Below, piece by piece: positions 1 to 64,000 of a stretch of DNA of 64,000 bases. Made by a program: the position numbers and the translations under genes. The notes beneath the pieces are model-generated. The model was not told where the DNA came from, ran no database searches, and saw only the letters and a program-made list of their open reading frames with translations. The DNA is from Spirochaetia bacterium. Its GTDB lineage: Bacteria; Spirochaetota; Spirochaetia; SZUA-6; Bin103. Where the stretch lies: assembly GCA_965198005.1 (NCBI GenBank), contig CBDAOI010000004.1, positions 544,001 to 608,000 on the forward strand, written 5' to 3'. How positions within the stretch are numbered: the first letter of the stretch is position 1; each line of letters opens with the position of its first letter.

Positions 1-3000
1 CGCGCCGTCCAGGAACCGGGTCTCGCCGGCCTCGCGGACCGCCACCGGGACGCCGTCGCGGAACAGGATGCGGTTGCCGCGCACGGCGGCCAGGCGGTGG
101 CGCTCGTGCGCCGGGCGCACCTTGATGCCGGCCGCGGCGGCCGGATCGACCGCGGGCAGCACGCGCAGCGCGCCCGCCGGCCCGGCGCGCCGTACGCGGC
201 GCATCGCGGCGACCGCTTCGGCCAGCGCGAACTGCTCGCCGCCGACGCCGCTCACGAAGTAGCCGCCGCGGATCTGGCCGCGCGCCTCCAGCAGGCGGTA
301 GACCACGACCAGGTCGCGCCAGGCGGGCGCCAGCGTCTCCCGCTCCAGCAGGCGCCGGAACACCACTCCGTAGCGGTGCAGCAGGCCGAGCGCGATCGCC
401 TCCAGGTGCGTCTCGGCGGGCTCCGCGGCCGGCGGCAGCAGGCTCCAGCGTCCCGAGCGGCTGAGCGGCCGGCGCGGCACGGCGACCGGGGCACCGCCGC
501 GGCCGGACTGGCGCCGGCGGGCGCGCTCCAGCCGGCGGGCGGCCGCCTGCCGCGCCGCGGGACGGATCAACGCGCGCAGGCCGGCGAAGCTGTCGCAGGT
601 CACGACCCCGGCCGCCGCCAGCTCGCCGAGGGCGGTGTCGACCTGGGCCGGCAGCAGGTTGGTGACCCGCTGCACCTCGTCCCGGAACAGGGCGCCGCGG
701 GTGGCCAGGCAGGAGCGGACCTGCGCGGCCACCGCGCTGAGTCCCTCTGCCGGCGGCATCGGGCCCGGCGCGGTGCCGCGCCACAGCTCCAGCTCGGTGC
801 GGGGCAGCAGCGCGATCGGGCTGCTGGCGAGCGGCGCAATCGGTCCGCCGGGCCGGTTGCCGTTGCCGGCCGGCGCCCGCAACCGGCCCCAGGCGACCTC
901 GCCGGCGGCGCACAACAGGTCGAGCCAGGCCGGATCGTAGTCGGCCAGCCGCGCCGGCAGGATCCACTCCTCCCACGCCGCCGCGGGCGCCTCGCACCCG
1001 GCGAGCTGGCGAATCACGGCCAACAGCGCCTCCGGACCGCTGCCGCCGTCCACGGCCGGCTCGCGCTCGAACGCGCCGCCGCCGATGGCAGCGACGTGCT
1101 GCCACTCGAACAGGGAGCGCAGGTAATCGTCGAACGTCAGCGGCTCGATCTCGCGCCGCAGGCGGCTCAGGGTATAGCGGTGAATCCGCGCCAGCAGCCG
1201 CCGTTCGCACCACTCTTCGCCGGCGGCGGCGGTGAACGATCCGCGCAGCACCGCGCCTTCGGTCTCCAGCGCGAGCAACGCCTCCTCCACCTCCGCCGGC
1301 GTGACCCCGATCGGGTCGGCCAGGGCCGCCGCGGTGACCGGTCCGGACGCCTCCAGCCGGCCGCGCACCACCTCGCGCAAGGCCGCGGCGCGCTGCCACC
1401 CGGGGCCGCGCAACGCAGCGGGCAGCACAACCGGCGGCTGCATGCGCAGCTCGGGCTCCAGCGCCTGCCACAGCGGCAGCCGTTCCGCCGCCACCCAGCG
1501 CACGCACGGGACAGCGCCGCCGGCACCGTCCGGCGGATCCGGCGCCGATCCGCCGGGCCTGCCTGACCCGCCCGACCCGCCCGCGCCGTGCGCCGCCGCC
1601 AGCGCCGGCGCCGTCACCCGGGTGGCCCGGCCCTGCCGCACCAGCGCCCGGAACAGCTCGCCCCACCCGGCCTGTTCTGCCGCGCGCTGATCGATGAAGG
1701 TGAGCAGGGTCAGCGCGTCGTGCAGCTCGTCCGCGTCCTCGACCCGCGGCAGCGCCTCGGCCCGCACCCGCGCGATTGCATCCGCGTCCAGCGTCCCGAA
1801 CCGGCGCGCCTCGTCGGGCGTGATCCAGCGCCGGTTGCGGATCGCCTGCGTGCGCCGCTCCTCCAGCGGCGCGTCGTCCAGGAACGCATACGGCCGGGCG
1901 TTGATGATCTCCTGCGCGAACGGCGACGGCTCGCGCAGGTCGCGCGTGACCAGCTCGACCGCGCCGCTCTCCACGTCGGCCAGCAGCCGCTCCAGGTGCG
2001 CGATGTCCATCGCCTCGGTCAGGCAATCCCCGATCGCCTGCGCCACCAGGGGATGATCGGGAATCTCCCGTTCCCCGGCGATGTTCTCGAGACAGGCGAG
2101 CTGGTCCGGAAACACCAGCGCCAGCAGATCCTCCGACTGCATGCGTTGCAGATAGGGGGGCACGCGCTTGCCGCCGCGCTGGCGGAGCACGGCCAGGGCA
2201 CGGGTCGCGTTCCAGCGCCAGCGGGTCCGGAACATCGGCGCATCGAGCAGCGCCTGCACCAGCACCCCACGCACCGTCTTGCGGTTCAGATAGCGCCAGA
2301 CGTCGGCCAGCGGAAAGCTGTGGGTCTGGCCCAGCGACAGCACCAGCGCGTCCTCGGTGGCCGCGGCCTGCAGCTCGAAGTTGAAGGTGCGGCAGAACCG
2401 CTTGCGCAGCGCCAGCCCCCAGGCGCGGTTGAGGCGGCTGCCGCGCGGCGAGTGGATCACGAGGTGCATGTCGCCCGCCTCGTCGAAGAACCGCTCGACC
2501 ACCGCGGTGTCGTGGGTGGGCATCGCGTCCAGGGCGTTCATGCCGGCGTGCAGGTAATCCACTACCTGCCGGGCGGCCGCGGACGCGAGCCGCAGCTCCC
2601 GTTCCAGCCACTGCACGGCCGCCGCCGCCGCGTGGTCCGCCCCGGTGCGCTCGCTGCCGGCGCGAATCAGCCGCCCCACCCGGGTACGAAGGGCGGACAC
2701 CGCGCGCGACAGCTCGTCGCTGCGTCCGGGCGCTTCGCCGAGCCAGAACGGCAGGGTGGGCGGCTTGCCGGCGGCGTCCACCACCCGCACCACGCCGGTT
2801 TCCACCTTGAGGATCTCCCAGGACCGGTTGCCGAGCAGGAAGATGTCGCCGGGTACGCTCTCGACGGCGAAGTCCTCGTGCACGGTGCCGATGAACAGAT
2901 CCTGCGGATCGACCCGTACCTGGTAATCGAAGTTGTCGGGGATCGCGCCGCCGTTGGTGAGCGCGGCCAGGCCGGCGCCGCGCCGCCCGCGCACCCGGCC

Positions 3001-4474
3001 GCCGATGGTGTCGTGGTGCACGTAGGCGCCGCGGCGGCCGCGCGCGGTCGAGAACCCGGTGGCCAGCATCTCGACCACCGCGTCGAACCGGTCGCGCGCC
3101 AGCTCGCGATAAGGGTACGCCCGGCGGCAGAGTGCGAACAGGTCGTCGGTGCGCCACTCCGCGGCGCTCGCCTCGGCCACGATCTGCTGCGCCAGTACGT
3201 CCAGCGGCTGCGGCGGCACCTCGATCCGGTCCAATTCGCCCGCGCGCACCGCCGCCAGCAGCGCGGTGCATTCCACCAGCTCGTCCCGGGAGAGCGGGAA
3301 CAGCCGCCCCTTCGGGGTGCCGGTCAGGTGGTGGCCGGAGCGGCCGACGCGCTGCAGAAACGCCATGATCGACTTGGGCGACCCGAACTGGCACACCAGA
3401 TCGACCACGCCGACGTCGATCCCCAGCTCCAGCGACGCGGTCGCGACGATGGCGCGCAGCGTGCCCGTCTTCAGCCGCTGTTCGGCGTCGAGGCGCTGCT
3501 CCTTGGACAGGCTGCCGTGGTGGGCCGCGACCTGCTCCTCGCCCAGCAGGGCGCCCAGCGCGTGGCTCATTCGTTCGGCCAGCCGGCGGGTGTTGACGAA
3601 CACCAGCGTGGTGCGGTGGGCGCGTATCAGATCGGCGAGGCGCCGGTAGAGTTCCTCCCACACTTCGTTGGCCATCACCGCTTCGAGCGGCGCGCCCGGC
3701 AGCTCCAGCGCGATCTCCATGGCGCGCCGGTGACCGGTGTCCACGATGGTGCAGTCCTTGGTGTTGGCTGCCGTTGCGCCGTCCGCCTCGCGCCCGGCGC
3801 CGGTGAGGAACGCCGCGGCGGTGGCCAGCGGCTTCTGGGTGGCGGACAGCCCGATGCGGGTCACCGGCGCGCCGGCGAGGTGGTCCAGCCGCTCCAGGCT
3901 GAGCGCCAGGTGGGCGCCCCGTTTGGAGCCGAGCACGGCATGGATCTCGTCGACGATGACCGTGCGCGTGGTGGCCAGCAGGGCGCGTCCGCCGGCGCTG
4001 GTGAGCAGCAGATAGAGCGACTCGGGGGTGGTGACCAGGATCTGGGGCGGGCGCCGGACCATCGCCGTGCGGGCGGCCGCCGGCGTGTCACCGGTGCGCA
4101 GACCGGCCCGGATCGCCGGTACCGCGGGGGTGGCGCCATCGTCGTTGCGGAGCCGCGCGCCGATTCCCTCAAGCGGCGCCTGCAGATTGCGCTCGATGTC
4201 GTTGCTCAGCGCCTTCAGCGGCGACACGTACACCACGCGGGTGGCGTCCGGCAGAGCGCCCGCCTCGGCTGCGCGCACCAGGTCGTCGATCGCGGCCAGG
4301 AACGCGGCCAGCGTCTTGCCCGAGCCGGTGCCCGAGCCGGGGGGCCGCGATCAGCGTATGCCGGCCGGCCCTGATCGCGGGCCAAGCCGCGCGCTGCGCG
4401 GGCGAGGGCGCGGCAAACGTGCTCCGGAACCAGTCGGCGACGGCCGGGTGAAACAACTCCAGCGGGTCGGTCAT
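1..4474 (-). CDS. lhr: Lhr-family ATP-dependent DEAD/DEAH helicase; 3' end runs off the window; frameshift at Walker A
   Basis: N-terminus [40 protein letters not shown], then in another frame [47 protein letters not shown] ~10-nt duplication at about 4330-4340 shifts the frame. Confidence 0.85.
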
Positions 4475-4539
4475 GGTCACGACAGTGTCACAATGAAGAA
4501 GGATTTCGCCAACCGCCGACAACCGCCGACGTCCGAGTA

Positions 4540-4770
4540 CCGAACACGGAGCTTCCCGTGTCGGGATCGACTTCGCTGATGGCGACGATCTCCTGCCGGT
4601 TCGCCGTCGCGCCCTGTATGTTGCCCCAGGTGATCAACCAGTGGCCGTTGTCGTCGAGCACCGTCACGCCGCCTTGGGTCAGCGCGTACCAACCTGTGCG
4701 CTCGGGCGCCGATAGTCACGCGTGAAGGCAGCCGTGGTGCCCGAAGACAGGTCGTATTTCGCGGCCCGCC
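4540..4770 (-). pseudogene. Possible aryl-sulfate sulfotransferase (beta-propeller) C-terminal remnant
   Basis: Minus-strand reading, across a frameshift: [44 protein letters not shown], which resembles the ASST NGNWLIxWG motif. Confidence 0.3.
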
Positions 4771-5329
4771 GGGGTGGCCCCCGACACCTCGGGCTAGTTA
4801 GTATTGGCAAGAAGGAGTCGTCGTGGTAGTCGATGGCTGCCAGCGTGAGACAGGGTCGTCGATTCGTAGCCCCCTGATCGGGTCGGTGTGCGGCGAGAGG
4901 AGCGTCGCCTTCGAGATGAGGCACCTTTCTGTCGAACTGCTCAATCAGGAGCAGGACACGCGGGCGCCACCATGGACGGCGGGAACGGACTTGGTGCCGG
5001 TGGAGCCTTGGTCGTCAAGATCGGCGATGGTTTGCATAAGCCTAGTCGACGATTCGCGACGGCGAGGTCAGCAACGCTCCGCCGGGTGAAGCTCCTGGTC
5101 TGGGGAGCATCAATGATGGGCGCCTGCGGCGCGTAGGACGACGCGTTCGCCGATCTATGGTGGAGGGCAGCTCGAACAGGACGCCCTTCGAGAGTGGGGG
5201 TGGAGTAGCGGTAAACCTTGCGGGTGGCCCGGTGGCCAGGAGGCCAACGCCATAAGGCCGTCGCCTGATCTGTCGACACACCTATTGACGGAACCCAGGC
5301 TAGTCACTCGGCCAACGCACCATTGCACA

Positions 5330-5713
5330 GCTGATGAACTGCTGCGCTACGACAGCCCGGTCCAACTCAACGGTCGCTCGGTACGCAAAGATGTCGAGAT
5401 CGGCGGCAAGCTGATCCGCACCGGCGAGGTGGTGATCTCCGCTATTGGCGCGGCGAACCGCGACCCCGAGGTATTCGACCATCCTGAGACGCTGGACATC
5501 GGACGCCAGGAGATCAGCCATCTGTCGTTCGGCCGCGGCATACACTACTGCCTCGGTGCGCCGCTGGCTCTATTGGAGGCGCGAGTCGCGTTCGCCGCCT
5601 TGCTCGACCGCTTTGCCAGCATCCGCCTGGCCGATGAGTCCCGGCACCGGCAGGGCGTCGTGCTGCGCGGGGTCGAGCATCTGTGGATCGAGGTCGAGGC
5701 GTCCTCAGGGTGA
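5330..5713 (+). pseudogene. Cytochrome P450 C-terminal fragment
   Basis: ExxR (ELLR), ANRDPEVF and heme motif FGRGIHYCLGA are present; the N-terminal two thirds are absent. Confidence 0.85.
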
Positions 5714-6130
5714 GTCGACCAGTCCGCGAACAGGCGGACGAATCTGCGCTGCTGCTGCACGGGCACGTCCAGGATCGTTCGTCTTCCTACTTCCAGGCCT
5801 CCGGGAAGCCTCGATAGATGCTGGGAACACGCAGGGAGGTGGGACGCCATGGAGGCGCCATTGAGGAGGGTGCAGGAAACTGCCATCTTGGAACCCTTCT
5901 GGCGCGCTGGCCCTGTTCGATCAGCACTCGGAATCGGTGCTCGGCGGTTCGGGAAAAGCCAGTCGGGCTCCGAACTGCATTACCTCTTATGTAACAGCGG
6001 CCAAACCTGCATGAACAGGTAATTCTACCGCTCCAAGGTGGTGATGCACTGTGTTGAATGACGATCTGCTCCGAGAGCTGAATCGTCCAGTGTAACCTCG
6101 GCATGAGGCTTCCCCTATGATTTCTCCGTC

Positions 6131-6736
6131 TTGGGCGTCGCCTTAAATCACGAGGATCTGCTCGGGTGCCTGTTCGGAGTGGGCAACGACGATCAGCTCA
6201 TCGCCTTGCGATATGAGTACGAGAATGGTCGCAGGTTGGCCAAGAAGCTGCAGGAGTTGACGAAGCTCGTCGCCTACCACGGCTCAGAGAAAACGTCTGT
6301 GACATCTCCCGAGTCGATGAGGCTGGCACACCCGAACCAGGATGACGAAGACCTGGCGGCAGGATGGTTGGACACCACCATACGCGTACTCGCATGGTTG
6401 GCTGATCGTAACCGTCCGGTAGGCCCGGCGTACGAGCAGGCGAGGGCTCGCTTCGACAGCCTGGGTCCTCTGACTACAACGAATGATAAAATCGCCCGGG
6501 AGGTCCTGTTCGAGGCCGACCGTCAGTCCGGCGGCACGGCAGATGTGTGGGAGCTGGCACTGAAAGCGGTTGAACTGCTGGGCGACGAGTTGGGCAGGAT
6601 CCCTCTCAAGGAAGCCGATCTCTACAACGCTGTCGAAATAGAGGCCTCGATCAAGAGGCTGCTCGGGTTGGATGACCGAGCGCCGGCGGATGGGCAGACG
6701 AATCGGTCCACCCTGGGCCAAGGAGGGGGGAAGTGA
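6131..6736 (+). CDS. Hypothetical protein
   Basis: 201-aa ORF with protein-like composition in a lower-GC patch; no family recognised. Confidence 0.45.
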   Translation: MGVALNHEDLLGCLFGVGNDDQLIALRYEYENGRRLAKKLQELTKLVAYHGSEKTSVTSPESMRLAHPNQDDEDLAAGWLDTTIRVLAWLADRNRPVGPAYEQARARFDSLGPLTTTNDKIAREVLFEADRQSGGTADVWELALKAVELLGDELGRIPLKEADLYNAVEIEASIKRLLGLDDRAPADGQTNRSTLGQGGGK

Positions 6737-6861
6737 CACACGATCCAGCAGTGATCATCGGATAGGGGGCCGTCAGTGCGGTAGCCCCCAGACTTGCACC
6801 TATACCGAGAGATACCGTGGGCGTTGCGCCCGTTGGAGCGTCAAACGCGAATTCCGCATTC

Positions 6862-7510
6862 TCACAACTCCTTACCTGAGTGAACCATCACATCCAGAAA
6901 ATTCGCTCCGTATTCTTTGCGGTAAATGAGCGCCAGGTTCTCAACAAGATCGCGAGCTACCGTCAGATCGGCTCGAATGTGCCTCTCATCCATTTCCGAA
7001 TTCCAGTCCAAAAATGAACTGCTCTCTTCCATCATGCAGCCGTGTTGACACGTAGCAGGTAAACCCAAAACGGTGCAAGCCTCTCAGGACGTTTCTCAAG
7101 GAGTCGGATGACATGCCTGTGAAAACAGCGAGATCGCAAGCCGGTGTATGCAAGTTGTGAGGCAGTTCAACCGCACATGCATTGTGGATAAAGGTCAAGA
7201 CAACGCGCCGTTCGGCTTGAGTCATTCGTCGTAGCGTATTCAGGAAACGGTACGCAATCAGATGGACAAACTCTTTCGCCTCCTCATCCTCTAGGGCTTC
7301 GTACAACAGGTCAAAGACCTCAGGAACGAATCGCAATCGGCTGAAAACGACCTTTTCCGCAACCACCTTGCCAAGCTCGGCAGGTTCTATTCCGCTCAGA
7401 TCAACGTAGCGTGTGGTGTCGGTCAATCCGTCAATCGGTGTGTCGTCAAACCTTGCTGGCAGAATATACTCGCTGTTTTCCCGCAGCGCACGAGCCTCTC
7501 CAAGAGACCG
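6862..7510 (-). pseudogene. TIR-domain protein remnant (5'-truncated, probably frameshifted)
   Basis: ARALRENSEYILPARFDDTPIDGL..YVDL resembles the end of a bacterial TIR domain; the start is replaced by the alpA junction. Confidence 0.6.
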
Positions 7511-7512
7511 GC

Positions 7513-7700
7513 TTAGGCCGTCGGCAGCGCCTCCAACCATCTCTCTACGTCCGCGCGGCGCCAACCGACGGCGCGCGAACGCGCGCCTCCTAATCTGACC
7601 GGCGCCGGAAAGTCGCCAGCACGTACGCGACGCCACAACGACGTACGCGACAGACAAATCAAGTCCAGCAGAGCTGGCGTTCTCAAGATTACAGGATACG
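7513..7700 (-). CDS. alpA: AlpA-family phage regulator / recombination directionality factor
   Basis: ILRTPALLDLICLSRTSLWRRVRAGDFPAPVRLGGARSRAVGWRRADVERWL. Confidence 0.8.
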
Positions 7701-7729
7701 AATCAAGGATAGTCGCTTGCAGGGTTGCT

Positions 7730-7890
7730 CTCGATGTAGTTCTGCGCGATAGCGCACTCATGATCGCGGAGATGCGGCCCTTCACTCGGCGCGCCGTCTC
7801 GGTCTTGGTGTGCCAGATCCGCACAATCACACCGAGCACGTCGGCGGTCGTGATCTCGCTTACGCGCTTGCGGCCGATTCTGGGGACACG
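7730..7890 (-). pseudogene. P4-like phage integrase core-binding domain fragment
   Basis: IGRKRVSEITTADVLGVIVRIWHTKTETARRVKGRISAIM; no catalytic domain. Confidence 0.7.
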
Positions 7891-8457
7891 TACCGCTCCA
7901 GCGACGAGCGCCAGCCCTTCGCCGATGCCAAACCGCCGCCGATTCGCCGGGTCGGCTCGTACAGCCGGAGGGGCCGTCTCCGATCGGACCATCTTTCGCT
8001 GCTCGTCTTCGACCACCGACCACGGCACGGTCACCAGTGGCGACGAAAGTGCATCGCTCCTCCAGGTCCTCTTCTAACCGTCCGATTGCCGATAAGGCTG
8101 TTTCTGTCGCCGATGCCCATGTGTTGGGGACTGTCCCGCGCCCTGGAGTTGGGGGAGCTTCAGGAGACCAACGAACGGTCGCTGGCGGCGCTGTTTCCAG
8201 GGGTGCCGGAGAGGGAGCGCCCGCAAGCCGATGTTGACGAGCCTGACGCCGGGGACGACAGCCAAGTGGTGGCGACCGTCCGCATCCTCGAAGGTCAGCT
8301 TTCTGCGGCCAGGTGGCGGGTCTCCGGACTCTGGACTGTCGGCAGATGGAACCTGAAGCTGAGCGAATGCCCTCGGATGGGAGGATGGGACCCCAGAGAC
8401 GAGGTGTTCACGGCCGAGGCGTGGTCGAGAAGGAAACCCGTATGGTGCCGGTATATG

Positions 8458-10089
8458 TTATGTGCAGCGCGCTAAGCGCGCGGTCGCGGGCTGCTTGGTG
8501 ACCGTGCGGTACCAGGTCTGGTCAAAAGCCGGACCGGTCACCAGCCCGGCGGTGGTGCGGCGCCGCGCCATCTGCTCGGTCTGCTGGAACATGATCACGT
8601 ACGGGCCCTCGTCCTGCAGGCGCCGCTGCAGGTCGCGGTAGAGTTGGGCGCGGCGCCCGGGGTCGAGCTCGTTGCGCGCCCGGACCACCGCCGCGTTGAA
8701 CTCCTCGCGGGCCCAGGCGTTGCGCCACGCCAGCACGCCGGTCAGGTTCGCCTCCGGGCGGTTGTCGGGGTTGCGCGCGAAGGCGTCCGCGTTGGAGTGC
8801 GGGTCGACGTAATCGGGCGACCAGGGGGCGAGGATCAGCTCGTGCTCGCGGGCGCGGTAGCGGGGCCACAGCTCTGCGCCCTCCCATATCACGACCTGCG
8901 CGTCAATGCCGGCCTCGGCGAAGGTCGCCCTGAGCGCCCGCGCGATGGCCGGAAACGGCGGGCTGGTGAGAGTGTCGATGCGCAGTGCGAACCCGTCGCC
9001 GTGGCCCGCATGCGCGAGTAGCGCCTTCGCCCGCGCAACGTCGCGTCGGTACGGCGTCTCGGTGTGGGCCGCCCACAGGCCGCGCGGCCAAAACGCCTGG
9101 TGCACGATAAACTGACCGGCCAGAAACGAGTCCGCCATGCCATGGTAGTCGACCGCGTGGCGCAGCGCCTGCACCACCTGCGGCTTGCCGAGAACCGGGT
9201 GGCCCTGGTTCGCCGCCAAGTAGATCAATGTGCCGCGCGGGTGGCTGTCGACGGCGATCTCTTCGTCGCCGTCGAGCGCCACGATCAGGTCGGGCGTGAG
9301 GTCGCGGGCAATATCGACATCGCCGCGCTCCAGCAGCAGCCGCTGGGAGGACGGCTCCGGCACGTGGCGCAGAATCACGCGCCGCACACCCGGCGCGCCG
9401 TGGCGATAATGGGGATTCGCGTCGAGTACCACCGACTCGTTGGCCTGCCAGCTGCGCAGCCGGAACGGCCCCGAGCCGGCGCTTTTGGTTTGCAGCCATG
9501 CCGCGCCCAGGTCGCCGTCCTGCTCATGGGCCATCACCAGCTCCCGGTCCACTACCGATCCGATGCCGGCCGAGAGCGCGTGTAGCACCAGCCCGGGCGA
9601 GAATTCCTCGACGATGTTGATGCGGACGTGACGCTCGTCGACCGTCTCCACCAGCTCGCCGACGTTGTCCGCGTTCCAGCCGAGTTGGGTGAGAATGAAC
9701 GCTGGCGATCCGCCGCGCCGCACGACCCGCTCCAGGGAGAACTCGACATCCTCCGGCCGCACCGGGTTGCCCGAGTGGAACGTCAGTCCGTCGCGAATCC
9801 GCAGGGTGATGGTTCTGCCGTCGTCGCTCACGGTATGGCTCTCGGCGACGCCACCGGCCAGCGTGCCGGGATCCTCCGGCTCGAACGTCATGATCCGGTC
9901 GTAGACGTTGGCCAGGATCTCGCCCGCAGTGAGCTCGAACGACTCGCCCGGATCGAAGGTGATGATGTCACCGATGTCCTTCGCCATAACGAGGGTGTCG
10001 GGCGGGGTCTGCGCCGGAGCCGGCGCGGCGGTCAGGGCGAAGAGACCGAGCAGGGCGATGAACGGGCCCGGGAGTCGGTACCTGGACAT
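8458..10089 (-). CDS. Peptide/nickel ABC transporter substrate-binding protein (SBP family 5), orphan
   Basis: Signal peptide, FDPGESFE, LTFHSGNPVRPEDVEFSLER, GSGPFRL; 543 aa. Confidence 0.9.
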   Translation of the reverse strand: MSRYRLPGPFIALLGLFALTAAPAPAQTPPDTLVMAKDIGDIITFDPGESFELTAGEILANVYDRIMTFEPEDPGTLAGGVAESHTVSDDGRTITLRIRDGLTFHSGNPVRPEDVEFSLERVVRRGGSPAFILTQLGWNADNVGELVETVDERHVRINIVEEFSPGLVLHALSAGIGSVVDRELVMAHEQDGDLGAAWLQTKSAGSGPFRLRSWQANESVVLDANPHYRHGAPGVRRVILRHVPEPSSQRLLLERGDVDIARDLTPDLIVALDGDEEIAVDSHPRGTLIYLAANQGHPVLGKPQVVQALRHAVDYHGMADSFLAGQFIVHQAFWPRGLWAAHTETPYRRDVARAKALLAHAGHGDGFALRIDTLTSPPFPAIARALRATFAEAGIDAQVVIWEGAELWPRYRAREHELILAPWSPDYVDPHSNADAFARNPDNRPEANLTGVLAWRNAWAREEFNAAVVRARNELDPGRRAQLYRDLQRRLQDEGPYVIMFQQTEQMARRRTTAGLVTGPAFDQTWYRTVTKQPATARLARCT

Positions 10090-10215
10090 GCGTACAGGAT
10101 GTACCGCAACGCGTTCGCTCTGCTACTCATAGATCGAACGGATTGCCCATGAATCGTTCGAAGCAGAGCTGCTCCGGGTGTATCCTGATCGGTACCCCGT
10201 AATCCCGTGCCGCGT

Positions 10216-10377
10216 GGAATTGTTCTGGGGCTGACCGTCAGCCTCGGCTATCGTTTGTCCGGCACCACCACGGCCGAGTTGGCCTGGAATGCAGCAGATT
10301 CCGGTACCGATGATATCCTGAAGGCTGGCATTCTGCACCACAGCATGGATCTTGGCCTCAGGTACGAATTGTTTTAG
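10216..10377 (+). pseudogene. Outer-membrane beta-barrel C-terminal remnant
   Basis: GLTVSLGYRLSGT...HHSMDLGLRYELF-stop: amphipathic strands ending in a terminal Phe. Confidence 0.3.
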
Positions 10378-10606
10378 GCCGACCTTGCCTGGCTCTGGGG
10401 CGGCCGAGGCGCACCAGAAGGATCCGACACGTGAACTTGCGTCGCGCCGCCACGTGCGCCACAGTAGGAGTGGCCCGTCGCGTCTCGCCGCACAACTCTG
10501 TGAGCAACGATGGTTCAGAAGCAGACCCAACGGTCTGGGTCCGAACCGATCTCCCATGCCGTCCGAGCCGGCAGCCCCACCGTCGGCCCGCCCAGCCGGC
10601 GGGAGG

Positions 10607-11812
10607 CTACCCTGGCCTCGGCATGCGGTAGCCGACGCCGCTCTCCAACGCCCGTGCGATGGTTTCGTCGCGTCCGTAACCGGAGATGAACACGACCGGC
10701 AGCTCGGCGAGCTCTGGGACGCTCTCCATGAGCGCTATGCCGTCGGTCCCCGGCAGCATCAGGTCGAGCAGGACCAGATGAGGCTTTTCGGTCCGGATGA
10801 TATGGGACAGATCCGCATCGCCGCCGGTCACCAGCGGCGCGTAGCCCGAGGCCGTCAGCGCGTCGCGCACGTAGCGCAGCGTCTGCGGGTCGTCGTCCAC
10901 CACCAGGATGCGGGCCGGCGCGCGCGGCTCCCGATGCGAGCTCGATGGGCGCCGACCGGCGCCGACCAGCTCGGAATCGCGGGTCTGCTCGGTAACGGGC
11001 ATGGTGAAGGTGAACCGGGTGCCATGGCCGGGGCCGCCGCTCTCGGCCTGGATGCGACCGCCGTGCGCCTCCACCAGCCCCTTGCAGATGACCAGCCCGA
11101 GGCCAGCCCCTCCGTTCTCGCGCCGGCCGTCGCGGCCGGCGACACCGGCATATCTGCGGAACAGATGAGGCAGCAGGTCGGGCGCCACGCCCCTGCCTTC
11201 GTCGGAGACCGAGACTGCGACGTGAACGCCTTCGCGCATCGCGGCGACCCGGATCGGGGAGGACTCGAGCGAGTGCCTGGCGGCGTTGGAAAGCAGGTTG
11301 TTCAGCACCTGCACGATGCGTCGCCGGTCGGCCATCACCGGCGGCAGGTCGAGCGGCAGGTCGATCAGCACAGGGTGCCGTCCGCCGCCGCTCAGGAACG
11401 TGTTCCTCGCTCGGTCCACCAGGTCGGACACCTCCGAGGGCTCCGGCTTCACCGACAGCGTGCCCGCCTTGATGCGCCCCGCATCCAGCAGGTCGCTGAT
11501 CAGACCACGCATGTGCGCCGGTCGGCCTGCCGTGCGAAGCCCCTCGACGATGCGGCGCGCCTCGCGGTTAAGCGACACCGGGTGGCCGGTGCGGGCTTCG
11601 AACACCACCACGCCCACCGGCGAGGTCTCGACCAGGGCTTCCAGGTCGGCGCGGGCGCGCTGCTCGGCGCGGTGGGTGCGCGCGTTGGCGATCACGGTGG
11701 CCGCCTGCGCGGTGAATAGCACCAGCACCTCCTCGTCCTCGGCCGTGAACTCCGGCGCGCCCTCCTTCTCGACGAGGAAGAAGTTGCCGACGTGCGCGCT
11801 GCGGTAGCGCAT
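10607..11812 (-). pseudogene. Hybrid sensor histidine kinase/receiver, internally deleted
   Basis: Partial GAF and PAS start, HATPase (QVLNNLLSNA, DEGRG, GLGL) and receiver (ILVVDDD, LLDLMLPG). The H-box is missing and the receiver ends early. Confidence 0.75.
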
Positions 11813-11931
11813 CGGCGTGCCCTGGAAGGTCTTCGAGCTTGGAATGGGTCAGCACAACGTCAACCCAGGTGCATGCGTCGGTGCCGGGCCGGTAGCGTCT
11901 GGTAACGGGACGTTCTGTCGAGCCACGGCGG

Positions 11932-12681
11932 TCAGCGCAGCTCCCGCATCATCGCGCCAACGGCTCCTGCCGAATCGGCAACGTTGAACGGGAAACAGAC
12001 CATCTCCAGATCGTGATCTTCGACGAATCGGAAATGGAGCGTCTCGCGAAACGCCGTCGTCCTTGGATAGACGAGGACGACACGCCGGCAGCCGTATCGC
12101 TTCCCGTAGGCGAAGAGCTGGTACGCGTCGTCCTGACTGACCCCATGGTTCGCAGCGTCGGGATCGAGACGCTTCCACTTCGCATCCAGGATGAATCGGG
12201 CCTGGATCCGCCCACGCATGCAGGAGAGATTCGCCTCCCGCGTACGGTACGCACGGGCGAAGCCACGCTGGGTCAGCAGGACGACGCTCGCCAGGAACAG
12301 ATGGACAAATGCTTCGAACATGTCCATGTGGCGGATCGCTCGGATGCCGGCACTGTCAAGCTGCGCTTCACCGAGACCGCGCCAATCCCGCAGCATGGCC
12401 AGGAAGACACCGATCACGGTCCCACGGTGTGTTTCGATGATCCCAACGTAGTTCTGTGCGTGGAGGCGACCGTTCCGTAGCGCGAAGACGGCCCGGCGCT
12501 GACTCCATTCGTCGGTCGATTGCGCGAGTGCGAATCTCTCCAGATCACGCTGTTCGTCTTCACGCAATCCGTTGAGCGGCTCGTACTCTCGAACGACCAG
12601 TGCGTGCGACACGGTGCGTCGTGGCCCCGGCGGCGCGGCGGTAAAGGAGTCCTCGCCGGATGGATGTCGCACTTGCGTCAC
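11932..12681 (-). pseudogene. mcrC: McrC-family restriction nuclease subunit with in-frame internal deletions
   Basis: AQNYVGII, ILDAKWK, DAYQLFAY; only 249 aa, short for the family; overlaps the mcrB stop. Confidence 0.8.
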
Positions 12682-14013
12682 TCCGGCACGCTTCGCTCAG
12701 GGTCTCCACGTGCCGCGCTGCCGTCTTCCGTCTGCGTCGTCGTCTCGTAGATCGCTCGGTACGCCGTAGGGGAGGTCCACCGTCCGTCGGCGGCGGGCCA
12801 CAGATCGTACACGGCCCGGCTGGCATCCACCAGATCCATTCTGGCCAGCTCCTCCGGCAGATTCGACTTCCGGACGAATCCGTTGTTGTTCAGAACCGCG
12901 CGGATCTTTTCCCAGTCGTCGTAGAAGTACTCCTGCAGCAGCGGCATGACTCGGGTCCGGAACGTGCTCGCGAGCAACTCCACGGTGTCTACCCTCAGGA
13001 AGTAGGTGTGTCCGATCTGGTGCTCCCGATCCAGCAATACGGCGATGCGAAGATTCATCGCGGCCAGAAGCTTGCTGCAATCGACGCCGTCCACGTCCGC
13101 ACTGAGGCCTGGATGGGACGGGTCCGGCATCATCTCCTCGAACACGAAGCAGCGCGTGCAGTCCGCGGTGTGTCGCCGGTACGCCAAAGGCCGTCTTCGA
13201 GCCGGGCAGTGTCACCCGCGCTTCGTCGGCTTGGCCGATTCGCTTTGAGTCCTCGATCAGGGTGATCAGCTCGCCGAAGATTCGGGCAATGTTGCCGCGG
13301 TTGATTTCGTCGATGACCAGGACGTAGCGCCGGTTCGGCTCCAGCGCGGCGCGCTCCGCGATGCGCCGGAACACGCCGCGCGACAACTCATACCGAACCT
13401 CGCCAGCATCTCCGGGTTCGGGCCGGGTCTCCGCGCTGTCGCTCGCGCCGTCTGCCAGAACCGGACGGATGCCTTCAACAAAGTCCTCGTAGGTGGTGTT
13501 TTGGTGAAACGTCACCATCTCGATTCGCCCGGCACCTTGATGCTCGTCGAACCGGCGCTTGACGATAGCGCGGTCCTCCGCCGCCACCTCACCGACTTCC
13601 CGATCCTCGACAACCGCCACCGCGTACGTGACGGTATGCCACGTCTTCCCGGTTCCGGGCGGGCCGTAGAGAATCGTGTTCAGGGCATGCGCCAATCGAA
13701 CCGGACCGCGACGCGGCGGCCGGGGGTCGGGATGCTCCCGGTGGAGCTTCCATACGACCGATTGAGCGTCCAGTCGTGTACTCGGTCTATCCATGCCCCG
13801 CCTCCGTGCTTCTTCGAGTACACGGTCAAGGAATCCAAGGGCATACTCGTACTCATCCCCTACATCGGCGGCGGAAGGCTCCGGATAGCCCAGTCTCTGA
13901 TATACGGCTCGGAACGGCGTTTGTCGGTATGGCGGATACTGTTGCGGATCGATCCCCATCATGAGATACGATGCGAAATTGAGGCGAGTGCCCGTGGCTC
14001 CTCGGGGGTACAC
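12678..14013 (-). pseudogene. mcrB: McrB-family AAA+ GTPase, 5'-truncated and frameshifted
   Basis: ILYGPPGTGKT, TFHQNTTYEDFVEG, IDEINRGN, HQIGHTYF. The GTMNTAD segment is deleted at about 13175 with a frameshift. Confidence 0.85.
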
Positions 14014-14036
14014 GCTTTCGGGTAGTCTGCCGTCGA

Positions 14037-14398
14037 ATGAACCCCGCGCGAGTCATCCGGGCTCGCGACGAGTGCACGGTCGTGACCTTTCACGAAGTCA
14101 AAGCGGTGACCCTCTACGCGGGGTACGCGCGTGGGACGGGAACTCCGGGCCGGCCGTCAATACGCTCAAGTGTCTGCGGGCGTCCGCCCTCCACGACGCG
14201 TGGTGCCAGGCCATGCGCGCCGACATCTTCGAGAACAGCTTCCGCAATTGGGTAGCCGGAGCGTCGGAATACCAACGGATCTGTCGGCAGGACGGCATGG
14301 GCTGGCTGAGGGCCAAGTCGCGCTACCTCGCGATCCTATGCTACGGCGGCTGGAAGAAAGTCATGGGCAGGCTCCGTCCGGCGGCGACCCAGCCTTGA
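14037..14398 (+). pseudogene. DUF1353-like protein, frameshifted
   Basis: AGYA/WDGNSGP..RASALHDAWCQAMR..ICRQDGMGWLRA; the frame breaks in a GCGCG run at about 14126-14131. Confidence 0.5.
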
Positions 14399-14916
14399 CT
14401 TGCTTTGCTAACCGTCATTCGCTGGCGTATCAGGGGGTGCTGGGTAGCGAGCGGTGCGCCGAGCATTAAGCTTCCTGGACTCGAACTCATCGGCGACCGA
14501 GACAATAAGCGCGGAATTCTTGAGGTTCCCCCTGGGTAAGACCGTATCGCTCCATTGGCCGCGACGGTCGCCTTCAACAGGTGCACGTGGTAACCGGGCA
14601 CGCCCATGTTGCCAGGCCGAGCAGTAACAGGATCCACCGCAGCCGGGGCACCAGGTCCGCGCGGATAGTTGTGCCCGCCTACTTCCGTCGCTCTTCTGCC
14701 AAGTTGGGCGAGGCCAGCGATGTCCGGTAAGGCGCTTCTGTCGCCCTGGGATCACCAGGCGCCGTCTCAGCTCAGTAGGGTGGGTGAGTGGCGACTATCC
14801 GGCCCCGTTGACGGGCGCACACCACCCCGCCAAACTCTGCCATGAAGGAGGGGCTGTCCACAGGAGGCCCGGGAATCGGCGATCTGACCGGCACCGCCTC
14901 CTTCCGGGAGGACCGC

Positions 14917-15159
14917 ATGGCACGTCACGACTCGACAGAGGGCAGCTCGATGGTGACCGTCCACGTATACCGTGCTGAGGAGGGCGGCTTTTGGGCAGAG
15001 ATGCCCGAGTATCCGGGGTGTTACACCCAGGGCGAGACCATGGACGAGCTCAAGGAAAACGTCCGTGAAGCCGTCCTGTGCTACATCGACGCTGGGTATG
15101 CCGACCAGCGAACGACCGAAAGAACGGAGAGGCCTGAGATTCTGCAGGTTGCTCTGTGA
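14917..15159 (+). CDS. hicB: HicB-family antitoxin (short form)
   Basis: EEGGFWAEMPEYPGCYTQGETMDELKENVREAV; GGAGG RBS upstream. Confidence 0.9.
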   Translation: MARHDSTEGSSMVTVHVYRAEEGGFWAEMPEYPGCYTQGETMDELKENVREAVLCYIDAGYADQRTTERTERPEILQVAL

Positions 15160-15356
15160 AGGTAGTTTCTGGACGGGACCTTGTACGAATCCTGAAAGCT
15201 CGAGGGTGGGTCGTAGATAGAATCAGGGGTAGCCATTACGCCCTGTCCTGCGAGACTCGCAAGGTGGTCGTCCCGGTGCACGGCAACAGAGATCTGAGGA
15301 TCGGGCTTCAAGCTCGACTGATGAAGGATGCCGGGATAGCCGAAGCAGATCTGTGA
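15156..15356 (+). CDS. hicA: HicA-family mRNA interferase toxin
   Basis: GWVVDRIRGSHY..VPVHGNRDL..MKDAGI; GTGA overlap with hicB. Confidence 0.9.
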   Translation: MKVVSGRDLVRILKARGWVVDRIRGSHYALSCETRKVVVPVHGNRDLRIGLQARLMKDAGIAEADL

Positions 15357-15507
15357 AGGCTGGTCCGTTTCAGCCCGTACATTACCGAGGCGCCAACCCT
15401 ACCCGGCGTGCGCGCCGCGGCGCCAGTGCTGCAGGTGACCTGCGGACACCGCTTACGGCGAACGGAAAGCCGACGATCTCGCGTTGCAAGGCGGGCGGCT
15501 GAAGCTG

Positions 15508-16695
15508 ATGCGCCTGTCATGGAACGAGGTCCGCGCCCGCGCCGCCGCCTTCGCCGAGGACTGGAAGAACGCGGCCTACGAGAAGGGCGAGACGCAGAGC
15601 TTCTACAAGGCCTTTTTCGAAGTGTTCGGGGTACGGCGGCGGAACGTCGCGCGCTACGAGGCGCATGTCGCCAAGCTCGACCACCGCTCGGGCTTCATAG
15701 ACCTGTTCTGGCCTGGCGTTCTAATCGTCGAACAGAAGAGCGCTGGGCGCGACCTGAAGGCCGCCTATGAGCAGGCCGGGGAGTACTTCGACGCACTCCC
15801 CGAGCGCGAGCGTCCGCGCTACATCCTGGTGAGCGACTTCCAGACCTTCGAGCTTCGGGACCTGGACGAACAGGAAGTTGCCGCCTTCCGGCTCGCGGAC
15901 CTGCCCGCGCATGTCGAGGCGTTTGGCTTCATCATCGGCGTGCAACGCCGGACTTTCCGCGATCAGGATCCGGCGAACATCAAAGCTGCGGAGCTGGTCG
16001 GGCGGCTGCATGACACGCTCGCGGAGGCAGGCCACCGGGGGCATGACCTGGAACGCTTCCTCGTGCGCGTCGTGTTCTGCATGTTCGCCGACGACACCGG
16101 GGTGTTCGAGCCGCGCGACATCTTCCTCGACTTCATCGAGACGCGGACCGGCGAGGACGGGGCCGATCTCGGGCCGTGGATAGCGCAACTGTTTGAAGTG
16201 CTCGACACTCCGGAGGACGAACGCGCGGCGACCCTCGACGAGGACCTGGCGCGGTTCCCCTACATCAACGGCGATCTGTTCGAGGGGCACCTGCGGACGT
16301 TCTCGTTCGACTCGGCGATGCGCGGGGCGCTGCTAGATGCGTGCCGGTTCGACTGGTCGAACATTTCGCCCGCGATCTTCGGCGCGCTGTTTCAGTCGGT
16401 GATGGATCCCGTGCAACGCCGTGCCCAAGGTGCGCACTACACGACCGAAAAGAACATCCTCAAGGTGATCGAGCCGTTGTTCATGGACGACCTGCGCGCC
16501 GAGCTCAAGCGGGTGCGGATGCGGCGGGGGCGAGACGGTCCGGCGGTGCTCCGGCAGTTCCAGGCAAACCTCCGCGGTCTGACGTTCTTCGACCCGGCGT
16601 GCGGATGCGGCAACTTTCTCATCGTCGCCTACCGGGAACTGCGGATGCTCGAAATCGAGGTGATCCGCGAAATCGTGGGCGGGGAGCAGAAGCTC
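15508..16695 (+). pseudogene. MmeI-type (Type IIL) restriction-modification enzyme, C-terminally truncated
   Basis: LSWNEVRARA, FIDLFWPGVLIVEQKS, GAHYTTEKNI and motif I FFDPACGCGNFL; no NPPF motif or target-recognition domain. Confidence 0.85.
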
Positions 16696-16739
16696 TTGCG
16701 GCGACGTGCGCAGGAGTGTCGGTGCGGAGTTTGGGGTAG

Positions 16740-17841
16740 TGAACGAGGGGGACTGGGGCCTGAGCTGACTGACGCTACTCCCGGACGATGCGCAGGCGGG
16801 GCCGCCCGGTGTTCGGCTGCTGGAGCGACGGCACCTGTCCGTCGGCATCGGGAGCTGAGCCGGGTCACTGACAACTGGATCTTCTACTGGCGGTTCCTGG
16901 CCCACCTGCAGGACCGGGACTACCGCCCGCGCACCGTGCAGCGCTACCACCAGATGCTGCGCTTCCTGAGCTGGCTGGACGGCCGGTCGCTGCGCAGCGT
17001 GGTGCGAGAGGATATCGAGCGCTACCTGCTGTACCGCAAGGCCCAGCGGCAGCGGGTCGCCTACACGATCCGCTACACGCGGGAGGTGCTGGCGGCGTTC
17101 TTTCAGTGGCTGATGCAATACTGTTCCATCGAGGTGAACCCCGCGGCCGGGCTGCGGATTCGGCTCTACTACCCGCAGCCGGAGCGGCTGGACTTGTTCA
17201 GCCATGACGAGACGCTACTGTTGGTGCGGGCGCCGGCACGTGCCCGCGAGCGGCTGCAGCGCTCGGAGTTTTCGACCGAGCATGCGTGGCGAGCGCAGCG
17301 GTATCGCTTGGCGATGCAGCACCTGATCCTGAAGCTGCTGTTCTCCACCGGGATGCGGCCCTGTGAGATCGTGAGCTTGGAGCTTCAGGACGTGGACCAC
17401 GAGCAGCTCAAGCTGCGGGTGCGCGCCAAAGGCAGGCAACGCTACCTGGAGCGGCAGCGGAGCGCCTTCATTACCGCGCGCACGGCGCAGCAACTGCAGG
17501 AATTGCTGGCGCAAGCGGCGGCGGTCCGTAGCGGCGCATCACAGGATCGGCTGTTCATCCACCACCGCGGCGGGAAGCCGTTGGCTTCCGGCTATGTCAA
17601 TATCGTAGTCAAGCAGTGGGCTGCCCGGTGCGGGATAGCACGCACCGTGTACGCCTACATGGCGCGCTATACGTTCTGTACGCGGCTGGTGGAGAACGGC
17701 GCCGACCTGTACAGCCTGAAGCGGCTGATGGGTCACACCCAGACGGCGGTGACGCTGAAGCACTACTTGAAGCTCACGCCGAGCGAGTTGCGGCGCGAAT
17801 GGAAGGAGTTCAATCCGCTGGTGGCGGGAGTGAAGGAATGA
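16740..17841 (+). CDS. Tyrosine recombinase (XerC/D-like); start uncertain, in frame with the MmeI fragment
   Basis: SAM-like domain, LFSTGMRPCE, AKG, YMARYTFCT, LMGH, HY. Confidence 0.85.
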
Positions 17842-19145
17842 CGCTGGACGCGGCGATCGACAGCTACCGGAACGACCTGCACGAGCGGCATTACTCGGCC
17901 GCTGATATGGAGCGCAAGCAGAACCTGTTGCGGCGCTGGCTGTCGTACGCAGTGGCGCTGCATCAACCGGGGCTGCCGTCGCGGCTGCTGAAGATGACGG
18001 AGATCCGGCTGTACGGTGGTCGTGGTGTGGTGGGCGCCGCCGGAACAGCTGAGCGGCACGCCGCGGTAGCGGAGTTTCTGAATTGGTGGCGGACGGCAGA
18101 CGCGAACGTGAGGCACGTGGCGCTGGCGACCCTGATAGATCAATACCGCCGCGAACAGCTTGCCGGGCGCGCCGATGAAGCGCGCCGGCGGCGCGCCGTC
18201 GATGACTTCTGCCGTGGCCTCGGACTGGAGCTGGCGCTGCGCAGCATGGCAGCGAATACGTATCGTCAGGCGCTGGGATGGCTGCGGGCACAGCGCATCG
18301 AGCGCGCGGCGACCTATAGCGCTACGTTTTTCGTGTACTGTGGCGAGCACGGCTGGCTGTCCTTCCAACCGCCCAGCCGTACGGTGCGGGAACCCTATCA
18401 ACAGGTGTTTGACGCCGAGTTCCTGGGCACCGATGGCGGGCTCTGGAGCGAGCGGCTGCGGCGCTATCTGGAATACCTGAAGAGCGAGCGCAATCTGAGC
18501 GACGGCGGTATCGATTACTACGTGCGCAAACTCAAGGTGTTCGTCGAGTGGCTGAACGCCAGTGCCGAGGCGGAGCCGACAACCGTGCCGGCGATCAAGC
18601 GCTTCCTCAGCGAGAGGCACCGGCAGGGATGCAAGCTGAGCACGGTGGCGAAGCACCTGTACGCGCTGCGGGTGTTCTTCGAGTTTCTGGTTGACAAAGG
18701 AATTATCGACAGCAACCCGGCGCTGGAGCTGAGCCTCAGGGCGGACCCGGCGGAGCCCCAGGAGACCTTGACCCAGCTGGAGGTGGCGCAGCTGATCGAG
18801 TTCCTGGAAGACCAACAGCGGGCCAGCCGCGAGCGACTCGAGGCGGCCGTGCAGAGCACCCACCACGTCCGGGAGCGTGTCGATGCCCACCTCGATTGCC
18901 GGACCCGCGGGCCGGGTGGCGCGCGGGTGCAGACACACGGTCTGGTCGGCCTCCAGGATACGCGCGCGGGCACCGTGGGCGTCGCGCAGCAGGAGGTCGG
19001 CTGCACCGAACGTAGCGATCGGCGAGCCGCGCACGTGGGCCATGGTCTTGAGCAGCCCAGCCAGGAGCTGCCCCGGTTGTTCGACGCGGTACTCGGCCAT
19101 GGCGCCGATCGTAGCGCACGGCGACCACGAATCCAAATTCAATGA
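17838..19145 (+). pseudogene. Second tyrosine recombinase; N-terminal/SAM part only, homology ends at about 18850
   Basis: ATGA-coupled to the first recombinase. YLEYLKSERNLS..YALRVFFEFL..NPA is present; the catalytic domain is absent. Confidence 0.7.
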
Positions 19146-19187
19146 AAAAAGGACTTCGCCGACCGCCGAACGGGCGGGCGAAGTCCT
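19145..19187 (-). terminator. Rho-independent terminator
   Basis: Stem GGACTTCGCC/GGCGAAGTCC followed by a T6 run on the minus strand, downstream of the 19216-19497 gene. Confidence 0.75.
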
Positions 19188-19215
19188 CGGGATCGGGCGT
19201 CGGACCCGGACGGCC

Positions 19216-19497
19216 TCAGTAGCCGCTCAGCGGGCACCCGACGCCGTTGGCGTAGCCATAGCCCTTGGCTTCCGTCATGCTCTGCACGGCCGTCTGCGTC
19301 CGGACGCTGGCCGTCACCGCGCTGGTGGAAGCCGGCGCCGCGGGCGCCGCCACCTCTGTGGCAGCCTCCACGACCGGTTCGGAAACCACCTGGGGCAAGC
19401 TGAGCGAAAACGGAAGTGCGTCGCCGAAGACGAACGACATCACCACCAGGGTGAAGGCCGCCATTGCCACGAATGCTACCATCGCGATGCGCATCAT
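19216..19497 (-). CDS. Small exported/membrane-anchored hypothetical protein
   Basis: GGAGG RBS, N-terminal hydrophobic helix, Ala/Pro-rich linker, C-terminal GCP, followed by a terminator. Confidence 0.6.
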   Translation of the reverse strand: MMRIAMVAFVAMAAFTLVVMSFVFGDALPFSLSLPQVVSEPVVEAATEVAAPAAPASTSAVTASVRTQTAVQSMTEAKGYGYANGVGCPLSGY

Positions 19498-19558
19498 CTG
19501 ACCTCCCGGATACTGAATGTAGCGCCTGCCAGGGACACTGTCAAACGCCCTGCGCGCC

Positions 19559-20917
19559 CTACGGCAGCCAGCCGGGAGAGCGTCCGGTGAGCGGCCGGCC
19601 GGCCGCCGCGCCGCGCGCAGTATCCCACACCACGATCTCCGATTGCGAATCGGCGGTTTCCAGGGGAATCCGGTGGAAAGCGAGATACCGGCCGTCGGCG
19701 CTCCATTGGGCTGCGCCATGGTCGGCGGCGGCGTCGTCGGTGAGTTGCTGCGCGGAGCCGGCGCGCTCCAGCAGCCACACCTGCCCGCCTCCCCCAGCCC
19801 CCGCGGGGCGCCGCAGCAGGCTCACGCGCGCCCCGTCCGGCGGTGCCCAGCGCAGCCCCCATTCCTCATCCCGGGTGGTGCCGGCACCGGCGAACCAGGG
19901 ACGTTCCAGCGTCAGCGACGGCACGTCCAGCGTCACCAGGCGGGTCCGGAAGTGAGGGTCGTCCACCTGCACGTCGGTCACCACCAGCTTGCCGCCGTCG
20001 GGGCTCCAGACCGGCGGTTCGCCGGTGCGGCTGGGGATGAACGCCGAGGCTCCGTCCCGGAGTTGAACTACGCGCACCCCGTTTTCCAACGGCGCCACCC
20101 ACGCCAGCGACTCGCCGTCGGGCGCCCAGCGCGGCTCGAAGCCGACGAAGCTCGCGTCCTCCAGCACCGGCCGCAACCGGCCGCCGTCGCGGTCGATCAG
20201 GTAGACCCGCGGCGGTGCCGGCAGGGTGCGGCGGGCAAATGCGACCGCGCCCCCGCCCGGCGCCCAGCGCGGCCCGAAGCAGTGGTCGGCGCGGCAGTCG
20301 AGCAGGCGCCGTTCGGCGCCGCCTGCAATGTCCACCACGAACAGATCGTTACCGGCCTGGTCGCGCGGCGCCGAATACACCACGGCCGATCCGTCCTGCG
20401 CCACGTGATAATCCCATACGCCGTCGGGACGGTCGGTGACCTGGAGCGGCGTTCCGGTCAGGCCGGCACTGAACAACTGGTCGCGGCCGGCAGCGTCCGG
20501 ACCGAGGTACATGACACGCAACGGAGCGGTGGTGAACTGCCAACTGCGCGGGCGCAGCAACCGCCGCCCCTGCGCGCCGGCGAGCCCGGCCTCCAAGTAC
20601 AGGGTGTAGGTGGTCGTGCGTTGCAGCGGGCGCCGGGGGCGTAGCGTCACCGTCCGCGTGGACCAGATCAGCTCGACCGGCGTTTCCGGCACCAAGCGCA
20701 CCGGCATCGCGGCCGCACCGGACGGGAGCGCGGCGGGCACCACCGGCTGATCGAACACGATCCGTGGCCGGACCAGAGTCGAAACCAGATCGGCGTCGTC
20801 CGGCGGCCACACTTCGCTGACCCGTACGCCCACGCGATCGCCGATCACGCCCAGCGTGACCACCGCCGCCGCCAGCGCGGCGAGCACGGTCAGGACCAGA
20901 CGGTCGAACGGCGGCAT
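19559..20917 (-). CDS. Membrane-anchored Ig-like (Big_5) plus TolB-like beta-propeller protein
   Basis: N-terminal TM; LRPRRPLQRTTTYTLYL..WQFTT; repeated P-x-W-(A/S)-PDG motifs. Confidence 0.75.
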   Translation of the reverse strand: MPPFDRLVLTVLAALAAAVVTLGVIGDRVGVRVSEVWPPDDADLVSTLVRPRIVFDQPVVPAALPSGAAAMPVRLVPETPVELIWSTRTVTLRPRRPLQRTTTYTLYLEAGLAGAQGRRLLRPRSWQFTTAPLRVMYLGPDAAGRDQLFSAGLTGTPLQVTDRPDGVWDYHVAQDGSAVVYSAPRDQAGNDLFVVDIAGGAERRLLDCRADHCFGPRWAPGGGAVAFARRTLPAPPRVYLIDRDGGRLRPVLEDASFVGFEPRWAPDGESLAWVAPLENGVRVVQLRDGASAFIPSRTGEPPVWSPDGGKLVVTDVQVDDPHFRTRLVTLDVPSLTLERPWFAGAGTTRDEEWGLRWAPPDGARVSLLRRPAGAGGGGQVWLLERAGSAQQLTDDAAADHGAAQWSADGRYLAFHRIPLETADSQSEIVVWDTARGAAAGRPLTGRSPGWLP

Positions 20918-20933
20918 CGCAGACTCAGCAGAC

Positions 20934-21695
20934 TCAATAGTAGAGATAGGGCTGAGCGGGTTGCTCCGCGGCGACCACCTCGGTGGCCACCAGCATCGGC
21001 ACCCGCTCATCCAGGAAGATTTCGACGCTGAATTCGCCGGTCACCCACACCCACGCGTCGTCGTCCAGGAAGTCCGCGTCGGGCCAGCGCACCGCCAGCC
21101 CGATCGGCACCGCGTCGGCGACGCAGCAACTCAACAGGAAGCGACTGACCATGAAGGTTCCGGCGGGGAACCGTTCGTCGCGGTACACGAAGCCGCGCAC
21201 GCGGGCAGTCTCGCCGGCGAATCGGCTGGCATCGCCGCCGGTGCCATCCGCCTGGTGGAACAGCACCAGCCAGTCGAGCACCGTGCGCGCACCGCCCGGA
21301 TCGGCAATGGTCGCGTCGGCGGTGACGGCCCTCCCGGCGGCCGCCGGTATCGCGCCAATCTGCAGCGCCCGGGTGGCCATCGCTGCGGTACCCAGCGGCC
21401 GCGGCGGGATCAGCCCCAGCACTACCGGGAGCGCGAGCAGGCCGATTCCGAGCCACGACAGCCGCTCGTGGTGGCCGCTAGCGTGGCCGCCGCGCACCGC
21501 CGCGGCCATGAGGACCGCCGCCAGCGCCACCAGGCAGGCGACCGCGACCACCGTCAGCCAGCCGTAGCGCAGGTTGACGTAGTAGCCCAGCGAACCGTCG
21601 AGGTAGCGCACCGCCAGCAGCGCGGCCAGCGCCAGCACCACGCCTGCGCGCAGCGCGGCAGCCGCCCGTCCGCCCGGCCGGCGATCCCGGTCCAT
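20934..21695 (-). CDS. TIGR03943/YcgQ (DUF1980) permease partner subunit
   Basis: GSLGYYVNLRY, VRGFVYR, SRFLLSCCVADA, WVWVTG. Confidence 0.85.
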   Translation of the reverse strand: MDRDRRPGGRAAAALRAGVVLALAALLAVRYLDGSLGYYVNLRYGWLTVVAVACLVALAAVLMAAAVRGGHASGHHERLSWLGIGLLALPVVLGLIPPRPLGTAAMATRALQIGAIPAAAGRAVTADATIADPGGARTVLDWLVLFHQADGTGGDASRFAGETARVRGFVYRDERFPAGTFMVSRFLLSCCVADAVPIGLAVRWPDADFLDDDAWVWVTGEFSVEIFLDERVPMLVATEVVAAEQPAQPYLYY

Positions 21696-22846
21696 CAGAA
21701 TCCCACCTGGGTAGCGAGCAGCAGGGCCGCCACCAGCGTGCACCCGAGCGGCAGCGCGATCAGGTAGGCCACCACCCGCGACCGGAACACGCTGGAGAAC
21801 ATCAGGGCGCTCTTGATGTCCACCATCGGCCCGAACACCAGGAACGCGAGAATCGAGGCCGGGGTGAAGGTGCCGACGAACGACAGCGCCACGAACGCAT
21901 CCACCGTGGAGCAGACCGAGATGACGAACGCGAGCAGGCTGAGCACCAGCACGGAGCTTACCGCGCCGCCGGCGACCTCCAGGATCGCATCCTGCGGCAC
22001 CAGCGCCTGCAAGGCCGCCGCCAGCAGCGAACCGGCGACCAGGTAGCGCCCGACGTCGAACAGATCGCCGGCCGCCGCCGCGACCGCACTGTGCAGGTGC
22101 TGCAAGAGGTTGCGGCGGCCGCTCCCGGCGTGATGCTCGTGGTGGGGTGGGTGGTGGTGACCGTGCGCATGATCGTGGGGCCGATGGCTCCGGCCGGCGG
22201 CCAGCACCTGGTCTCGCCGGGCCGTCGCGAACAGCAGCGCGATCACGGTGGCGATGCCGAAGCTGAGGGCGAAGCGTGCGACCAGCATCTTGCCCAGGCC
22301 GAAGGCGGCCAGCGTGGCGGCAAACACGATCGGGTTGACCACCGGCGCCGCCAGCAGGAACGCGATGCCGACCGGCAGCGGCAGTCCCTTGGCCAGCAGC
22401 CGGCGCACCACCACCACGATCCCGCATTCGCACACCGGCAGCACGATGCCGAGCCCGGCCCCGGCCAGGGCGGCGAGCAGCGGGTGGCGCGGCAGCCACC
22501 GCGTCAGCGCCTCGGGACGCACGAACACTTCGACGAAACCGGACGCCAGCGCGCCCAGCAGCAGGAACGGCAGCGCCTCGATGAAGATGCCCAGGAAGAT
22601 CGTGGTCAGCGTGAGCAGCCGGTCGGACAGCGCCACCGGCTCGGTAAAGGCGGCCTCGATGGAAGACTGCCGGGCGCCGGCCGCCCAGGACAGGACCACC
22701 GCCGCAACCGCGATCAGCACCACGCCACCGGCCACCCACCGGGCCCGCGGTGACCTCGCTACGATCAGCCGCCCGGCCGCGCCGGCGCGCAGCAACCACC
22801 GCACCGCAGGGATGCCGGCCCCGCTCACGGACGTGTCCGGTGCCAT
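21695..22846 (-). CDS. YcgR/UPF0718-family permease with a His-rich loop
   Basis: IFIEALPFLLLG, PVCECG, APVVNP, SVCSTVDAF, GPMVDIK; HRPHDHAHGHHHPPHHEHH. Confidence 0.85.
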   Translation of the reverse strand: MAPDTSVSGAGIPAVRWLLRAGAAGRLIVARSPRARWVAGGVVLIAVAAVVLSWAAGARQSSIEAAFTEPVALSDRLLTLTTIFLGIFIEALPFLLLGALASGFVEVFVRPEALTRWLPRHPLLAALAGAGLGIVLPVCECGIVVVVRRLLAKGLPLPVGIAFLLAAPVVNPIVFAATLAAFGLGKMLVARFALSFGIATVIALLFATARRDQVLAAGRSHRPHDHAHGHHHPPHHEHHAGSGRRNLLQHLHSAVAAAAGDLFDVGRYLVAGSLLAAALQALVPQDAILEVAGGAVSSVLVLSLLAFVISVCSTVDAFVALSFVGTFTPASILAFLVFGPMVDIKSALMFSSVFRSRVVAYLIALPLGCTLVAALLLATQVGF

Positions 22847-23074
22847 ACCCCGGCCCGGCTCACCGGGACCCCGGCCGGCCAGCTTGCCTGCCCTTCGTGC
22901 AGGGGTCGCACCTTACCGTCAGCCGGGCGTGACCACGCCGATAGTGGGTGCAGTCGCATGGCTCGGATGTCAGTGTGTCGTGCGAACCGTCACCAGCGCA
23001 AGCGGGCCGCCAGTTATTGCAGCAGGGCTTCGGCCTGGTACCAAGTTCAGGATAGCCGACTACGACGCGCGCTG

Positions 23075-24454
23075 TCACCCAGCCTCACCCAACAGCCCCT
23101 CACGGCGCAGCGCTTCGAGGGCACGGGTGAAGCCGGCGACGGTGTGGTCGATATCGGCGACGGTGTGGACGGCGGAGACGATGTAGCTGATGCCGCGCAT
23201 GGTGTCGACGCCCTCGTTGAGCAACGCCAGGCGCAGGCAGCGGGCCAGTTCACCGGTGCGGACGGCGCGCAGTCGTTCCCGGTTGACCGCCAGCCACGCG
23301 CGGCCGGCGCCCGGTGCGATGTTGGGCGCAGTGTGCACCAGGGAGCTGTCACGGTAGGCGAAGCCGAGCGCACCGGTGTCCGCGAACGCCTGGTTCAGGC
23401 CGTCGCACAACCGCGCCGCCGCTCGGTCGGCCTGCGCAGTCGGGGACTGTGTGGCGACGAGCTTGAGGCAGGCGATGCCGGCGGCCGCGCTCAGCGGGTT
23501 GGCATTGAAGGTGCCGGGATGCTCGACCCGGGTGCGCAGGTCGCCGCCGCGCACGCCGGGGAACGCGATCTGGTCGATGATCTCGGCGCGTCCGCCCACG
23601 GCACCGCCGGGCAGACCGCCGGCGAGAATCTTGGCCAGGGTGGTGAGGTCCGGCCGTAGCCCCAGCCGTTGTTGCGCTCCGCCGGGCGCGACCCGAAAGC
23701 CGGTGACCACCTCGTCGAAGATCAGCAGGGCGCCGTGCCGCCGGACGATCGTTCCCAGCTCGTGCAGGAATTCGGGCGCCAGCGGGATCTGGCCCATGTG
23801 GGCGCCGGTCGGCTCCACGATGACGGCGGCGAGGTCCGGGTTGGCCGCCAGCGTGTCGTTCAGCAGCTCGAGATCGTCCGGCGGGATTACGTGCACCGTG
23901 GCGCCGATCGCATCCGGAATGCTCGGCCCGGTGGTGACCGGAGGCCCGCTCGCGGTGCCGCTGGCCGCACCGGGGCTGGCGACCGCGTAGTCCTGCCAGC
24001 CGTGAAAGTGGTCGGCGAAGCGCAACACCGCCGAGCGGCCGGTGAACGCGCGCGCCAGGCGCATCGCCATCAGGGTGGCTTCGGTGCCGGAGCTGACGAA
24101 CCGGAGCCGCTCCACGGAGGGCATCAACCGTTGAACACTGTGCCCCCATTCCAGCTCCAACTCGGTATTGCCGCCCAACTGGGTGCCGCGCGCGACCTGC
24201 GCGCGTACCGCCGCCACTACCGCCGGATGAGCGTGGCCGAGCAGCAGCGCGCCGTGCCCCATCACGTAATCGACGTACTCGTGGCCGTCGACGTCGTGCT
24301 TGCGCGGGCCGTGGCCACCGGTGATGGTGATCGGGAACGGGCGCAGGTAACGGACGTCGTGGGTCACCCCGCTGGGAAACACATCGCATGCCGCGCGGTA
24401 CAGCTCGGCCGAGCGGCGGTGGGCCGCGACGTACCGGTCTTCAAGCGTCTGCAT
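23075..24454 (-). CDS. Class III aminotransferase (glutamate-1-semialdehyde aminomutase-like)
   Basis: FPSGVTHD, SSGTEATLMA, LIFDEVVTGFR, AKILAGGLP, GTFNANP. Confidence 0.85.
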   Translation of the reverse strand: MQTLEDRYVAAHRRSAELYRAACDVFPSGVTHDVRYLRPFPITITGGHGPRKHDVDGHEYVDYVMGHGALLLGHAHPAVVAAVRAQVARGTQLGGNTELELEWGHSVQRLMPSVERLRFVSSGTEATLMAMRLARAFTGRSAVLRFADHFHGWQDYAVASPGAASGTASGPPVTTGPSIPDAIGATVHVIPPDDLELLNDTLAANPDLAAVIVEPTGAHMGQIPLAPEFLHELGTIVRRHGALLIFDEVVTGFRVAPGGAQQRLGLRPDLTTLAKILAGGLPGGAVGGRAEIIDQIAFPGVRGGDLRTRVEHPGTFNANPLSAAAGIACLKLVATQSPTAQADRAAARLCDGLNQAFADTGALGFAYRDSSLVHTAPNIAPGAGRAWLAVNRERLRAVRTGELARCLRLALLNEGVDTMRGISYIVSAVHTVADIDHTVAGFTRALEALRREGLLGEAG

Positions 24455-25635
24455 CAGTTGCCACTCTCCTCCGCGGCTCCGCCGGCGGCCGCCAGCAGCG
24501 ACCGCGCTGCGGTCACCCGCTGCACGGCGGCGGCGGCGGTCGCCGCCAGCGCCGTAAGGTGTCCCATCTTGCGCCCCGCGCGCGCGTCTCGCTTGCCGTA
24601 CAGGTGGAGCTTGACGCCGGGCATGGCCAGCACCCGCGGCCACGCGGGCCGCGCCGCGCCGGGCCACAGGTCGCCCAGCAGGTTGGCCATCGCCGCCGGC
24701 GCGTGCTGCTGCGGATCACCCAGCGGCAGGCCGCACACGGCCCGCACGTGCTGCTCGAACTGGCTGGTGCGGCAGGCGTCGATGGTCAGGTGCCCGGAAT
24801 TGTGCGGCCGCGGTGCAAGCTCGTTCACCAGCAACTCCTCGCCCACCTGAAACAGCTCCACGCACAGCAGCCCGACCAGGTCCAGGGTCTCCAAGATCGC
24901 GCGCGCCAGCTCGCGCGCGCGGCGCCGCACCGCGGCCGAACAGGCGGCCGGCGCCCGCGTGAGGTCCAGAATGTGGCGGCGGTCATGGCGATTCTCGAAC
25001 GGGCCGAAGTCGGCGTACTCCCCGGCCGGGCCGCGCGCTCCGATGACCGACAATTCCCGCTCGAACGGGACCACCCGTTCCAGGATCAGCGGCGCCCCGC
25101 CGGCGGCCTGAATCGCCGCGGCCACCTCGGCGGCGTCGCGCACGCGCCGCTGCCCCTTGCCGTCGTAGCCGAACCCGGCGGTCTTGACCACGGCGGGAAA
25201 GCCGATCCCTGCCGGTGGTTCGGTACCGGGCGCGGCACCGTCCCCGACCGGCGCCCAGGCCGCCACCGGGAACCCGGCGCCGGTCAGAAACCGTTTCTCG
25301 GCGTGTCGGTTCTGCGCCGTGGCCAGGACCTGCGCCGCGGGGCGCACCACGGTCCGCTCCGCCGCAGCGTTGACCGCCGCGCTCGAAATATTCTCGAACT
25401 CGAACGTGAGCAGGTCGACGGCGCCCGCGAACGCAATGATCGCGGCAACGTCGCCGTAGCTGCCCACCACCTCGCGCTCGGCGACCTGCCCCGCGGGCGA
25501 GCCCGGGGCCGGCGAGTAGACGTGCACCCGGTAGCCGAGTGCCGCCGCGGCCAGCGCCAGCATGCGGCCGAGCTGGCCGCCGCCCAGGATGCCGAGGATG
25601 GCGCCGGGCAGGATGGCGGCGGAAGAGGCGGGCAT
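24454..25635 (-). CDS. purK: N5-carboxyaminoimidazole ribonucleotide synthase
   Basis: GILGGGQLGRML, TFEFEN, GYDGKGQ, NELAPRPHNSGH, RKMGH. Confidence 0.97.
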   Translation of the reverse strand: MPASSAAILPGAILGILGGGQLGRMLALAAAALGYRVHVYSPAPGSPAGQVAEREVVGSYGDVAAIIAFAGAVDLLTFEFENISSAAVNAAAERTVVRPAAQVLATAQNRHAEKRFLTGAGFPVAAWAPVGDGAAPGTEPPAGIGFPAVVKTAGFGYDGKGQRRVRDAAEVAAAIQAAGGAPLILERVVPFERELSVIGARGPAGEYADFGPFENRHDRRHILDLTRAPAACSAAVRRRARELARAILETLDLVGLLCVELFQVGEELLVNELAPRPHNSGHLTIDACRTSQFEQHVRAVCGLPLGDPQQHAPAAMANLLGDLWPGAARPAWPRVLAMPGVKLHLYGKRDARAGRKMGHLTALAATAAAAVQRVTAARSLLAAAGGAAEESGN

Positions 25636-25646
25636 CGGCGACCGGG

Positions 25647-26180
25647 TCAGGGGCTGTCGGCCGGCGGAAGACTGGCGCCCAGCACCGCCTCGGTCTGCCG
25701 CCTGCGGAACGCCTCCAACTCGGCGCGCAACGGTGGCCGGTGCAGGGCGGCCACGGCCACCGCCAGCAGGGCGGCGTTGACCGCGCCGGCACGCCCGATC
25801 GCCAGTGTCCCCACCGGCACGCCGGCCGGCATCTGGACGATGGACAGCAGCGAGTCGATGCCCTGCAAGGCCGCACTCCGGACCGGCACCCCCAGCACCG
25901 GCAGCGAAGTGTGCGCGGCGACCATCCCGGGCAGGTGGGCGGCCCCGCCGGCGGCCGCAATGATCACCTCGAGGCCGCGCCCGGCCGCCCCCCGCGCATA
26001 GTCCCGCATGCGGTCCGGCGTGCGATGCGCCGACACCACCTGACACTCGTACGCTACGCTGAACTGCCGCAGCGTCGCGTCCGCATGGCGCATCGTGTCC
26101 CAATCGGAGACGCTGCCCATGATCACCGCGATCACCGGCGACTCCAGCGTGTTGCTCCGGCCCCTGATGTCCTGGTTCAT
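25647..26180 (-). CDS. purE: N5-CAIR mutase
   Basis: [34 protein letters not shown]. Confidence 0.97.
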
Positions 26181-26325
26181 GCTCGATCAGCCACGTCGCG
26201 CGTCCGCAGTGTACCAGCGGCCGGGGTTCCGGTACTACCCCTGCCTGTAGTGACTGCCAGGATTGCAGGGTCAGCGGGCTGCGGGTCGGTGATGGGTTTA
26301 TCGAATGGTGAATACTTCGAAATCC

Positions 26326-29300
26326 TCAGTGCTCCAGAATATCCTTGAGGGTCCGGGCGGGCGGCAACTGGTCCGCGGGCGGCAGGAAGTGAGGGGGTTT
26401 GAAGAGCGGATTGCCGGGGGACCACAGCTCCACGCTTTCGGCGTTCTCTTCGTAGTAGGCGGGGTCGGTGGTCACCCGCAACGGCTCGGGCATGCCGGGG
26501 GCGAGCAGGCCGTATTCGCGGTGCCCCAGCGGCTGCACGTCGGCGCCGGGGGGCATCAGGTCGGACGAGGCGATGATCCGGTCGAGGTCGTCCATGGTGA
26601 CGGGCGACGGCGCCTGCTCCGGCATGGTGAGCTCGTCGCCCAAAACGGCGTCGATCGCGAAGCTTCCGGCTTCGGCTTCGCGGGCGCGGCGGTCGATCGT
26701 ATCGGCCAGATTGGCGCGGCTCGCGCCGTCCTGCGCGCCGTCCGGAAGCACCGCCTTGGCAATGGCTTGCGGCAACTCGGCCAAGATCGGTTGCAGGCGG
26801 CCCACTACCGTCTCGAACAGACCGATGCGGTTTCTGAGGGCGCGGTAGACATCGGTCTCGACCGTGCCCTCGTAGTGCAGGTTGACGATGCGGATAGTCG
26901 CATGGGCCTGGCCGAGGCGATCGATGCGGCCGATGCGCTGCTCGACCCGCATCGGGTTCCAGGGCATGTCGTAGTTGATCAACGCGCCGCAGAACTGAAA
27001 GTTCAGACCCTCGGCGGCCGCGTCGGTGCAGAGCAGAACGTCTGCCTCGCGGTCGCGGAAGCGGCGTTTGGCGTCGTCTCTGCCGATCGCGCGCCATGAG
27101 CCGTCCGCGGAGGGCACCTCTCCACCGCGGCCCGAGAAGCACATCAGCCGCCAGTCGCCGCCGTTGCTCAGTTCATCGCGCAGGAACTCCATGGTATCGG
27201 TGTACTGGGTAAAGACCATCGCCTGGCGGTGCCCGTCCCGGCGTAGTTGAGCGAGGACTTCCGTCAGGTGCGAGCACTTGCTGTCCGGCGGCAACAGCCG
27301 CACGCGGGTGAGCAGATGCTCGATGTCGGACCGTTCCTCCGCATCCAGGGCCTGCCGCTCACGCTCCCCAATCTCCTCGGCGTCGAGCAATTCGTCCGCC
27401 GTTTCGTCGTCGGGCGCATCTTCGTCGAGGCCGGACAGGTGCGCGCGGTCGCCGCTCTCGACCGCCTCGAGATGCCGCTCCAGGGTGGCGCACAGCGCCC
27501 GGAAACTGCTGGCAAGCCGCCGCCGATAGATCGTCATCACGAACCCGACCGCCGACCGCTCGGCGGCCGCCGCCTGATTGTAGGTGCTCGCGATGTACCC
27601 CTCGACCGCCGCGTACAGGTCTCGCTCCGCCTCCGTCATCTCGATGAAGCGGTCGTCGACCTGTCGTTGCGCGATCGGGGTCGAAAGCAATCCCGCGTCG
27701 AAGTAGCTCCGCAGGAGCGCGCGGGTATGGCGCGAGATGAGATGCCGAATCGGTGTGTGCGCGCGCATCACGTCCAGGGCGGCACGGCGTTCGGCAGTCT
27801 CCAACAGCCGGCGCGGAATCCCGGCCTCGTCGCGCAGGGCGCGAAGCACCTTGTTGGTCTTGAGCGGCGACAGCCCGGTGATGCTCGCGGTGTCCTCTTT
27901 GGCGGCGGCTCCATACTCCCGTTCGACCGCCTGAAACAGCCGCGCCATGCGGTCCAGCGCCTCCGGCGACGGGTTCGGCTGGGCGAGATCGTCGAAGAAC
28001 GTGAGAAACGCCTGCGCCGTCCACTCCGGCGGCAGCCCCAGCAGGCTCAACAGGTCCCATACTTCGACGGGATGCACCTGCATGGGCGTCGCGGTGAGCA
28101 ATACCAGGCCCTCGCTACGCTCCTTGAGCTCCCGCATCAGGCGCAGCAGCGCGTTCGGTCCGCCTTCGCTGACTGACCCCGCCGCGCGCCGGCGGGCGTG
28201 GTGGGCTTCGTCGAGCACCACCAGATCCCAGGGCTCGGCGTCCTGCAGGAGCACCTCCGCCCGGTCGCGCCGCCGCAGCAGATGGCTGGACGCGATCACG
28301 ACCGGTTCGCGGTGCCACTGCCGAGGGTCGACCTCGCGCTCATGCCGCCCGCGCAGCGCCGGCGAGGGGTACCGGATCAGCTTGCGGCCGTCGTAGATCG
28401 GCCAATTGAGATTGAACTTCTCGCGCAGCTCGATCTGCCACTGGCCGAGCACCGCCTTGGGAGCCAGGATCAGAATCCGCCGCGCCCGTCCCGCCAGCCA
28501 CGCTTGCCGCAGCAGCATTCCCGCCTGGATCGTCTTGCCGAGTCCTACCTCATCGGCGATCAGGAGTTTCGGCGGCCACTGGGCGTAGAGGCGTTCGAAC
28601 GCCCGCACCTGATGCGGCCACGGGGTCACCGCCGCCGTGGCTTCGCCGACGCGGGCGCCGCCCGGGCTCAGACCGGGCGCCTCCCTGATGAAGGTCCATG
28701 CCAGGCCCCGCCGATCGATGGCCGCCGGAGCCTCGCTTTTCGTGGTGACCGTAGCTGGATCGCTTGGAACGATGTCCCCCTCCTGCAGGCGCGCGGGCAG
28801 ATCGCCGCTGGGCATGAAGCGCATCAGGTCACGGCGCGCCGCTTCCGGGACATCGAGCACGATCACCCGCCGGGCGCGGCCGGCCCAGAGCCGCGCGAAG
28901 TTCTCCTCTTCGCGGGTCACCCGCTCCGGCTCCGCTCCCCAACTGGTGTAGACGTTGATGCTTTCCCAGTTGTGCTGCCAGCCGGCAGGGGTCTCGTTGA
29001 GGCTGCCGTTCCAGGCGATCCGGTCGCCGGTGCGGTCCTGAATGATGCCCGCCTTCTCGTGGAAGATTCCGTGGCCGGGGATCGGCGTGCGGTCGGCGGC
29101 GCATGGGACCGCCACCTTCACGGTGAGATGACCGCGGGCGATCATCCAGGCGAGCAGTTCGAGGGCGCCGGCGGCACCGGCATCGGGGGGCGCAAGCGGC
29201 ACACCGGCCAAGCGTCGTTCGACCAGATCACGCAGCCGCTCGCCTTGTTCGATTGCCGCGATCTCGGCGGGATCGAGGGTACAACCCACCACCAGCCGCA

Positions 29301-29484
29301 TGTGGCCGCCGTTGCGCACCAAGCCTTCGATGCCGCGCGCCGCCAGGGCCAGCGCGCCGGCGTTGAAATAGCCGGTCAGCCGGTCGTAGCGCTCGGCATC
29401 CTCCAGCGCCGGCACGTAGAACAGCCGGACGAGGTCACCGTCGTCGGGGGTGTATTTGAGCTTCCAGGTGCGGTCGGTGAGCAT
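26326..29484 (-). CDS. PLD-nuclease domain fused to an SNF2 helicase (DUF499 system)
   Basis: FHEKAGIIQD..GSLNET (PLD), LIADEVGLGKT, DEAH, LTATP, EGLNFQ, WNPMRVEQRIGRIDR. Confidence 0.9.
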   Translation of the reverse strand: MLTDRTWKLKYTPDDGDLVRLFYVPALEDAERYDRLTGYFNAGALALAARGIEGLVRNGGHMRLVVGCTLDPAEIAAIEQGERLRDLVERRLAGVPLAPPDAGAAGALELLAWMIARGHLTVKVAVPCAADRTPIPGHGIFHEKAGIIQDRTGDRIAWNGSLNETPAGWQHNWESINVYTSWGAEPERVTREEENFARLWAGRARRVIVLDVPEAARRDLMRFMPSGDLPARLQEGDIVPSDPATVTTKSEAPAAIDRRGLAWTFIREAPGLSPGGARVGEATAAVTPWPHQVRAFERLYAQWPPKLLIADEVGLGKTIQAGMLLRQAWLAGRARRILILAPKAVLGQWQIELREKFNLNWPIYDGRKLIRYPSPALRGRHEREVDPRQWHREPVVIASSHLLRRRDRAEVLLQDAEPWDLVVLDEAHHARRRAAGSVSEGGPNALLRLMRELKERSEGLVLLTATPMQVHPVEVWDLLSLLGLPPEWTAQAFLTFFDDLAQPNPSPEALDRMARLFQAVEREYGAAAKEDTASITGLSPLKTNKVLRALRDEAGIPRRLLETAERRAALDVMRAHTPIRHLISRHTRALLRSYFDAGLLSTPIAQRQVDDRFIEMTEAERDLYAAVEGYIASTYNQAAAAERSAVGFVMTIYRRRLASSFRALCATLERHLEAVESGDRAHLSGLDEDAPDDETADELLDAEEIGERERQALDAEERSDIEHLLTRVRLLPPDSKCSHLTEVLAQLRRDGHRQAMVFTQYTDTMEFLRDELSNGGDWRLMCFSGRGGEVPSADGSWRAIGRDDAKRRFRDREADVLLCTDAAAEGLNFQFCGALINYDMPWNPMRVEQRIGRIDRLGQAHATIRIVNLHYEGTVETDVYRALRNRIGLFETVVGRLQPILAELPQAIAKAVLPDGAQDGASRANLADTIDRRAREAEAGSFAIDAVLGDELTMPEQAPSPVTMDDLDRIIASSDLMPPGADVQPLGHREYGLLAPGMPEPLRVTTDPAYYEENAESVELWSPGNPLFKPPHFLPPADQLPPARTLKDILEH

Positions 29485-29486
29485 GC

Positions 29487-32435
29487 TCAGGCGCCGTCAT
29501 CCTGCCACAACCTGAACTGTTCGGGCTCATCGATCCGGTCGCGATACGCGAGGCGGTAGAGGTTGTAGAGCGCCTCCAAGTCGTTGCCGGCGGCCTCGGC
29601 ATCGCCGGGAAGGACGATCCCGGTGAAGGTCTGCGATATGGGGAGCACTTCCAGAACGGCCTCGAGCGCCGCGAAGAAACGCGGATCATGCTCCACGAGC
29701 GCCTCGCCGAGCATCTCTTGAGCGGCGGCAAGAGACTGCATGCGCGCCCGGTTGGCCGCATGGTGAATGGCGTCGATCATGCCCCGCGAACCATCGACCG
29801 GCCCCAGCGCCCCGGTGGCGGCGCGGTGCGCGCTGTCCCAGAGACGCAGGTCGCTGCCCTTCTTTTGCGCAAGACGCCCGACGATGTCGCGGTCCAAGTC
29901 GACACCGACCGCGCGCGCCAGTCTCAGCGCTTCGTCATAGGGGAAGACCGGCGCACCGAAAGCGTCCCACGCCAGCGCGAAGAACGCCGTGGCGGGATCG
30001 AGGTCCGCGTCGGCCTTGAGATGCGTCAACTGCTCCAGACGCCACCGTTTTACCTCACGCCGAGCCACGTCGAGGGCATCCTCCGGCGTCGCCGCGTAGG
30101 GATCCCACTCTTCCTCGTACGGCGTCAGTTGCGCCCGGCGGCGTTGCTTGGGTTTCTCGCGCGGTGTGCCGCGCCGCAATGGCCAGTGGCGGGAGAACTC
30201 CTCCAGCGCCGGCCCGAACGAAGCGAGGTAGAGATCGACGCGGGCAATTCCGGCGGCCTGGAACTCCTCGACCCGCTCCCGCACCGCGCGGGCGACCCGC
30301 GGCTCGACATCCTCCCAATAGCGGTCCTGTTCGGTCCTCGCGTCGTCGGTGCGCGGGCGGCACACCAGAAAGATGGTGCTGTTGGCGGCCGCCTTGTCCT
30401 TGATGTGCAGACTGCCCTCGGCCTCGGTGTTGATCGGCCAGGACGCGGTGATGACGAAGCCCGCTTCCATCAGGCCCTTGGTCAGCGCATCCCAGGCGCC
30501 GGTCGCCTTGTGGGTGAACATCAGCGTCATCACCCCGTCGGCTTTCAGCGTCCGGCGGCACTCGGCGAAGATGGACGCCATGCGCTCCTGGTAGTCCCGC
30601 CCCGCCAGCGCTCGCGCCCCCTTCTGCCCCCGGAACCGCGCCGGATTGGCCACGGCTTCGTTGTCCTTGTCGGTGAGGTGGCGGCGGAACAGCTCGGGAA
30701 AGACGTGCCCGGCGGTACGCTTGAGCCAGACGTAAAAGAAGTCCGACAGCTCGGCGTACATGACGTTGTCGTAATACGGCGGATCCATGACCACCACGTC
30801 GATGCTGCCGTCCGCGATATGGTCGAGGCTGTCGCCCGGCTTGCAGGTGATCGTGACGGGCGGCGGTGAACCCGTTTCCACGCCGGCGCCGGCGAACAGG
30901 GTGCCTGCATTGCCGTCCATCCCCGGGCGCACCAGCGCGACGAGTTCGTCAACGCACTTGATAGTCTTGTCGATGGCCCAGTCGTAGCCCACGCCCGATA
31001 CCAAAGGTGCCATCTCCGCGTAAGACCATACGAATGCGAAATCATGCCGGTCGAAGATGGACCGGACTCGACCGGTTGTATTGTCCCAGCGTCCAGCACG
31101 ATTGTTGTAGTTCAGCAAGGTATCGAGCGTGAGGGCCAGATACCCGTAAGCCGCCTCTCGAACGTGCCTCAGCTTCCCGGCTGACCGGTCGGCGTCCAGC
31201 AGTTCACGAAACACCTCGACACTCGTGCCGTGGCAGAGGAGTTGGCGAGGCGAGAACAGATCACGCCAGAACGGCATCCCGTATTGTATGGGGCGGTTGT
31301 CATTGCTCACTTCGGGGAACCGCTCGGTCGGCACGATGTCGAAGGCTTCCCACTCCGGCAGCTTCTCTGCAAGCCGCGCCTGGATCTCGGCGCCGTTGTC
31401 GTCCTCAGGCCGCGGCGCCCGATAGCGCCGCACCCACTTCTCGCGCGTGCGGCCGGTCTTGGTAGTGGTCAGCATGCGTTCCTTGTAGACCACCGTGAAG
31501 AGCTGCTCCCCCATGCGTCCGGCCTGCGCCTGCGCCTTGATCTCGTCGCCGTCGATCACCCGCCCGCAATCGGAATAGGGACAGGTCCCGTCACCACGCG
31601 CCACCGTACCCTCCGACTGCTCTCTCATCGTTTTGACGATCTCGAACGCGCAGACCCGACCTTCCGCCCCCGGACCCGACCCGAGATGAGGCTTGAGCCG
31701 TACCCCGGTCCCATCCGCCGCCAGCCGCCAGTTCGGCGACAGCGGCACCAGCCCGCCACAATACGGGCAGTTGACCGTGCGCGCCCAAAGATACGTCAGG
31801 TCGACCCCACTCGGCAGATCCCGCTGAACGAAGAAGGTGCATAGTCTGTCTTCGATTCGTCGGCGCAGTTCCGCCGCCAAGTCATTGAACTCGTCCTTGA
31901 CACTCCGGGGAAAGCTCCATGGCCACTCAATCGTAGCCCTCATTATTAGAGCCGCCACAGGGTTGAGATCGCTCGCCAAGCTAATAAACCCGAGCCGCGC
32001 CGCTTCGAACGGAATACTTCCCCCACCAGCGGTAGGATCGAGAACCGTCACACTCTCCAACCCATCGCCAAATGTCACTTTCAACCAGTCTGAATCACTC
32101 CGCGTCGGAGAGTATCCAAAGGCACGATCGTAGCCGTAGGGGTTGTCGATCCGGCCCCCATCTCGTCGCGCCTTATCCATCGCCGCGCGAGCCTCTACCG
32201 GATCCCCGTGGATTCCGAGAACGTGAAGAAATTCCTCCCGGTCGGCGTCAGCCGGCAACACCGACGCGAGTATCGCCGCCCGCGACGCCACCAACGGCCG
32301 CCGTGCCCACCACACGTGGAGATAGTAGATCGGAGGTAGAGCCGTCATGGAGCGCCGCTCGCGAATGCTCTCTTCTCCAAGAGCCGCGATCGGCAGCCAG
32401 CGCTCAATCAGACGTGTATCAGGCTTGTATCCCAT
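29487..32435 (-). CDS. DUF1156 amino-DNA methyltransferase with Zn ribbon
   Basis: LHVWWARRPL, LDPTAGGGSIP, CPYC..CPYSDC, MDPPYYDN. Confidence 0.9.
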   Translation of the reverse strand: MGYKPDTRLIERWLPIAALGEESIRERRSMTALPPIYYLHVWWARRPLVASRAAILASVLPADADREEFLHVLGIHGDPVEARAAMDKARRDGGRIDNPYGYDRAFGYSPTRSDSDWLKVTFGDGLESVTVLDPTAGGGSIPFEAARLGFISLASDLNPVAALIMRATIEWPWSFPRSVKDEFNDLAAELRRRIEDRLCTFFVQRDLPSGVDLTYLWARTVNCPYCGGLVPLSPNWRLAADGTGVRLKPHLGSGPGAEGRVCAFEIVKTMREQSEGTVARGDGTCPYSDCGRVIDGDEIKAQAQAGRMGEQLFTVVYKERMLTTTKTGRTREKWVRRYRAPRPEDDNGAEIQARLAEKLPEWEAFDIVPTERFPEVSNDNRPIQYGMPFWRDLFSPRQLLCHGTSVEVFRELLDADRSAGKLRHVREAAYGYLALTLDTLLNYNNRAGRWDNTTGRVRSIFDRHDFAFVWSYAEMAPLVSGVGYDWAIDKTIKCVDELVALVRPGMDGNAGTLFAGAGVETGSPPPVTITCKPGDSLDHIADGSIDVVVMDPPYYDNVMYAELSDFFYVWLKRTAGHVFPELFRRHLTDKDNEAVANPARFRGQKGARALAGRDYQERMASIFAECRRTLKADGVMTLMFTHKATGAWDALTKGLMEAGFVITASWPINTEAEGSLHIKDKAAANSTIFLVCRPRTDDARTEQDRYWEDVEPRVARAVRERVEEFQAAGIARVDLYLASFGPALEEFSRHWPLRRGTPREKPKQRRRAQLTPYEEEWDPYAATPEDALDVARREVKRWRLEQLTHLKADADLDPATAFFALAWDAFGAPVFPYDEALRLARAVGVDLDRDIVGRLAQKKGSDLRLWDSAHRAATGALGPVDGSRGMIDAIHHAANRARMQSLAAAQEMLGEALVEHDPRFFAALEAVLEVLPISQTFTGIVLPGDAEAAGNDLEALYNLYRLAYRDRIDEPEQFRLWQDDGA

Positions 32436-32486
32436 GTACGAAACAGAGACCCTCCAGGCTCACTCGGATGAGCGAATGTCAATTCG

Positions 32487-32738
32487 CTACGGCAATCGGT
32501 CATGGGAATCCGGCGGTTGGCCCCCATCTCGTCGAAGCAGGCGGCGCGCCGCCTCGATGTCACCCTTGGCGCTACGGGCGGCGAAGAACTCGGCAGTCTT
32601 CATGGCCGAGATCTTTTCAGCGACTGCCGTCGTAACGAACTGATTGATGCTCGTACCCTCTTCCTCGCTGATCTCGGCTACCGCCGCCTTCAAGGACGCC
32701 GGTAGGCGTAGCGGATAGGTGCTAATCTGTTTCTTCAT
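32487..32738 (-). CDS. Ribbon-helix-helix antitoxin
   Basis: YPLRLPASLK..EGTSINQFVTTAVAEK; overlaps the PIN gene stop. Confidence 0.8.
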   Translation of the reverse strand: MKKQISTYPLRLPASLKAAVAEISEEEGTSINQFVTTAVAEKISAMKTAEFFAARSAKGDIEAARRLLRRDGGQPPDSHDRLP

Positions 32739-33160
32739 TGTTGCGACATCCTCCTCAAGGCCTGCTGGGACGACAACACTGCAATCCCGAACCGTCCGGC
32801 GGCATCGTCGAAGTGCCGATGGTTGAAGGTCACCAGGGCATCGGCACTACCGTTGATGGCGGCCTCCAGCACCATTTCGTCAGCCGGATCGCGAAGCTGC
32901 GGACGCCATAGAAACCACGACCGTATCGGCTCCGCGACCGCGCAGAGCGCGGAGATCACCATCTCTACCTCCGCATCGCTGAGACCCGAGACGATCCGCT
33001 GCGACGGGTCTCGGCATACCGCCTCGTATTCCAGCGCCAGCGCCACGGAAAGCAGTAGCGTGAACTCGCGGGCCAGGGCTCCATCAATCAACGCAGCCGA
33101 GCCTCCGGTCGGACTGCGTAGACCGGCAACGACAACATTGGTGTCCAGCACAAAGCGCAC
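32735..33160 (-). CDS. PIN-domain toxin
   Basis: FVLDTNVVV, LALEYE, RDPADEMVLEAA, LVTFN. Confidence 0.9.
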   Translation of the reverse strand: MRFVLDTNVVVAGLRSPTGGSAALIDGALAREFTLLLSVALALEYEAVCRDPSQRIVSGLSDAEVEMVISALCAVAEPIRSWFLWRPQLRDPADEMVLEAAINGSADALVTFNHRHFDDAAGRFGIAVLSSQQALRRMSQQ

Positions 33161-33334
33161 ATCCTGAACGATATGACATCACATGAGATGATGCAACGGC
33201 CCCGGGGAACACCTGCGACGCCCTCGTTAGGCGCCGGACGCGGCCTTCCGCGGTGGACGCTCAGCCCCGGCCCGCATACCATGAGCCAAGATGCGCTCCG
33301 ACCCGGAGAGGCACGGGACACGGGGGTAACTGTC

Positions 33335-33430
33335 ATGGCACGGAGCGACCTCCTCGTTTCGTTGGTGAAGGCTGGATTGAATGGTGACGCGACACGCGCC
33401 CGCTCCGTCGCGGAAGCGATCATCGGTGCG
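33335..33430 (+). pseudogene. AAA ATPase N-terminal remnant
   Basis: MARSDLLVSLVKAGLNGD..AEAII resembles the start of AAA ATPases paired with S8 peptidases; the rest is absent. Confidence 0.45.
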
Positions 33431-33577
33431 AACGCTGCGGCAAACGCGGCATCGCCGGCGACGATCAGGGGGGACCGACATGCTGCTTCATAGACTATTG
33501 AATATGCGGGAGGAGCGTCCACGAGGCAGGAATCCGAATTCACCTATCGACTTCAAGGAGGACGCCACACCTTTACC

Positions 33578-33865
33578 GTGTGCCCACTTGATGGCGGACG
33601 TGATGTCAGCTTCGGAGATGAATGGTCCGTCGGAGACAACGGGCGTGCCGTTGGGCGCCAGATTCCCGCTACTCGGCTATCGGATGGGACCCTCCGCTAT
33701 CTTTGCCTGTTGGCCATTCTGTTGCATCCCGAGCCGCCATCCTTGGTCGCAATCGAGGAGCCGGAGCTGGGCCTTCATCCTGACGTGGTCGCACATGTTG
33801 CGCAGTTGCTTGTTGACGCCTCTGAGCGTACACAGATCGTAGTCACGACCCACTCGCGCATGTAG
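33578..33865 (+). pseudogene. AAA_21/ABC-type ATPase C-terminal remnant
   Basis: LSDGTLRYLCLL, IEEPELGLHP, IVVTTHS. Confidence 0.75.
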
Positions 33866-34016
33866 TCTCGGCGATCTCTGGGGCCGGGGCGAACTCGGCG
33901 GCAATCGCTGGTGAGCGCCGTGATCTAGAGGCATGCGCGCGACGGCTGGAACCAGCCGCCGGGAGCCCACGCAGACCAAGTCTCCGTCGTCATGTCAGTA
34001 GTGTCCGGTTCTAAGC

Positions 34017-34820
34017 TTAAACGGACGTGGCGCCGTCGGCACCCAGACGCCCTTCACCACCCCTGAGCCGCGGGTCGAGCAGGTCGCGCACCGCGTCGCC
34101 GAACATGTTGAGACTGTAAACGGTAATAGTCAGGACAAGACCGGGAAGGAGAGCGAGGTGTGGCGCTTGCTCCATGTATCTGCGCCCTTCCCGGCTGAGC
34201 AGACCTCCCCAGTCAGGAGTCGAGAGTGGCAGACCGAATCCGAGGAAGCTCAGAGCAGCCAAAGAGGAACATCCCCAGATTCCCCAGCGGGTCTTCGGTG
34301 AAGGGAATCAGCTTCATCGGCGGCGACCAGTTCCACCAGATTGAGGGGTAGAGCATGACCATGATTCCCAGCCAGAAGTTAGGCGTTGCCAGGCCGATGA
34401 TGGCGATGGAGCGCCCCACGTAGTCGGCGGCCGTATCCTGGCGAATCGCCGAGTAGATGCCGACGGGGAGCGCTATCACCAGCCCGATGACGATGGACAT
34501 GACACCAAGCTCAAGGGTGACTGGCAATCTACCTAATATCTTCTCCTCTACCGTCCAACCGCCAAGCAGTGTGTCGCCAAGGGTCCCGTGCAGTAAGATA
34601 CCTCCCATCCAGCGTCCATACTGCACGTGGACAGGCACGTCTAATCCCAGCATACGCTCAAGAGCTTCACGGTCAAAATTGCCAAACACCCATTGCATTT
34701 CATCCACCATCAAGTCTATTATATCGCCGGGGATGAAGCGCACCGAGAGAAAGACCAGGATGGTCAATAGAAACAGGGTGGGGATTATCAGCAATAACCG
34801 CCTGATGGTATAGGCTCTCA
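34017..34820 (-). pseudogene. Peptide ABC permeases dppB'/'dppC joined by a deletion
   Basis: DppB N-half (MRAYTIRRLL..DPLGNLGMFL) abuts the DppC C-terminus (AALSFLGFG..GDAVRDLLDPR) at about 34262. Confidence 0.85.
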
Positions 34821-34912
34821 TATCACAGACGTCCTGTCATTATTCAAGGAATGGAGAGCTAGGATGTTTCAGCTTCCCAGCTCTCCCTGAGGTCAGCCAC
34901 AAGGGCGGAGCC

Positions 34913-36375
34913 CTAATGACCCATTGCTTCCTTCATCTCACTATCAATCCAGAGGCGGGTTAAGACGTTTTGGCTCTGCTGGCCGTGTCCTATTCTTATT
35001 TCGCCGTTATAACCTTTGACCCACGGCTGCGTTGCGGTGAAATGTGGGACTTCGGGACCCCATACCACAGTTTGATGTTCTAGGAGTAACATATTTGCCT
35101 CTTTGGCGAATCTATTCTGCTCCTCGAAGGTGGAAGCAGCAGAGGCGGCCTGAAATAGAGCGTCAAATTCGGGGACGCTAAAGCCGGAGGGGGCCCACGG
35201 GCTATCTATTTCCGTTGTCCATTCTCCCATCATTGGGACAGGATAATACCTGATGGCCATTGCGTATCCTCTCAATCTGTAGGTAGTCTGATCTGGTCCG
35301 GCCGCTTGCAGTCTCATAATATCCATAGAATCTATCGCGATCTCCACGCCAATATCACGCCAGTATTCCGCGGCTATTTCTGCATAGCTCGGATCTTCCC
35401 AGTCACCTTGGGCAATCGAGGTCTTGATTCTAATGCCGTCGGCGCCGCGAGGATACCCAGCCGCATCGAGCAAAGCTTCTGCCCCTTCCGGGTCATAGTC
35501 ATAGACCTTCTTGAGCTCTTCAGGCCACTCCTCAAATGGCGTGCCCATCCCTTTTACATTATTGGCTATACGTCCATTCGGAGTCGCATCGCCATAACCC
35601 TTAAAGAAGGTATTGTTAATTGTCTCTAGGTCCAGTGCCATCTGCATGGCCTGGCGCACCCGGATGTCATTCCAGGGCGGTGTGTTCACATTGACGAAAA
35701 TAAAATTGTTGCCGCCCCGAAACTTAAACGGCCACAGATCGATTTCGGGGTTGGTCTGCTTGAGGCTCTCTACCTGGTCGATAGACGTCAATGCACTGTC
35801 ACCGACCGACCCCAGCATCTCAATCCTACCCGCGCGCAGTGCCGCCAGACGTGTTGCCTCTTCTGGCATCAACAAGGCTATTATCTCGTCAACGTAGGGC
35901 AAGCGGTTCTGCGGGTATTTTTCGTCGTAGCGCCAGTAGTCAGGATTCTTGGTCCACGTTATAGAGCTGCCTTCGACCACGTCCGTCAGCTCAAAGGGCC
36001 CGGTGCCGACTACGTTCCGCCAATCCTTAACGTCCCCGTGTTGCTCGATGACCTCCGGAGGGTATATCACAACACCGTCGGCCCACTGGAGCATATTTAC
36101 CAGGGCATTAAGGTTTAGCTCCTTCAGCTTGATAACCACCGTCCATTTGTCGGTGGCCGTGACCGACTCGAATTTCACCCCCCCGAGCGTACCCGGCCAT
36201 AGGTTATTGTCCCGCCATACTCTGGCGCGGTCACGATCTTGCCGGTGGCCGGGTCGCGCACCATTTCCTTTTCGGGCGCCGCTGCCGGCTCCTCTTCGCT
36301 GGCAGCGCCGGCCCAGAGGCCGGTTGCGGTCAGGGCCAAGCCAATCAGTACGGCGAGGCACTTGCGAAATTTCAT
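34913..36375 (-). pseudogene. Peptide ABC substrate-binding protein, internal deletion plus frameshift
   Basis: The N-terminus ..TAPEYGGTITYG jumps at about 36190 to GVKFESVTAT, losing roughly 120 aa relative to the paralog at 40890-42710. Confidence 0.85.
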
Positions 36376-37543
36376 ATAAACCATAAATTCCTTTGCGCGA
36401 GAGTAGGATCTACTGCCGGCCCCTCGCCTACTCTCGCGATATGCCTGCAATCCGCAGGTGATCAGAAAGCGAGGGCGACACCCTTTAGCGGCCGACGCCG
36501 CTCGGTCCCGAGCCGCGTTAGTCGTACGGAGATTTCATCCCTTGCCTCCTTTGACATGGGCATGCCGCAGAACACCACGCGGGGTGGCGGTCGGACACGT
36601 AACCCATCTGTTTCTTACCGCCGGCAGCGTCGCTACGCATGTTGGGATGGACTGGTATCATCTTCACCTCCTTCTTGGGGCACAGGGTGCCCTGCCAGAT
36701 GGCTGACGTAAGATGGGATCCGCGTACGCGCCGCATCATGCAAACGCCCACCGCTCGGCGGACGTCGGGACCTGCGTCACAACGCCACGCGCGGCGGTGG
36801 CCGGCGAAGCAGCGAGGGTGATTGACCGGCGACGCAGGCGGTGGGTTTTGCGCGCAGTTAGTCGCGGGCGGGGATCCGGCACGGTCGCGGTCGCCGACAA
36901 CGGCGTGGGCGGCCCGCATGCCGGTTCGGCTGTGGACGGAGCCGGTGCCACCGATAGCTACGGCGGTAGTGGAGGCGACGGCGTGCGCGGGGGCGCGTGC
37001 GCGGCGATCAGCCGGAGCGGTTAGTTGTTTCTCGGTTCGAAAAAGTGGGGGGGTAGGCGAGGATAGGACGCGCCGGCTGCGTTGCCGCTAACCGGTGGCA
37101 GTGCTGAGTAGTGTTATCACGCATCTTTTGCATCCGTTCAAACCCGAGGCTTTTAGTATGGCACCGCTGCGGCAAACAAGTCAACAGGCAAACAGCAGCG
37201 ATTCTCGGGGAACCGCTGGTAGAGGGGCAGAGGGTCATAAGCTCAAGCCCTCCGAGTGTGAAACGCGACCATGCCCACCTGTTGGCCCACCGAGTGAATG
37301 CACGCACGGCCCGACCCGGCATAAATTCTGTAACTGATGGCAGGTGACGTATTTAGCCACCGTCATGCAGCCCCGTGCGATGACCTGACCACCGTCAGCC
37401 ACCGCCGCTCGGCCGATGCCGCGGGCTGGCGCGGTGCGGCGATCGGCCCTTCGGGGCCGGTTGCCCGCGCGCCGCCGGCACACCTGCGCCGCAGCCCCAG
37501 TCAGGGATCGTTCAGGGAGCAGGTTCAGTTCCCCAGGGAGCGG

Positions 37544-37803
37544 CTACCCGGACAGCGGCTGCGGCGGCGAATTCATCCGCACCAGCACCTGGTCCCACGA
37601 CCGGAACAGGAATAGCCGGAACGTGGCGCGAATCGCGCCCCAGAACTCCCGGCGCGACCCGAACCCAGCCCGCACCTGCTGATACAGACCGTCCACCAGC
37701 TCGAATATCCGGTGCATGAAACAGGCCAGCAGGCCCGGCACGAAGAACGCCTCCGATAAGTACTTGTCACCGTGGCCGAAGTTGTGCTCCAGGTGATAGC
37801 CCC
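37544..37803 (-). mobile_element. ISNCY-like transposase C-terminal remnant
   Basis: GYHLEHNFGHGDKYLSEAFFV..LLACFMHRIFELVDGLYQQVR..EFW. Confidence 0.7.
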
Positions 37804-37828
37804 TGACGGCCTTCCAAACCCAGGGAGG

Positions 37829-38946
37829 GCGCGGTAGGAACGCCGGTTACCCGGCGCCCCCCGCACAGATCCGGACGTGGTCGTTAAACCATCCGGCTCC
37901 TACCTTCGGTGGTTGACGGCAAATCGCCGGTCCGGCCATGAGTGTACGATTCGGGGTTGGGGCCACAGCTTGATGCTGATCGCCAGCATCCAAGCCCAGG
38001 AGAATCGGTCCTTCTGGGACCTCCGGCGTAGAATCTTTACCCAGATTCCTCGCAGACGCCACACGAATCGGTGCAGGTAGCGGTAGCTGGTGGGTACCGC
38101 GTAGTAGTTGAGCCATCCGCGCAGTACCCGTCCCAGCCAGCGCCCGGTTTCCATCACGTCATCATGCATTCGTCTGCGGAGTTCGATCTTGATCCTCTTC
38201 AGGGTACGATTCATCCGCTTTTCATGTCTCCGCGCGCCTCCTGCGGCCGCCACTTCTTGGTGACCCACAGGTCCAACACGTAGTGCAGATAGATATTCGC
38301 GAGCATCGGTGAAATCACCGACCCTTGCGCTGTACCCCGCCCCGCGTCGATCTGTCGGCCTTCTTCCAGTACCCCAGCGCGCAGCCACTTCTTTATCAGC
38401 CGCAGCACCCGCCGATCTCCAATCCGATGCTCCAGGAATCTGATCAACCAGTCCCGCGAGATCGTGTCGAAGTAGCCGCGAATGTCCGCGTCCAATATCC
38501 AGTTCACTTCGCGCCGTTCGATGGCGTAGGCCAGTGCGTCCAACGCATCGTGTGCCCCTCGCCCCGGTCGAAACCCATAGCTGATCCCGAGAAATTCCTC
38601 CTCATAGATCGGAGTCAGGATCACATCCACCACGGCCTTCCGGACGATCTTGTCCTCCAGCGCGGCCACCCCCAGCGGTCGTGTGCCTCCGTCCGGCTTG
38701 TCGATGTCGACCCGCCGTACCGGGGCCGCTTCGCGCTTCAGCGCGTAATAGGCCACCGCAGCGCTTCCGGCGTCACGTGGTGCAGCAGCGCAGTGAGTTT
38801 CTCCTGCGGTTCTCTCTTTACGAATTGCCGTATCCGCACCCTTGCAGGTGCCAACGCACGGCTCGCGGGGAAACGTGGATTGGCTGCTCCTTCGTTCCGA
38901 GGGACTTTCACCCTCTGTCATATGCCAGTTTGCCTGGCGCTCGCAC
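37829..38946 (-). mobile_element. Group II intron, internally deleted (class E-like)
   Basis: 5' GTGCGAGCGCCAGGCAAACTGGC; domain V GAGCCGGATGGTTTAACGACCACGTCCGGATC (about 37868-37899); domain VI ending CCTACCGCG. RT motifs KPDGGTRPLG, YGFRPGR, DADIRGYFD, GTAQGSVISP and domain X are present; the YADD region is deleted. Confidence 0.9.
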
Positions 38947-39823
38947 CCAGGCGGCCCCCACCACCCCGCAGCCGCGGGTCGAGCAGGTCCCGCACCGCGT
39001 CGCCGAACATGTTCAGGCAGTACACGACAATCGTCAGGCACAGCCCGGGTAAGAGCGCCAGCCGCGGCGCCACCTCCATGTACTTGCGCCCTTCTCTGCT
39101 GAGCATGGCTCCCCAGCTCGGGATCTCCAGTGGCAGACCGAATCCCAGGAAACTCAAGCTGGCCTCGGCAATGATGACGCCCCCGATGTTGATGGAGAAG
39201 ACGATGATGACGACAGGTATGATATTGGGCAGCACATGGCGGATCAGGATGTGGCGCGTGGGCGTGCCCACCGCCTGGGCTGCCAGCAAATAGTCATTCT
39301 CCTTGATGCCCATAACGGCACCCCGGATGACTCTCGAGCCGCCGATGCCCCCGGCGATCCCCAAGACCAGGATGATCTGTGGCAAACCCTGCCCCACCAC
39401 AGACATGATCGTCAACAAGATCAGCAACCCCGGAAAGGCCATCCAGGCATCGACAAAGCGCTGCACCGCCAGGTCCAGTTTCCCGCCAAAGTAGCCGGAC
39501 GGTGCGCCTATCAGCACAGCCACCACGACATTGACCGTAGTCGCTGCCAGGCCGACGAATAGCGAAATTCGGGCACCGTAGATCAGGCGGCTCAGCAGGT
39601 CCCGCCCCAGATGATCGGTGCCCAGGAGATAGCGGCTCGATGAGCTGGTCAGCCGGTCTACCAAATGGACTTCAGCCGGCTCATACGGCGCCACGACACC
39701 GGCGAAAATGCTGACGAAAACCAGTAACAGTACGACCACTCCCCCGAAAGTGCCCAGCGGCTGCTCCTTCACAAGCCTTCGCAGCAACAGGCCCGGGAAA
39801 AACTGTCTCTTTCTCGGGTCCAT
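38918..39823 (-). CDS. Peptide ABC transporter permease (DppC/OppC-like)
   Basis: LGTDHLGRD, RHVLPN, EASLSFLG, GDAVRDLLDPR; the last codons come from the intron 5' end. Confidence 0.9.
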   Translation of the reverse strand: MDPRKRQFFPGLLLRRLVKEQPLGTFGGVVVLLLVFVSIFAGVVAPYEPAEVHLVDRLTSSSSRYLLGTDHLGRDLLSRLIYGARISLFVGLAATTVNVVVAVLIGAPSGYFGGKLDLAVQRFVDAWMAFPGLLILLTIMSVVGQGLPQIILVLGIAGGIGGSRVIRGAVMGIKENDYLLAAQAVGTPTRHILIRHVLPNIIPVVIIVFSINIGGVIIAEASLSFLGFGLPLEIPSWGAMLSREGRKYMEVAPRLALLPGLCLTIVVYCLNMFGDAVRDLLDPRLRGGGGRLGASARQTGI

Positions 39824-39824
39824 G

Positions 39825-40787
39825 CTATCGATAACGAATCCGGGGATCCAAATAGGAATAAATGATATCGATCAACAGGTTGAACGTGAGCACGGCAGTG
39901 CCAAAAAACAGGTTGATGCCGGAGACTACCGGGTAATCTCTCTCCGTGAGGGCGATCAGCATCAGGCGTCCTAGCCCCGGAAGGTTGAAGATGTTCTCCA
40001 TGATTACGGCGCCGCCTACTATGATAGGTAGCTGCAGGCCTACCAGGGTCACTACCGGAATGAGGGCGTTCTTGACGGCGTGCCTCACCACGACGACACG
40101 CTCCTTGAGACCCTTGGACCAGGCGGTACGGATATAGTCCTGCCGGAGCACTTCCAGCATCATGGTGCGGGTCATACGCATGGTGGCAGCAGACAAGGCC
40201 GTCCCCAGTATCAGGCTGGGAATGATGAAGATGCCGAGATTTCCCAGCGGGTCTTCGACCAGAGGGATATACTCCATCGGCGGCGACCAGCCCCACCAGA
40301 TGGCCGGAAAGATCATCACCATCAGGGCCAGCCAGAAGTTGGGCGTTGCCAAGCCGATGACGGCGAACGAACGCCCCACGTAGTCGGCGGCGGTGTTGCG
40401 GCGCATCGCCGAGTAGATGCCGACCGGCACTGCTATCAGCAACCCCATGACGACGGACAAAACGCCAAGCTCAATAGTCAGCGATAATCTGTCCCAAATA
40501 GCCGCCTCCACCGACCAGTCGCCTAAAAGTGAATTGCCAAGGGTGCCGCGCAGCAGGATACCTCCCATCCAGCGTCCATACTGCACGTACACGGGCTGGT
40601 CCAATCCCAACATCCGCTCGACAGCTTCACGGTCCATACTCGCACCCGCGCCTTGAGCTTCTATCCTACCCGCCATCGCATCTATTACATCACCCGGGAT
40701 GAAACGGACCGACAGGAAGACCAGGATGGTCAAAATCAACAGCGTAGGTATGAGGAGCAATAGTCTCCTGATGACGTAGGCTCTCAT
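39825..40787 (-). CDS. Peptide ABC transporter permease (DppB/OppB-like)
   Basis: FIPGD, LGLDQP..QY, DYIRTAWSKG, HAVKNA, PGLG, LDPRIR. Confidence 0.9.
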   Translation of the reverse strand: MRAYVIRRLLLLIPTLLILTILVFLSVRFIPGDVIDAMAGRIEAQGAGASMDREAVERMLGLDQPVYVQYGRWMGGILLRGTLGNSLLGDWSVEAAIWDRLSLTIELGVLSVVMGLLIAVPVGIYSAMRRNTAADYVGRSFAVIGLATPNFWLALMVMIFPAIWWGWSPPMEYIPLVEDPLGNLGIFIIPSLILGTALSAATMRMTRTMMLEVLRQDYIRTAWSKGLKERVVVVRHAVKNALIPVVTLVGLQLPIIVGGAVIMENIFNLPGLGRLMLIALTERDYPVVSGINLFFGTAVLTFNLLIDIIYSYLDPRIRYR

Positions 40788-40833
40788 TTCGGATGACTGC
40801 TCATCGTTCGACTGGACGCCACAGCTTGTTCGG

Positions 40834-40871
40834 AAAAAAAGTCCCTCTCCCCGCGGGGCGGTGAGAGGGAC
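40834..40871 (-). terminator. Terminator-like hairpin between the SBP and permease genes
   Basis: Stem GTCCCTCTC/GAGAGGGAC followed by T7 on the minus strand. Confidence 0.7.
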
Positions 40872-40889
40872 CAACGCGCTAGATCGTGC

Positions 40890-42710
40890 TCAAAAACCCA
40901 TTTCTTTCTTCAAATCCTGGTCAATCCAGAGGCGGGCGAAAATGGCATACCATTGCAAACCCCCTAGGCCACCTTCCGAGTTGTACCCTTTGACCCACGG
41001 CTGGGTGACATTAAATTGTGGAACCTCAGGACCGGGAACACCCCAGACACTCTTCTTGAAGTACATATCCATCTCCAGAATCGGCTCCCTCTGATCCTCA
41101 AAGGTGGTAGCGGCCTTGGCTCTCTCGAACAACGCGTTAAAGACCGGGTCGTCGGATTTAGCTGGGTTATATTGAAATGCCGGAGTAAATCTCAACATCG
41201 CATCGTATGAATCAGACAACGCACCGAACGCGTAGTGGACTAACCCCTGTTCCCTTTCAGGATCTGCCCACCATGCGTTCCATGCTGCATCAGCTGGCCG
41301 AGGATCGAGCCTCACATCGACGCCAATCTCACTCCAGTAGGCTGCGACCGCTTCTACCCAGCCAACATCCTCGGTGTCACGGAATTTTGCGTTGGTCTTG
41401 AATCGAATGCCGTCGGCGCCGCGCGGATAGCCCGCTTCATCAAGCAGCTTCTCGGCCCCCTCAGGGTTATAGCTATAGGCATCCTTGACCTCCTGAGGCC
41501 ACTCGTCAAACGGGACGTGGAAACCTGGCATCCCTATTTGCCCCCTGGGCGTTGTATCTCCATAACCCTTGAAGTAGGTATTGTTAATGGTTTCGTGGTC
41601 CAGTGCCATGTTCATGGCCTTTCGCACCCGGATGTCGTCAAAGGGCGGCTCACTCACGTTGAAAATAAAACCATTATCCGCCCGTTCCGAATACTCGTTC
41701 AGCACCAGCTCGGGATTGGTTCTCTTGAGACTCTCTGCCACATCGATAGATTTTATCATGGTGCCGGCGCCGTGGTAACCACTGTAATCAATTTTACGGG
41801 AGCGTAGTGCCGCCAGACGGGTTGCTTCCTCCGGCATGAACAGGACCCTGAACTCGTCGACGTACGGCAGGCGGTTCTCCGGGAACTTCTCGTCGTAGCC
41901 CCAGTAGTCAGGATTCTTGGTATAGGTGATAGAGACGCTTTCGACATAGTCAGTCAGCTCAAAGGGTCCGGTGCCGACCAGGTTCCTCCAATCGGAAGCG
42001 TCACCGTCTTCCTTGATTACCTCGGGAGGATACATGACGATAGTATGCCAGTCCAGAATCATGTTCGGGGTACGAAGGTATGGCTCCTTCAGCGTGAAAA
42101 CTACGGTATATTCGTCGGTGGCCGTTATCGACTCGAATGGCACTGTCCCAAGCTCACCTGCTGTTGCGGCAGGTTCGGCTTCACTGAACTCGGTCCCTGT
42201 CAACCTATTTCCCAAGAAGCGGTGAAAGGAATGTTCTACATCCTTGGCAGTTAGCTCCCGCCCGTTCACCGGCGGCTTATCATGCCAGTGAACGCCCTGG
42301 CGGATGTTGAAGGTATAGGTGAGCCTGTCCGGGGACATATCCCAGCTTTCAGCCAGCGCCCCCTTCAGGGCGAATAGAGGCGCCGGGTAGCCACCCCTAA
42401 AGTGAAATTCGTCCCTACTTAGTCCCCAGTCCACGATGCCGAGCTTCTCCACGACGGCACTGCTAACTTGAAACGGCGACCACGCTAAATAAGTGTCAAA
42501 AACCTTCTGATCTCTTCCAGCGGCCTGGGTCAATGTCCCGCCATACTCTGGCGCGGTCACCATCTTGCCGGTGGTGGGGTCGAGCACCATTTCCTTCTCG
42601 GCAGCGGCTACCGGCGCCTCTTCCTCTGCGCCGGCGGCCCAGAGGCCGGTTGCGGTCATTACGAGGACCAACGCAAACGCGAAGGTCATTCTGATTCTTA
42701 CAATATGCAT
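40890..42710 (-). CDS. Peptide ABC substrate-binding protein (family 5)
   Basis: 606 aa; signal peptide, LAESWD, IRQGVHWHD, GTGPF, PFDDIRVRKA. Confidence 0.9.
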   Translation of the reverse strand: MHIVRIRMTFAFALVLVMTATGLWAAGAEEEAPVAAAEKEMVLDPTTGKMVTAPEYGGTLTQAAGRDQKVFDTYLAWSPFQVSSAVVEKLGIVDWGLSRDEFHFRGGYPAPLFALKGALAESWDMSPDRLTYTFNIRQGVHWHDKPPVNGRELTAKDVEHSFHRFLGNRLTGTEFSEAEPAATAGELGTVPFESITATDEYTVVFTLKEPYLRTPNMILDWHTIVMYPPEVIKEDGDASDWRNLVGTGPFELTDYVESVSITYTKNPDYWGYDEKFPENRLPYVDEFRVLFMPEEATRLAALRSRKIDYSGYHGAGTMIKSIDVAESLKRTNPELVLNEYSERADNGFIFNVSEPPFDDIRVRKAMNMALDHETINNTYFKGYGDTTPRGQIGMPGFHVPFDEWPQEVKDAYSYNPEGAEKLLDEAGYPRGADGIRFKTNAKFRDTEDVGWVEAVAAYWSEIGVDVRLDPRPADAAWNAWWADPEREQGLVHYAFGALSDSYDAMLRFTPAFQYNPAKSDDPVFNALFERAKAATTFEDQREPILEMDMYFKKSVWGVPGPEVPQFNVTQPWVKGYNSEGGLGGLQWYAIFARLWIDQDLKKEMGF

Positions 42711-42921
42711 ACGTTTCTCCGTATGTAGATTTTTCGAGAGTATTGCGGAGCGGATTGCCGCTCCCTGGCTACTCTTATGCCCGCAACCGCGGGCGTGCCC
42801 GCAACCGCGGACGGCCAGTCTGAGTCAAATTCCTGAAGCGCGCGGCGTGTGACTCAGCCGGGTTCACCCGGGCTCACGCCGCGCGCGCCTACGGCTCTTT
42901 GAGTATCATTTTGAACCTCCT

Positions 42922-43597
42922 GTGCGCCGGCAAACCGGCAGGGTTGTTGTGAATGAAAGAGTCATACGTCGAATGGCTAGCGACCCACGGCGGCCCCGAG
43001 TCATGCGCCGTCGCCCGCGAGGGCGGGGGCGAAGCGTTGACAGGGGTACGTGCGGGCCGGGTATCGAGCCGCGAAAGGCAATTACTTCGGGGTGCCGACG
43101 CCGTAGGAGGATGCGGAAGGCCGACAAGACGCGCTTGATCGAGTTTGGGCCGTTCGCGGCCGAGAACCGCAGGCGCCGAGGTGAGGGCAAGCCGGAGACC
43201 TTCGACTTCCTCGGGTTCACGCACATCTGCGGGACCAAGGGGAGTAACGGACGGTTCACGGTGCTCAGGCAGACGATGCGGGAGCGGTTGCAGGCCAAGC
43301 TGGGGCAGGTGAAGATCGAGCTCCGGCGACGCCTGCACGATCCGGTCCCGGAGGTGGGAAGCTGGCTGCGCTCGGTGGTGGGTGGGCACCTGCGTTACTA
43401 CGGGGTGCCCATGAACTCCCGCGCAATCAGCCTGTTCCGCCTGCGGGTTGGTTGGCTCTGGAATCGGTCGATGCGGCGACGCAGTCAGAAGACCCGGCTT
43501 ACCTGGGAGCGCATGAGCCGTCTCATCGACCACTGGTTGCCACCGCCCCGTGTGTGCCATCCCTATCCCCTGTACCGCCTTGGCGTCATACCTGAGG
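42922..43597 (+). mobile_element. Group II intron remnant (5' domain I joined to RT6-7 and X; no domain V/VI)
   Basis: Starts GTGCGCCGGCAAACCGGC, with GAAGCGTTGACAGGGG..GAGCCGCGAAA; jumps at about 43120 to KTRLIEFG..PETFDFLGFTH..GHLRYYGVP..HPYP. Confidence 0.85.
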
Positions 43598-43598
43598 C

Positions 43599-43927
43599 GT
43601 CGTGGCGCATCATCCTCATCCATCCAACCCCGAGCGGTGAACCGTCGCACGCGGCCAGAACCTGTCAACGACTCGGAGGTCACCGAAGGTCACCGTCGAC
43701 CGGCCACTGCGCTGACTGTCATCATGGTGCTGCATCATCGATCCGTCGAACCCCAAGCGAGGCAAGCTTGCTATGGACGCGACCACCCTGTCAACGACTC
43801 GGAGGTGACCGACGGCCACCGTCGACCGGCCACTGCGCTCACTGTCGTCATGGCGCTTCATCATCGATCCGTCGAACCCAGAACGGTGCAGTCTCTCACG
43901 CGCACGGCAAACTCTCAACAGCTCGGA
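43599..43927. repeat. Degenerate tandem repeat with ~123-126-bp period
   Basis: 93-bp core at 43661-43753 and 43787-43879 (7 mismatches); partial copies at about 43599-43630 and 43911-43927; 30-33-nt variable linkers. Confidence 0.85.
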
Positions 43928-44631
43928 TCCCATCGTCCCATCTATCCCGTCCCACTGTCCAGTTGGCTCGAGGCCGAGCGACGCTGACTAAGAACGTCAG
44001 TCGGCGACTGGTGTTGGCGTCACGGGCCGTCTCCAATCAACCGAGACAAAACCGAGACACGGTCGGTCGCGAACAAGGGGCCTTGGTGCATACTCTGAAT
44101 CGGGCAATGGGCGGGTTTGCCGGCAACCCGGAATCGCCATCGAGGCGTGGCGCGGTGAGCCGGCAGCGACAATGGGCTGGATCGCCACCGACACGCGATG
44201 GGCCGCTTCATCGGTCGCGGCAGAGTTGGTAACCGGTGACCTCCACCCGCGGTTTCCCTCCCTGGCACCGTACTGCGCGGGTTGCCACGCACTCCTATAT
44301 AGATTGTTGGCGCCGCCGCGTGCGCCGGGAAGGGGCCAAGCGCCAGCGGACCGTGCGCGAGAAGACCTCAGCGCGTTCAAGTCGCCACCACCCAAATATG
44401 CCCGTATCTTCTTGATATATAATTAGTTACAATCTCCTGCAGGCCGCTAAACCGGACAGTAGTGTCGTCATGTATCAAATGACTCGATGACTCTGCGCGC
44501 CCATGCCTTGCCTTCCCCGCAGGTCCGTCTTGGTCACCTTGGGAGGGTCGCGGAACACGATCCGGGAGACCCACTTCTCCGATTCTACCGCGGAGGTTGC
44601 CGGGAACGCCGCATGCGGCTCTATGCGCATT

Positions 44632-45123
44632 TCATGCGCCGCCGGAGCGGGGAGCATCGGTCAGGAGGATGCGCAGGGCCGTCAGCACGCGGCGCGGACG
44701 CTTGCGGTGGATCGTCATTCCCGCCCAATACGCGGCTTCCTCATGCTGCATGGTCTCGATGCCCTCGACTACCGCTCGCATATTAACGCGGTTGCGCATC
44801 GGAGCAAGGGTGCGGAACAGCAACCCCAGCATGAGGGCGACCTCTTCGGTAAGGGTGTAGCCGCTGTTCACGTCGCTGGCGCTCGGACCAAGCCTCACCC
44901 CGGATTGCGCAAGCCGGCGCAGCACGCGGTGCTCGATGAGGTCCAGATTGGGGCCGCGGAGCCGCGCGATGCGGTGCGCGGACGTCACGGAGGGCGTCGC
45001 TGCCGCGGGCATCTGCCAGATCGCGTATTCCGTGTCCGCCGGCCCATGACGGCGCACGCGCAGCTCATACCGGGGAGCCGATTCCGGCGTCTCGATCCGG
45101 GTGATTCGCGCCGGATGCGCCAT
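44632..45123 (-). CDS. Small DUF499-associated protein (occupies the DUF3780 position)
   Basis: TAATG-coupled to the DUF499 gene; C-terminal EEAAYW..ALRILL. Confidence 0.7.
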   Translation of the reverse strand: MAHPARITRIETPESAPRYELRVRRHGPADTEYAIWQMPAAATPSVTSAHRIARLRGPNLDLIEHRVLRRLAQSGVRLGPSASDVNSGYTLTEEVALMLGLLFRTLAPMRNRVNMRAVVEGIETMQHEEAAYWAGMTIHRKRPRRVLTALRILLTDAPRSGGA

Positions 45124-48100
45124 TACGCGGCCGCCTCCGCGGTGGCCGACACGTAGGCCGCCCCGCTCGCGAACCGTGCCAGGCGCTCGGTAAGCTTCTC
45201 CGCGGCGTCGCCCTCCATCGACAGACCATCCTCGAACGTCAGTGCGAACCCAACCGTCAGGTTCTGCGAGTTGGCGTCCCGAAGTTGCGGATCGAGAAAC
45301 TCCTTCACCGGTTGCGCATCCGCCACCGGGCCCGTGAACTCCAGCTCGAACGAGCCGCCCTCGCGGGTTTCATAGCCTCCCGTGATCGTAACGACTTTCG
45401 TCGCTCCGGACACCGCGCCGATGGCGCCGAGCAGCCGAAAGGCGTCGCCCGCCTCGAACATGCGGATCGATAGCACTCCGATCTTGTCCATGCGCTGCGC
45501 CCGCGCCTGCTCCCAGAGTCGCACCAGAGCGTCCCTGAGCACTCCCTCGGCGGTGACCGAGCCGGACGCCGGACGCGGCGGTGGATGCCCGCCTGTATCC
45601 TTGGACGGTAGCCCCGGCAACTCGCGAATGACAGACTGCTTGCGCCCACCGCCCTGAGCGCCCGGTGCAGGGCGCGGCCAGATGCCCTTGTTCCTGGCGT
45701 AGGCCATGGTCAGGACCACGGCCTGCTCGTCGATCATGATGCTCACCGCCGGGTCGTCCGGGCCGCACAGCAACTCACCCCGCCGGTAGATGTAGTCGCC
45801 CTGCTCGACCCCGCGCCGGATGCCCCGAATGAAGATCTCGTCCCCGCTCAGGATGGGCAGCGCCGGATCGCGGCGGAATTCCTCGCGTAGCGCGAGGGTG
45901 GTCATCTGGCCCTTCTTGAGCGGCGTGCGGTCGCGTACGTAGGCCGGCGAATCCGGCTCGTCCTCGGCCAGCCGCAGTTTCCTGAGATCGCGCAATGCCC
46001 GCACCACTTGTTGTTGGCCGGCGCCGGGCTGATCCGACGCGGCGTGCAAGTCGATCGCCGAGTGGGCCAGATCGACGCCGCTCGGTTCCACCCGGTTGCG
46101 CGAAGGATAGAAGATGTGCCGGTAGCATTGCTGGATGGCGATGGCCAGCACATGTTCGGAACGTGACTCCAGCTCGCGGATGTTCGCCTGCTGATGCTCG
46201 GCCAAGTCCGCCATTCGCTCGGCCTGTTGCAACGCGCGCAGGGCAAGCCGCCGCACCGCGGCGCGCCGCATCTCCTCCTTGCGCGCGTCGTCCGCCACCA
46301 CGAACACCAGATTGTTGCGTAGCGCCCGCAATGCCGCTCCCTCTGTCCCCCGGCGTGCATAGATGCGCTCGACCAACTCGGGGACGCTCTCGACGGCCGT
46401 TCCGATCACCACGCCGTCGTAGGCGAGCACGATCAGCCTGGGGCGGCCGTCGCCGACCTCGTCCGGCACGTCGAACGGTCCGCCGGGAAAGGGGATCGCC
46501 TCGAAGGTCGTTCCCGCGAATATCCGGCGGATACGGTCGTTGAGTTCCGCACGCGCGTCGCCCGCGTCCACGTGCTGCTCTTCGCGGCGAATGATCTGGC
46601 TCAGATTCGCTTCGGCGAGGAACCGCATCGGAGCGCCCGGCCGGTCGTCGAGATAGGCCGAGTCGGTGATGAACCGCTTGCGCGCCTGTTCGATGAAGCT
46701 GATGTCGGTCGCCGGCCCCAGAACCGAATAGCGCAGCCGTTCGGCCGACAGCCCCTTCAGCGGATCGTTGAAGGCAAGGGTGTGCATGAAGATCGTGCGC
46801 GCCACGTAGGCGGCGTAGGGCGGCATGCCGCCGTGCTGGGCGGCGTCGATCTCCTGCGCCAGCGCCTTGCCCTCCAACCGGCCGGCGGCGACGTCGTTGG
46901 TGATCGCCGGCACGTAGGCGGTCTGGCCGAGACGGGTAACGATCTCCTGACGAATCGGTTCGTGGCCCGGGTCGACGTGGTGGAGATGGATCGCCGTCGC
47001 GTCTGCCGGCTGCTCCTGCCAGAGGTGGGAGATCGTACGTGCCAGCAGCCGCAGCATGCCCCGCACCCGCTGGAAATTGCCGAGCGTCGCGGTCTTGCCG
47101 GTGAGGGTTGCCAGCACCTCCGGATGCAACGGATAGCTCGCACGGAAGGTCTCCGCGGTCTGCGGGTGCGCGGCGTCCCGAGCCAGCGCGTCTCCATGCG
47201 TAGTCCACAGCTCCTGGTAGGCGTCGACCACCGCGGGAAGCGAAGCGCGGTCGATGGTCTCGAACAGGCGCCGGAGCAGTACCTGGACCGTCTCGTCCTC
47301 TTCGGTGGGGTTGAGCAGCGTGGCCTTGCGCGCGGACACGCTCTCCGCCTCCGCCATCCGGTCGCCGATGAACTGGTTCTCCTCGCTGTAGGCATCGGTG
47401 GCGCGGCCATCCTTGCCAATCGCCAGGGTGTAGACCAGTGCCGCGTGCGGCGCGCCTTCCACCGCCTTGAACAACGAGGTCAGGAACGCGGTCAACTGAT
47501 CGCGGGCGGCGTCGAGGCGCTGCACCTTGCGCAGGTAGACCGACAGCTCGTCGAGCAGGATCAGGGTCGGCTGGCCGCCGAACAGCTCGCGCAGGGTTTC
47601 GGCCCCGGGGGCGACGCCTTGCTCGTCGCTGTTGCGAACCCGTTGGTAGCCGACCTTGCCGGCGAGCGCGTAGGCGATCTCGCCCCACGGCGTGTGCGCC
47701 AGAACACCGTCGCCCATCGCCCGGCCGTTGGCGGGATCGGCGTTCTCCCCGTCGAACCCGGCGACCCGCACCGGACCCGCCGGCAGCAAGCTCGGATCGA
47801 CGAACTCCGCGATGTCGAACTCGTCCGGCAAACCACGCACGGCATGGACCAGGGCGATCAGTGCATGGGTCTTGCCGCCGCCATACGAGGTATCGAGCCT
47901 GAAGATCGCCGCCGCCTCGCCACCGGCGCCACTCAAGCGCCGGCATACGTTGGACAACAGACTCCTGATGCCGCGCGTCGGCCAGGTGCGGGCGAAAAAC
48001 CGGGCCGGGTCGCGGTACTCCGCGCTGGCGCGGCCGGCGATGACCTGGGCGAGGTCGGCCGCGAAATCAGCTTCGGCTACGCTCCCCGTCAGGACATCCC

Positions 48101-48140
48101 CGCGCGCGCGGCAGGTCTCGAATATCGTTGGGATGGTCAT
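45123..48140 (-). CDS. DUF499 ATPase (BrxC/PglY-related)
   Basis: FAADL, TSYGGGKTH, TPWGEIA, ILLDEL, SYPLHP, FQRVRGMLR; 1005 aa. Confidence 0.9.
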   Translation of the reverse strand: MTIPTIFETCRARGDVLTGSVAEADFAADLAQVIAGRASAEYRDPARFFARTWPTRGIRSLLSNVCRRLSGAGGEAAAIFRLDTSYGGGKTHALIALVHAVRGLPDEFDIAEFVDPSLLPAGPVRVAGFDGENADPANGRAMGDGVLAHTPWGEIAYALAGKVGYQRVRNSDEQGVAPGAETLRELFGGQPTLILLDELSVYLRKVQRLDAARDQLTAFLTSLFKAVEGAPHAALVYTLAIGKDGRATDAYSEENQFIGDRMAEAESVSARKATLLNPTEEDETVQVLLRRLFETIDRASLPAVVDAYQELWTTHGDALARDAAHPQTAETFRASYPLHPEVLATLTGKTATLGNFQRVRGMLRLLARTISHLWQEQPADATAIHLHHVDPGHEPIRQEIVTRLGQTAYVPAITNDVAAGRLEGKALAQEIDAAQHGGMPPYAAYVARTIFMHTLAFNDPLKGLSAERLRYSVLGPATDISFIEQARKRFITDSAYLDDRPGAPMRFLAEANLSQIIRREEQHVDAGDARAELNDRIRRIFAGTTFEAIPFPGGPFDVPDEVGDGRPRLIVLAYDGVVIGTAVESVPELVERIYARRGTEGAALRALRNNLVFVVADDARKEEMRRAAVRRLALRALQQAERMADLAEHQQANIRELESRSEHVLAIAIQQCYRHIFYPSRNRVEPSGVDLAHSAIDLHAASDQPGAGQQQVVRALRDLRKLRLAEDEPDSPAYVRDRTPLKKGQMTTLALREEFRRDPALPILSGDEIFIRGIRRGVEQGDYIYRRGELLCGPDDPAVSIMIDEQAVVLTMAYARNKGIWPRPAPGAQGGGRKQSVIRELPGLPSKDTGGHPPPRPASGSVTAEGVLRDALVRLWEQARAQRMDKIGVLSIRMFEAGDAFRLLGAIGAVSGATKVVTITGGYETREGGSFELEFTGPVADAQPVKEFLDPQLRDANSQNLTVGFALTFEDGLSMEGDAAEKLTERLARFASGAAYVSATAEAAA

Positions 48141-48443
48141 GTACGAACGGTGTAGGGTCCCTGGCCGGGGTCTCCATCCGCCGTTTCTTCGAGGACGAAT
48201 GGTAGTTTGGCGTGGAGACCCCCGACGCGGCCACCCAGCCTCGGCAAGTATGCCACGGCCACGACGGTCGTGTCACGTCAACAGTCGACGACGCGGGAAC
48301 GCCGTCCCCGACCTGCAGGCGTTCTGACGGTTCAGGGATTCCCTTGCCGCTGGCGGGCTCCCTTAAGTGCCGTCGAAACTCGCCCCGAAGTGTCCTTTGG
48401 CGTTGCGAGAAAATGTCGACTACAGCCAATTCGCTTTCCTCCT

Positions 48444-49709
48444 CTACCGCGATCCGGGTGCGGCGTAGATGGTGAGCCTGGTGGCGTCGCCGATCTGTTC
48501 CAGGAGGGGACGGCGGCCGGACAGGCGCTCGCTGTCGCGCACCAGCTTGAGGAAGCCCTCGCCGCGCGCCTCCATGTAGCTGGCGCCGGTGAGCGGGCTC
48601 TTGAAGTCGCGCATGAAGCCGGCCAGGAACTGGTTGCGGCGGGCGGGCTGGCAACCGGCGTACAGGTTTTCGATGGTGAGGGTGTTGTAGAGCGCACCGG
48701 GGTTCTGGAATTCGATGCGCTCGGGGAACAGGCGGATGATGATCTGCGACCCGCGCGCCTCGTAGTCGCGGTGCACGACGGCGTTGACCACCGCTTCCTG
48801 CAGCGCGGTGTGGGCGTAGCTCGGATAGTCGTGGCGGCCGTCCCAGTCTTTTCTCGATGCGGTCGGCACCAGGGCAGAGGATCGGAAATAGGTGAGTGCC
48901 TGTGCGATCTGCTCGGGCAACGGTCCGGTGACGCGCCTGCTGTCGACGGTCTCGCCGTCGGGCGTAGCGTGGTGGTACGCGGCGACGTCGACGTAGGCAG
49001 CGGGCAGGAATCGCTCCGGGTGCTCCGCGAACAGGAGGATTCCCAGGTGGGTCGGTAGCACGCCGGCGTCGGTGGAGATAGCGAGCTTGTGCGCCGCGAG
49101 CGTGCGCGCCCACTCCTCGGGTCTGGTCCAGTCCGGGAACCGGTCGTGGAAGTAGCGTTCCAGTCGCAGGTCGTGCAGATCGCCAAGCGTACTGCCGAAC
49201 ACCGGGCGCTCCTCGATGGGATTGGTCATGCGGCGGGCGCTCAGCATGCGTGCCAGTCGGTCGGCAGGAATCACGCGCCGGTGACTGCCGATACGGTGCA
49301 GAAAGCGCCCGTCGCTGGTCTGATGCAGTTCGTGCCGTGAGCGCGGGATCTCGACGATCAGACACAGCGCAGGGACGCCGCCGGCTCCGGGAAGATACTC
49401 CCAGTTCAGAACGGGGACGATCATCGGCAGGCAGTTCTCCGTAGCGGCGTTGACTACCAGTTGCTCGAGGAGCTCGCGTTTATCCGGATCGATCCCCAGC
49501 GGCACGCGGTCCGTGTCGCGCACGCCCAGCACCACGACGCCGCCGTTCGTGTTCGCCATGCTCACGAACACCTCGGCAAGCCGTGGTGCCGCGCGTCCCT
49601 CGTCGCACGTGAACGCCACCCGATTCCCCCGAAACCGGACTTCCTTCAGTTCGAGAGCGCTATCCTCGCCCGCCCGAATCGAGTCCATCAGTGCCGTTAC
49701 GTCAACCAT
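48444..49709 (-). CDS. Schlafen/AlbA_2 plus HATPase_c_4 domain protein
   Basis: GEDSALELKE, SMANTNGGVVVLGVRD, ALQEAVVNAVVHRDY, NPG, RN. Confidence 0.85.
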   Translation of the reverse strand: MVDVTALMDSIRAGEDSALELKEVRFRGNRVAFTCDEGRAAPRLAEVFVSMANTNGGVVVLGVRDTDRVPLGIDPDKRELLEQLVVNAATENCLPMIVPVLNWEYLPGAGGVPALCLIVEIPRSRHELHQTSDGRFLHRIGSHRRVIPADRLARMLSARRMTNPIEERPVFGSTLGDLHDLRLERYFHDRFPDWTRPEEWARTLAAHKLAISTDAGVLPTHLGILLFAEHPERFLPAAYVDVAAYHHATPDGETVDSRRVTGPLPEQIAQALTYFRSSALVPTASRKDWDGRHDYPSYAHTALQEAVVNAVVHRDYEARGSQIIIRLFPERIEFQNPGALYNTLTIENLYAGCQPARRNQFLAGFMRDFKSPLTGASYMEARGEGFLKLVRDSERLSGRRPLLEQIGDATRLTIYAAPGSR

Positions 49710-50037
49710 TACGCCGCACGTCGTCGTTCGCGTATCCTAACCGGAGCCGGCGCGGCGGGTCACCCGGGCGGCGCCAGCGGGTGCCCGCCGGGGATGACCT
49801 GTGCGCGAGGGTTGAGCGGCTCCGCGGCGGCGCTTGCTGCCGGCGGCGATCAGCGGCCGGCGAGATCTTCGACCGGATACTCGAAGTAGCTGTCGGTCAG
49901 CCGGTCGTGCAGCTCGCGGCAATGGTCGTTGACCTGCCGCAGCACTGCCGCGCGATCCGTCCGGTCCGGCCAATCGACGACGACGCCCCGACCCTTGACG
50001 TGCCCGCGCCCGGTGGGTACGATGCGCTGGAACACGG

Positions 50038-50457
50038 GTGAGCGCACGGCGGTACCTCAAGCTCGAAGCCCGGGCTGAAGAGCTGGAGCGGATCAATGCT
50101 GCGGTAGAGGATCTCGGCGAACAGGAAGGCTGGTCCTCGAAGCTGCTGTTCCGGGTCAATCTGGTGCTCGAGGAGCTGGGGTTGAACGTGATGACGCACG
50201 GGCAGGCGCGCGGCGCCGGTGAACTGGAAATCACCCTGACCTCGGACGAGACCGCCGTTACTATCGAACTGGTGGATGACGGACCCCGTTTCGACCCGCT
50301 GCAGGATGCGCCGCGGCCGGATCCGACGGCTTCACTGGAGGAGCGTCCGGTAGGCGGGCTCGGTGTCCATCTGGTGCGTACGCTGATGGATGAGGTGCAC
50401 TACAGATATGAACGAGGGAAGAACCGGCTGACCCTCGTTACCCGCTTGACCGCCTGA
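50038..50457 (+). CDS. RsbW/SpoIIAB-like Ser kinase (anti-sigma-type HATPase_c_2)
   Basis: LVLEELGLNVMTH, DDGPRFDP, RPVGGLGVHLV. Confidence 0.9.
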   Translation: MSARRYLKLEARAEELERINAAVEDLGEQEGWSSKLLFRVNLVLEELGLNVMTHGQARGAGELEITLTSDETAVTIELVDDGPRFDPLQDAPRPDPTASLEERPVGGLGVHLVRTLMDEVHYRYERGKNRLTLVTRLTA

Positions 50458-50459
50458 AC

Positions 50460-51251
50460 ATGCGTCTCAATCTTCCGACCCGGGTTGCGGTCAACATCTT
50501 TCTCATTCTGGTCCTTGCGGTGTCCATTACCGGGTTGATGAATCACTACAAGTACCGCAAGTTTCTGTCCGACTTGCTGCGCGACCGCCACGCTCTCGTA
50601 CTGCGCGATATTGCCCACACGATCGAGTCATCACTCGCCCTCGGCCTGCCGGCCGACACCCTGCCGGGGGTGAACTCCACGCTGCAGACGGCGACCTCGC
50701 GCCATCCCGGGGTGTTGTCGATCGAGATGTTCGACGAGCACGGGACCGTGCTCTACGGCTCGGACGAGAGCCTGCGGGGTGACTTGGTGTCGCGGGACTG
50801 GGCTGACGCCTGGAACGCGACCGCGGAGCCGGTATGGGCGCGGGTCGAGCCCGATGCGCACGTGGTCGGGGTGCGCGTGCGGGACAGTCTCGGCCGCGAC
50901 GTCGGCTCCCTTGCGCTGCGCTACTCGCGCGCCGGGTTCGACCGCGACGTGCGCGCCATGGCGGTCCGGATCATCGGCCTGTGCGCCGCGGTCCTGGTCG
51001 GGTTCGCGGCTGTCGGTACGGTGCTCGCCGTGGTCTTTACCCGCGACCTGCGGCGGCGCCTGCAGAGCATGAAGGCCGCAATCGAGCACTCTTCGGAGGA
51101 GCGGTCCGACCTCGAGCCCGATCCACCTTCCGCCAGCTTTGCCAGGACTGCGGCGGAGGCGCGGCAAGCGGTCGCGGAGGCTGCCGAAGAGATCCGGCGG
51201 ATCGAGGCGGAGCCCCATTCCTTTCCAAAGCTTGCGAAGGGCGGCGAATGA
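50460..51251 (+). CDS. Two-TM membrane protein with a periplasmic sensor-like domain and no output domain
   Basis: Two hydrophobic helices flank a ~140-aa domain; SLALGLP resembles ALSLGIP in the next gene. Confidence 0.7.
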   Translation: MRLNLPTRVAVNIFLILVLAVSITGLMNHYKYRKFLSDLLRDRHALVLRDIAHTIESSLALGLPADTLPGVNSTLQTATSRHPGVLSIEMFDEHGTVLYGSDESLRGDLVSRDWADAWNATAEPVWARVEPDAHVVGVRVRDSLGRDVGSLALRYSRAGFDRDVRAMAVRIIGLCAAVLVGFAAVGTVLAVVFTRDLRRRLQSMKAAIEHSSEERSDLEPDPPSASFARTAAEARQAVAEAAEEIRRIEAEPHSFPKLAKGGE

Positions 51252-53377
51252 GCACTGGCGCGATCGACGACTACGTGCTGGCAAAATCGTCGCCGGAGTC
51301 TGTGGACGGTCCGGAGTCGTCGGGCGGTTCCAGGCACAACGTGTTTCGCGGCGTGGTGATCCGTCTGGCCGCACTGACCGCGGTGCTGCTGCTGCTCTCG
51401 CAGGCGGTGGTCTCCTACCTGTTGGCCACGACCTTCGAAGACTCGCTGCTGCCCGAAATACGGCGCAAGGCGGAGGTAGCGGGCGAGCTTGCCGCCGAAC
51501 AGATCGGCTATGCCCTGTCGCTGGGCATCCCGCTCGACGCGCTGGTCGACATGGACGTGTTCCTGCAGGGCGTGCTCGACCGCAATCCGGACTTCACCTA
51601 TCTCGGAGTGCTGGACGCCGGCCACACCGTACTGTACTCCGCCGGCGCCGCGGCGCCGCCGACAGACGGCGACGGCCAGTCACTGATGCTGCCCATCATC
51701 GTCGACGGCGAGGTCGCCGCGTTCCTGCAGGTGGGCGTGCATGAAGGCGCGATCCGTTCCGAGCTCGCGGAACTGCGGCTGGACATCGGCACCGTGTTCC
51801 TGGCGACTCTGCTGGTGGGGATCGAGTTGCTGGTGGCGTTCGTGGTAGTGCGGGTGTCCGGTCCGATCCAGCTCGCCGACCGGTTGATACTCCTCAGCGC
51901 GAAGGGCGATTTCCTGCGCCGCATCGGGCTGCGGAACAAGGACGAAATCGGCGCGTTTGCGGGCGCCTACAACGCCACGGTGCATGGCGTAAACAGTGCC
52001 TTCGAGACCCTGACGGAGGAGGCCGAGGATGCGCGTGCCGTGCAACTCGATGGCCGAGTGCAGCAGCGCATCAGGGACGTAGTGGCGGCGCTTGGCCGAC
52101 GGTTTCGCTTTACCTCGCCCGGCACCGAGGAGACCATAGTGCCGCGTTCGCCGATGGACGTGCGCGTACCGTTCTTTCTGTTCATGTTGGCGCAGGAGCT
52201 CTCGCGTCCGTTCCTGCCGCTGTTCTTCGACCAGGTCTATACGCCGATCGGAGGGTTGAGCCATGAGCTTACCATCGGCTTGCCGATTACCACGTTCATG
52301 GTGATGGTGCTCATCTCGACCCCGATCGCAGCGGCGCTCACCGATCGGATCGCCCCGCGCGCGATGTTCGTCGTCGGTATCTTCCCGTCGGTCGTGGGGC
52401 ACGTGGGGGTTGCATTCTCGACCAGCATTGTGGAGGTGCTGTTCTGGTGGACCCTGGCGGGGGTCGGCTATGGCGTGATTTTCATCTCGGCGCAGGCGTA
52501 CGTGGCGCACCACACGGTGCAGTCGCGGCGGGCGGTGGGAATGTCCGGGTTCGTGGGGGCGATCTTCGCGGCGTTCGTCTGCGGGCCGGCGATCGGCGGA
52601 ATTCTGGCCGATCGCCTGGGCTATGAGCAGACGCTGCTGGTGGCCGCGGGGCTGGCCCTGTTTGCGGCCGGGGCGGCGCTGGTCACCATCGATCCCGGCA
52701 CCGGCCGCGCTGCCCGCGGCATACGCAGCCGCACCAGCGTAAACCGCAACTGGCGCCGGTTGCTTCTGCAACGCGACTTCGTCGCCTTGACCTTGTTGTC
52801 GGCGCTGCCGTCGAAGCTCGTCCTCGGTGGTCTGTTCTTCTATCTGGTCCCCCTGTTCCTCGCCGAGCTCGGGAATACGCAGTCGAACGTCGGACGGGTC
52901 ATGATGGTGTTCGGCGTGGCGTGCGTCGCGCTCACCCCGCTCGCCGCGCGCCGCTCCGACCGTCTGGACCGGCCGCGGACCATTATCACGGCAGGTGGAC
53001 TGGTCACCGGGCTCGGCTGCCTGCTGCCCGCGTTTGCCGAGTTGCTGCCTGGGTTCGACCAGCCCACGGTCGGGATGATCGCGGCGCTGGCGCTGATGGG
53101 GGCGGGCTTCGCGCTGGTCACCGCACCGCAACTTGCCGGGATCCAGAAGATCGCCGAGCGCGGCCGCGAATTCGGGGTCGGTCCCGGGGTGATCGTGGGC
53201 TCGTTTCGCACCTTGGAGCGGATCGGAACCGCGGCCGGCGCGGTGGTGGTCGGCACGCTGGTGACCTTTGTCGGCTATGCCGAGGCGATGTTGCTGGTCG
53301 GGGCGCTGGTCATTGCGTGTACGTTCGCCTTTGTCCTGCTCACCGTGCAAGCCACCGAACGCGAGGTGGCGGCATGA
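51248..53377 (+). CDS. MFS transporter with N-terminal periplasmic domain and HAMP
   Basis: TM, periplasmic domain, TM, HAMP (GDFLRRIGLRNKDEIGAFAGAYN), then a ~12-TM MFS body (GPAIGGILADRLGY). Confidence 0.85.
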   Translation: MSTGAIDDYVLAKSSPESVDGPESSGGSRHNVFRGVVIRLAALTAVLLLLSQAVVSYLLATTFEDSLLPEIRRKAEVAGELAAEQIGYALSLGIPLDALVDMDVFLQGVLDRNPDFTYLGVLDAGHTVLYSAGAAAPPTDGDGQSLMLPIIVDGEVAAFLQVGVHEGAIRSELAELRLDIGTVFLATLLVGIELLVAFVVVRVSGPIQLADRLILLSAKGDFLRRIGLRNKDEIGAFAGAYNATVHGVNSAFETLTEEAEDARAVQLDGRVQQRIRDVVAALGRRFRFTSPGTEETIVPRSPMDVRVPFFLFMLAQELSRPFLPLFFDQVYTPIGGLSHELTIGLPITTFMVMVLISTPIAAALTDRIAPRAMFVVGIFPSVVGHVGVAFSTSIVEVLFWWTLAGVGYGVIFISAQAYVAHHTVQSRRAVGMSGFVGAIFAAFVCGPAIGGILADRLGYEQTLLVAAGLALFAAGAALVTIDPGTGRAARGIRSRTSVNRNWRRLLLQRDFVALTLLSALPSKLVLGGLFFYLVPLFLAELGNTQSNVGRVMMVFGVACVALTPLAARRSDRLDRPRTIITAGGLVTGLGCLLPAFAELLPGFDQPTVGMIAALALMGAGFALVTAPQLAGIQKIAERGREFGVGPGVIVGSFRTLERIGTAAGAVVVGTLVTFVGYAEAMLLVGALVIACTFAFVLLTVQATEREVAA

Positions 53378-54393
53378 CCGCACGCATTCGCACCGGGTTG
53401 TTGACGGCGGTCCTGCTCGCCAGCGTCGCCGCCGGCGGCGCGGCCCAGGAGCCGGCCGCGCCGTTGCACATCTTTCTGGTGGTATGGCGCGGCGAGACCG
53501 ACGTCGAGCACGGCTTGCGTGCCCATCTGCGCGAGCGTGGCATCCGGGCGCGGTACACCTTGCGCAACCTCGCTCAGGATCGGAGCCGGATTCCCGAGGT
53601 GGTGGCGGAAATACAAGCCGTCCAACCGGACCTCGTGCATACCTTCGGCACCTCGACCGCCCTCGGCATTCTGGGCCCGCTCGGCGGGGCGCCGGGCGCG
53701 CACTCCGAGTGGGTGGAAGGAATTCCCGGGGTGTTCTCGCTCGTCTCCTATCCCCTGGCCGACAAGTCCAGGATCGTGGAGAGCCTCGAGTCGCCCGGAC
53801 GCAACGTCACCGGGACCACCTTTCTGGCCCCCATTGACACGCAGCTCGACGCCATTCTGGCCTACCGCTCCATCGATACGCTGGGCGCGATCTACAACCC
53901 GCTGGAGGTCAATTCGGTAATCAACATCGAGGATCTGCGAGCCGGGACCGCGGCGCGCGGGATCGAGCTGCTGGCGACACCGGTCCCGCTCAACGCCGAA
54001 GGCCGGCCCGACGCCGGCAACCTCGAGCAACTGACAACCGACCTGGTCGAGGGAGGAGCGGACTTCATCTACGTCGGCCCCGACTCGTTCGTGACCGTCA
54101 ACAGCGCCCGGATCACCACCACGGCCGCGGCGCGGGGCGTGCCGTCGTTCGCCACCACCGAGGCGAGCTTCGAGCGTTCGGAGGCGATGCTCGGGCTGGT
54201 GAGCCGCTACTATCTGGTCGGCAAGCTGGCCGGAGCTCAGATCGAACGGATCCTGGTGGACGGCGAGCGGCCGGAGGAGGTCCCGGTCAGGTCGCTGGCG
54301 CGATACGCGCTGCTGATCCGCATGCCGATGGCGCTGCAACTCGGCATCTACCCGCCGCTTGATCTGCTGCGCATCGCGCAGGTGGTCGAGTAG
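53374..54393 (+). CDS. ABC-type substrate-binding protein (ABC_sub_bind-like), no cognate permease or ATPase nearby
   Basis: Signal peptide, PDLVHTFGT, PGRNVTG, IYNPLEVNS, GKLAG. Confidence 0.85.
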   Translation: MTARIRTGLLTAVLLASVAAGGAAQEPAAPLHIFLVVWRGETDVEHGLRAHLRERGIRARYTLRNLAQDRSRIPEVVAEIQAVQPDLVHTFGTSTALGILGPLGGAPGAHSEWVEGIPGVFSLVSYPLADKSRIVESLESPGRNVTGTTFLAPIDTQLDAILAYRSIDTLGAIYNPLEVNSVINIEDLRAGTAARGIELLATPVPLNAEGRPDAGNLEQLTTDLVEGGADFIYVGPDSFVTVNSARITTTAAARGVPSFATTEASFERSEAMLGLVSRYYLVGKLAGAQIERILVDGERPEEVPVRSLARYALLIRMPMALQLGIYPPLDLLRIAQVVE

Positions 54394-54399
54394 CTGCGC

Positions 54400-56913
54400 A
54401 TGGGAATCAAGACCCGCATCGGCACCATCGTCGTCGCCTTCATGGCGGTGATGATCGCGGGGTTGCTGTTGGCCGGATACCAGCGTGAAGAGTTGCTGCG
54501 CACGCAACTCGACCAGACCGAGATCGGCGGCAGTCGGGCGCTGTGGGGGAAGATCGTCGAGACCGGGATCCAGCGGATGCGTGAGCTCACGCCGATCGTC
54601 GAGCAGGACGCTCCGTTGCGCGCCGCGCTCGTCAGCGACGATCGCGGGCACATTTCGGAGGCTGCCGCGGACGTGCTGGCCCGGTTGCAGAGCACCGGCG
54701 ACGTAACCCGTCTCGATCTCGTGTCTCCGGCGCGGGAAGTGATGTATTCGTCGATGCCGGCGTTCGAACCCACCGCGGCGGCCAGCGCGGACGCTCTGGA
54801 AGCGATGATCGCCGAGCGCCGGGGCCGCAGCGGGGTGGCCATCGACGCGGCGCGCAACGTGACGCTGTCGGTGGGCGTGCTGCTGTACGACGAGGACGGG
54901 GCGCCGCTGGCCGTCGCCATCTGCGCGACCGACATCGTGCACGCACTGTCCGAGCTGAAGGAGGACACCGGCGCGGAGGCGCTGATCGTGAACCGGCGCG
55001 GCCGCCTGCTGGTCGGCACCGATCGGCAGATCTGGGACGCGGTGAGCGGCTCGGCCTGGCTCCGGGACCGCTCCGCGCAGGAGCTGCGCAGCGGCGATCG
55101 CGTGTTCTCGCTGGCCGCCTTCCCGCTGGTCGCCGAGCTGGGCAACCTGGTGGCGCAGGTGGTTACGGTGCGCGACGTGAGCGCGGCCTACGCCGAGCAG
55201 CGCCGGGTGAGCTGGATAACCTTCGCCGCGATCGGCGGCTTCCTGCTGCTGTCGCTGGTGGCCCTGTCGTACTACCTGCGCCGTGCCCTCTCGCCCCTGA
55301 CCGACGGGGTCGAGGTACTGGATGCGCTGTCGCGCGGCGATACGCAGGTGACCGTCAAGGTGGGCTACGAGCACGGCAACGACGAGCTGGCGCGCATCGC
55401 CGAGGCGGTCAACACCTTCCGCATCCAGACCCTCGCGCTGCGCCGCCACCGCCGCCGGGCGGCGCGCCGGCAGCGCCAGCAGGAACGATTCATCCGCAGC
55501 GAGATGACGCGCCTCTCCGCCACCCTGAACGAGGAAGAACGCCAGGACATTCTCAGCGATCTGGCCGAGATCGAGGCCCCGGCTGCGCCGGCTGCGCAGG
55601 AGCACCCGGAACTGACCGGCGACGGGGACCCGGGAGGCGGTCTGCAGGTGATGGGGTTCGCGTTCCGGAAGATGGCCGATCGGGTGGGGCGGCAACAGCA
55701 ACGGCTGCGGACGCTGGTAGCCGAGTTGCAGGAGGCGCTGCGTACCCGGACCGCCTACATGGCCCTGCAGCACGACCTCCAGATCGCGACCCGCGTGCAG
55801 CGTTCGTTTCTCCCCGGCGAGCGCCTGGACGCCGGCGGCGCGCACATCCATGCGACCATGCACACGGCCAAGGAGGTGGGCGGCGACTTCTACGACTTCT
55901 TTCCGCTCGACCAGGATCGCATCGGGATCGTGATCGGCGACGTCGTCGGCAAGGGGGTGCCGGCGTCCCTGTTCATGGCCGTCACCCGCACGGTGATCCG
56001 CGCCACCGCGCGCTACCTGGAGGATGGACCCGGCAAGTGTCTGGAGATGGTCAACGAGACGCTGACCGATGCGTCGCGGGCGGACGTCTTCGTGACCGTG
56101 TTCTACGGCATCTTCGACCGCCGGGACGGCCGTCTGCGGTATTCGAATGGCGGCCATAACCCGCCGGTGCTGGTCGCTCCGGGACAGGCCGAGCTGCTGC
56201 CGCTGACCGGCGGCGTGGCGCTGGCGATGTTCGACGGCCTCACCTACGGCGATGGGGAGGTGACGGTTCCCCCGAGCGGCAAGCTGTTTCTCTACACCGA
56301 CGGGGTGCCCGAGTCGACCAACGTGCATGAGGAGGAATTCGGTTACGACCGGATGCGGGAAAACCTGCTGTCGAGCGCGGACCGCAGTCCCAGCGACACG
56401 ATCGAGACCATGCTGCGGCGAGTCGAGGCGTTTGCCGGGGCGGCGCCGCAATTCGACGACATCGCCATGCTGGTCCTCAGCCGTGAGCAGGCCGCCGACC
56501 GAATCGTGGTCCACCGCTTCTCGCTACGCAACGACTTGGCCGAGATCCCCCGTGCCACGGGCGAGCTGGCCGAGTTCGCGAAGCGTGGTGGTATCGACGC
56601 GGCCGACACCAGGAAGCTGCAGATGGCCCTCGCCGACGTGCTCACCACCACCATCGACTACCGGCTGCCGGCGGGCAGCACGTACGAGATCGCCGTTCGG
56701 GCTTTGCTCGAAGATGGCACGGTGGAGGTGGCGGTGGACGACGACGGCGCCCCGTACGAGCTGGTGGATCCACCGTCGGACATTGACCCCGAGGAACGCT
56801 ACGTAAGCCAGGCCGGCGGCAAGATCGTGCGCCCCATGCAGATGGACGACGTGGACTCCGCTACGGTTGGCGGGCACAATCGGCTCATCATGCGCAAACG
56901 GGTCGTGGCGTGA
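54400..56913 (+). CDS. Membrane sensor-HAMP-SpoIIE (PP2C) phosphatase with a C-terminal HATPase_c_2-like domain
   Basis: EVGGDFYD, GDVVGKGVPA, NGGH, YTDG, FDDIAML; tail with DDG but no canonical N box or GLG. Confidence 0.9.
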   Translation: MGIKTRIGTIVVAFMAVMIAGLLLAGYQREELLRTQLDQTEIGGSRALWGKIVETGIQRMRELTPIVEQDAPLRAALVSDDRGHISEAAADVLARLQSTGDVTRLDLVSPAREVMYSSMPAFEPTAAASADALEAMIAERRGRSGVAIDAARNVTLSVGVLLYDEDGAPLAVAICATDIVHALSELKEDTGAEALIVNRRGRLLVGTDRQIWDAVSGSAWLRDRSAQELRSGDRVFSLAAFPLVAELGNLVAQVVTVRDVSAAYAEQRRVSWITFAAIGGFLLLSLVALSYYLRRALSPLTDGVEVLDALSRGDTQVTVKVGYEHGNDELARIAEAVNTFRIQTLALRRHRRRAARRQRQQERFIRSEMTRLSATLNEEERQDILSDLAEIEAPAAPAAQEHPELTGDGDPGGGLQVMGFAFRKMADRVGRQQQRLRTLVAELQEALRTRTAYMALQHDLQIATRVQRSFLPGERLDAGGAHIHATMHTAKEVGGDFYDFFPLDQDRIGIVIGDVVGKGVPASLFMAVTRTVIRATARYLEDGPGKCLEMVNETLTDASRADVFVTVFYGIFDRRDGRLRYSNGGHNPPVLVAPGQAELLPLTGGVALAMFDGLTYGDGEVTVPPSGKLFLYTDGVPESTNVHEEEFGYDRMRENLLSSADRSPSDTIETMLRRVEAFAGAAPQFDDIAMLVLSREQAADRIVVHRFSLRNDLAEIPRATGELAEFAKRGGIDAADTRKLQMALADVLTTTIDYRLPAGSTYEIAVRALLEDGTVEVAVDDDGAPYELVDPPSDIDPEERYVSQAGGKIVRPMQMDDVDSATVGGHNRLIMRKRVVA

Positions 56914-56929
56914 GGGAGAGGCTCGGATA

Positions 56930-57580
56930 ATGCTCAGGTTTTCCGAAGAGATCAATTTGCTGCTGCTCGACGACGGAGGTGGTACGTTCGTCGACTTGCC
57001 GCCGCACGCGCTCGAGTTCGCCCTGGCCGGCGCCGTGCTGATGGATCTTGCCCTGGAGGGCCGCATCGATACCGATCCGCAGCGGCTGTTCGTCGTGGAC
57101 CCGGCACCGGTGGATGACGATTTGCTCGATCCGACGCTGCGCCTCATCGTGAATTCACTGGTGACCCACGACACGCGGCATTGGCTCCAGGAGGTAACCT
57201 CGACCGCCGATGACATCCGCGAACGCTCGCTCGCCCGGCTGGTCGAACGGGGCGTGTTGCGGCAGGAGCGGGGCCGGTTCCTGTGGGTGTTCCGTACCCG
57301 GCGCTATCCGGTGCTGGACAACCAGCCGGTGCGTGAGGTGAAGCTGCGGATCATGGACGTGCTGCGCAGCACTGACATCCCCGACGTGCGGGACCTGGTG
57401 ATCATCGCGCTGGCGGACGTATGCGGTATATTCGGGAGTCTGCTCTCCCGGCAGGAACTGGCGGCGATCACGCCGCGCATCCGCCAGCTCGGCAAGCTGG
57501 ATCTGATTGCCCGCGAAGTCACCCTGGCGGTGCGGGAAATCGAATCGGCTCTCGCCTTCTCAATGGTGACGGTGCACTGA
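56930..57580 (+). CDS. GPP34/GOLPH3-family protein
   Basis: FSEEINLLLLDD, LAGAVLMDLALEGRI, LVERGVL..FLWVF..RYP. Confidence 0.85.
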   Translation: MLRFSEEINLLLLDDGGGTFVDLPPHALEFALAGAVLMDLALEGRIDTDPQRLFVVDPAPVDDDLLDPTLRLIVNSLVTHDTRHWLQEVTSTADDIRERSLARLVERGVLRQERGRFLWVFRTRRYPVLDNQPVREVKLRIMDVLRSTDIPDVRDLVIIALADVCGIFGSLLSRQELAAITPRIRQLGKLDLIAREVTLAVREIESALAFSMVTVH

Positions 57581-57606
57581 GTGAGGCGGGCGGGCCGGCG
57601 GCCGCG

Positions 57607-57945
57607 TCAGCCGGCGACCGCCGCCACGGCCTCGGATCTGGCCGCGTGCACCGCAATGATCCGGTCGAAGCCGCTGATCTCGAACACCTCGCGAATCGAC
57701 TCCGAGAGCGAGCAGAGCGCGAACCTGGCCTGCTGCCGCTGCAGCTTCCGAGCGATCAGCAACATCGCGCGCAGGCCCGAGCTGCTGATGTAGGAGAGCT
57801 GCTCGAGATCCATGACCACGGCGCGGTCTCCGTCGTCGATCACCGCCTCCAGATCATCCTGGAATTGTTGTGAGTTGCTGCCGTCAATCCGACCTGCAGC
57901 CTTCACGATCAAGGCTGCTGCTTCCCGTTCCGTGCTGATTTCCAC
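57607..57945 (-). CDS. STAS anti-sigma-factor antagonist (RsbV/SpoIIAA-like)
   Basis: GRIDG, LSYISSSGLR (phospho-Ser motif), VFEISGF. Confidence 0.9.
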   Translation of the reverse strand: MEISTEREAAALIVKAAGRIDGSNSQQFQDDLEAVIDDGDRAVVMDLEQLSYISSSGLRAMLLIARKLQRQQARFALCSLSESIREVFEISGFDRIIAVHAARSEAVAAVAG

Positions 57946-58111
57946 TCAACTCTCTCCTGTCCCGAGGTCACGAGACGGCGCGCGCGGCGCGAACGTGCCG
58001 CGAGGGTCCTCGCGAGGACCCTAAGGATTAACGTCCATCGCGCGTCACGGCGGCGCCGCCGGAACGGTACCGGCGGCGCCCCGTTGACGTTGATGAACGG
58101 CTGGTGTCCGA

Positions 58112-58699
58112 CTAACCGGGCGTGTGAAGGAACTCGGCGTCGATCTCGAGCCGCACGTCGTTGGCGACGATCAGGCCGCCGTTGTCCATCGTCCTGCTCC
58201 ACGACACGCCGAAGTCGTGGCGGTTGATCGTGGCGCGGCCCTCGATGCCGACACGGACGCCATCCGGCGCGGCCATCGGTCCGGCGATGGTGATCGGCAG
58301 CTCGATCTCGCGGGTGACGCCGCGGATCGTGAGGTCGCCGCGCACCACGTAGCCGTCGTCGGTCATGGCGAGGCTGGTGCTCTCGAAGGTGATGGTGGGA
58401 TGGTTGGCGACGTCGAAGAAGTCGGCGCTACGCAGGTGGTTGTCGCGCTGGTCGTTGTTGGTGTCGATGCTGGCGACCTGGATGGTGGCCATCAGCGAGA
58501 AGCTCGACATGTCCGCGGGGTCGAAGTTGAAGCTGGCGTCGAAGTCGTTGAACGAACCGGTCGTCTTGGCGAGCACCATGTGGGCTACGCGAAAGCCGAC
58601 GTTGGTGTGCGGATGGTCGACTTTGAACTCCGCGGCCAGCGCGGTGTGGGCGGCGAGCACGAGGGCTACGCACGCGAAGGCTACAGACCTGAATTTCAT
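58112..58699 (-). CDS. yceI: YceI-family lipid/polyisoprenoid-binding protein
   Basis: DHPHTNVGF, SIDT..RDNHLRSADFFD, GDLTIRGVT. Confidence 0.9.
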   Translation of the reverse strand: MKFRSVAFACVALVLAAHTALAAEFKVDHPHTNVGFRVAHMVLAKTTGSFNDFDASFNFDPADMSSFSLMATIQVASIDTNNDQRDNHLRSADFFDVANHPTITFESTSLAMTDDGYVVRGDLTIRGVTREIELPITIAGPMAAPDGVRVGIEGRATINRHDFGVSWSRTMDNGGLIVANDVRLEIDAEFLHTPG

Positions 58700-58825
58700 C
58701 GGGTCCTCCTTGTGGCAGGATTTCCTGCTGATTTGAGTGTCACACGAGAACATGCCGCGCGCACGGCAGCGTGTCAAGTACACGAGGCGCGCCGGGCGCG
58801 CCGGCGCCCGCCCATGATCGCAGGT

Positions 58826-59617
58826 TCAGTCCCAGATGCCGGCCGCGGTCAGGTCGGCCGCCACCCGCTCCGCCCAGCCGCGGTTGGCGGCGGGGCTGGC
58901 CGGGCTCGGATGCAGTATCGCGAGGCAGCGCGGGCGCTCCGCAGCGGGCACCCGGGCGGCGACCCGGTGCGCGGCCCGGGTGGCGAATGCGCCCACGCCC
59001 ACCAGCCAGCGCGGGCGGAGCTGGGCGATCACCCGCGCCAGGTGGCGGTCGCACGCCTCCAGCAACGGCGTCCGTTCGGCGGCGGGCAGCCGGTCCGGCG
59101 TGCGGTTGCGTCCCGAGCGCTCCAGGAACATCAGCGGACAGTAGTTCACCACGAACTGTCCGGCTGCGCCGAAGAACGCCGCCGGCCGCCCGAACCGGTC
59201 GCGGAACAGCCCCCACAGCCGGCTGCCGCTCACCTCCCGCCGCCGGCAGGCGAAGCCGTCGACCGGCCGCCGGGGGTGGACCAGCGCCGGCGGCCGTACC
59301 GCACACTCGATCCCCAGCCACTCGCGCACCAGCGCCACGTCGCCGAACGGCACACCGGTCTGGGCCATGCCGAACGGTCCCGGGTTCATTCCCAGGAACA
59401 CGGTACGGGCCTGCGCCGGGGCGTGCCGCTCGACGTATGCCTGGAACCCGCACCACGCGTACTCGAGCGGCGCGTACACGCACTGCACGGGATCCGCGAA
59501 CCGCAGCTCGGTCAGGGCGGCGCCCAGCGCGCGTGCCGCGTTCAGCAGTTCGGTGGCGGCGGCGCGCCGGTGCGCCGGCATGCGCAACCGCGCCGCGGCC
59601 GACAGGTGAAGGTCCAC
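58826..59617 (-). CDS. SMUG1-type uracil-DNA glycosylase (family 3)
   Basis: GMNPGPFGMAQTGVPFG, EVSG, NYCPL, HPSP. Confidence 0.92.
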   Translation of the reverse strand: MDLHLSAAARLRMPAHRRAAATELLNAARALGAALTELRFADPVQCVYAPLEYAWCGFQAYVERHAPAQARTVFLGMNPGPFGMAQTGVPFGDVALVREWLGIECAVRPPALVHPRRPVDGFACRRREVSGSRLWGLFRDRFGRPAAFFGAAGQFVVNYCPLMFLERSGRNRTPDRLPAAERTPLLEACDRHLARVIAQLRPRWLVGVGAFATRAAHRVAARVPAAERPRCLAILHPSPASPAANRGWAERVAADLTAAGIWD

Positions 59618-59653
59618 GGTCCGACTGATTATAATTGATTATAGTACCTGTGC

Positions 59654-60721
59654 TTGGCGCAGCCCTATGACGTGATCTCGCCCGCCATGCAGGCCGCCTA
59701 CTACGAGCAGCACCCGTACAACGTCGTGCGGCTGATCCTCGGCCGCGAGCATGCCGCCGATACCGCCACCGACAACCGCTATGCCCGGGCCGCGGCCACG
59801 CTCGCGAGCTGGCGGCAGCGCGGCGTGCTGCGGCACGCGGTCCGGCCGTCGTTCTGGGTCTACGAGCAGCGGTTCAACCTGCCCGGAAGCGGCGAGCGCC
59901 GGGTGCACGGCTTCATCGGCCTGGTCCGGCTGCAGGACTACGCCGCCGGTCTCATCCTGCCGCATGAGCAGGTCATGCGCGGCGTGGTGCACGATCGGCT
60001 CCGGCTGATGCGCGCCACCAATCTGCAGATGGAGTACATCTGGTCGATCTATCAGGATCGCGCGTATGCGATCGACGACATGCTGAACAGCGTTGCGCGC
60101 GACCCTCCGGTGCTCGACCACGTGGAGCAGCCGCAGATCCGGATCGCGGCGCCCGGATAACGCGGATGATGCGCGAGCACGCGCTCTTCATCGCGGACGG
60201 CCACCACCGCTATCAGACCATGCTCACCTTCCGCGACGAGATGCGCCGCCGCCATCCGGACGGCCGGTCGCGACGCGCCGTGGGAGTTCATCATGATGTT
60301 CCTGGTCAACAGTGAGCACCAGGGGCTGACGGTGCTGCCCACCCACCGGGTGCTGCACGACCTCGACCTGGCCGATCGGCGGGCGCTGGTAGGGCCGATC
60401 ATGCAGCACTTCCGGGTCAAGATGTACACCCACGCCGCGGCCGGCCGGGCGGAGGCGCAGCGACGGTGGCTGCGCGACCTGGCGGACCTGGAGCCGGGCG
60501 AGCACAAGATCGGGGCGTACGTGCGCAACAGCGGCTGCTACGCCCTGGCGGCGGTCGACCGGCGCACGGCCGACGTGGCGTTGCTGCTCAATCCCACCCG
60601 GCTGGAAGACGTGCTGGAGATCGCGCGCGCCGGCGAGCGCATGCCGCGCAAGTCCACTCACTTCTATCCGAAGCCGGTGTCCGGGCTCGTCTTCTATCCG
60701 ATGGATTATCCGATGGATTGA
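59654..60721 (+). pseudogene. DUF1015-family protein, fragmented
   Basis: PYDVIS, PHE, IADGHHRY, LPTHR and KSTHFYPK are spread over several frames with a stop at 60160; the N-terminus appears truncated. Confidence 0.75.
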
Positions 60722-60765
60722 CAGCGCGGCAGGTGCCTTTCGTAGACTGGCACGCAAGTCAGCCA

Positions 60766-62214
60766 GTGCGCTCTCCCGGTCAGAATTCATCGATTTCATC
60801 CTGCGCCGTCCGCACCAGCGCCGTTGCGGTGCTCATCTGCTCGGTCATCCTGTGCGGGTGCGCGGGGTTCTCGGAGATCCGCCGCACCGAACAGTTCCTC
60901 ACCGAGTACTCCGCCGGCGAATACCAGGCTGCGAGCGCGGTGCTCGGCGGCGACACCGGCCTCGACTACGACGCGCAGGAGCTACTCATTTCCCTGCACG
61001 CCGGCATGGCGCTACGGGCCGCGGGCCGCAGCGCCGACTCGCAAGTCGCGTTCGACCGCGCCGAGGCGCAACTGCTGTGGAAGTCCGACTCGATCGCCAG
61101 CGTCGAGGACCTGCTGTCCGCCGGACTCACCGTGGTGGGCAACGATCTCATGGTCTCCTATCGGGGTACCATCTACGACGGCGTGCTGGTCAACACCTTC
61201 AAGGCGATGAACTCGATGCTGCTGGACGACGCGGCCCGCGCCCGGGTGGAGTTGAACCGGGCCGACCAGCGGCAGCAGAACGCGGTGCACCAGCTCGCCG
61301 CCAAGGTGCGGGCGCTGGGCGCCGGCGAGGAAGACGAGGAGCAGTACCAGGAGCACGTCGACCGCTCCCTGTCCGAGGTGATGGATCCGGACGGGCCCGT
61401 GGCCGCGCGGCTCGAGGCGGTGGAGGAGCTGGGACAGTACCGTGACCTGCGCAATCCGTTCACCGACTGGCTGCACGGCACCTTCCGGCTGGCGACCGGC
61501 GAGGCCAACCGCGCCTCCAACCTGTTCCGCAATGCGGCGGTGCTGGACGGCCGGCGCAACCGCCACGTGCTGGCCGACCTGGTGGAGGCCGAGCGGCTCG
61601 CGAGCGGCGGCCGCGGCGCCGCTGACGGGCGGGTCTGGGTGGTGCATGAGGACGGCGTCGGACCGTACCTCACCGAGTTCCGCTTCGATCTGCCGATATT
61701 CACCGGCGCCGGCGTGCTGATCGTCTCCGCCGCACTGCCCGAGTTCCGTCCGGGGTCACCGGCTGCGGGCTCGTTGCGGCTCGAGGCCGACGGCCAGGCG
61801 TACCAGACCGAGTTGCTCCTGAACGTCGACCGCTACGCTGCGACCGAGTTCCAGGCCGGCTACGACGCGGTGGTGTTCAAGGCCGTGGCCGGCACCGTGA
61901 TCAGGACCCTGCTGCAGCTCGAGATCCAGCGCCAGGCGGAAGAGCACGGCGGGCTGGCGTCGGTGCTGAACGTGCTCGCCCCGATCGCTTCGCTGGTGGT
62001 GACTCGGGCCGACACCCGCATCTGGCGGGCGCTGCCGCAGGCGGTCGGCGTGGCCAGTCTGCCGCGGCCCGGCGACGGCCGGCTGCGAATTACCGGCGCC
62101 GGCGTGGCCCACGATCTCACGCTGCCGCCCGGGCGGTTCGTCATGGTGGTGATCAAGACTGTTCGGCGGGGCGCCCCGACCGCGATCCAGGTTGCGGCGT
62201 TCGGCGACCGATAG
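60766..62214 (+). CDS. COG3014-like lipoprotein
   Basis: Lipobox LCGC, YRG..YD..NTFKA, ARVE, ADTRIWRALP; directly upstream of lpoB. Confidence 0.75.
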   Translation: MRSPGQNSSISSCAVRTSAVAVLICSVILCGCAGFSEIRRTEQFLTEYSAGEYQAASAVLGGDTGLDYDAQELLISLHAGMALRAAGRSADSQVAFDRAEAQLLWKSDSIASVEDLLSAGLTVVGNDLMVSYRGTIYDGVLVNTFKAMNSMLLDDAARARVELNRADQRQQNAVHQLAAKVRALGAGEEDEEQYQEHVDRSLSEVMDPDGPVAARLEAVEELGQYRDLRNPFTDWLHGTFRLATGEANRASNLFRNAAVLDGRRNRHVLADLVEAERLASGGRGAADGRVWVVHEDGVGPYLTEFRFDLPIFTGAGVLIVSAALPEFRPGSPAAGSLRLEADGQAYQTELLLNVDRYAATEFQAGYDAVVFKAVAGTVIRTLLQLEIQRQAEEHGGLASVLNVLAPIASLVVTRADTRIWRALPQAVGVASLPRPGDGRLRITGAGVAHDLTLPPGRFVMVVIKTVRRGAPTAIQVAAFGDR

Positions 62215-62278
62215 TGGTATATTGAAGGCAGAAGAAAAGGCAGAAAGAAGACGATGATCACGTATGGGAGGAAATAGA

Positions 62279-62902
62279 ATGAAGTCGTTCATCGGTCCCG
62301 CCATCGGACTGGCGGTCCTGCTGCTGGTCAGTTGCAAGACCACGCCCGTCTACGTGGATACGGATCGCCCGCCCCCGCAGCCCGGGGAAGCAACCACGCT
62401 CGGACTCGACTATCGCGACTTCGAGTACGCGGCCGAGCAGGCGGTGGATTCGTTCCTGAGCAGTCCGCTGTCGTTCAAGCCCGGCAGCACCCAGCCGTGG
62501 GTGATGGCGATCAGCCGCATGGTCAACGACACCACGCTCAACCTCGACACCGATCAACTGGTGAAGAAGATCCGCATCGACCTGCTCAACAGTGGCCGCG
62601 TGATGGTGACCACGGCGGTCGGGCTGGAGGGGCCTGAAGACCCGTTGAGCGCCAAGACGCGCGAGCTGCAGGATTCGGAGCTGTTCGATCAGGACACGGT
62701 CGCCGAGGACGGCACCATGATCGCGCCCGAGCTGAGCCTGTCCGGCAAGATCATCCAGCGCACCAACACGGTCGACGGCAAGCAGCAGGTCGACTACTAC
62801 TTCCAGCTCACCACGACCAACATCGAGACCGGCCTGGCGTACTGGGAGTTCGAGCAGGTGATCGTCAAGCAGGGAGACAACAAGAGCTTTGCGTGGCAGT
62901 AG
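62279..62902 (+). CDS. lpoB: Penicillin-binding protein activator LpoB-like lipoprotein
   Basis: Lipobox LVSC, DYRDF, NDT, LLNSG, LSGKI, ETG..W. Confidence 0.8.
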   Translation: MKSFIGPAIGLAVLLLVSCKTTPVYVDTDRPPPQPGEATTLGLDYRDFEYAAEQAVDSFLSSPLSFKPGSTQPWVMAISRMVNDTTLNLDTDQLVKKIRIDLLNSGRVMVTTAVGLEGPEDPLSAKTRELQDSELFDQDTVAEDGTMIAPELSLSGKIIQRTNTVDGKQQVDYYFQLTTTNIETGLAYWEFEQVIVKQGDNKSFAWQ

Positions 62903-62909
62903 CGCCCGG

Positions 62910-64000
62910 ATGGCGCTGCGGCTGAGCGTCGCGGCGCTGTGGTCGGTTCTGGTCGTGGGCGGCGTGCACGCGCAGGTGGCGACCGAGAGCTCCGAGGTGC
63001 GCGGCCTCGGGGCGACCGAGGCGGAAGCGGTGCGGAACGCGTTGCAGCAAGCGGCCTTGCAGCTCTGCGGCGTATCGGTGCGGCCGGCCGAGTCGTCCAC
63101 GGTGTCGTTCGCGGTGCAGGGCGATAGTGTCAAGTTCATTGCGTGGATCAACGAACGGATCCAGGTTGCCACGGGCAAGGAGGACTGCCGCTTCCTTGGC
63201 TACGACGTGCTGAGCGCGGTCCGGGAGGACGACGGCATCCGCGTCCGGGTGCGGGTCGAGCACGCCACCTATCGCGTGCCGGGCGCCGCCGTGGAGCGCC
63301 GCCGGCTGGCGGTGCTGGAGTTCGTGCTGGACGAGGTGCATCTGTACGGCACCGGCGGCGGGCGCGAGCAGCGCAGCGGCGGCCGGGTCGTGCGGCGCGG
63401 GGTGGACGTGGACTACGACCTGATCCGCAACCTGCAGGAACGGTTCCGGGCGCGGATCGAGGAGCTGTTGACCCAGAGCCGGCGGTTCACGGTGCTCGAC
63501 CGGCGCGCCGGCGACCTGTACGAGCGGGAGAAGAGGCTGCTCGAATCGGCCGACGTCGACCCCGCGGAGGGGGCGCGGCTGGGCAAGGTGCTGGGCGCCG
63601 ACTACCTGCTGTACGGCACCGTCGACCGCATCGCGGTGGAGCACGAGCGCAAGGAAATCCGGATCAGCGGCGAGACGCAGGAGCGTACGCTCGGCGCCGT
63701 CCGGGCGCGCTACACGCTGCTCACCGTAGCCACCCGGCAGGTGCAGTGGTCCTCGTCGCTGGAGTTGGAGTTGATCCCGGAGGACGATGACCTCCGTCCG
63801 GAGCGGGTCGCGGAAGCGCTGCTCGATCAGCTCGGCGCGCAGGTCGCCGAGGAGGTGACGGGGAGCATCTATCCGCCGGTGGTCACCCAGGTCACCGGCC
63901 CGCGCGGCTTCGTGGTGAACCGCGGCGGCAAGACGGTGCGCACGGGAGATCTGTTCGAGGTGTTCGCGCTCGGAGAGATGCTGGTCGACCCGGACACGGG
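62910..64000 (+). CDS. CsgG/HfaB/FlgT-like envelope protein; runs off the window
   Basis: Signal peptide, GATEAEAVRNAL, RFTVLDR, LGKVLGADYLLYG. Confidence 0.7.
   Translation, partial: MALRLSVAALWSVLVVGGVHAQVATESSEVRGLGATEAEAVRNALQQAALQLCGVSVRPAESSTVSFAVQGDSVKFIAWINERIQVATGKEDCRFLGYDVLSAVREDDGIRVRVRVEHATYRVPGAAVERRRLAVLEFVLDEVHLYGTGGGREQRSGGRVVRRGVDVDYDLIRNLQERFRARIEELLTQSRRFTVLDRRAGDLYEREKRLLESADVDPAEGARLGKVLGADYLLYGTVDRIAVEHERKEIRISGETQERTLGAVRARYTLLTVATRQVQWSSSLELELIPEDDDLRPERVAEALLDQLGAQVAEEVTGSIYPPVVTQVTGPRGFVVNRGGKTVRTGDLFEVFALGEMLVDPDT

Follow-up and report, generated by a model that had tools for sequence, protein, structure and literature searches.

A 10.5-kb transposase-less element with IS4Sa-type ends in a spirochaete defence cluster: a candidate large mobile insertion cassette

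Short insertion sequence (IS) ends enclose a 10-kb block of housekeeping-type genes in the genome of a Spirochaetia bacterium (G000), and gene-based annotation would not mark out such a block as a candidate mobile unit. How did it come to lie within a defence cluster, and could a transposase have carried it there as a unit? The locus was analysed in a window of 64,000 nucleotides, which is the whole stretch of DNA considered here. A preliminary description of this window had proposed an element of ~10.5 kb whose inverted ends each adjoin an exact 9-bp repeat, and both ends were located as follows.

33987..33995, unstranded: left copy of the target-site duplication, TCGTCATGT (the empty site in the related genome G019 has one copy)
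33996..34015, plus strand: left arm, a 20-bp remnant of IS right-end (IRR) type, with the terminal inverted repeat at 33996-34010
44302..44464, minus strand: right arm, 163 bp of IS left-end (IRL) type, with the terminal inverted repeat at 44450-44464
44465..44473, unstranded: right copy of the target-site duplication, TCGTCATGT

The presence of TCGTCATGT at both 33987-33995 and 44465-44473 constitutes a 9-bp target-site duplication. The left terminal inverted repeat, CAGTAGTGTCCGGTT, directly follows the left copy, and the right one, AACCGGACAGTAGTG (reverse complement CACTACTGTCCGGTT), directly precedes the right copy. The two 15-bp inverted ends agree at 13 of 15 positions, as first described, and share the consensus CA(G/C)TA(G/C)TGT..., in which position 3 varies and position 9 is T. 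The element bounded in this way spans 33996-44464 and is 10,469 bp long. Its left end is separated by only 6 nt (CTAAGC) from the stop codon of a minus-strand permease remnant (ORF 34017-34262), a closeness to a cargo gene from which the preliminary description deduced that this side has no IS body. The left arm is identical to the matching end of a MITE in the related genome G009 at 19 of 20 positions and to the right end of the G009 IS at 17 of 20, and homology to a chromosomal ABC-transporter locus on C2 begins at 34016. The right arm halts immediately ahead of where a transposase gene would begin; it agrees with a truncated G022 IS at 129 of 163 positions and with the G009 IS at 112 of 158. 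Contigs from two of four public runs, which come from two different studies, span the right junction at 100% identity (X15 over 44338-44575 and X16 over 44058-44523). The degenerate end motif (up to 2 mismatches) occurs at just two sites in the window against 0.15 expected, a count reached in 2 of 100 shuffles. The target 9-mer occurs at three sites against 0.46 expected, which none of 100 shuffles reached. Its third copy, at 42032, is unrelated to the duplication.

The surroundings of the element consist of the following features.

26326..29484, minus strand: HmaA helicase (Pfam, PADLOC)
29487..32435, minus strand: HmaB methylase (Pfam, PADLOC)
32735..33160, minus strand: PIN toxin (Pfam / PADLOC)
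33381..33865, plus strand: decayed fragments of an AAA_21 ATPase (Pfam / PADLOC)
44632..45123, minus strand: DUF7680 protein (Pfam)
45123..48140, minus strand: HmaC ATPase (DUF499; Pfam; PADLOC HmaC, E = 3e-98)

An empty site with a single-copy target, as anticipated for relatives of this bacterium, is present in G019. Both flanks are contiguous there through one copy of the target, TCGTCATG(C) / TCGTCATGC, and are 92-98% identical to those of the window (left, 96% over the last 131 bp; right, 95% and then 92%). Since the G019 flanks join via one target copy, the intervening 10,469 bp are an insertion. The insertion point is intergenic and lies within an Hma (helicase-methylase-ATPase) cluster, the Hma genes of which are intact. 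The defence setting proposed in the preliminary description is upheld by Pfam and PADLOC, but the junction lies between genes and these do not demonstrably form a single operon. In G019, the Hma cluster is already interrupted by an oppositely oriented ATPase gene, the AAA_21 ATPase being intact in that genome (440 aa).

The interior of the element holds two peptide ABC-transporter clusters, here called A and B, together with intron debris and repeats.

34017..34262, minus strand: cluster A, remnant of a DppC-like permease, last ~80 aa (Pfam BPD_transp_1)
34213..34821, minus strand: cluster A, N-terminal remnant of a DppB-like permease (Pfam BPD_transp_1_N)
34913..36361, minus strand: cluster A, remnant of a solute-binding protein with an internal deletion (Pfam SBP_bac_5)
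36655..37802, unstranded: multi-copy intergenic repeats, found upstream of solute-binding protein genes at other loci (93-99% matches at several C2, C3 and C4 sites)
37800..38950, minus strand: multi-copy group II intron fragments, including reverse-transcriptase and maturase remnants (Pfam)
38918..39823, minus strand: cluster B, intact DppC-like permease, 301 aa (Pfam OppC_N and BPD_transp_1)
39825..40874, minus strand: cluster B, intact DppB-like permease (Pfam BPD_transp_1_N and BPD_transp_1)
40890..42710, minus strand: cluster B, intact family-5 solute-binding protein, 606 aa (Pfam SBP_bac_5)
42958..43168, plus strand: RNA domains D1-D4 of a decayed group II intron (Rfam RF02005, 124.6 bits, E = 1.3e-35)
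43169..44301, unstranded: repeat-rich filler with no recognised gene (multi-copy repeat matches of 83-96% within 43123-43900)

Cluster A, a decayed copy of the cluster at C2:166331-170389, retains 96-99% identity to it. Its DppC-like remnant is 92.5% identical to the end of an intact 306-aa C2 gene, with ~1.08 kb deleted relative to C2, while the DppB-like remnant retains 186 aa at 97.8% identity to a 318-aa C2 gene. The solute-binding protein remnant aligns to a 628-aa C2 gene in two blocks, ~0.34 kb having been deleted relative to C2. Cluster B, in the order solute-binding protein, permease, permease, is 97% identical to the congeneric genomes G001, G005, and G006. Identity to the orthologues in these genomes is 96.7-99.3% for the DppC-like permease, 95.4-95.7% for the DppB-like permease, and 91.9-94.4% over the full length of the solute-binding protein; no other copy of cluster B above ~75% identity was found in the G000 assembly. 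The interior has a GC content of 59.2%, lower than that of the flanks (65.8-67.9%) and of the whole genome (65.8%). The lower GC noted earlier for two peptide ABC clusters is confirmed (55.9% and 57.1%), but only one of these clusters is intact and the other is a pseudogene remnant. As the chromosomal paralogue on C2 is similarly low (55.0%), low GC characterises such gene clusters and does not point to a foreign source. Among the intron debris, Pfam placed an RVT_1 domain in ORF 38211-39041, and ORF 37900-38388 gave a weak GIIM match. The segment 38222-38730 matches 17 other places and 38720-38837 matches 19, the copies shown being 97.5-99.2% identical. ORF 42922-44232 matched no Pfam family. 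With two tandem clusters, each accompanied by its usual upstream flank, plus intron debris, the cargo has the look of one contiguous chromosomal chunk, and these similarities make it appear to be native, ordinary DNA of this lineage.

Of 92 genomes of the order, 8 contain these ends, the window's own included, and both full IS copies and MITEs share them, so that the search for other elements and an autonomous IS using these ends succeeded. G009 carries three IS copies of 1366-1394 bp and two MITEs of 378 bp bounded by the same 15-mer, and G012 has 12 ends with this 15-mer. Exact 9-bp duplications flank all nine of the copies examined in relatives. The autonomous IS copies encode a 413-aa transposase with DUF4372 and DDE_Tnp_1, which scores 259.9 bits on NF033592 (IS4 family; cut-off 115) and shows by eye the YREK motif, Y-x2-R-x3-E-x6-K (YKSRWKVELFFKWVK). 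The best named matches in tblastn are ISPosp4 (64%) and ISGme2 (53%), both placed under subgroup IS4Sa in the supplement of the 2008 classification (PMC2266710). According to Table 1 and the text of that work, IS4Sa members measure 1150-1750 bp, duplicate 8-10 bp of target, and have termini of the form CA------T in which position 3 is loosely conserved, whereas members of the IS231 subgroup have CAT ends and duplications of 10-12 bp (PMC2266710). The ends of the present element have the CA------T form with a relaxed position 3, and the duplication is 9 bp in the window as in the nine copies of relatives. The IS4-family DDE transposase with YREK occurs in the autonomous copies of relatives and not in the window element, and it groups with the named IS4Sa members by best tblastn matches, not by a tree. 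On these similarities the parent IS of the ends is assigned to the IS4 family, subgroup IS4Sa. The IS231/IS4 origin suggested in the preliminary description holds at the family level (NF033592, DDE_Tnp_1), but the ISPosp4 and ISGme2 matches place the subgroup in IS4Sa and not in IS231.

The element had also been described as lacking a transposase, and this agrees with the searches made. No transposase domain was detected by Pfam in nine interior ORFs (the scan left out ORFs 36518-36919, 42889-43683, and 43997-44395), and tblastn of the G009 transposase against G000 gave no match at E <= 1e-3. IS4-family matches do exist in G000 but are too distant to register in that search. Other ends in G000 were absent at 0 mismatches, and at 1-2 mismatches just chance-level matches were obtained. 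Neither a second copy of the element nor a cognate IS was found in the G000 assembly, which is only 90% complete. A 23-mer across the left junction had no match in genome_contigs and, in the 92 genomes of the order (up to 3 mismatches), none outside G000 save one 3-mismatch match in G091; a 25-mer of the right end had none in metagenome_contigs or genome_contigs. Among the end pairs in the 92 genomes, only that of the window is more than 1.4 kb apart, and for this reason cargo carriage is not shown as a habit of this IS.

The element may best be explained as a non-autonomous derivative of an IS4Sa insertion sequence, in which two genuine termini enclose ~10.3 kb of chromosomal DNA. By DDE cut-and-paste, a transposase would have engaged the two termini and joined them as a pair to a target cut with a 9-bp stagger, so that TCGTCATGT was duplicated at a point between genes of the Hma cluster. 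The cargo would already have lain between the ends at that moment, and the 20-bp arm would have been sufficient. The whole cassette would have moved as a unit, with an autonomous copy, now absent from the assembly, providing the transposase in trans, and would now be a stranded, very large mobile insertion cassette (MIC). A probability of about 0.6 is given to this movement in trans as one unit. Assembly of the cassette needs two illegitimate junctions, whether before or after transposition, and so does not settle the order of events. The element has the inverted repeats of an IS at its two ends, contains no transposase gene, carries passenger coding sequences (three intact ABC-transporter genes and three remnants), and has the target duplication of its parent IS with a known empty site. 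By these features it would class as a MIC, a known kind of element, of unusually large size. Copies at more than one site were not seen, neither junction being found elsewhere in G000, in the genome and metagenome contigs, or in the 92 genomes of the order. Multiple copies are the usual proof of mobility but stand outside the published MIC definition (PMC6199540). MITEs, in turn, are small (a few hundred bp) and non-coding; the element has 10,469 bp and intact genes, versus 378 bp for the true MITEs of this IS.

A different course of events is possible, though doubtful: a complete IS or MITE transposed to this site, and its interior was later replaced or expanded through recombination (illegitimate as well as homologous) with the numerous ABC paralogues, plus intron insertions, such that the cargo never travelled between the ends. 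The interior is indeed a mosaic of sequences recurring across the genome, and decay of this IS is seen in G022, where solo ends occur with truncated transposase remnants and one end lies ~1.9 kb from its remnant. The missing second cassette copy and the missing cognate transposase would also accord with such a history. However, it requires 10.3 kb of distant DNA to have been pasted into a 1.4-kb IS with both termini and the duplication left intact, and at the left junction 20 bp of IS stand against a stop codon with no repeat as recombination anchor. Moreover, cluster B occurs just once in the assembly, which fits relocation better than copying, and the cargo reads as a single contiguous stretch of typical chromosome.

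Compound transposons like Tn5 and Tn10, in which two full IS flank a region, are classic for the IS4 family, and the arms are of opposite type (left-end and right-end), as the outer ends of a directly oriented IS pair would be. Origin of the locus from such a transposon around the ABC region, with later loss of the transposase genes and inner ends, is nevertheless improbable, given that two further independent deletions are needed, each sparing just the outer terminus, and that traces of transposase or inner ends were not found. As regards the insertion event, this history is a sub-case of the preferred movement between two IS termini. Least credible of all is that coincidental repeats or a chimeric contig produced the pattern. 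The two shuffles that yielded two end-like matches speak for it, but the ends adjoin the repeats exactly, and it is already contradicted by the clean empty site in G019, the independent runs bridging the right junction, and the same ends with 9-bp duplications on nine of nine elements in relatives.

Tn5 and Tn10 are IS4-family compound transposons with a 9-bp duplication and cargo between IS ends. The window element has the same family, duplication length, and enclosed cargo, but they keep a complete IS at each end and it has no IS body: its arms are 20 bp and 163 bp long, and no remnant of a transposase was found. The Tn3 family is replicative and generates 5-bp duplications. From it derive the TIMEs, miniature elements that bound mosaic non-autonomous transposons (PMC4133298). 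In that account TIMEs, like the present ends, are short and transposase-less and enclose genomic DNA, which they mobilise with transposase in trans; unlike the bare 20-bp and 163-bp arms here, whole miniature elements stand at both ends of those mosaic transposons. The closest counterparts are the MIC231 cassettes, which have IS231 as parent and occur in the Bacillus cereus group (Chen et al. 1999; De Palmenaer et al. 2004, via PMC6199540). Their transposition in trans by the parent transposase was demonstrated, and MIC sizes are given as roughly 0.7-3 kb in that source. MIC231 and the window element both have two IS inverted repeats, no transposase gene, at least one passenger coding sequence, an IS4-family parent, and the target duplication of that parent. 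The window element differs in its IS4Sa parent (CA.. ends, 9 bp) in place of IS231 (CAT, 10-12 bp), in its 10.47 kb, in one arm of just 20 bp, and in a cargo that is a native chromosome chunk including pseudogenes and intron debris. It is furthermore single-copy and its mobilisation is inferred, whereas that of MIC231 was demonstrated. With the IS4Sa-type IS and MITEs of G009 and G012 it shares identical 15-bp termini, the 9-bp duplication, and arms that are 69-95% alike; the IS have the 413-aa transposase and the MITEs carry nothing, whereas it encloses 10.3 kb of unrelated genes.

This locus is a well-documented natural case: the site is known in its empty state, the parent IS and its MITEs are identified in relatives, and the source of the cargo has been traced. 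In 2008, the modular cassette habit was stated to be unseen in IS4 subgroups other than IS231 (PMC2266710). If the element moved as a unit, the known size range of MICs would grow several-fold and the habit would reach a second IS4 subgroup. A route would also exist for relocating nutrient-uptake operons within a genome, and the landing in a horizontally shared defence island would perhaps permit transfer between genomes. It is a speculative and rather unlikely extension that bare IS4Sa ends are a general vehicle relocating chromosomal operons in these repeat-rich, apparently sponge-associated genomes, where transposition of 10 kb in trans, with one arm of just 20 bp, would be among the forces that shuffle and multiply the peptide ABC-transporter clusters, a very large family, and that this is the first IS4-family cargo cassette outside IS231, with at least three times the reported capacity. 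The locus also points to a variable slot that lies between the DUF7680 and methylase genes of Hma clusters and can accommodate large insertions.

The preliminary description had placed inverted ends, each abutting an exact copy of TCGTCATGT, around a 10.5-kb element, and all four pieces were recovered; between the repeats lie 10,469 bp (33996-44464).

33987-33995: left target copy, TCGTCATGT
33996-34010: left inverted end, CAGTAGTGTCCGGTT, directly after the left TCGTCATGT
44450-44464: right inverted end, AACCGGACAGTAGTG, directly before the right target copy
44465-44473: right target copy, TCGTCATGT

The terminal ends lie in inverted orientation and are identical at 13 of 15 positions. As had also been claimed, the left end is separated by only 6 nt from the stop codon of a cargo gene, a minus-strand permease remnant ORF (34017-34262). 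At up to two mismatches, the end motif has no site in the window beyond these two (expected 0.15; two sites reached by 2 of 100 shuffles), and the target 9-mer has three sites against 0.46 expected, a number reached by 0 of 100 shuffles.

Each flank was searched against 41 genomes, comprising the source genome (G000) and 40 relatives, and adjacent left and right flanks were found in one of them, G019. The empty site, which had been proposed as a check, is therefore available for comparison: by direct alignment, the G019 junction reads ...CAAGTCTCCG-TCGTCATGC-ATCAAATGACTCG..., the left flank passing into the right via a single target copy, with flank identities of 92-98% to the window. Because the G019 flanks meet at one target copy, the 10,469 bp between the repeats are an inserted segment, and the target duplication measures 9 bp. 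The ninth target base of G019 is unlike that of the window; a duplication of 8 bp plus one extra matching base is the less likely reading. Moreover, the right junction is crossed without mismatch by Logan contigs from two of four public sequencing runs belonging to different studies (X15, 44338-44575; X16, 44058-44523). A skip of the whole element appears in none of the best-supported 15 of 294 read joints, which bears on an empty allele neither way, and the left junction is spanned by none of the 32 pieces viewed (29,575 further ones exist), which likewise bears on that junction neither way.

The ends belong to an insertion sequence resident in relatives. The 15-mer occurs in 4 of the 41 genomes (G000 counted) and in 8 of 92 genomes of the order. 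In the congeneric G009 it delimits three elements of 1366-1394 bp and two 378-bp derivatives (MITEs), and G012 has 12 ends, each of the four copies examined there being 1394 bp long. Exact 9-bp duplications flank all nine copies examined (three IS and two MITEs in G009, four IS in G012), and the anticipated autonomous IS sharing these ends thus exists. The long copies encode a product of 413 aa with DUF4372 and DDE_Tnp_1 domains, which scores 259.9 bits against NCBIfam NF033592 (IS4 family transposase) and whose translation, read by eye, contains the Y-x2-R-x3-E-x6-K motif. In the plasmid collection, the named elements closest to it are ISPosp4 (64% identity) and ISGme2 (53%), and a supplement to De Palmenaer et al. 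2008 (PMC2266710) assigns both to 'Subgroup IS4Sa'. According to Table 1 there, IS4Sa members have ends of the form CA------T, duplications of 8-10 bp, and a size of 1150-1750 bp, and the parent IS fits every one of these traits. IS231, described in the same source with CAT ends and 10-12-bp duplications, is ruled out as the parent by the sequence of the ends, the length of the duplication, and the closest relatives. Of the IS231/IS4 origin suggested earlier, the IS4 family is thus upheld by transposase profile and relatives, while IS231 gives way to IS4Sa. Altogether, the ends are almost certainly genuine and the insertion transpositional; it is established that, at this site, both termini were joined to a target cut with a 9-bp stagger by a transposase from this IS family.

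The terminal 8-mer of the parent IS is a near-palindrome in which positions 3 and 6 covary (33996-34003 and 44457-44464 in the window; extracted regions L028, L039, L040, and L030). It takes the forms CAGTAGTG and CACTACTG, and in G012 the perfect palindrome CAGTACTG. The two termini are identical as read on one strand in the window element and in both G009 MITEs, unlike the full G009 IS copies, whose termini are true inverted copies. Solo ends of the parent IS with truncated transposase remnants are seen in G022 (L041 position 7851 and L042 position 8691), the partner end being absent within about 8 kb; in L041 the end and the transposase remnant are about 1.9 kb apart.

Within the element, little of the parent IS is left. 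The alignable right arm measures 163 bp (44302-44464), with 129/163 identical positions to a truncated G022 copy and 112/158 to the G009 IS. It is the end type that lies upstream of the transposase gene, and it breaks off just before the position of the gene start. The left arm consists of 20 bp only, 19/20 identical to the corresponding end of a G009 MITE; from 34016 on, the DNA duplicates a contig C2 locus that has no IS end at the equivalent place. The absence of a transposase from the element was confirmed, as no such domain was found in any of the nine interior ORFs scanned with Pfam. With the G009 protein as query, tblastn against G000 returned nothing at E <= 1e-3 and only noise at E <= 10. 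G000 contains other, distant IS4-family transposases (NF033592 matches), which fall below tblastn detection with the parent protein; these were rejected as the cognate source, being distant IS4 members with none near an end-like motif.

The suggested search of the same genome for further ends or an autonomous IS came back empty: the assembly (four contigs, 90% complete) holds no other exact copy of the ends, and matches with one or two mismatches are at chance level. Two such matches on contig C3 (65271 and 68403) were discarded as an element, since they face away from each other and one lies within a 970-aa ORF. A frameshifted pair of ORFs at C3:64163-65285 looks, by eye alone, like a transposase of the IS630 type, and its terminus, CACTAGTGTCCCGTG, bears a loose likeness to the element ends that is taken as chance. 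By exact pattern, the left junction gave 0 matches in genome_contigs, and the right end gave 0 in metagenome_contigs and 0 in genome_contigs. At up to three mismatches among the 92 genomes of the order, the left junction yielded a single 3-mismatch match, in G091, also taken as chance.

Comparison with G000 and its relatives resolved the interior of the element into a mosaic of native DNA built around two SBP-permease-permease peptide ABC clusters, A and B.

34016-36656: cluster A, 96-99% identical to C2:166331-170389
36655-37802: repeats found upstream of SBP genes at other loci
37800-38950: group II intron fragments, with RVT_1 and weak GIIM signals
38918-42710: cluster B, intact, with an SBP of 606 aa and two permeases
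42958-43168, plus strand: group II intron D1-D4 RNA element (Rfam, 124.6 bits), with repeats after it

The claim of two peptide ABC clusters as cargo holds for B and needs amendment for A, which is reduced to remnants. Relative to the C2 locus, whose genes are intact (SBP of 628 aa, permeases of 318 and 306 aa), cluster A lacks about 1.08 kb and about 0.34 kb. At the DNA level, cluster B has one counterpart each in G001, G005, and G006 (97% identity) and another in G003 (92%), its proteins are 92-99% identical to their orthologues, and no other copy above about 75% was found in G000. An ABC ATPase domain is absent from the scanned interior ORFs (Pfam), so ATPases for the transporter would have to come from genes at other places. 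The two main segments of the intron match 17 to 19 other places in G000, with identities of 97.5-99.2% among the copies listed (for example, C4:1028340-1029058 and C4:168012-169965); the window copy is broken up by internal deletions. The lower GC noted for the cargo clusters is real, at 55.9% and 57.1%, with 59.2% for the element and 65.8% for the genome. Because the chromosomal C2 paralogue is equally low (55.0%), the dip is a family trait. A foreign origin of the cargo was therefore rejected, the 96-99% matches within the genus also opposing it.

The cluster B operon resembles a cassette whose surroundings change from genome to genome. Its high-identity DNA homology (38911-42658; 96-97% with G001, G005, and G006) ends almost precisely where the three genes do, and G001 differs from G005/G006 over the surrounding 8 kb (L048, L050, and L051). 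Comparison of these three contexts defined no donor-site scar or native locus. The DNA adjoining cluster B in G001 has its G000 equivalent at C4:1741-4327, beside the start of contig C4, and C4:1-1740 has no match in that G001 region; the contig break at this point could hide the native locus. Additionally, G000 carries very many paralogous SBP-permease-permease clusters, often with conserved upstream flanks and adjoining group II intron copies, and single cargo segments match at least many tens of places at 72-90%.

How the cargo came to lie between the ends is less certain. The favoured reading, with a probability of roughly 0.6, is that the 10.3 kb moved with both termini as one unit, the transposase acting in trans; the cargo would then already have lain between the termini when they were joined to the target. 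In its favour, the cargo looks like a single uninterrupted piece of chromosome typical for the lineage, and the assembly has cluster B nowhere but within the element. A relative (G022) also has solo IS ends, which serve as starting material for cassettes of this kind. The competing possibility is that an ordinary IS or MITE insertion grew in situ, and here the left junction speaks for movement as a unit, as it offers no repeat able to guide later recombination.

Several observations nevertheless weigh against movement as a unit. Neither genome_contigs, metagenome_contigs, nor the 92 genomes yielded a second copy of the cassette, and among the 92 this is the sole pair of ends more than 1.4 kb apart. 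Moreover, the cognate transposase is absent from G000 (90% complete), and the 20-bp left arm would have to suffice for transposition, a putative property. Growth in situ is rated unlikely but still a serious competitor, and a decayed compound transposon is very improbable.

By its published description (PMC6199540), a mobile insertion cassette has two IS inverted repeats, no transposase, and at least one CDS; such cassettes are reported to measure about 0.7-3 kb, and IS231 moved MIC231 in trans. The present element shares the two IS inverted repeats, the lack of a transposase, and the passenger CDS, and by this description it is a further mobile insertion cassette. It is unlike the published ones in its parent subgroup (IS4Sa), its size (10.47 kb), one extremely short arm, native chromosomal cargo with pseudogenes, and single-copy state. 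The 2008 IS4 classification reports this modular habit as unobserved in other IS4 subgroups (PMC2266710). In open-access full text searched by exact words, IS4Sa together with passenger or cassette wording occurs in that paper alone.

The element is flanked on both sides by a helicase-methylase-ATPase (Hma) defence cluster (Pfam, PADLOC).

Left flank, minus strand: PIN toxin, HmaB (DUF1156 methylase), and HmaA (SNF2/PLD helicase)
Right flank, minus strand: HmaC (DUF499) and a DUF7680 protein

In G019, the target site lies between convergent genes, 68 bp beyond the stop codon of a 440-aa AAA_21 ATPase gene on the plus strand and overlapping the TGA that terminates a 116-aa ORF on the minus strand. 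The window counterpart of this AAA_21/HEC-01A-like ATPase consists of fragments at 33381-33865 (plus strand) with several deletions. The element thus occupies an already interrupted, variable slot: insertion within the defence cluster, as first described, is correct, and no Hma gene itself was entered. The window version of the 116-aa ORF is shortened as well.

The Hma cluster (26326-33986 and 44474-48140) is 92-98% identical to G019:C1:739026-744806 (L003 and L010). Such identity with another genus of the same family suggests that the island was recently transferred horizontally. A second locus in G000 (C2:676226-676956) is 80% identical to the DUF7680/HmaC flank, and on this resemblance the Hma system may be present twice in the genome.
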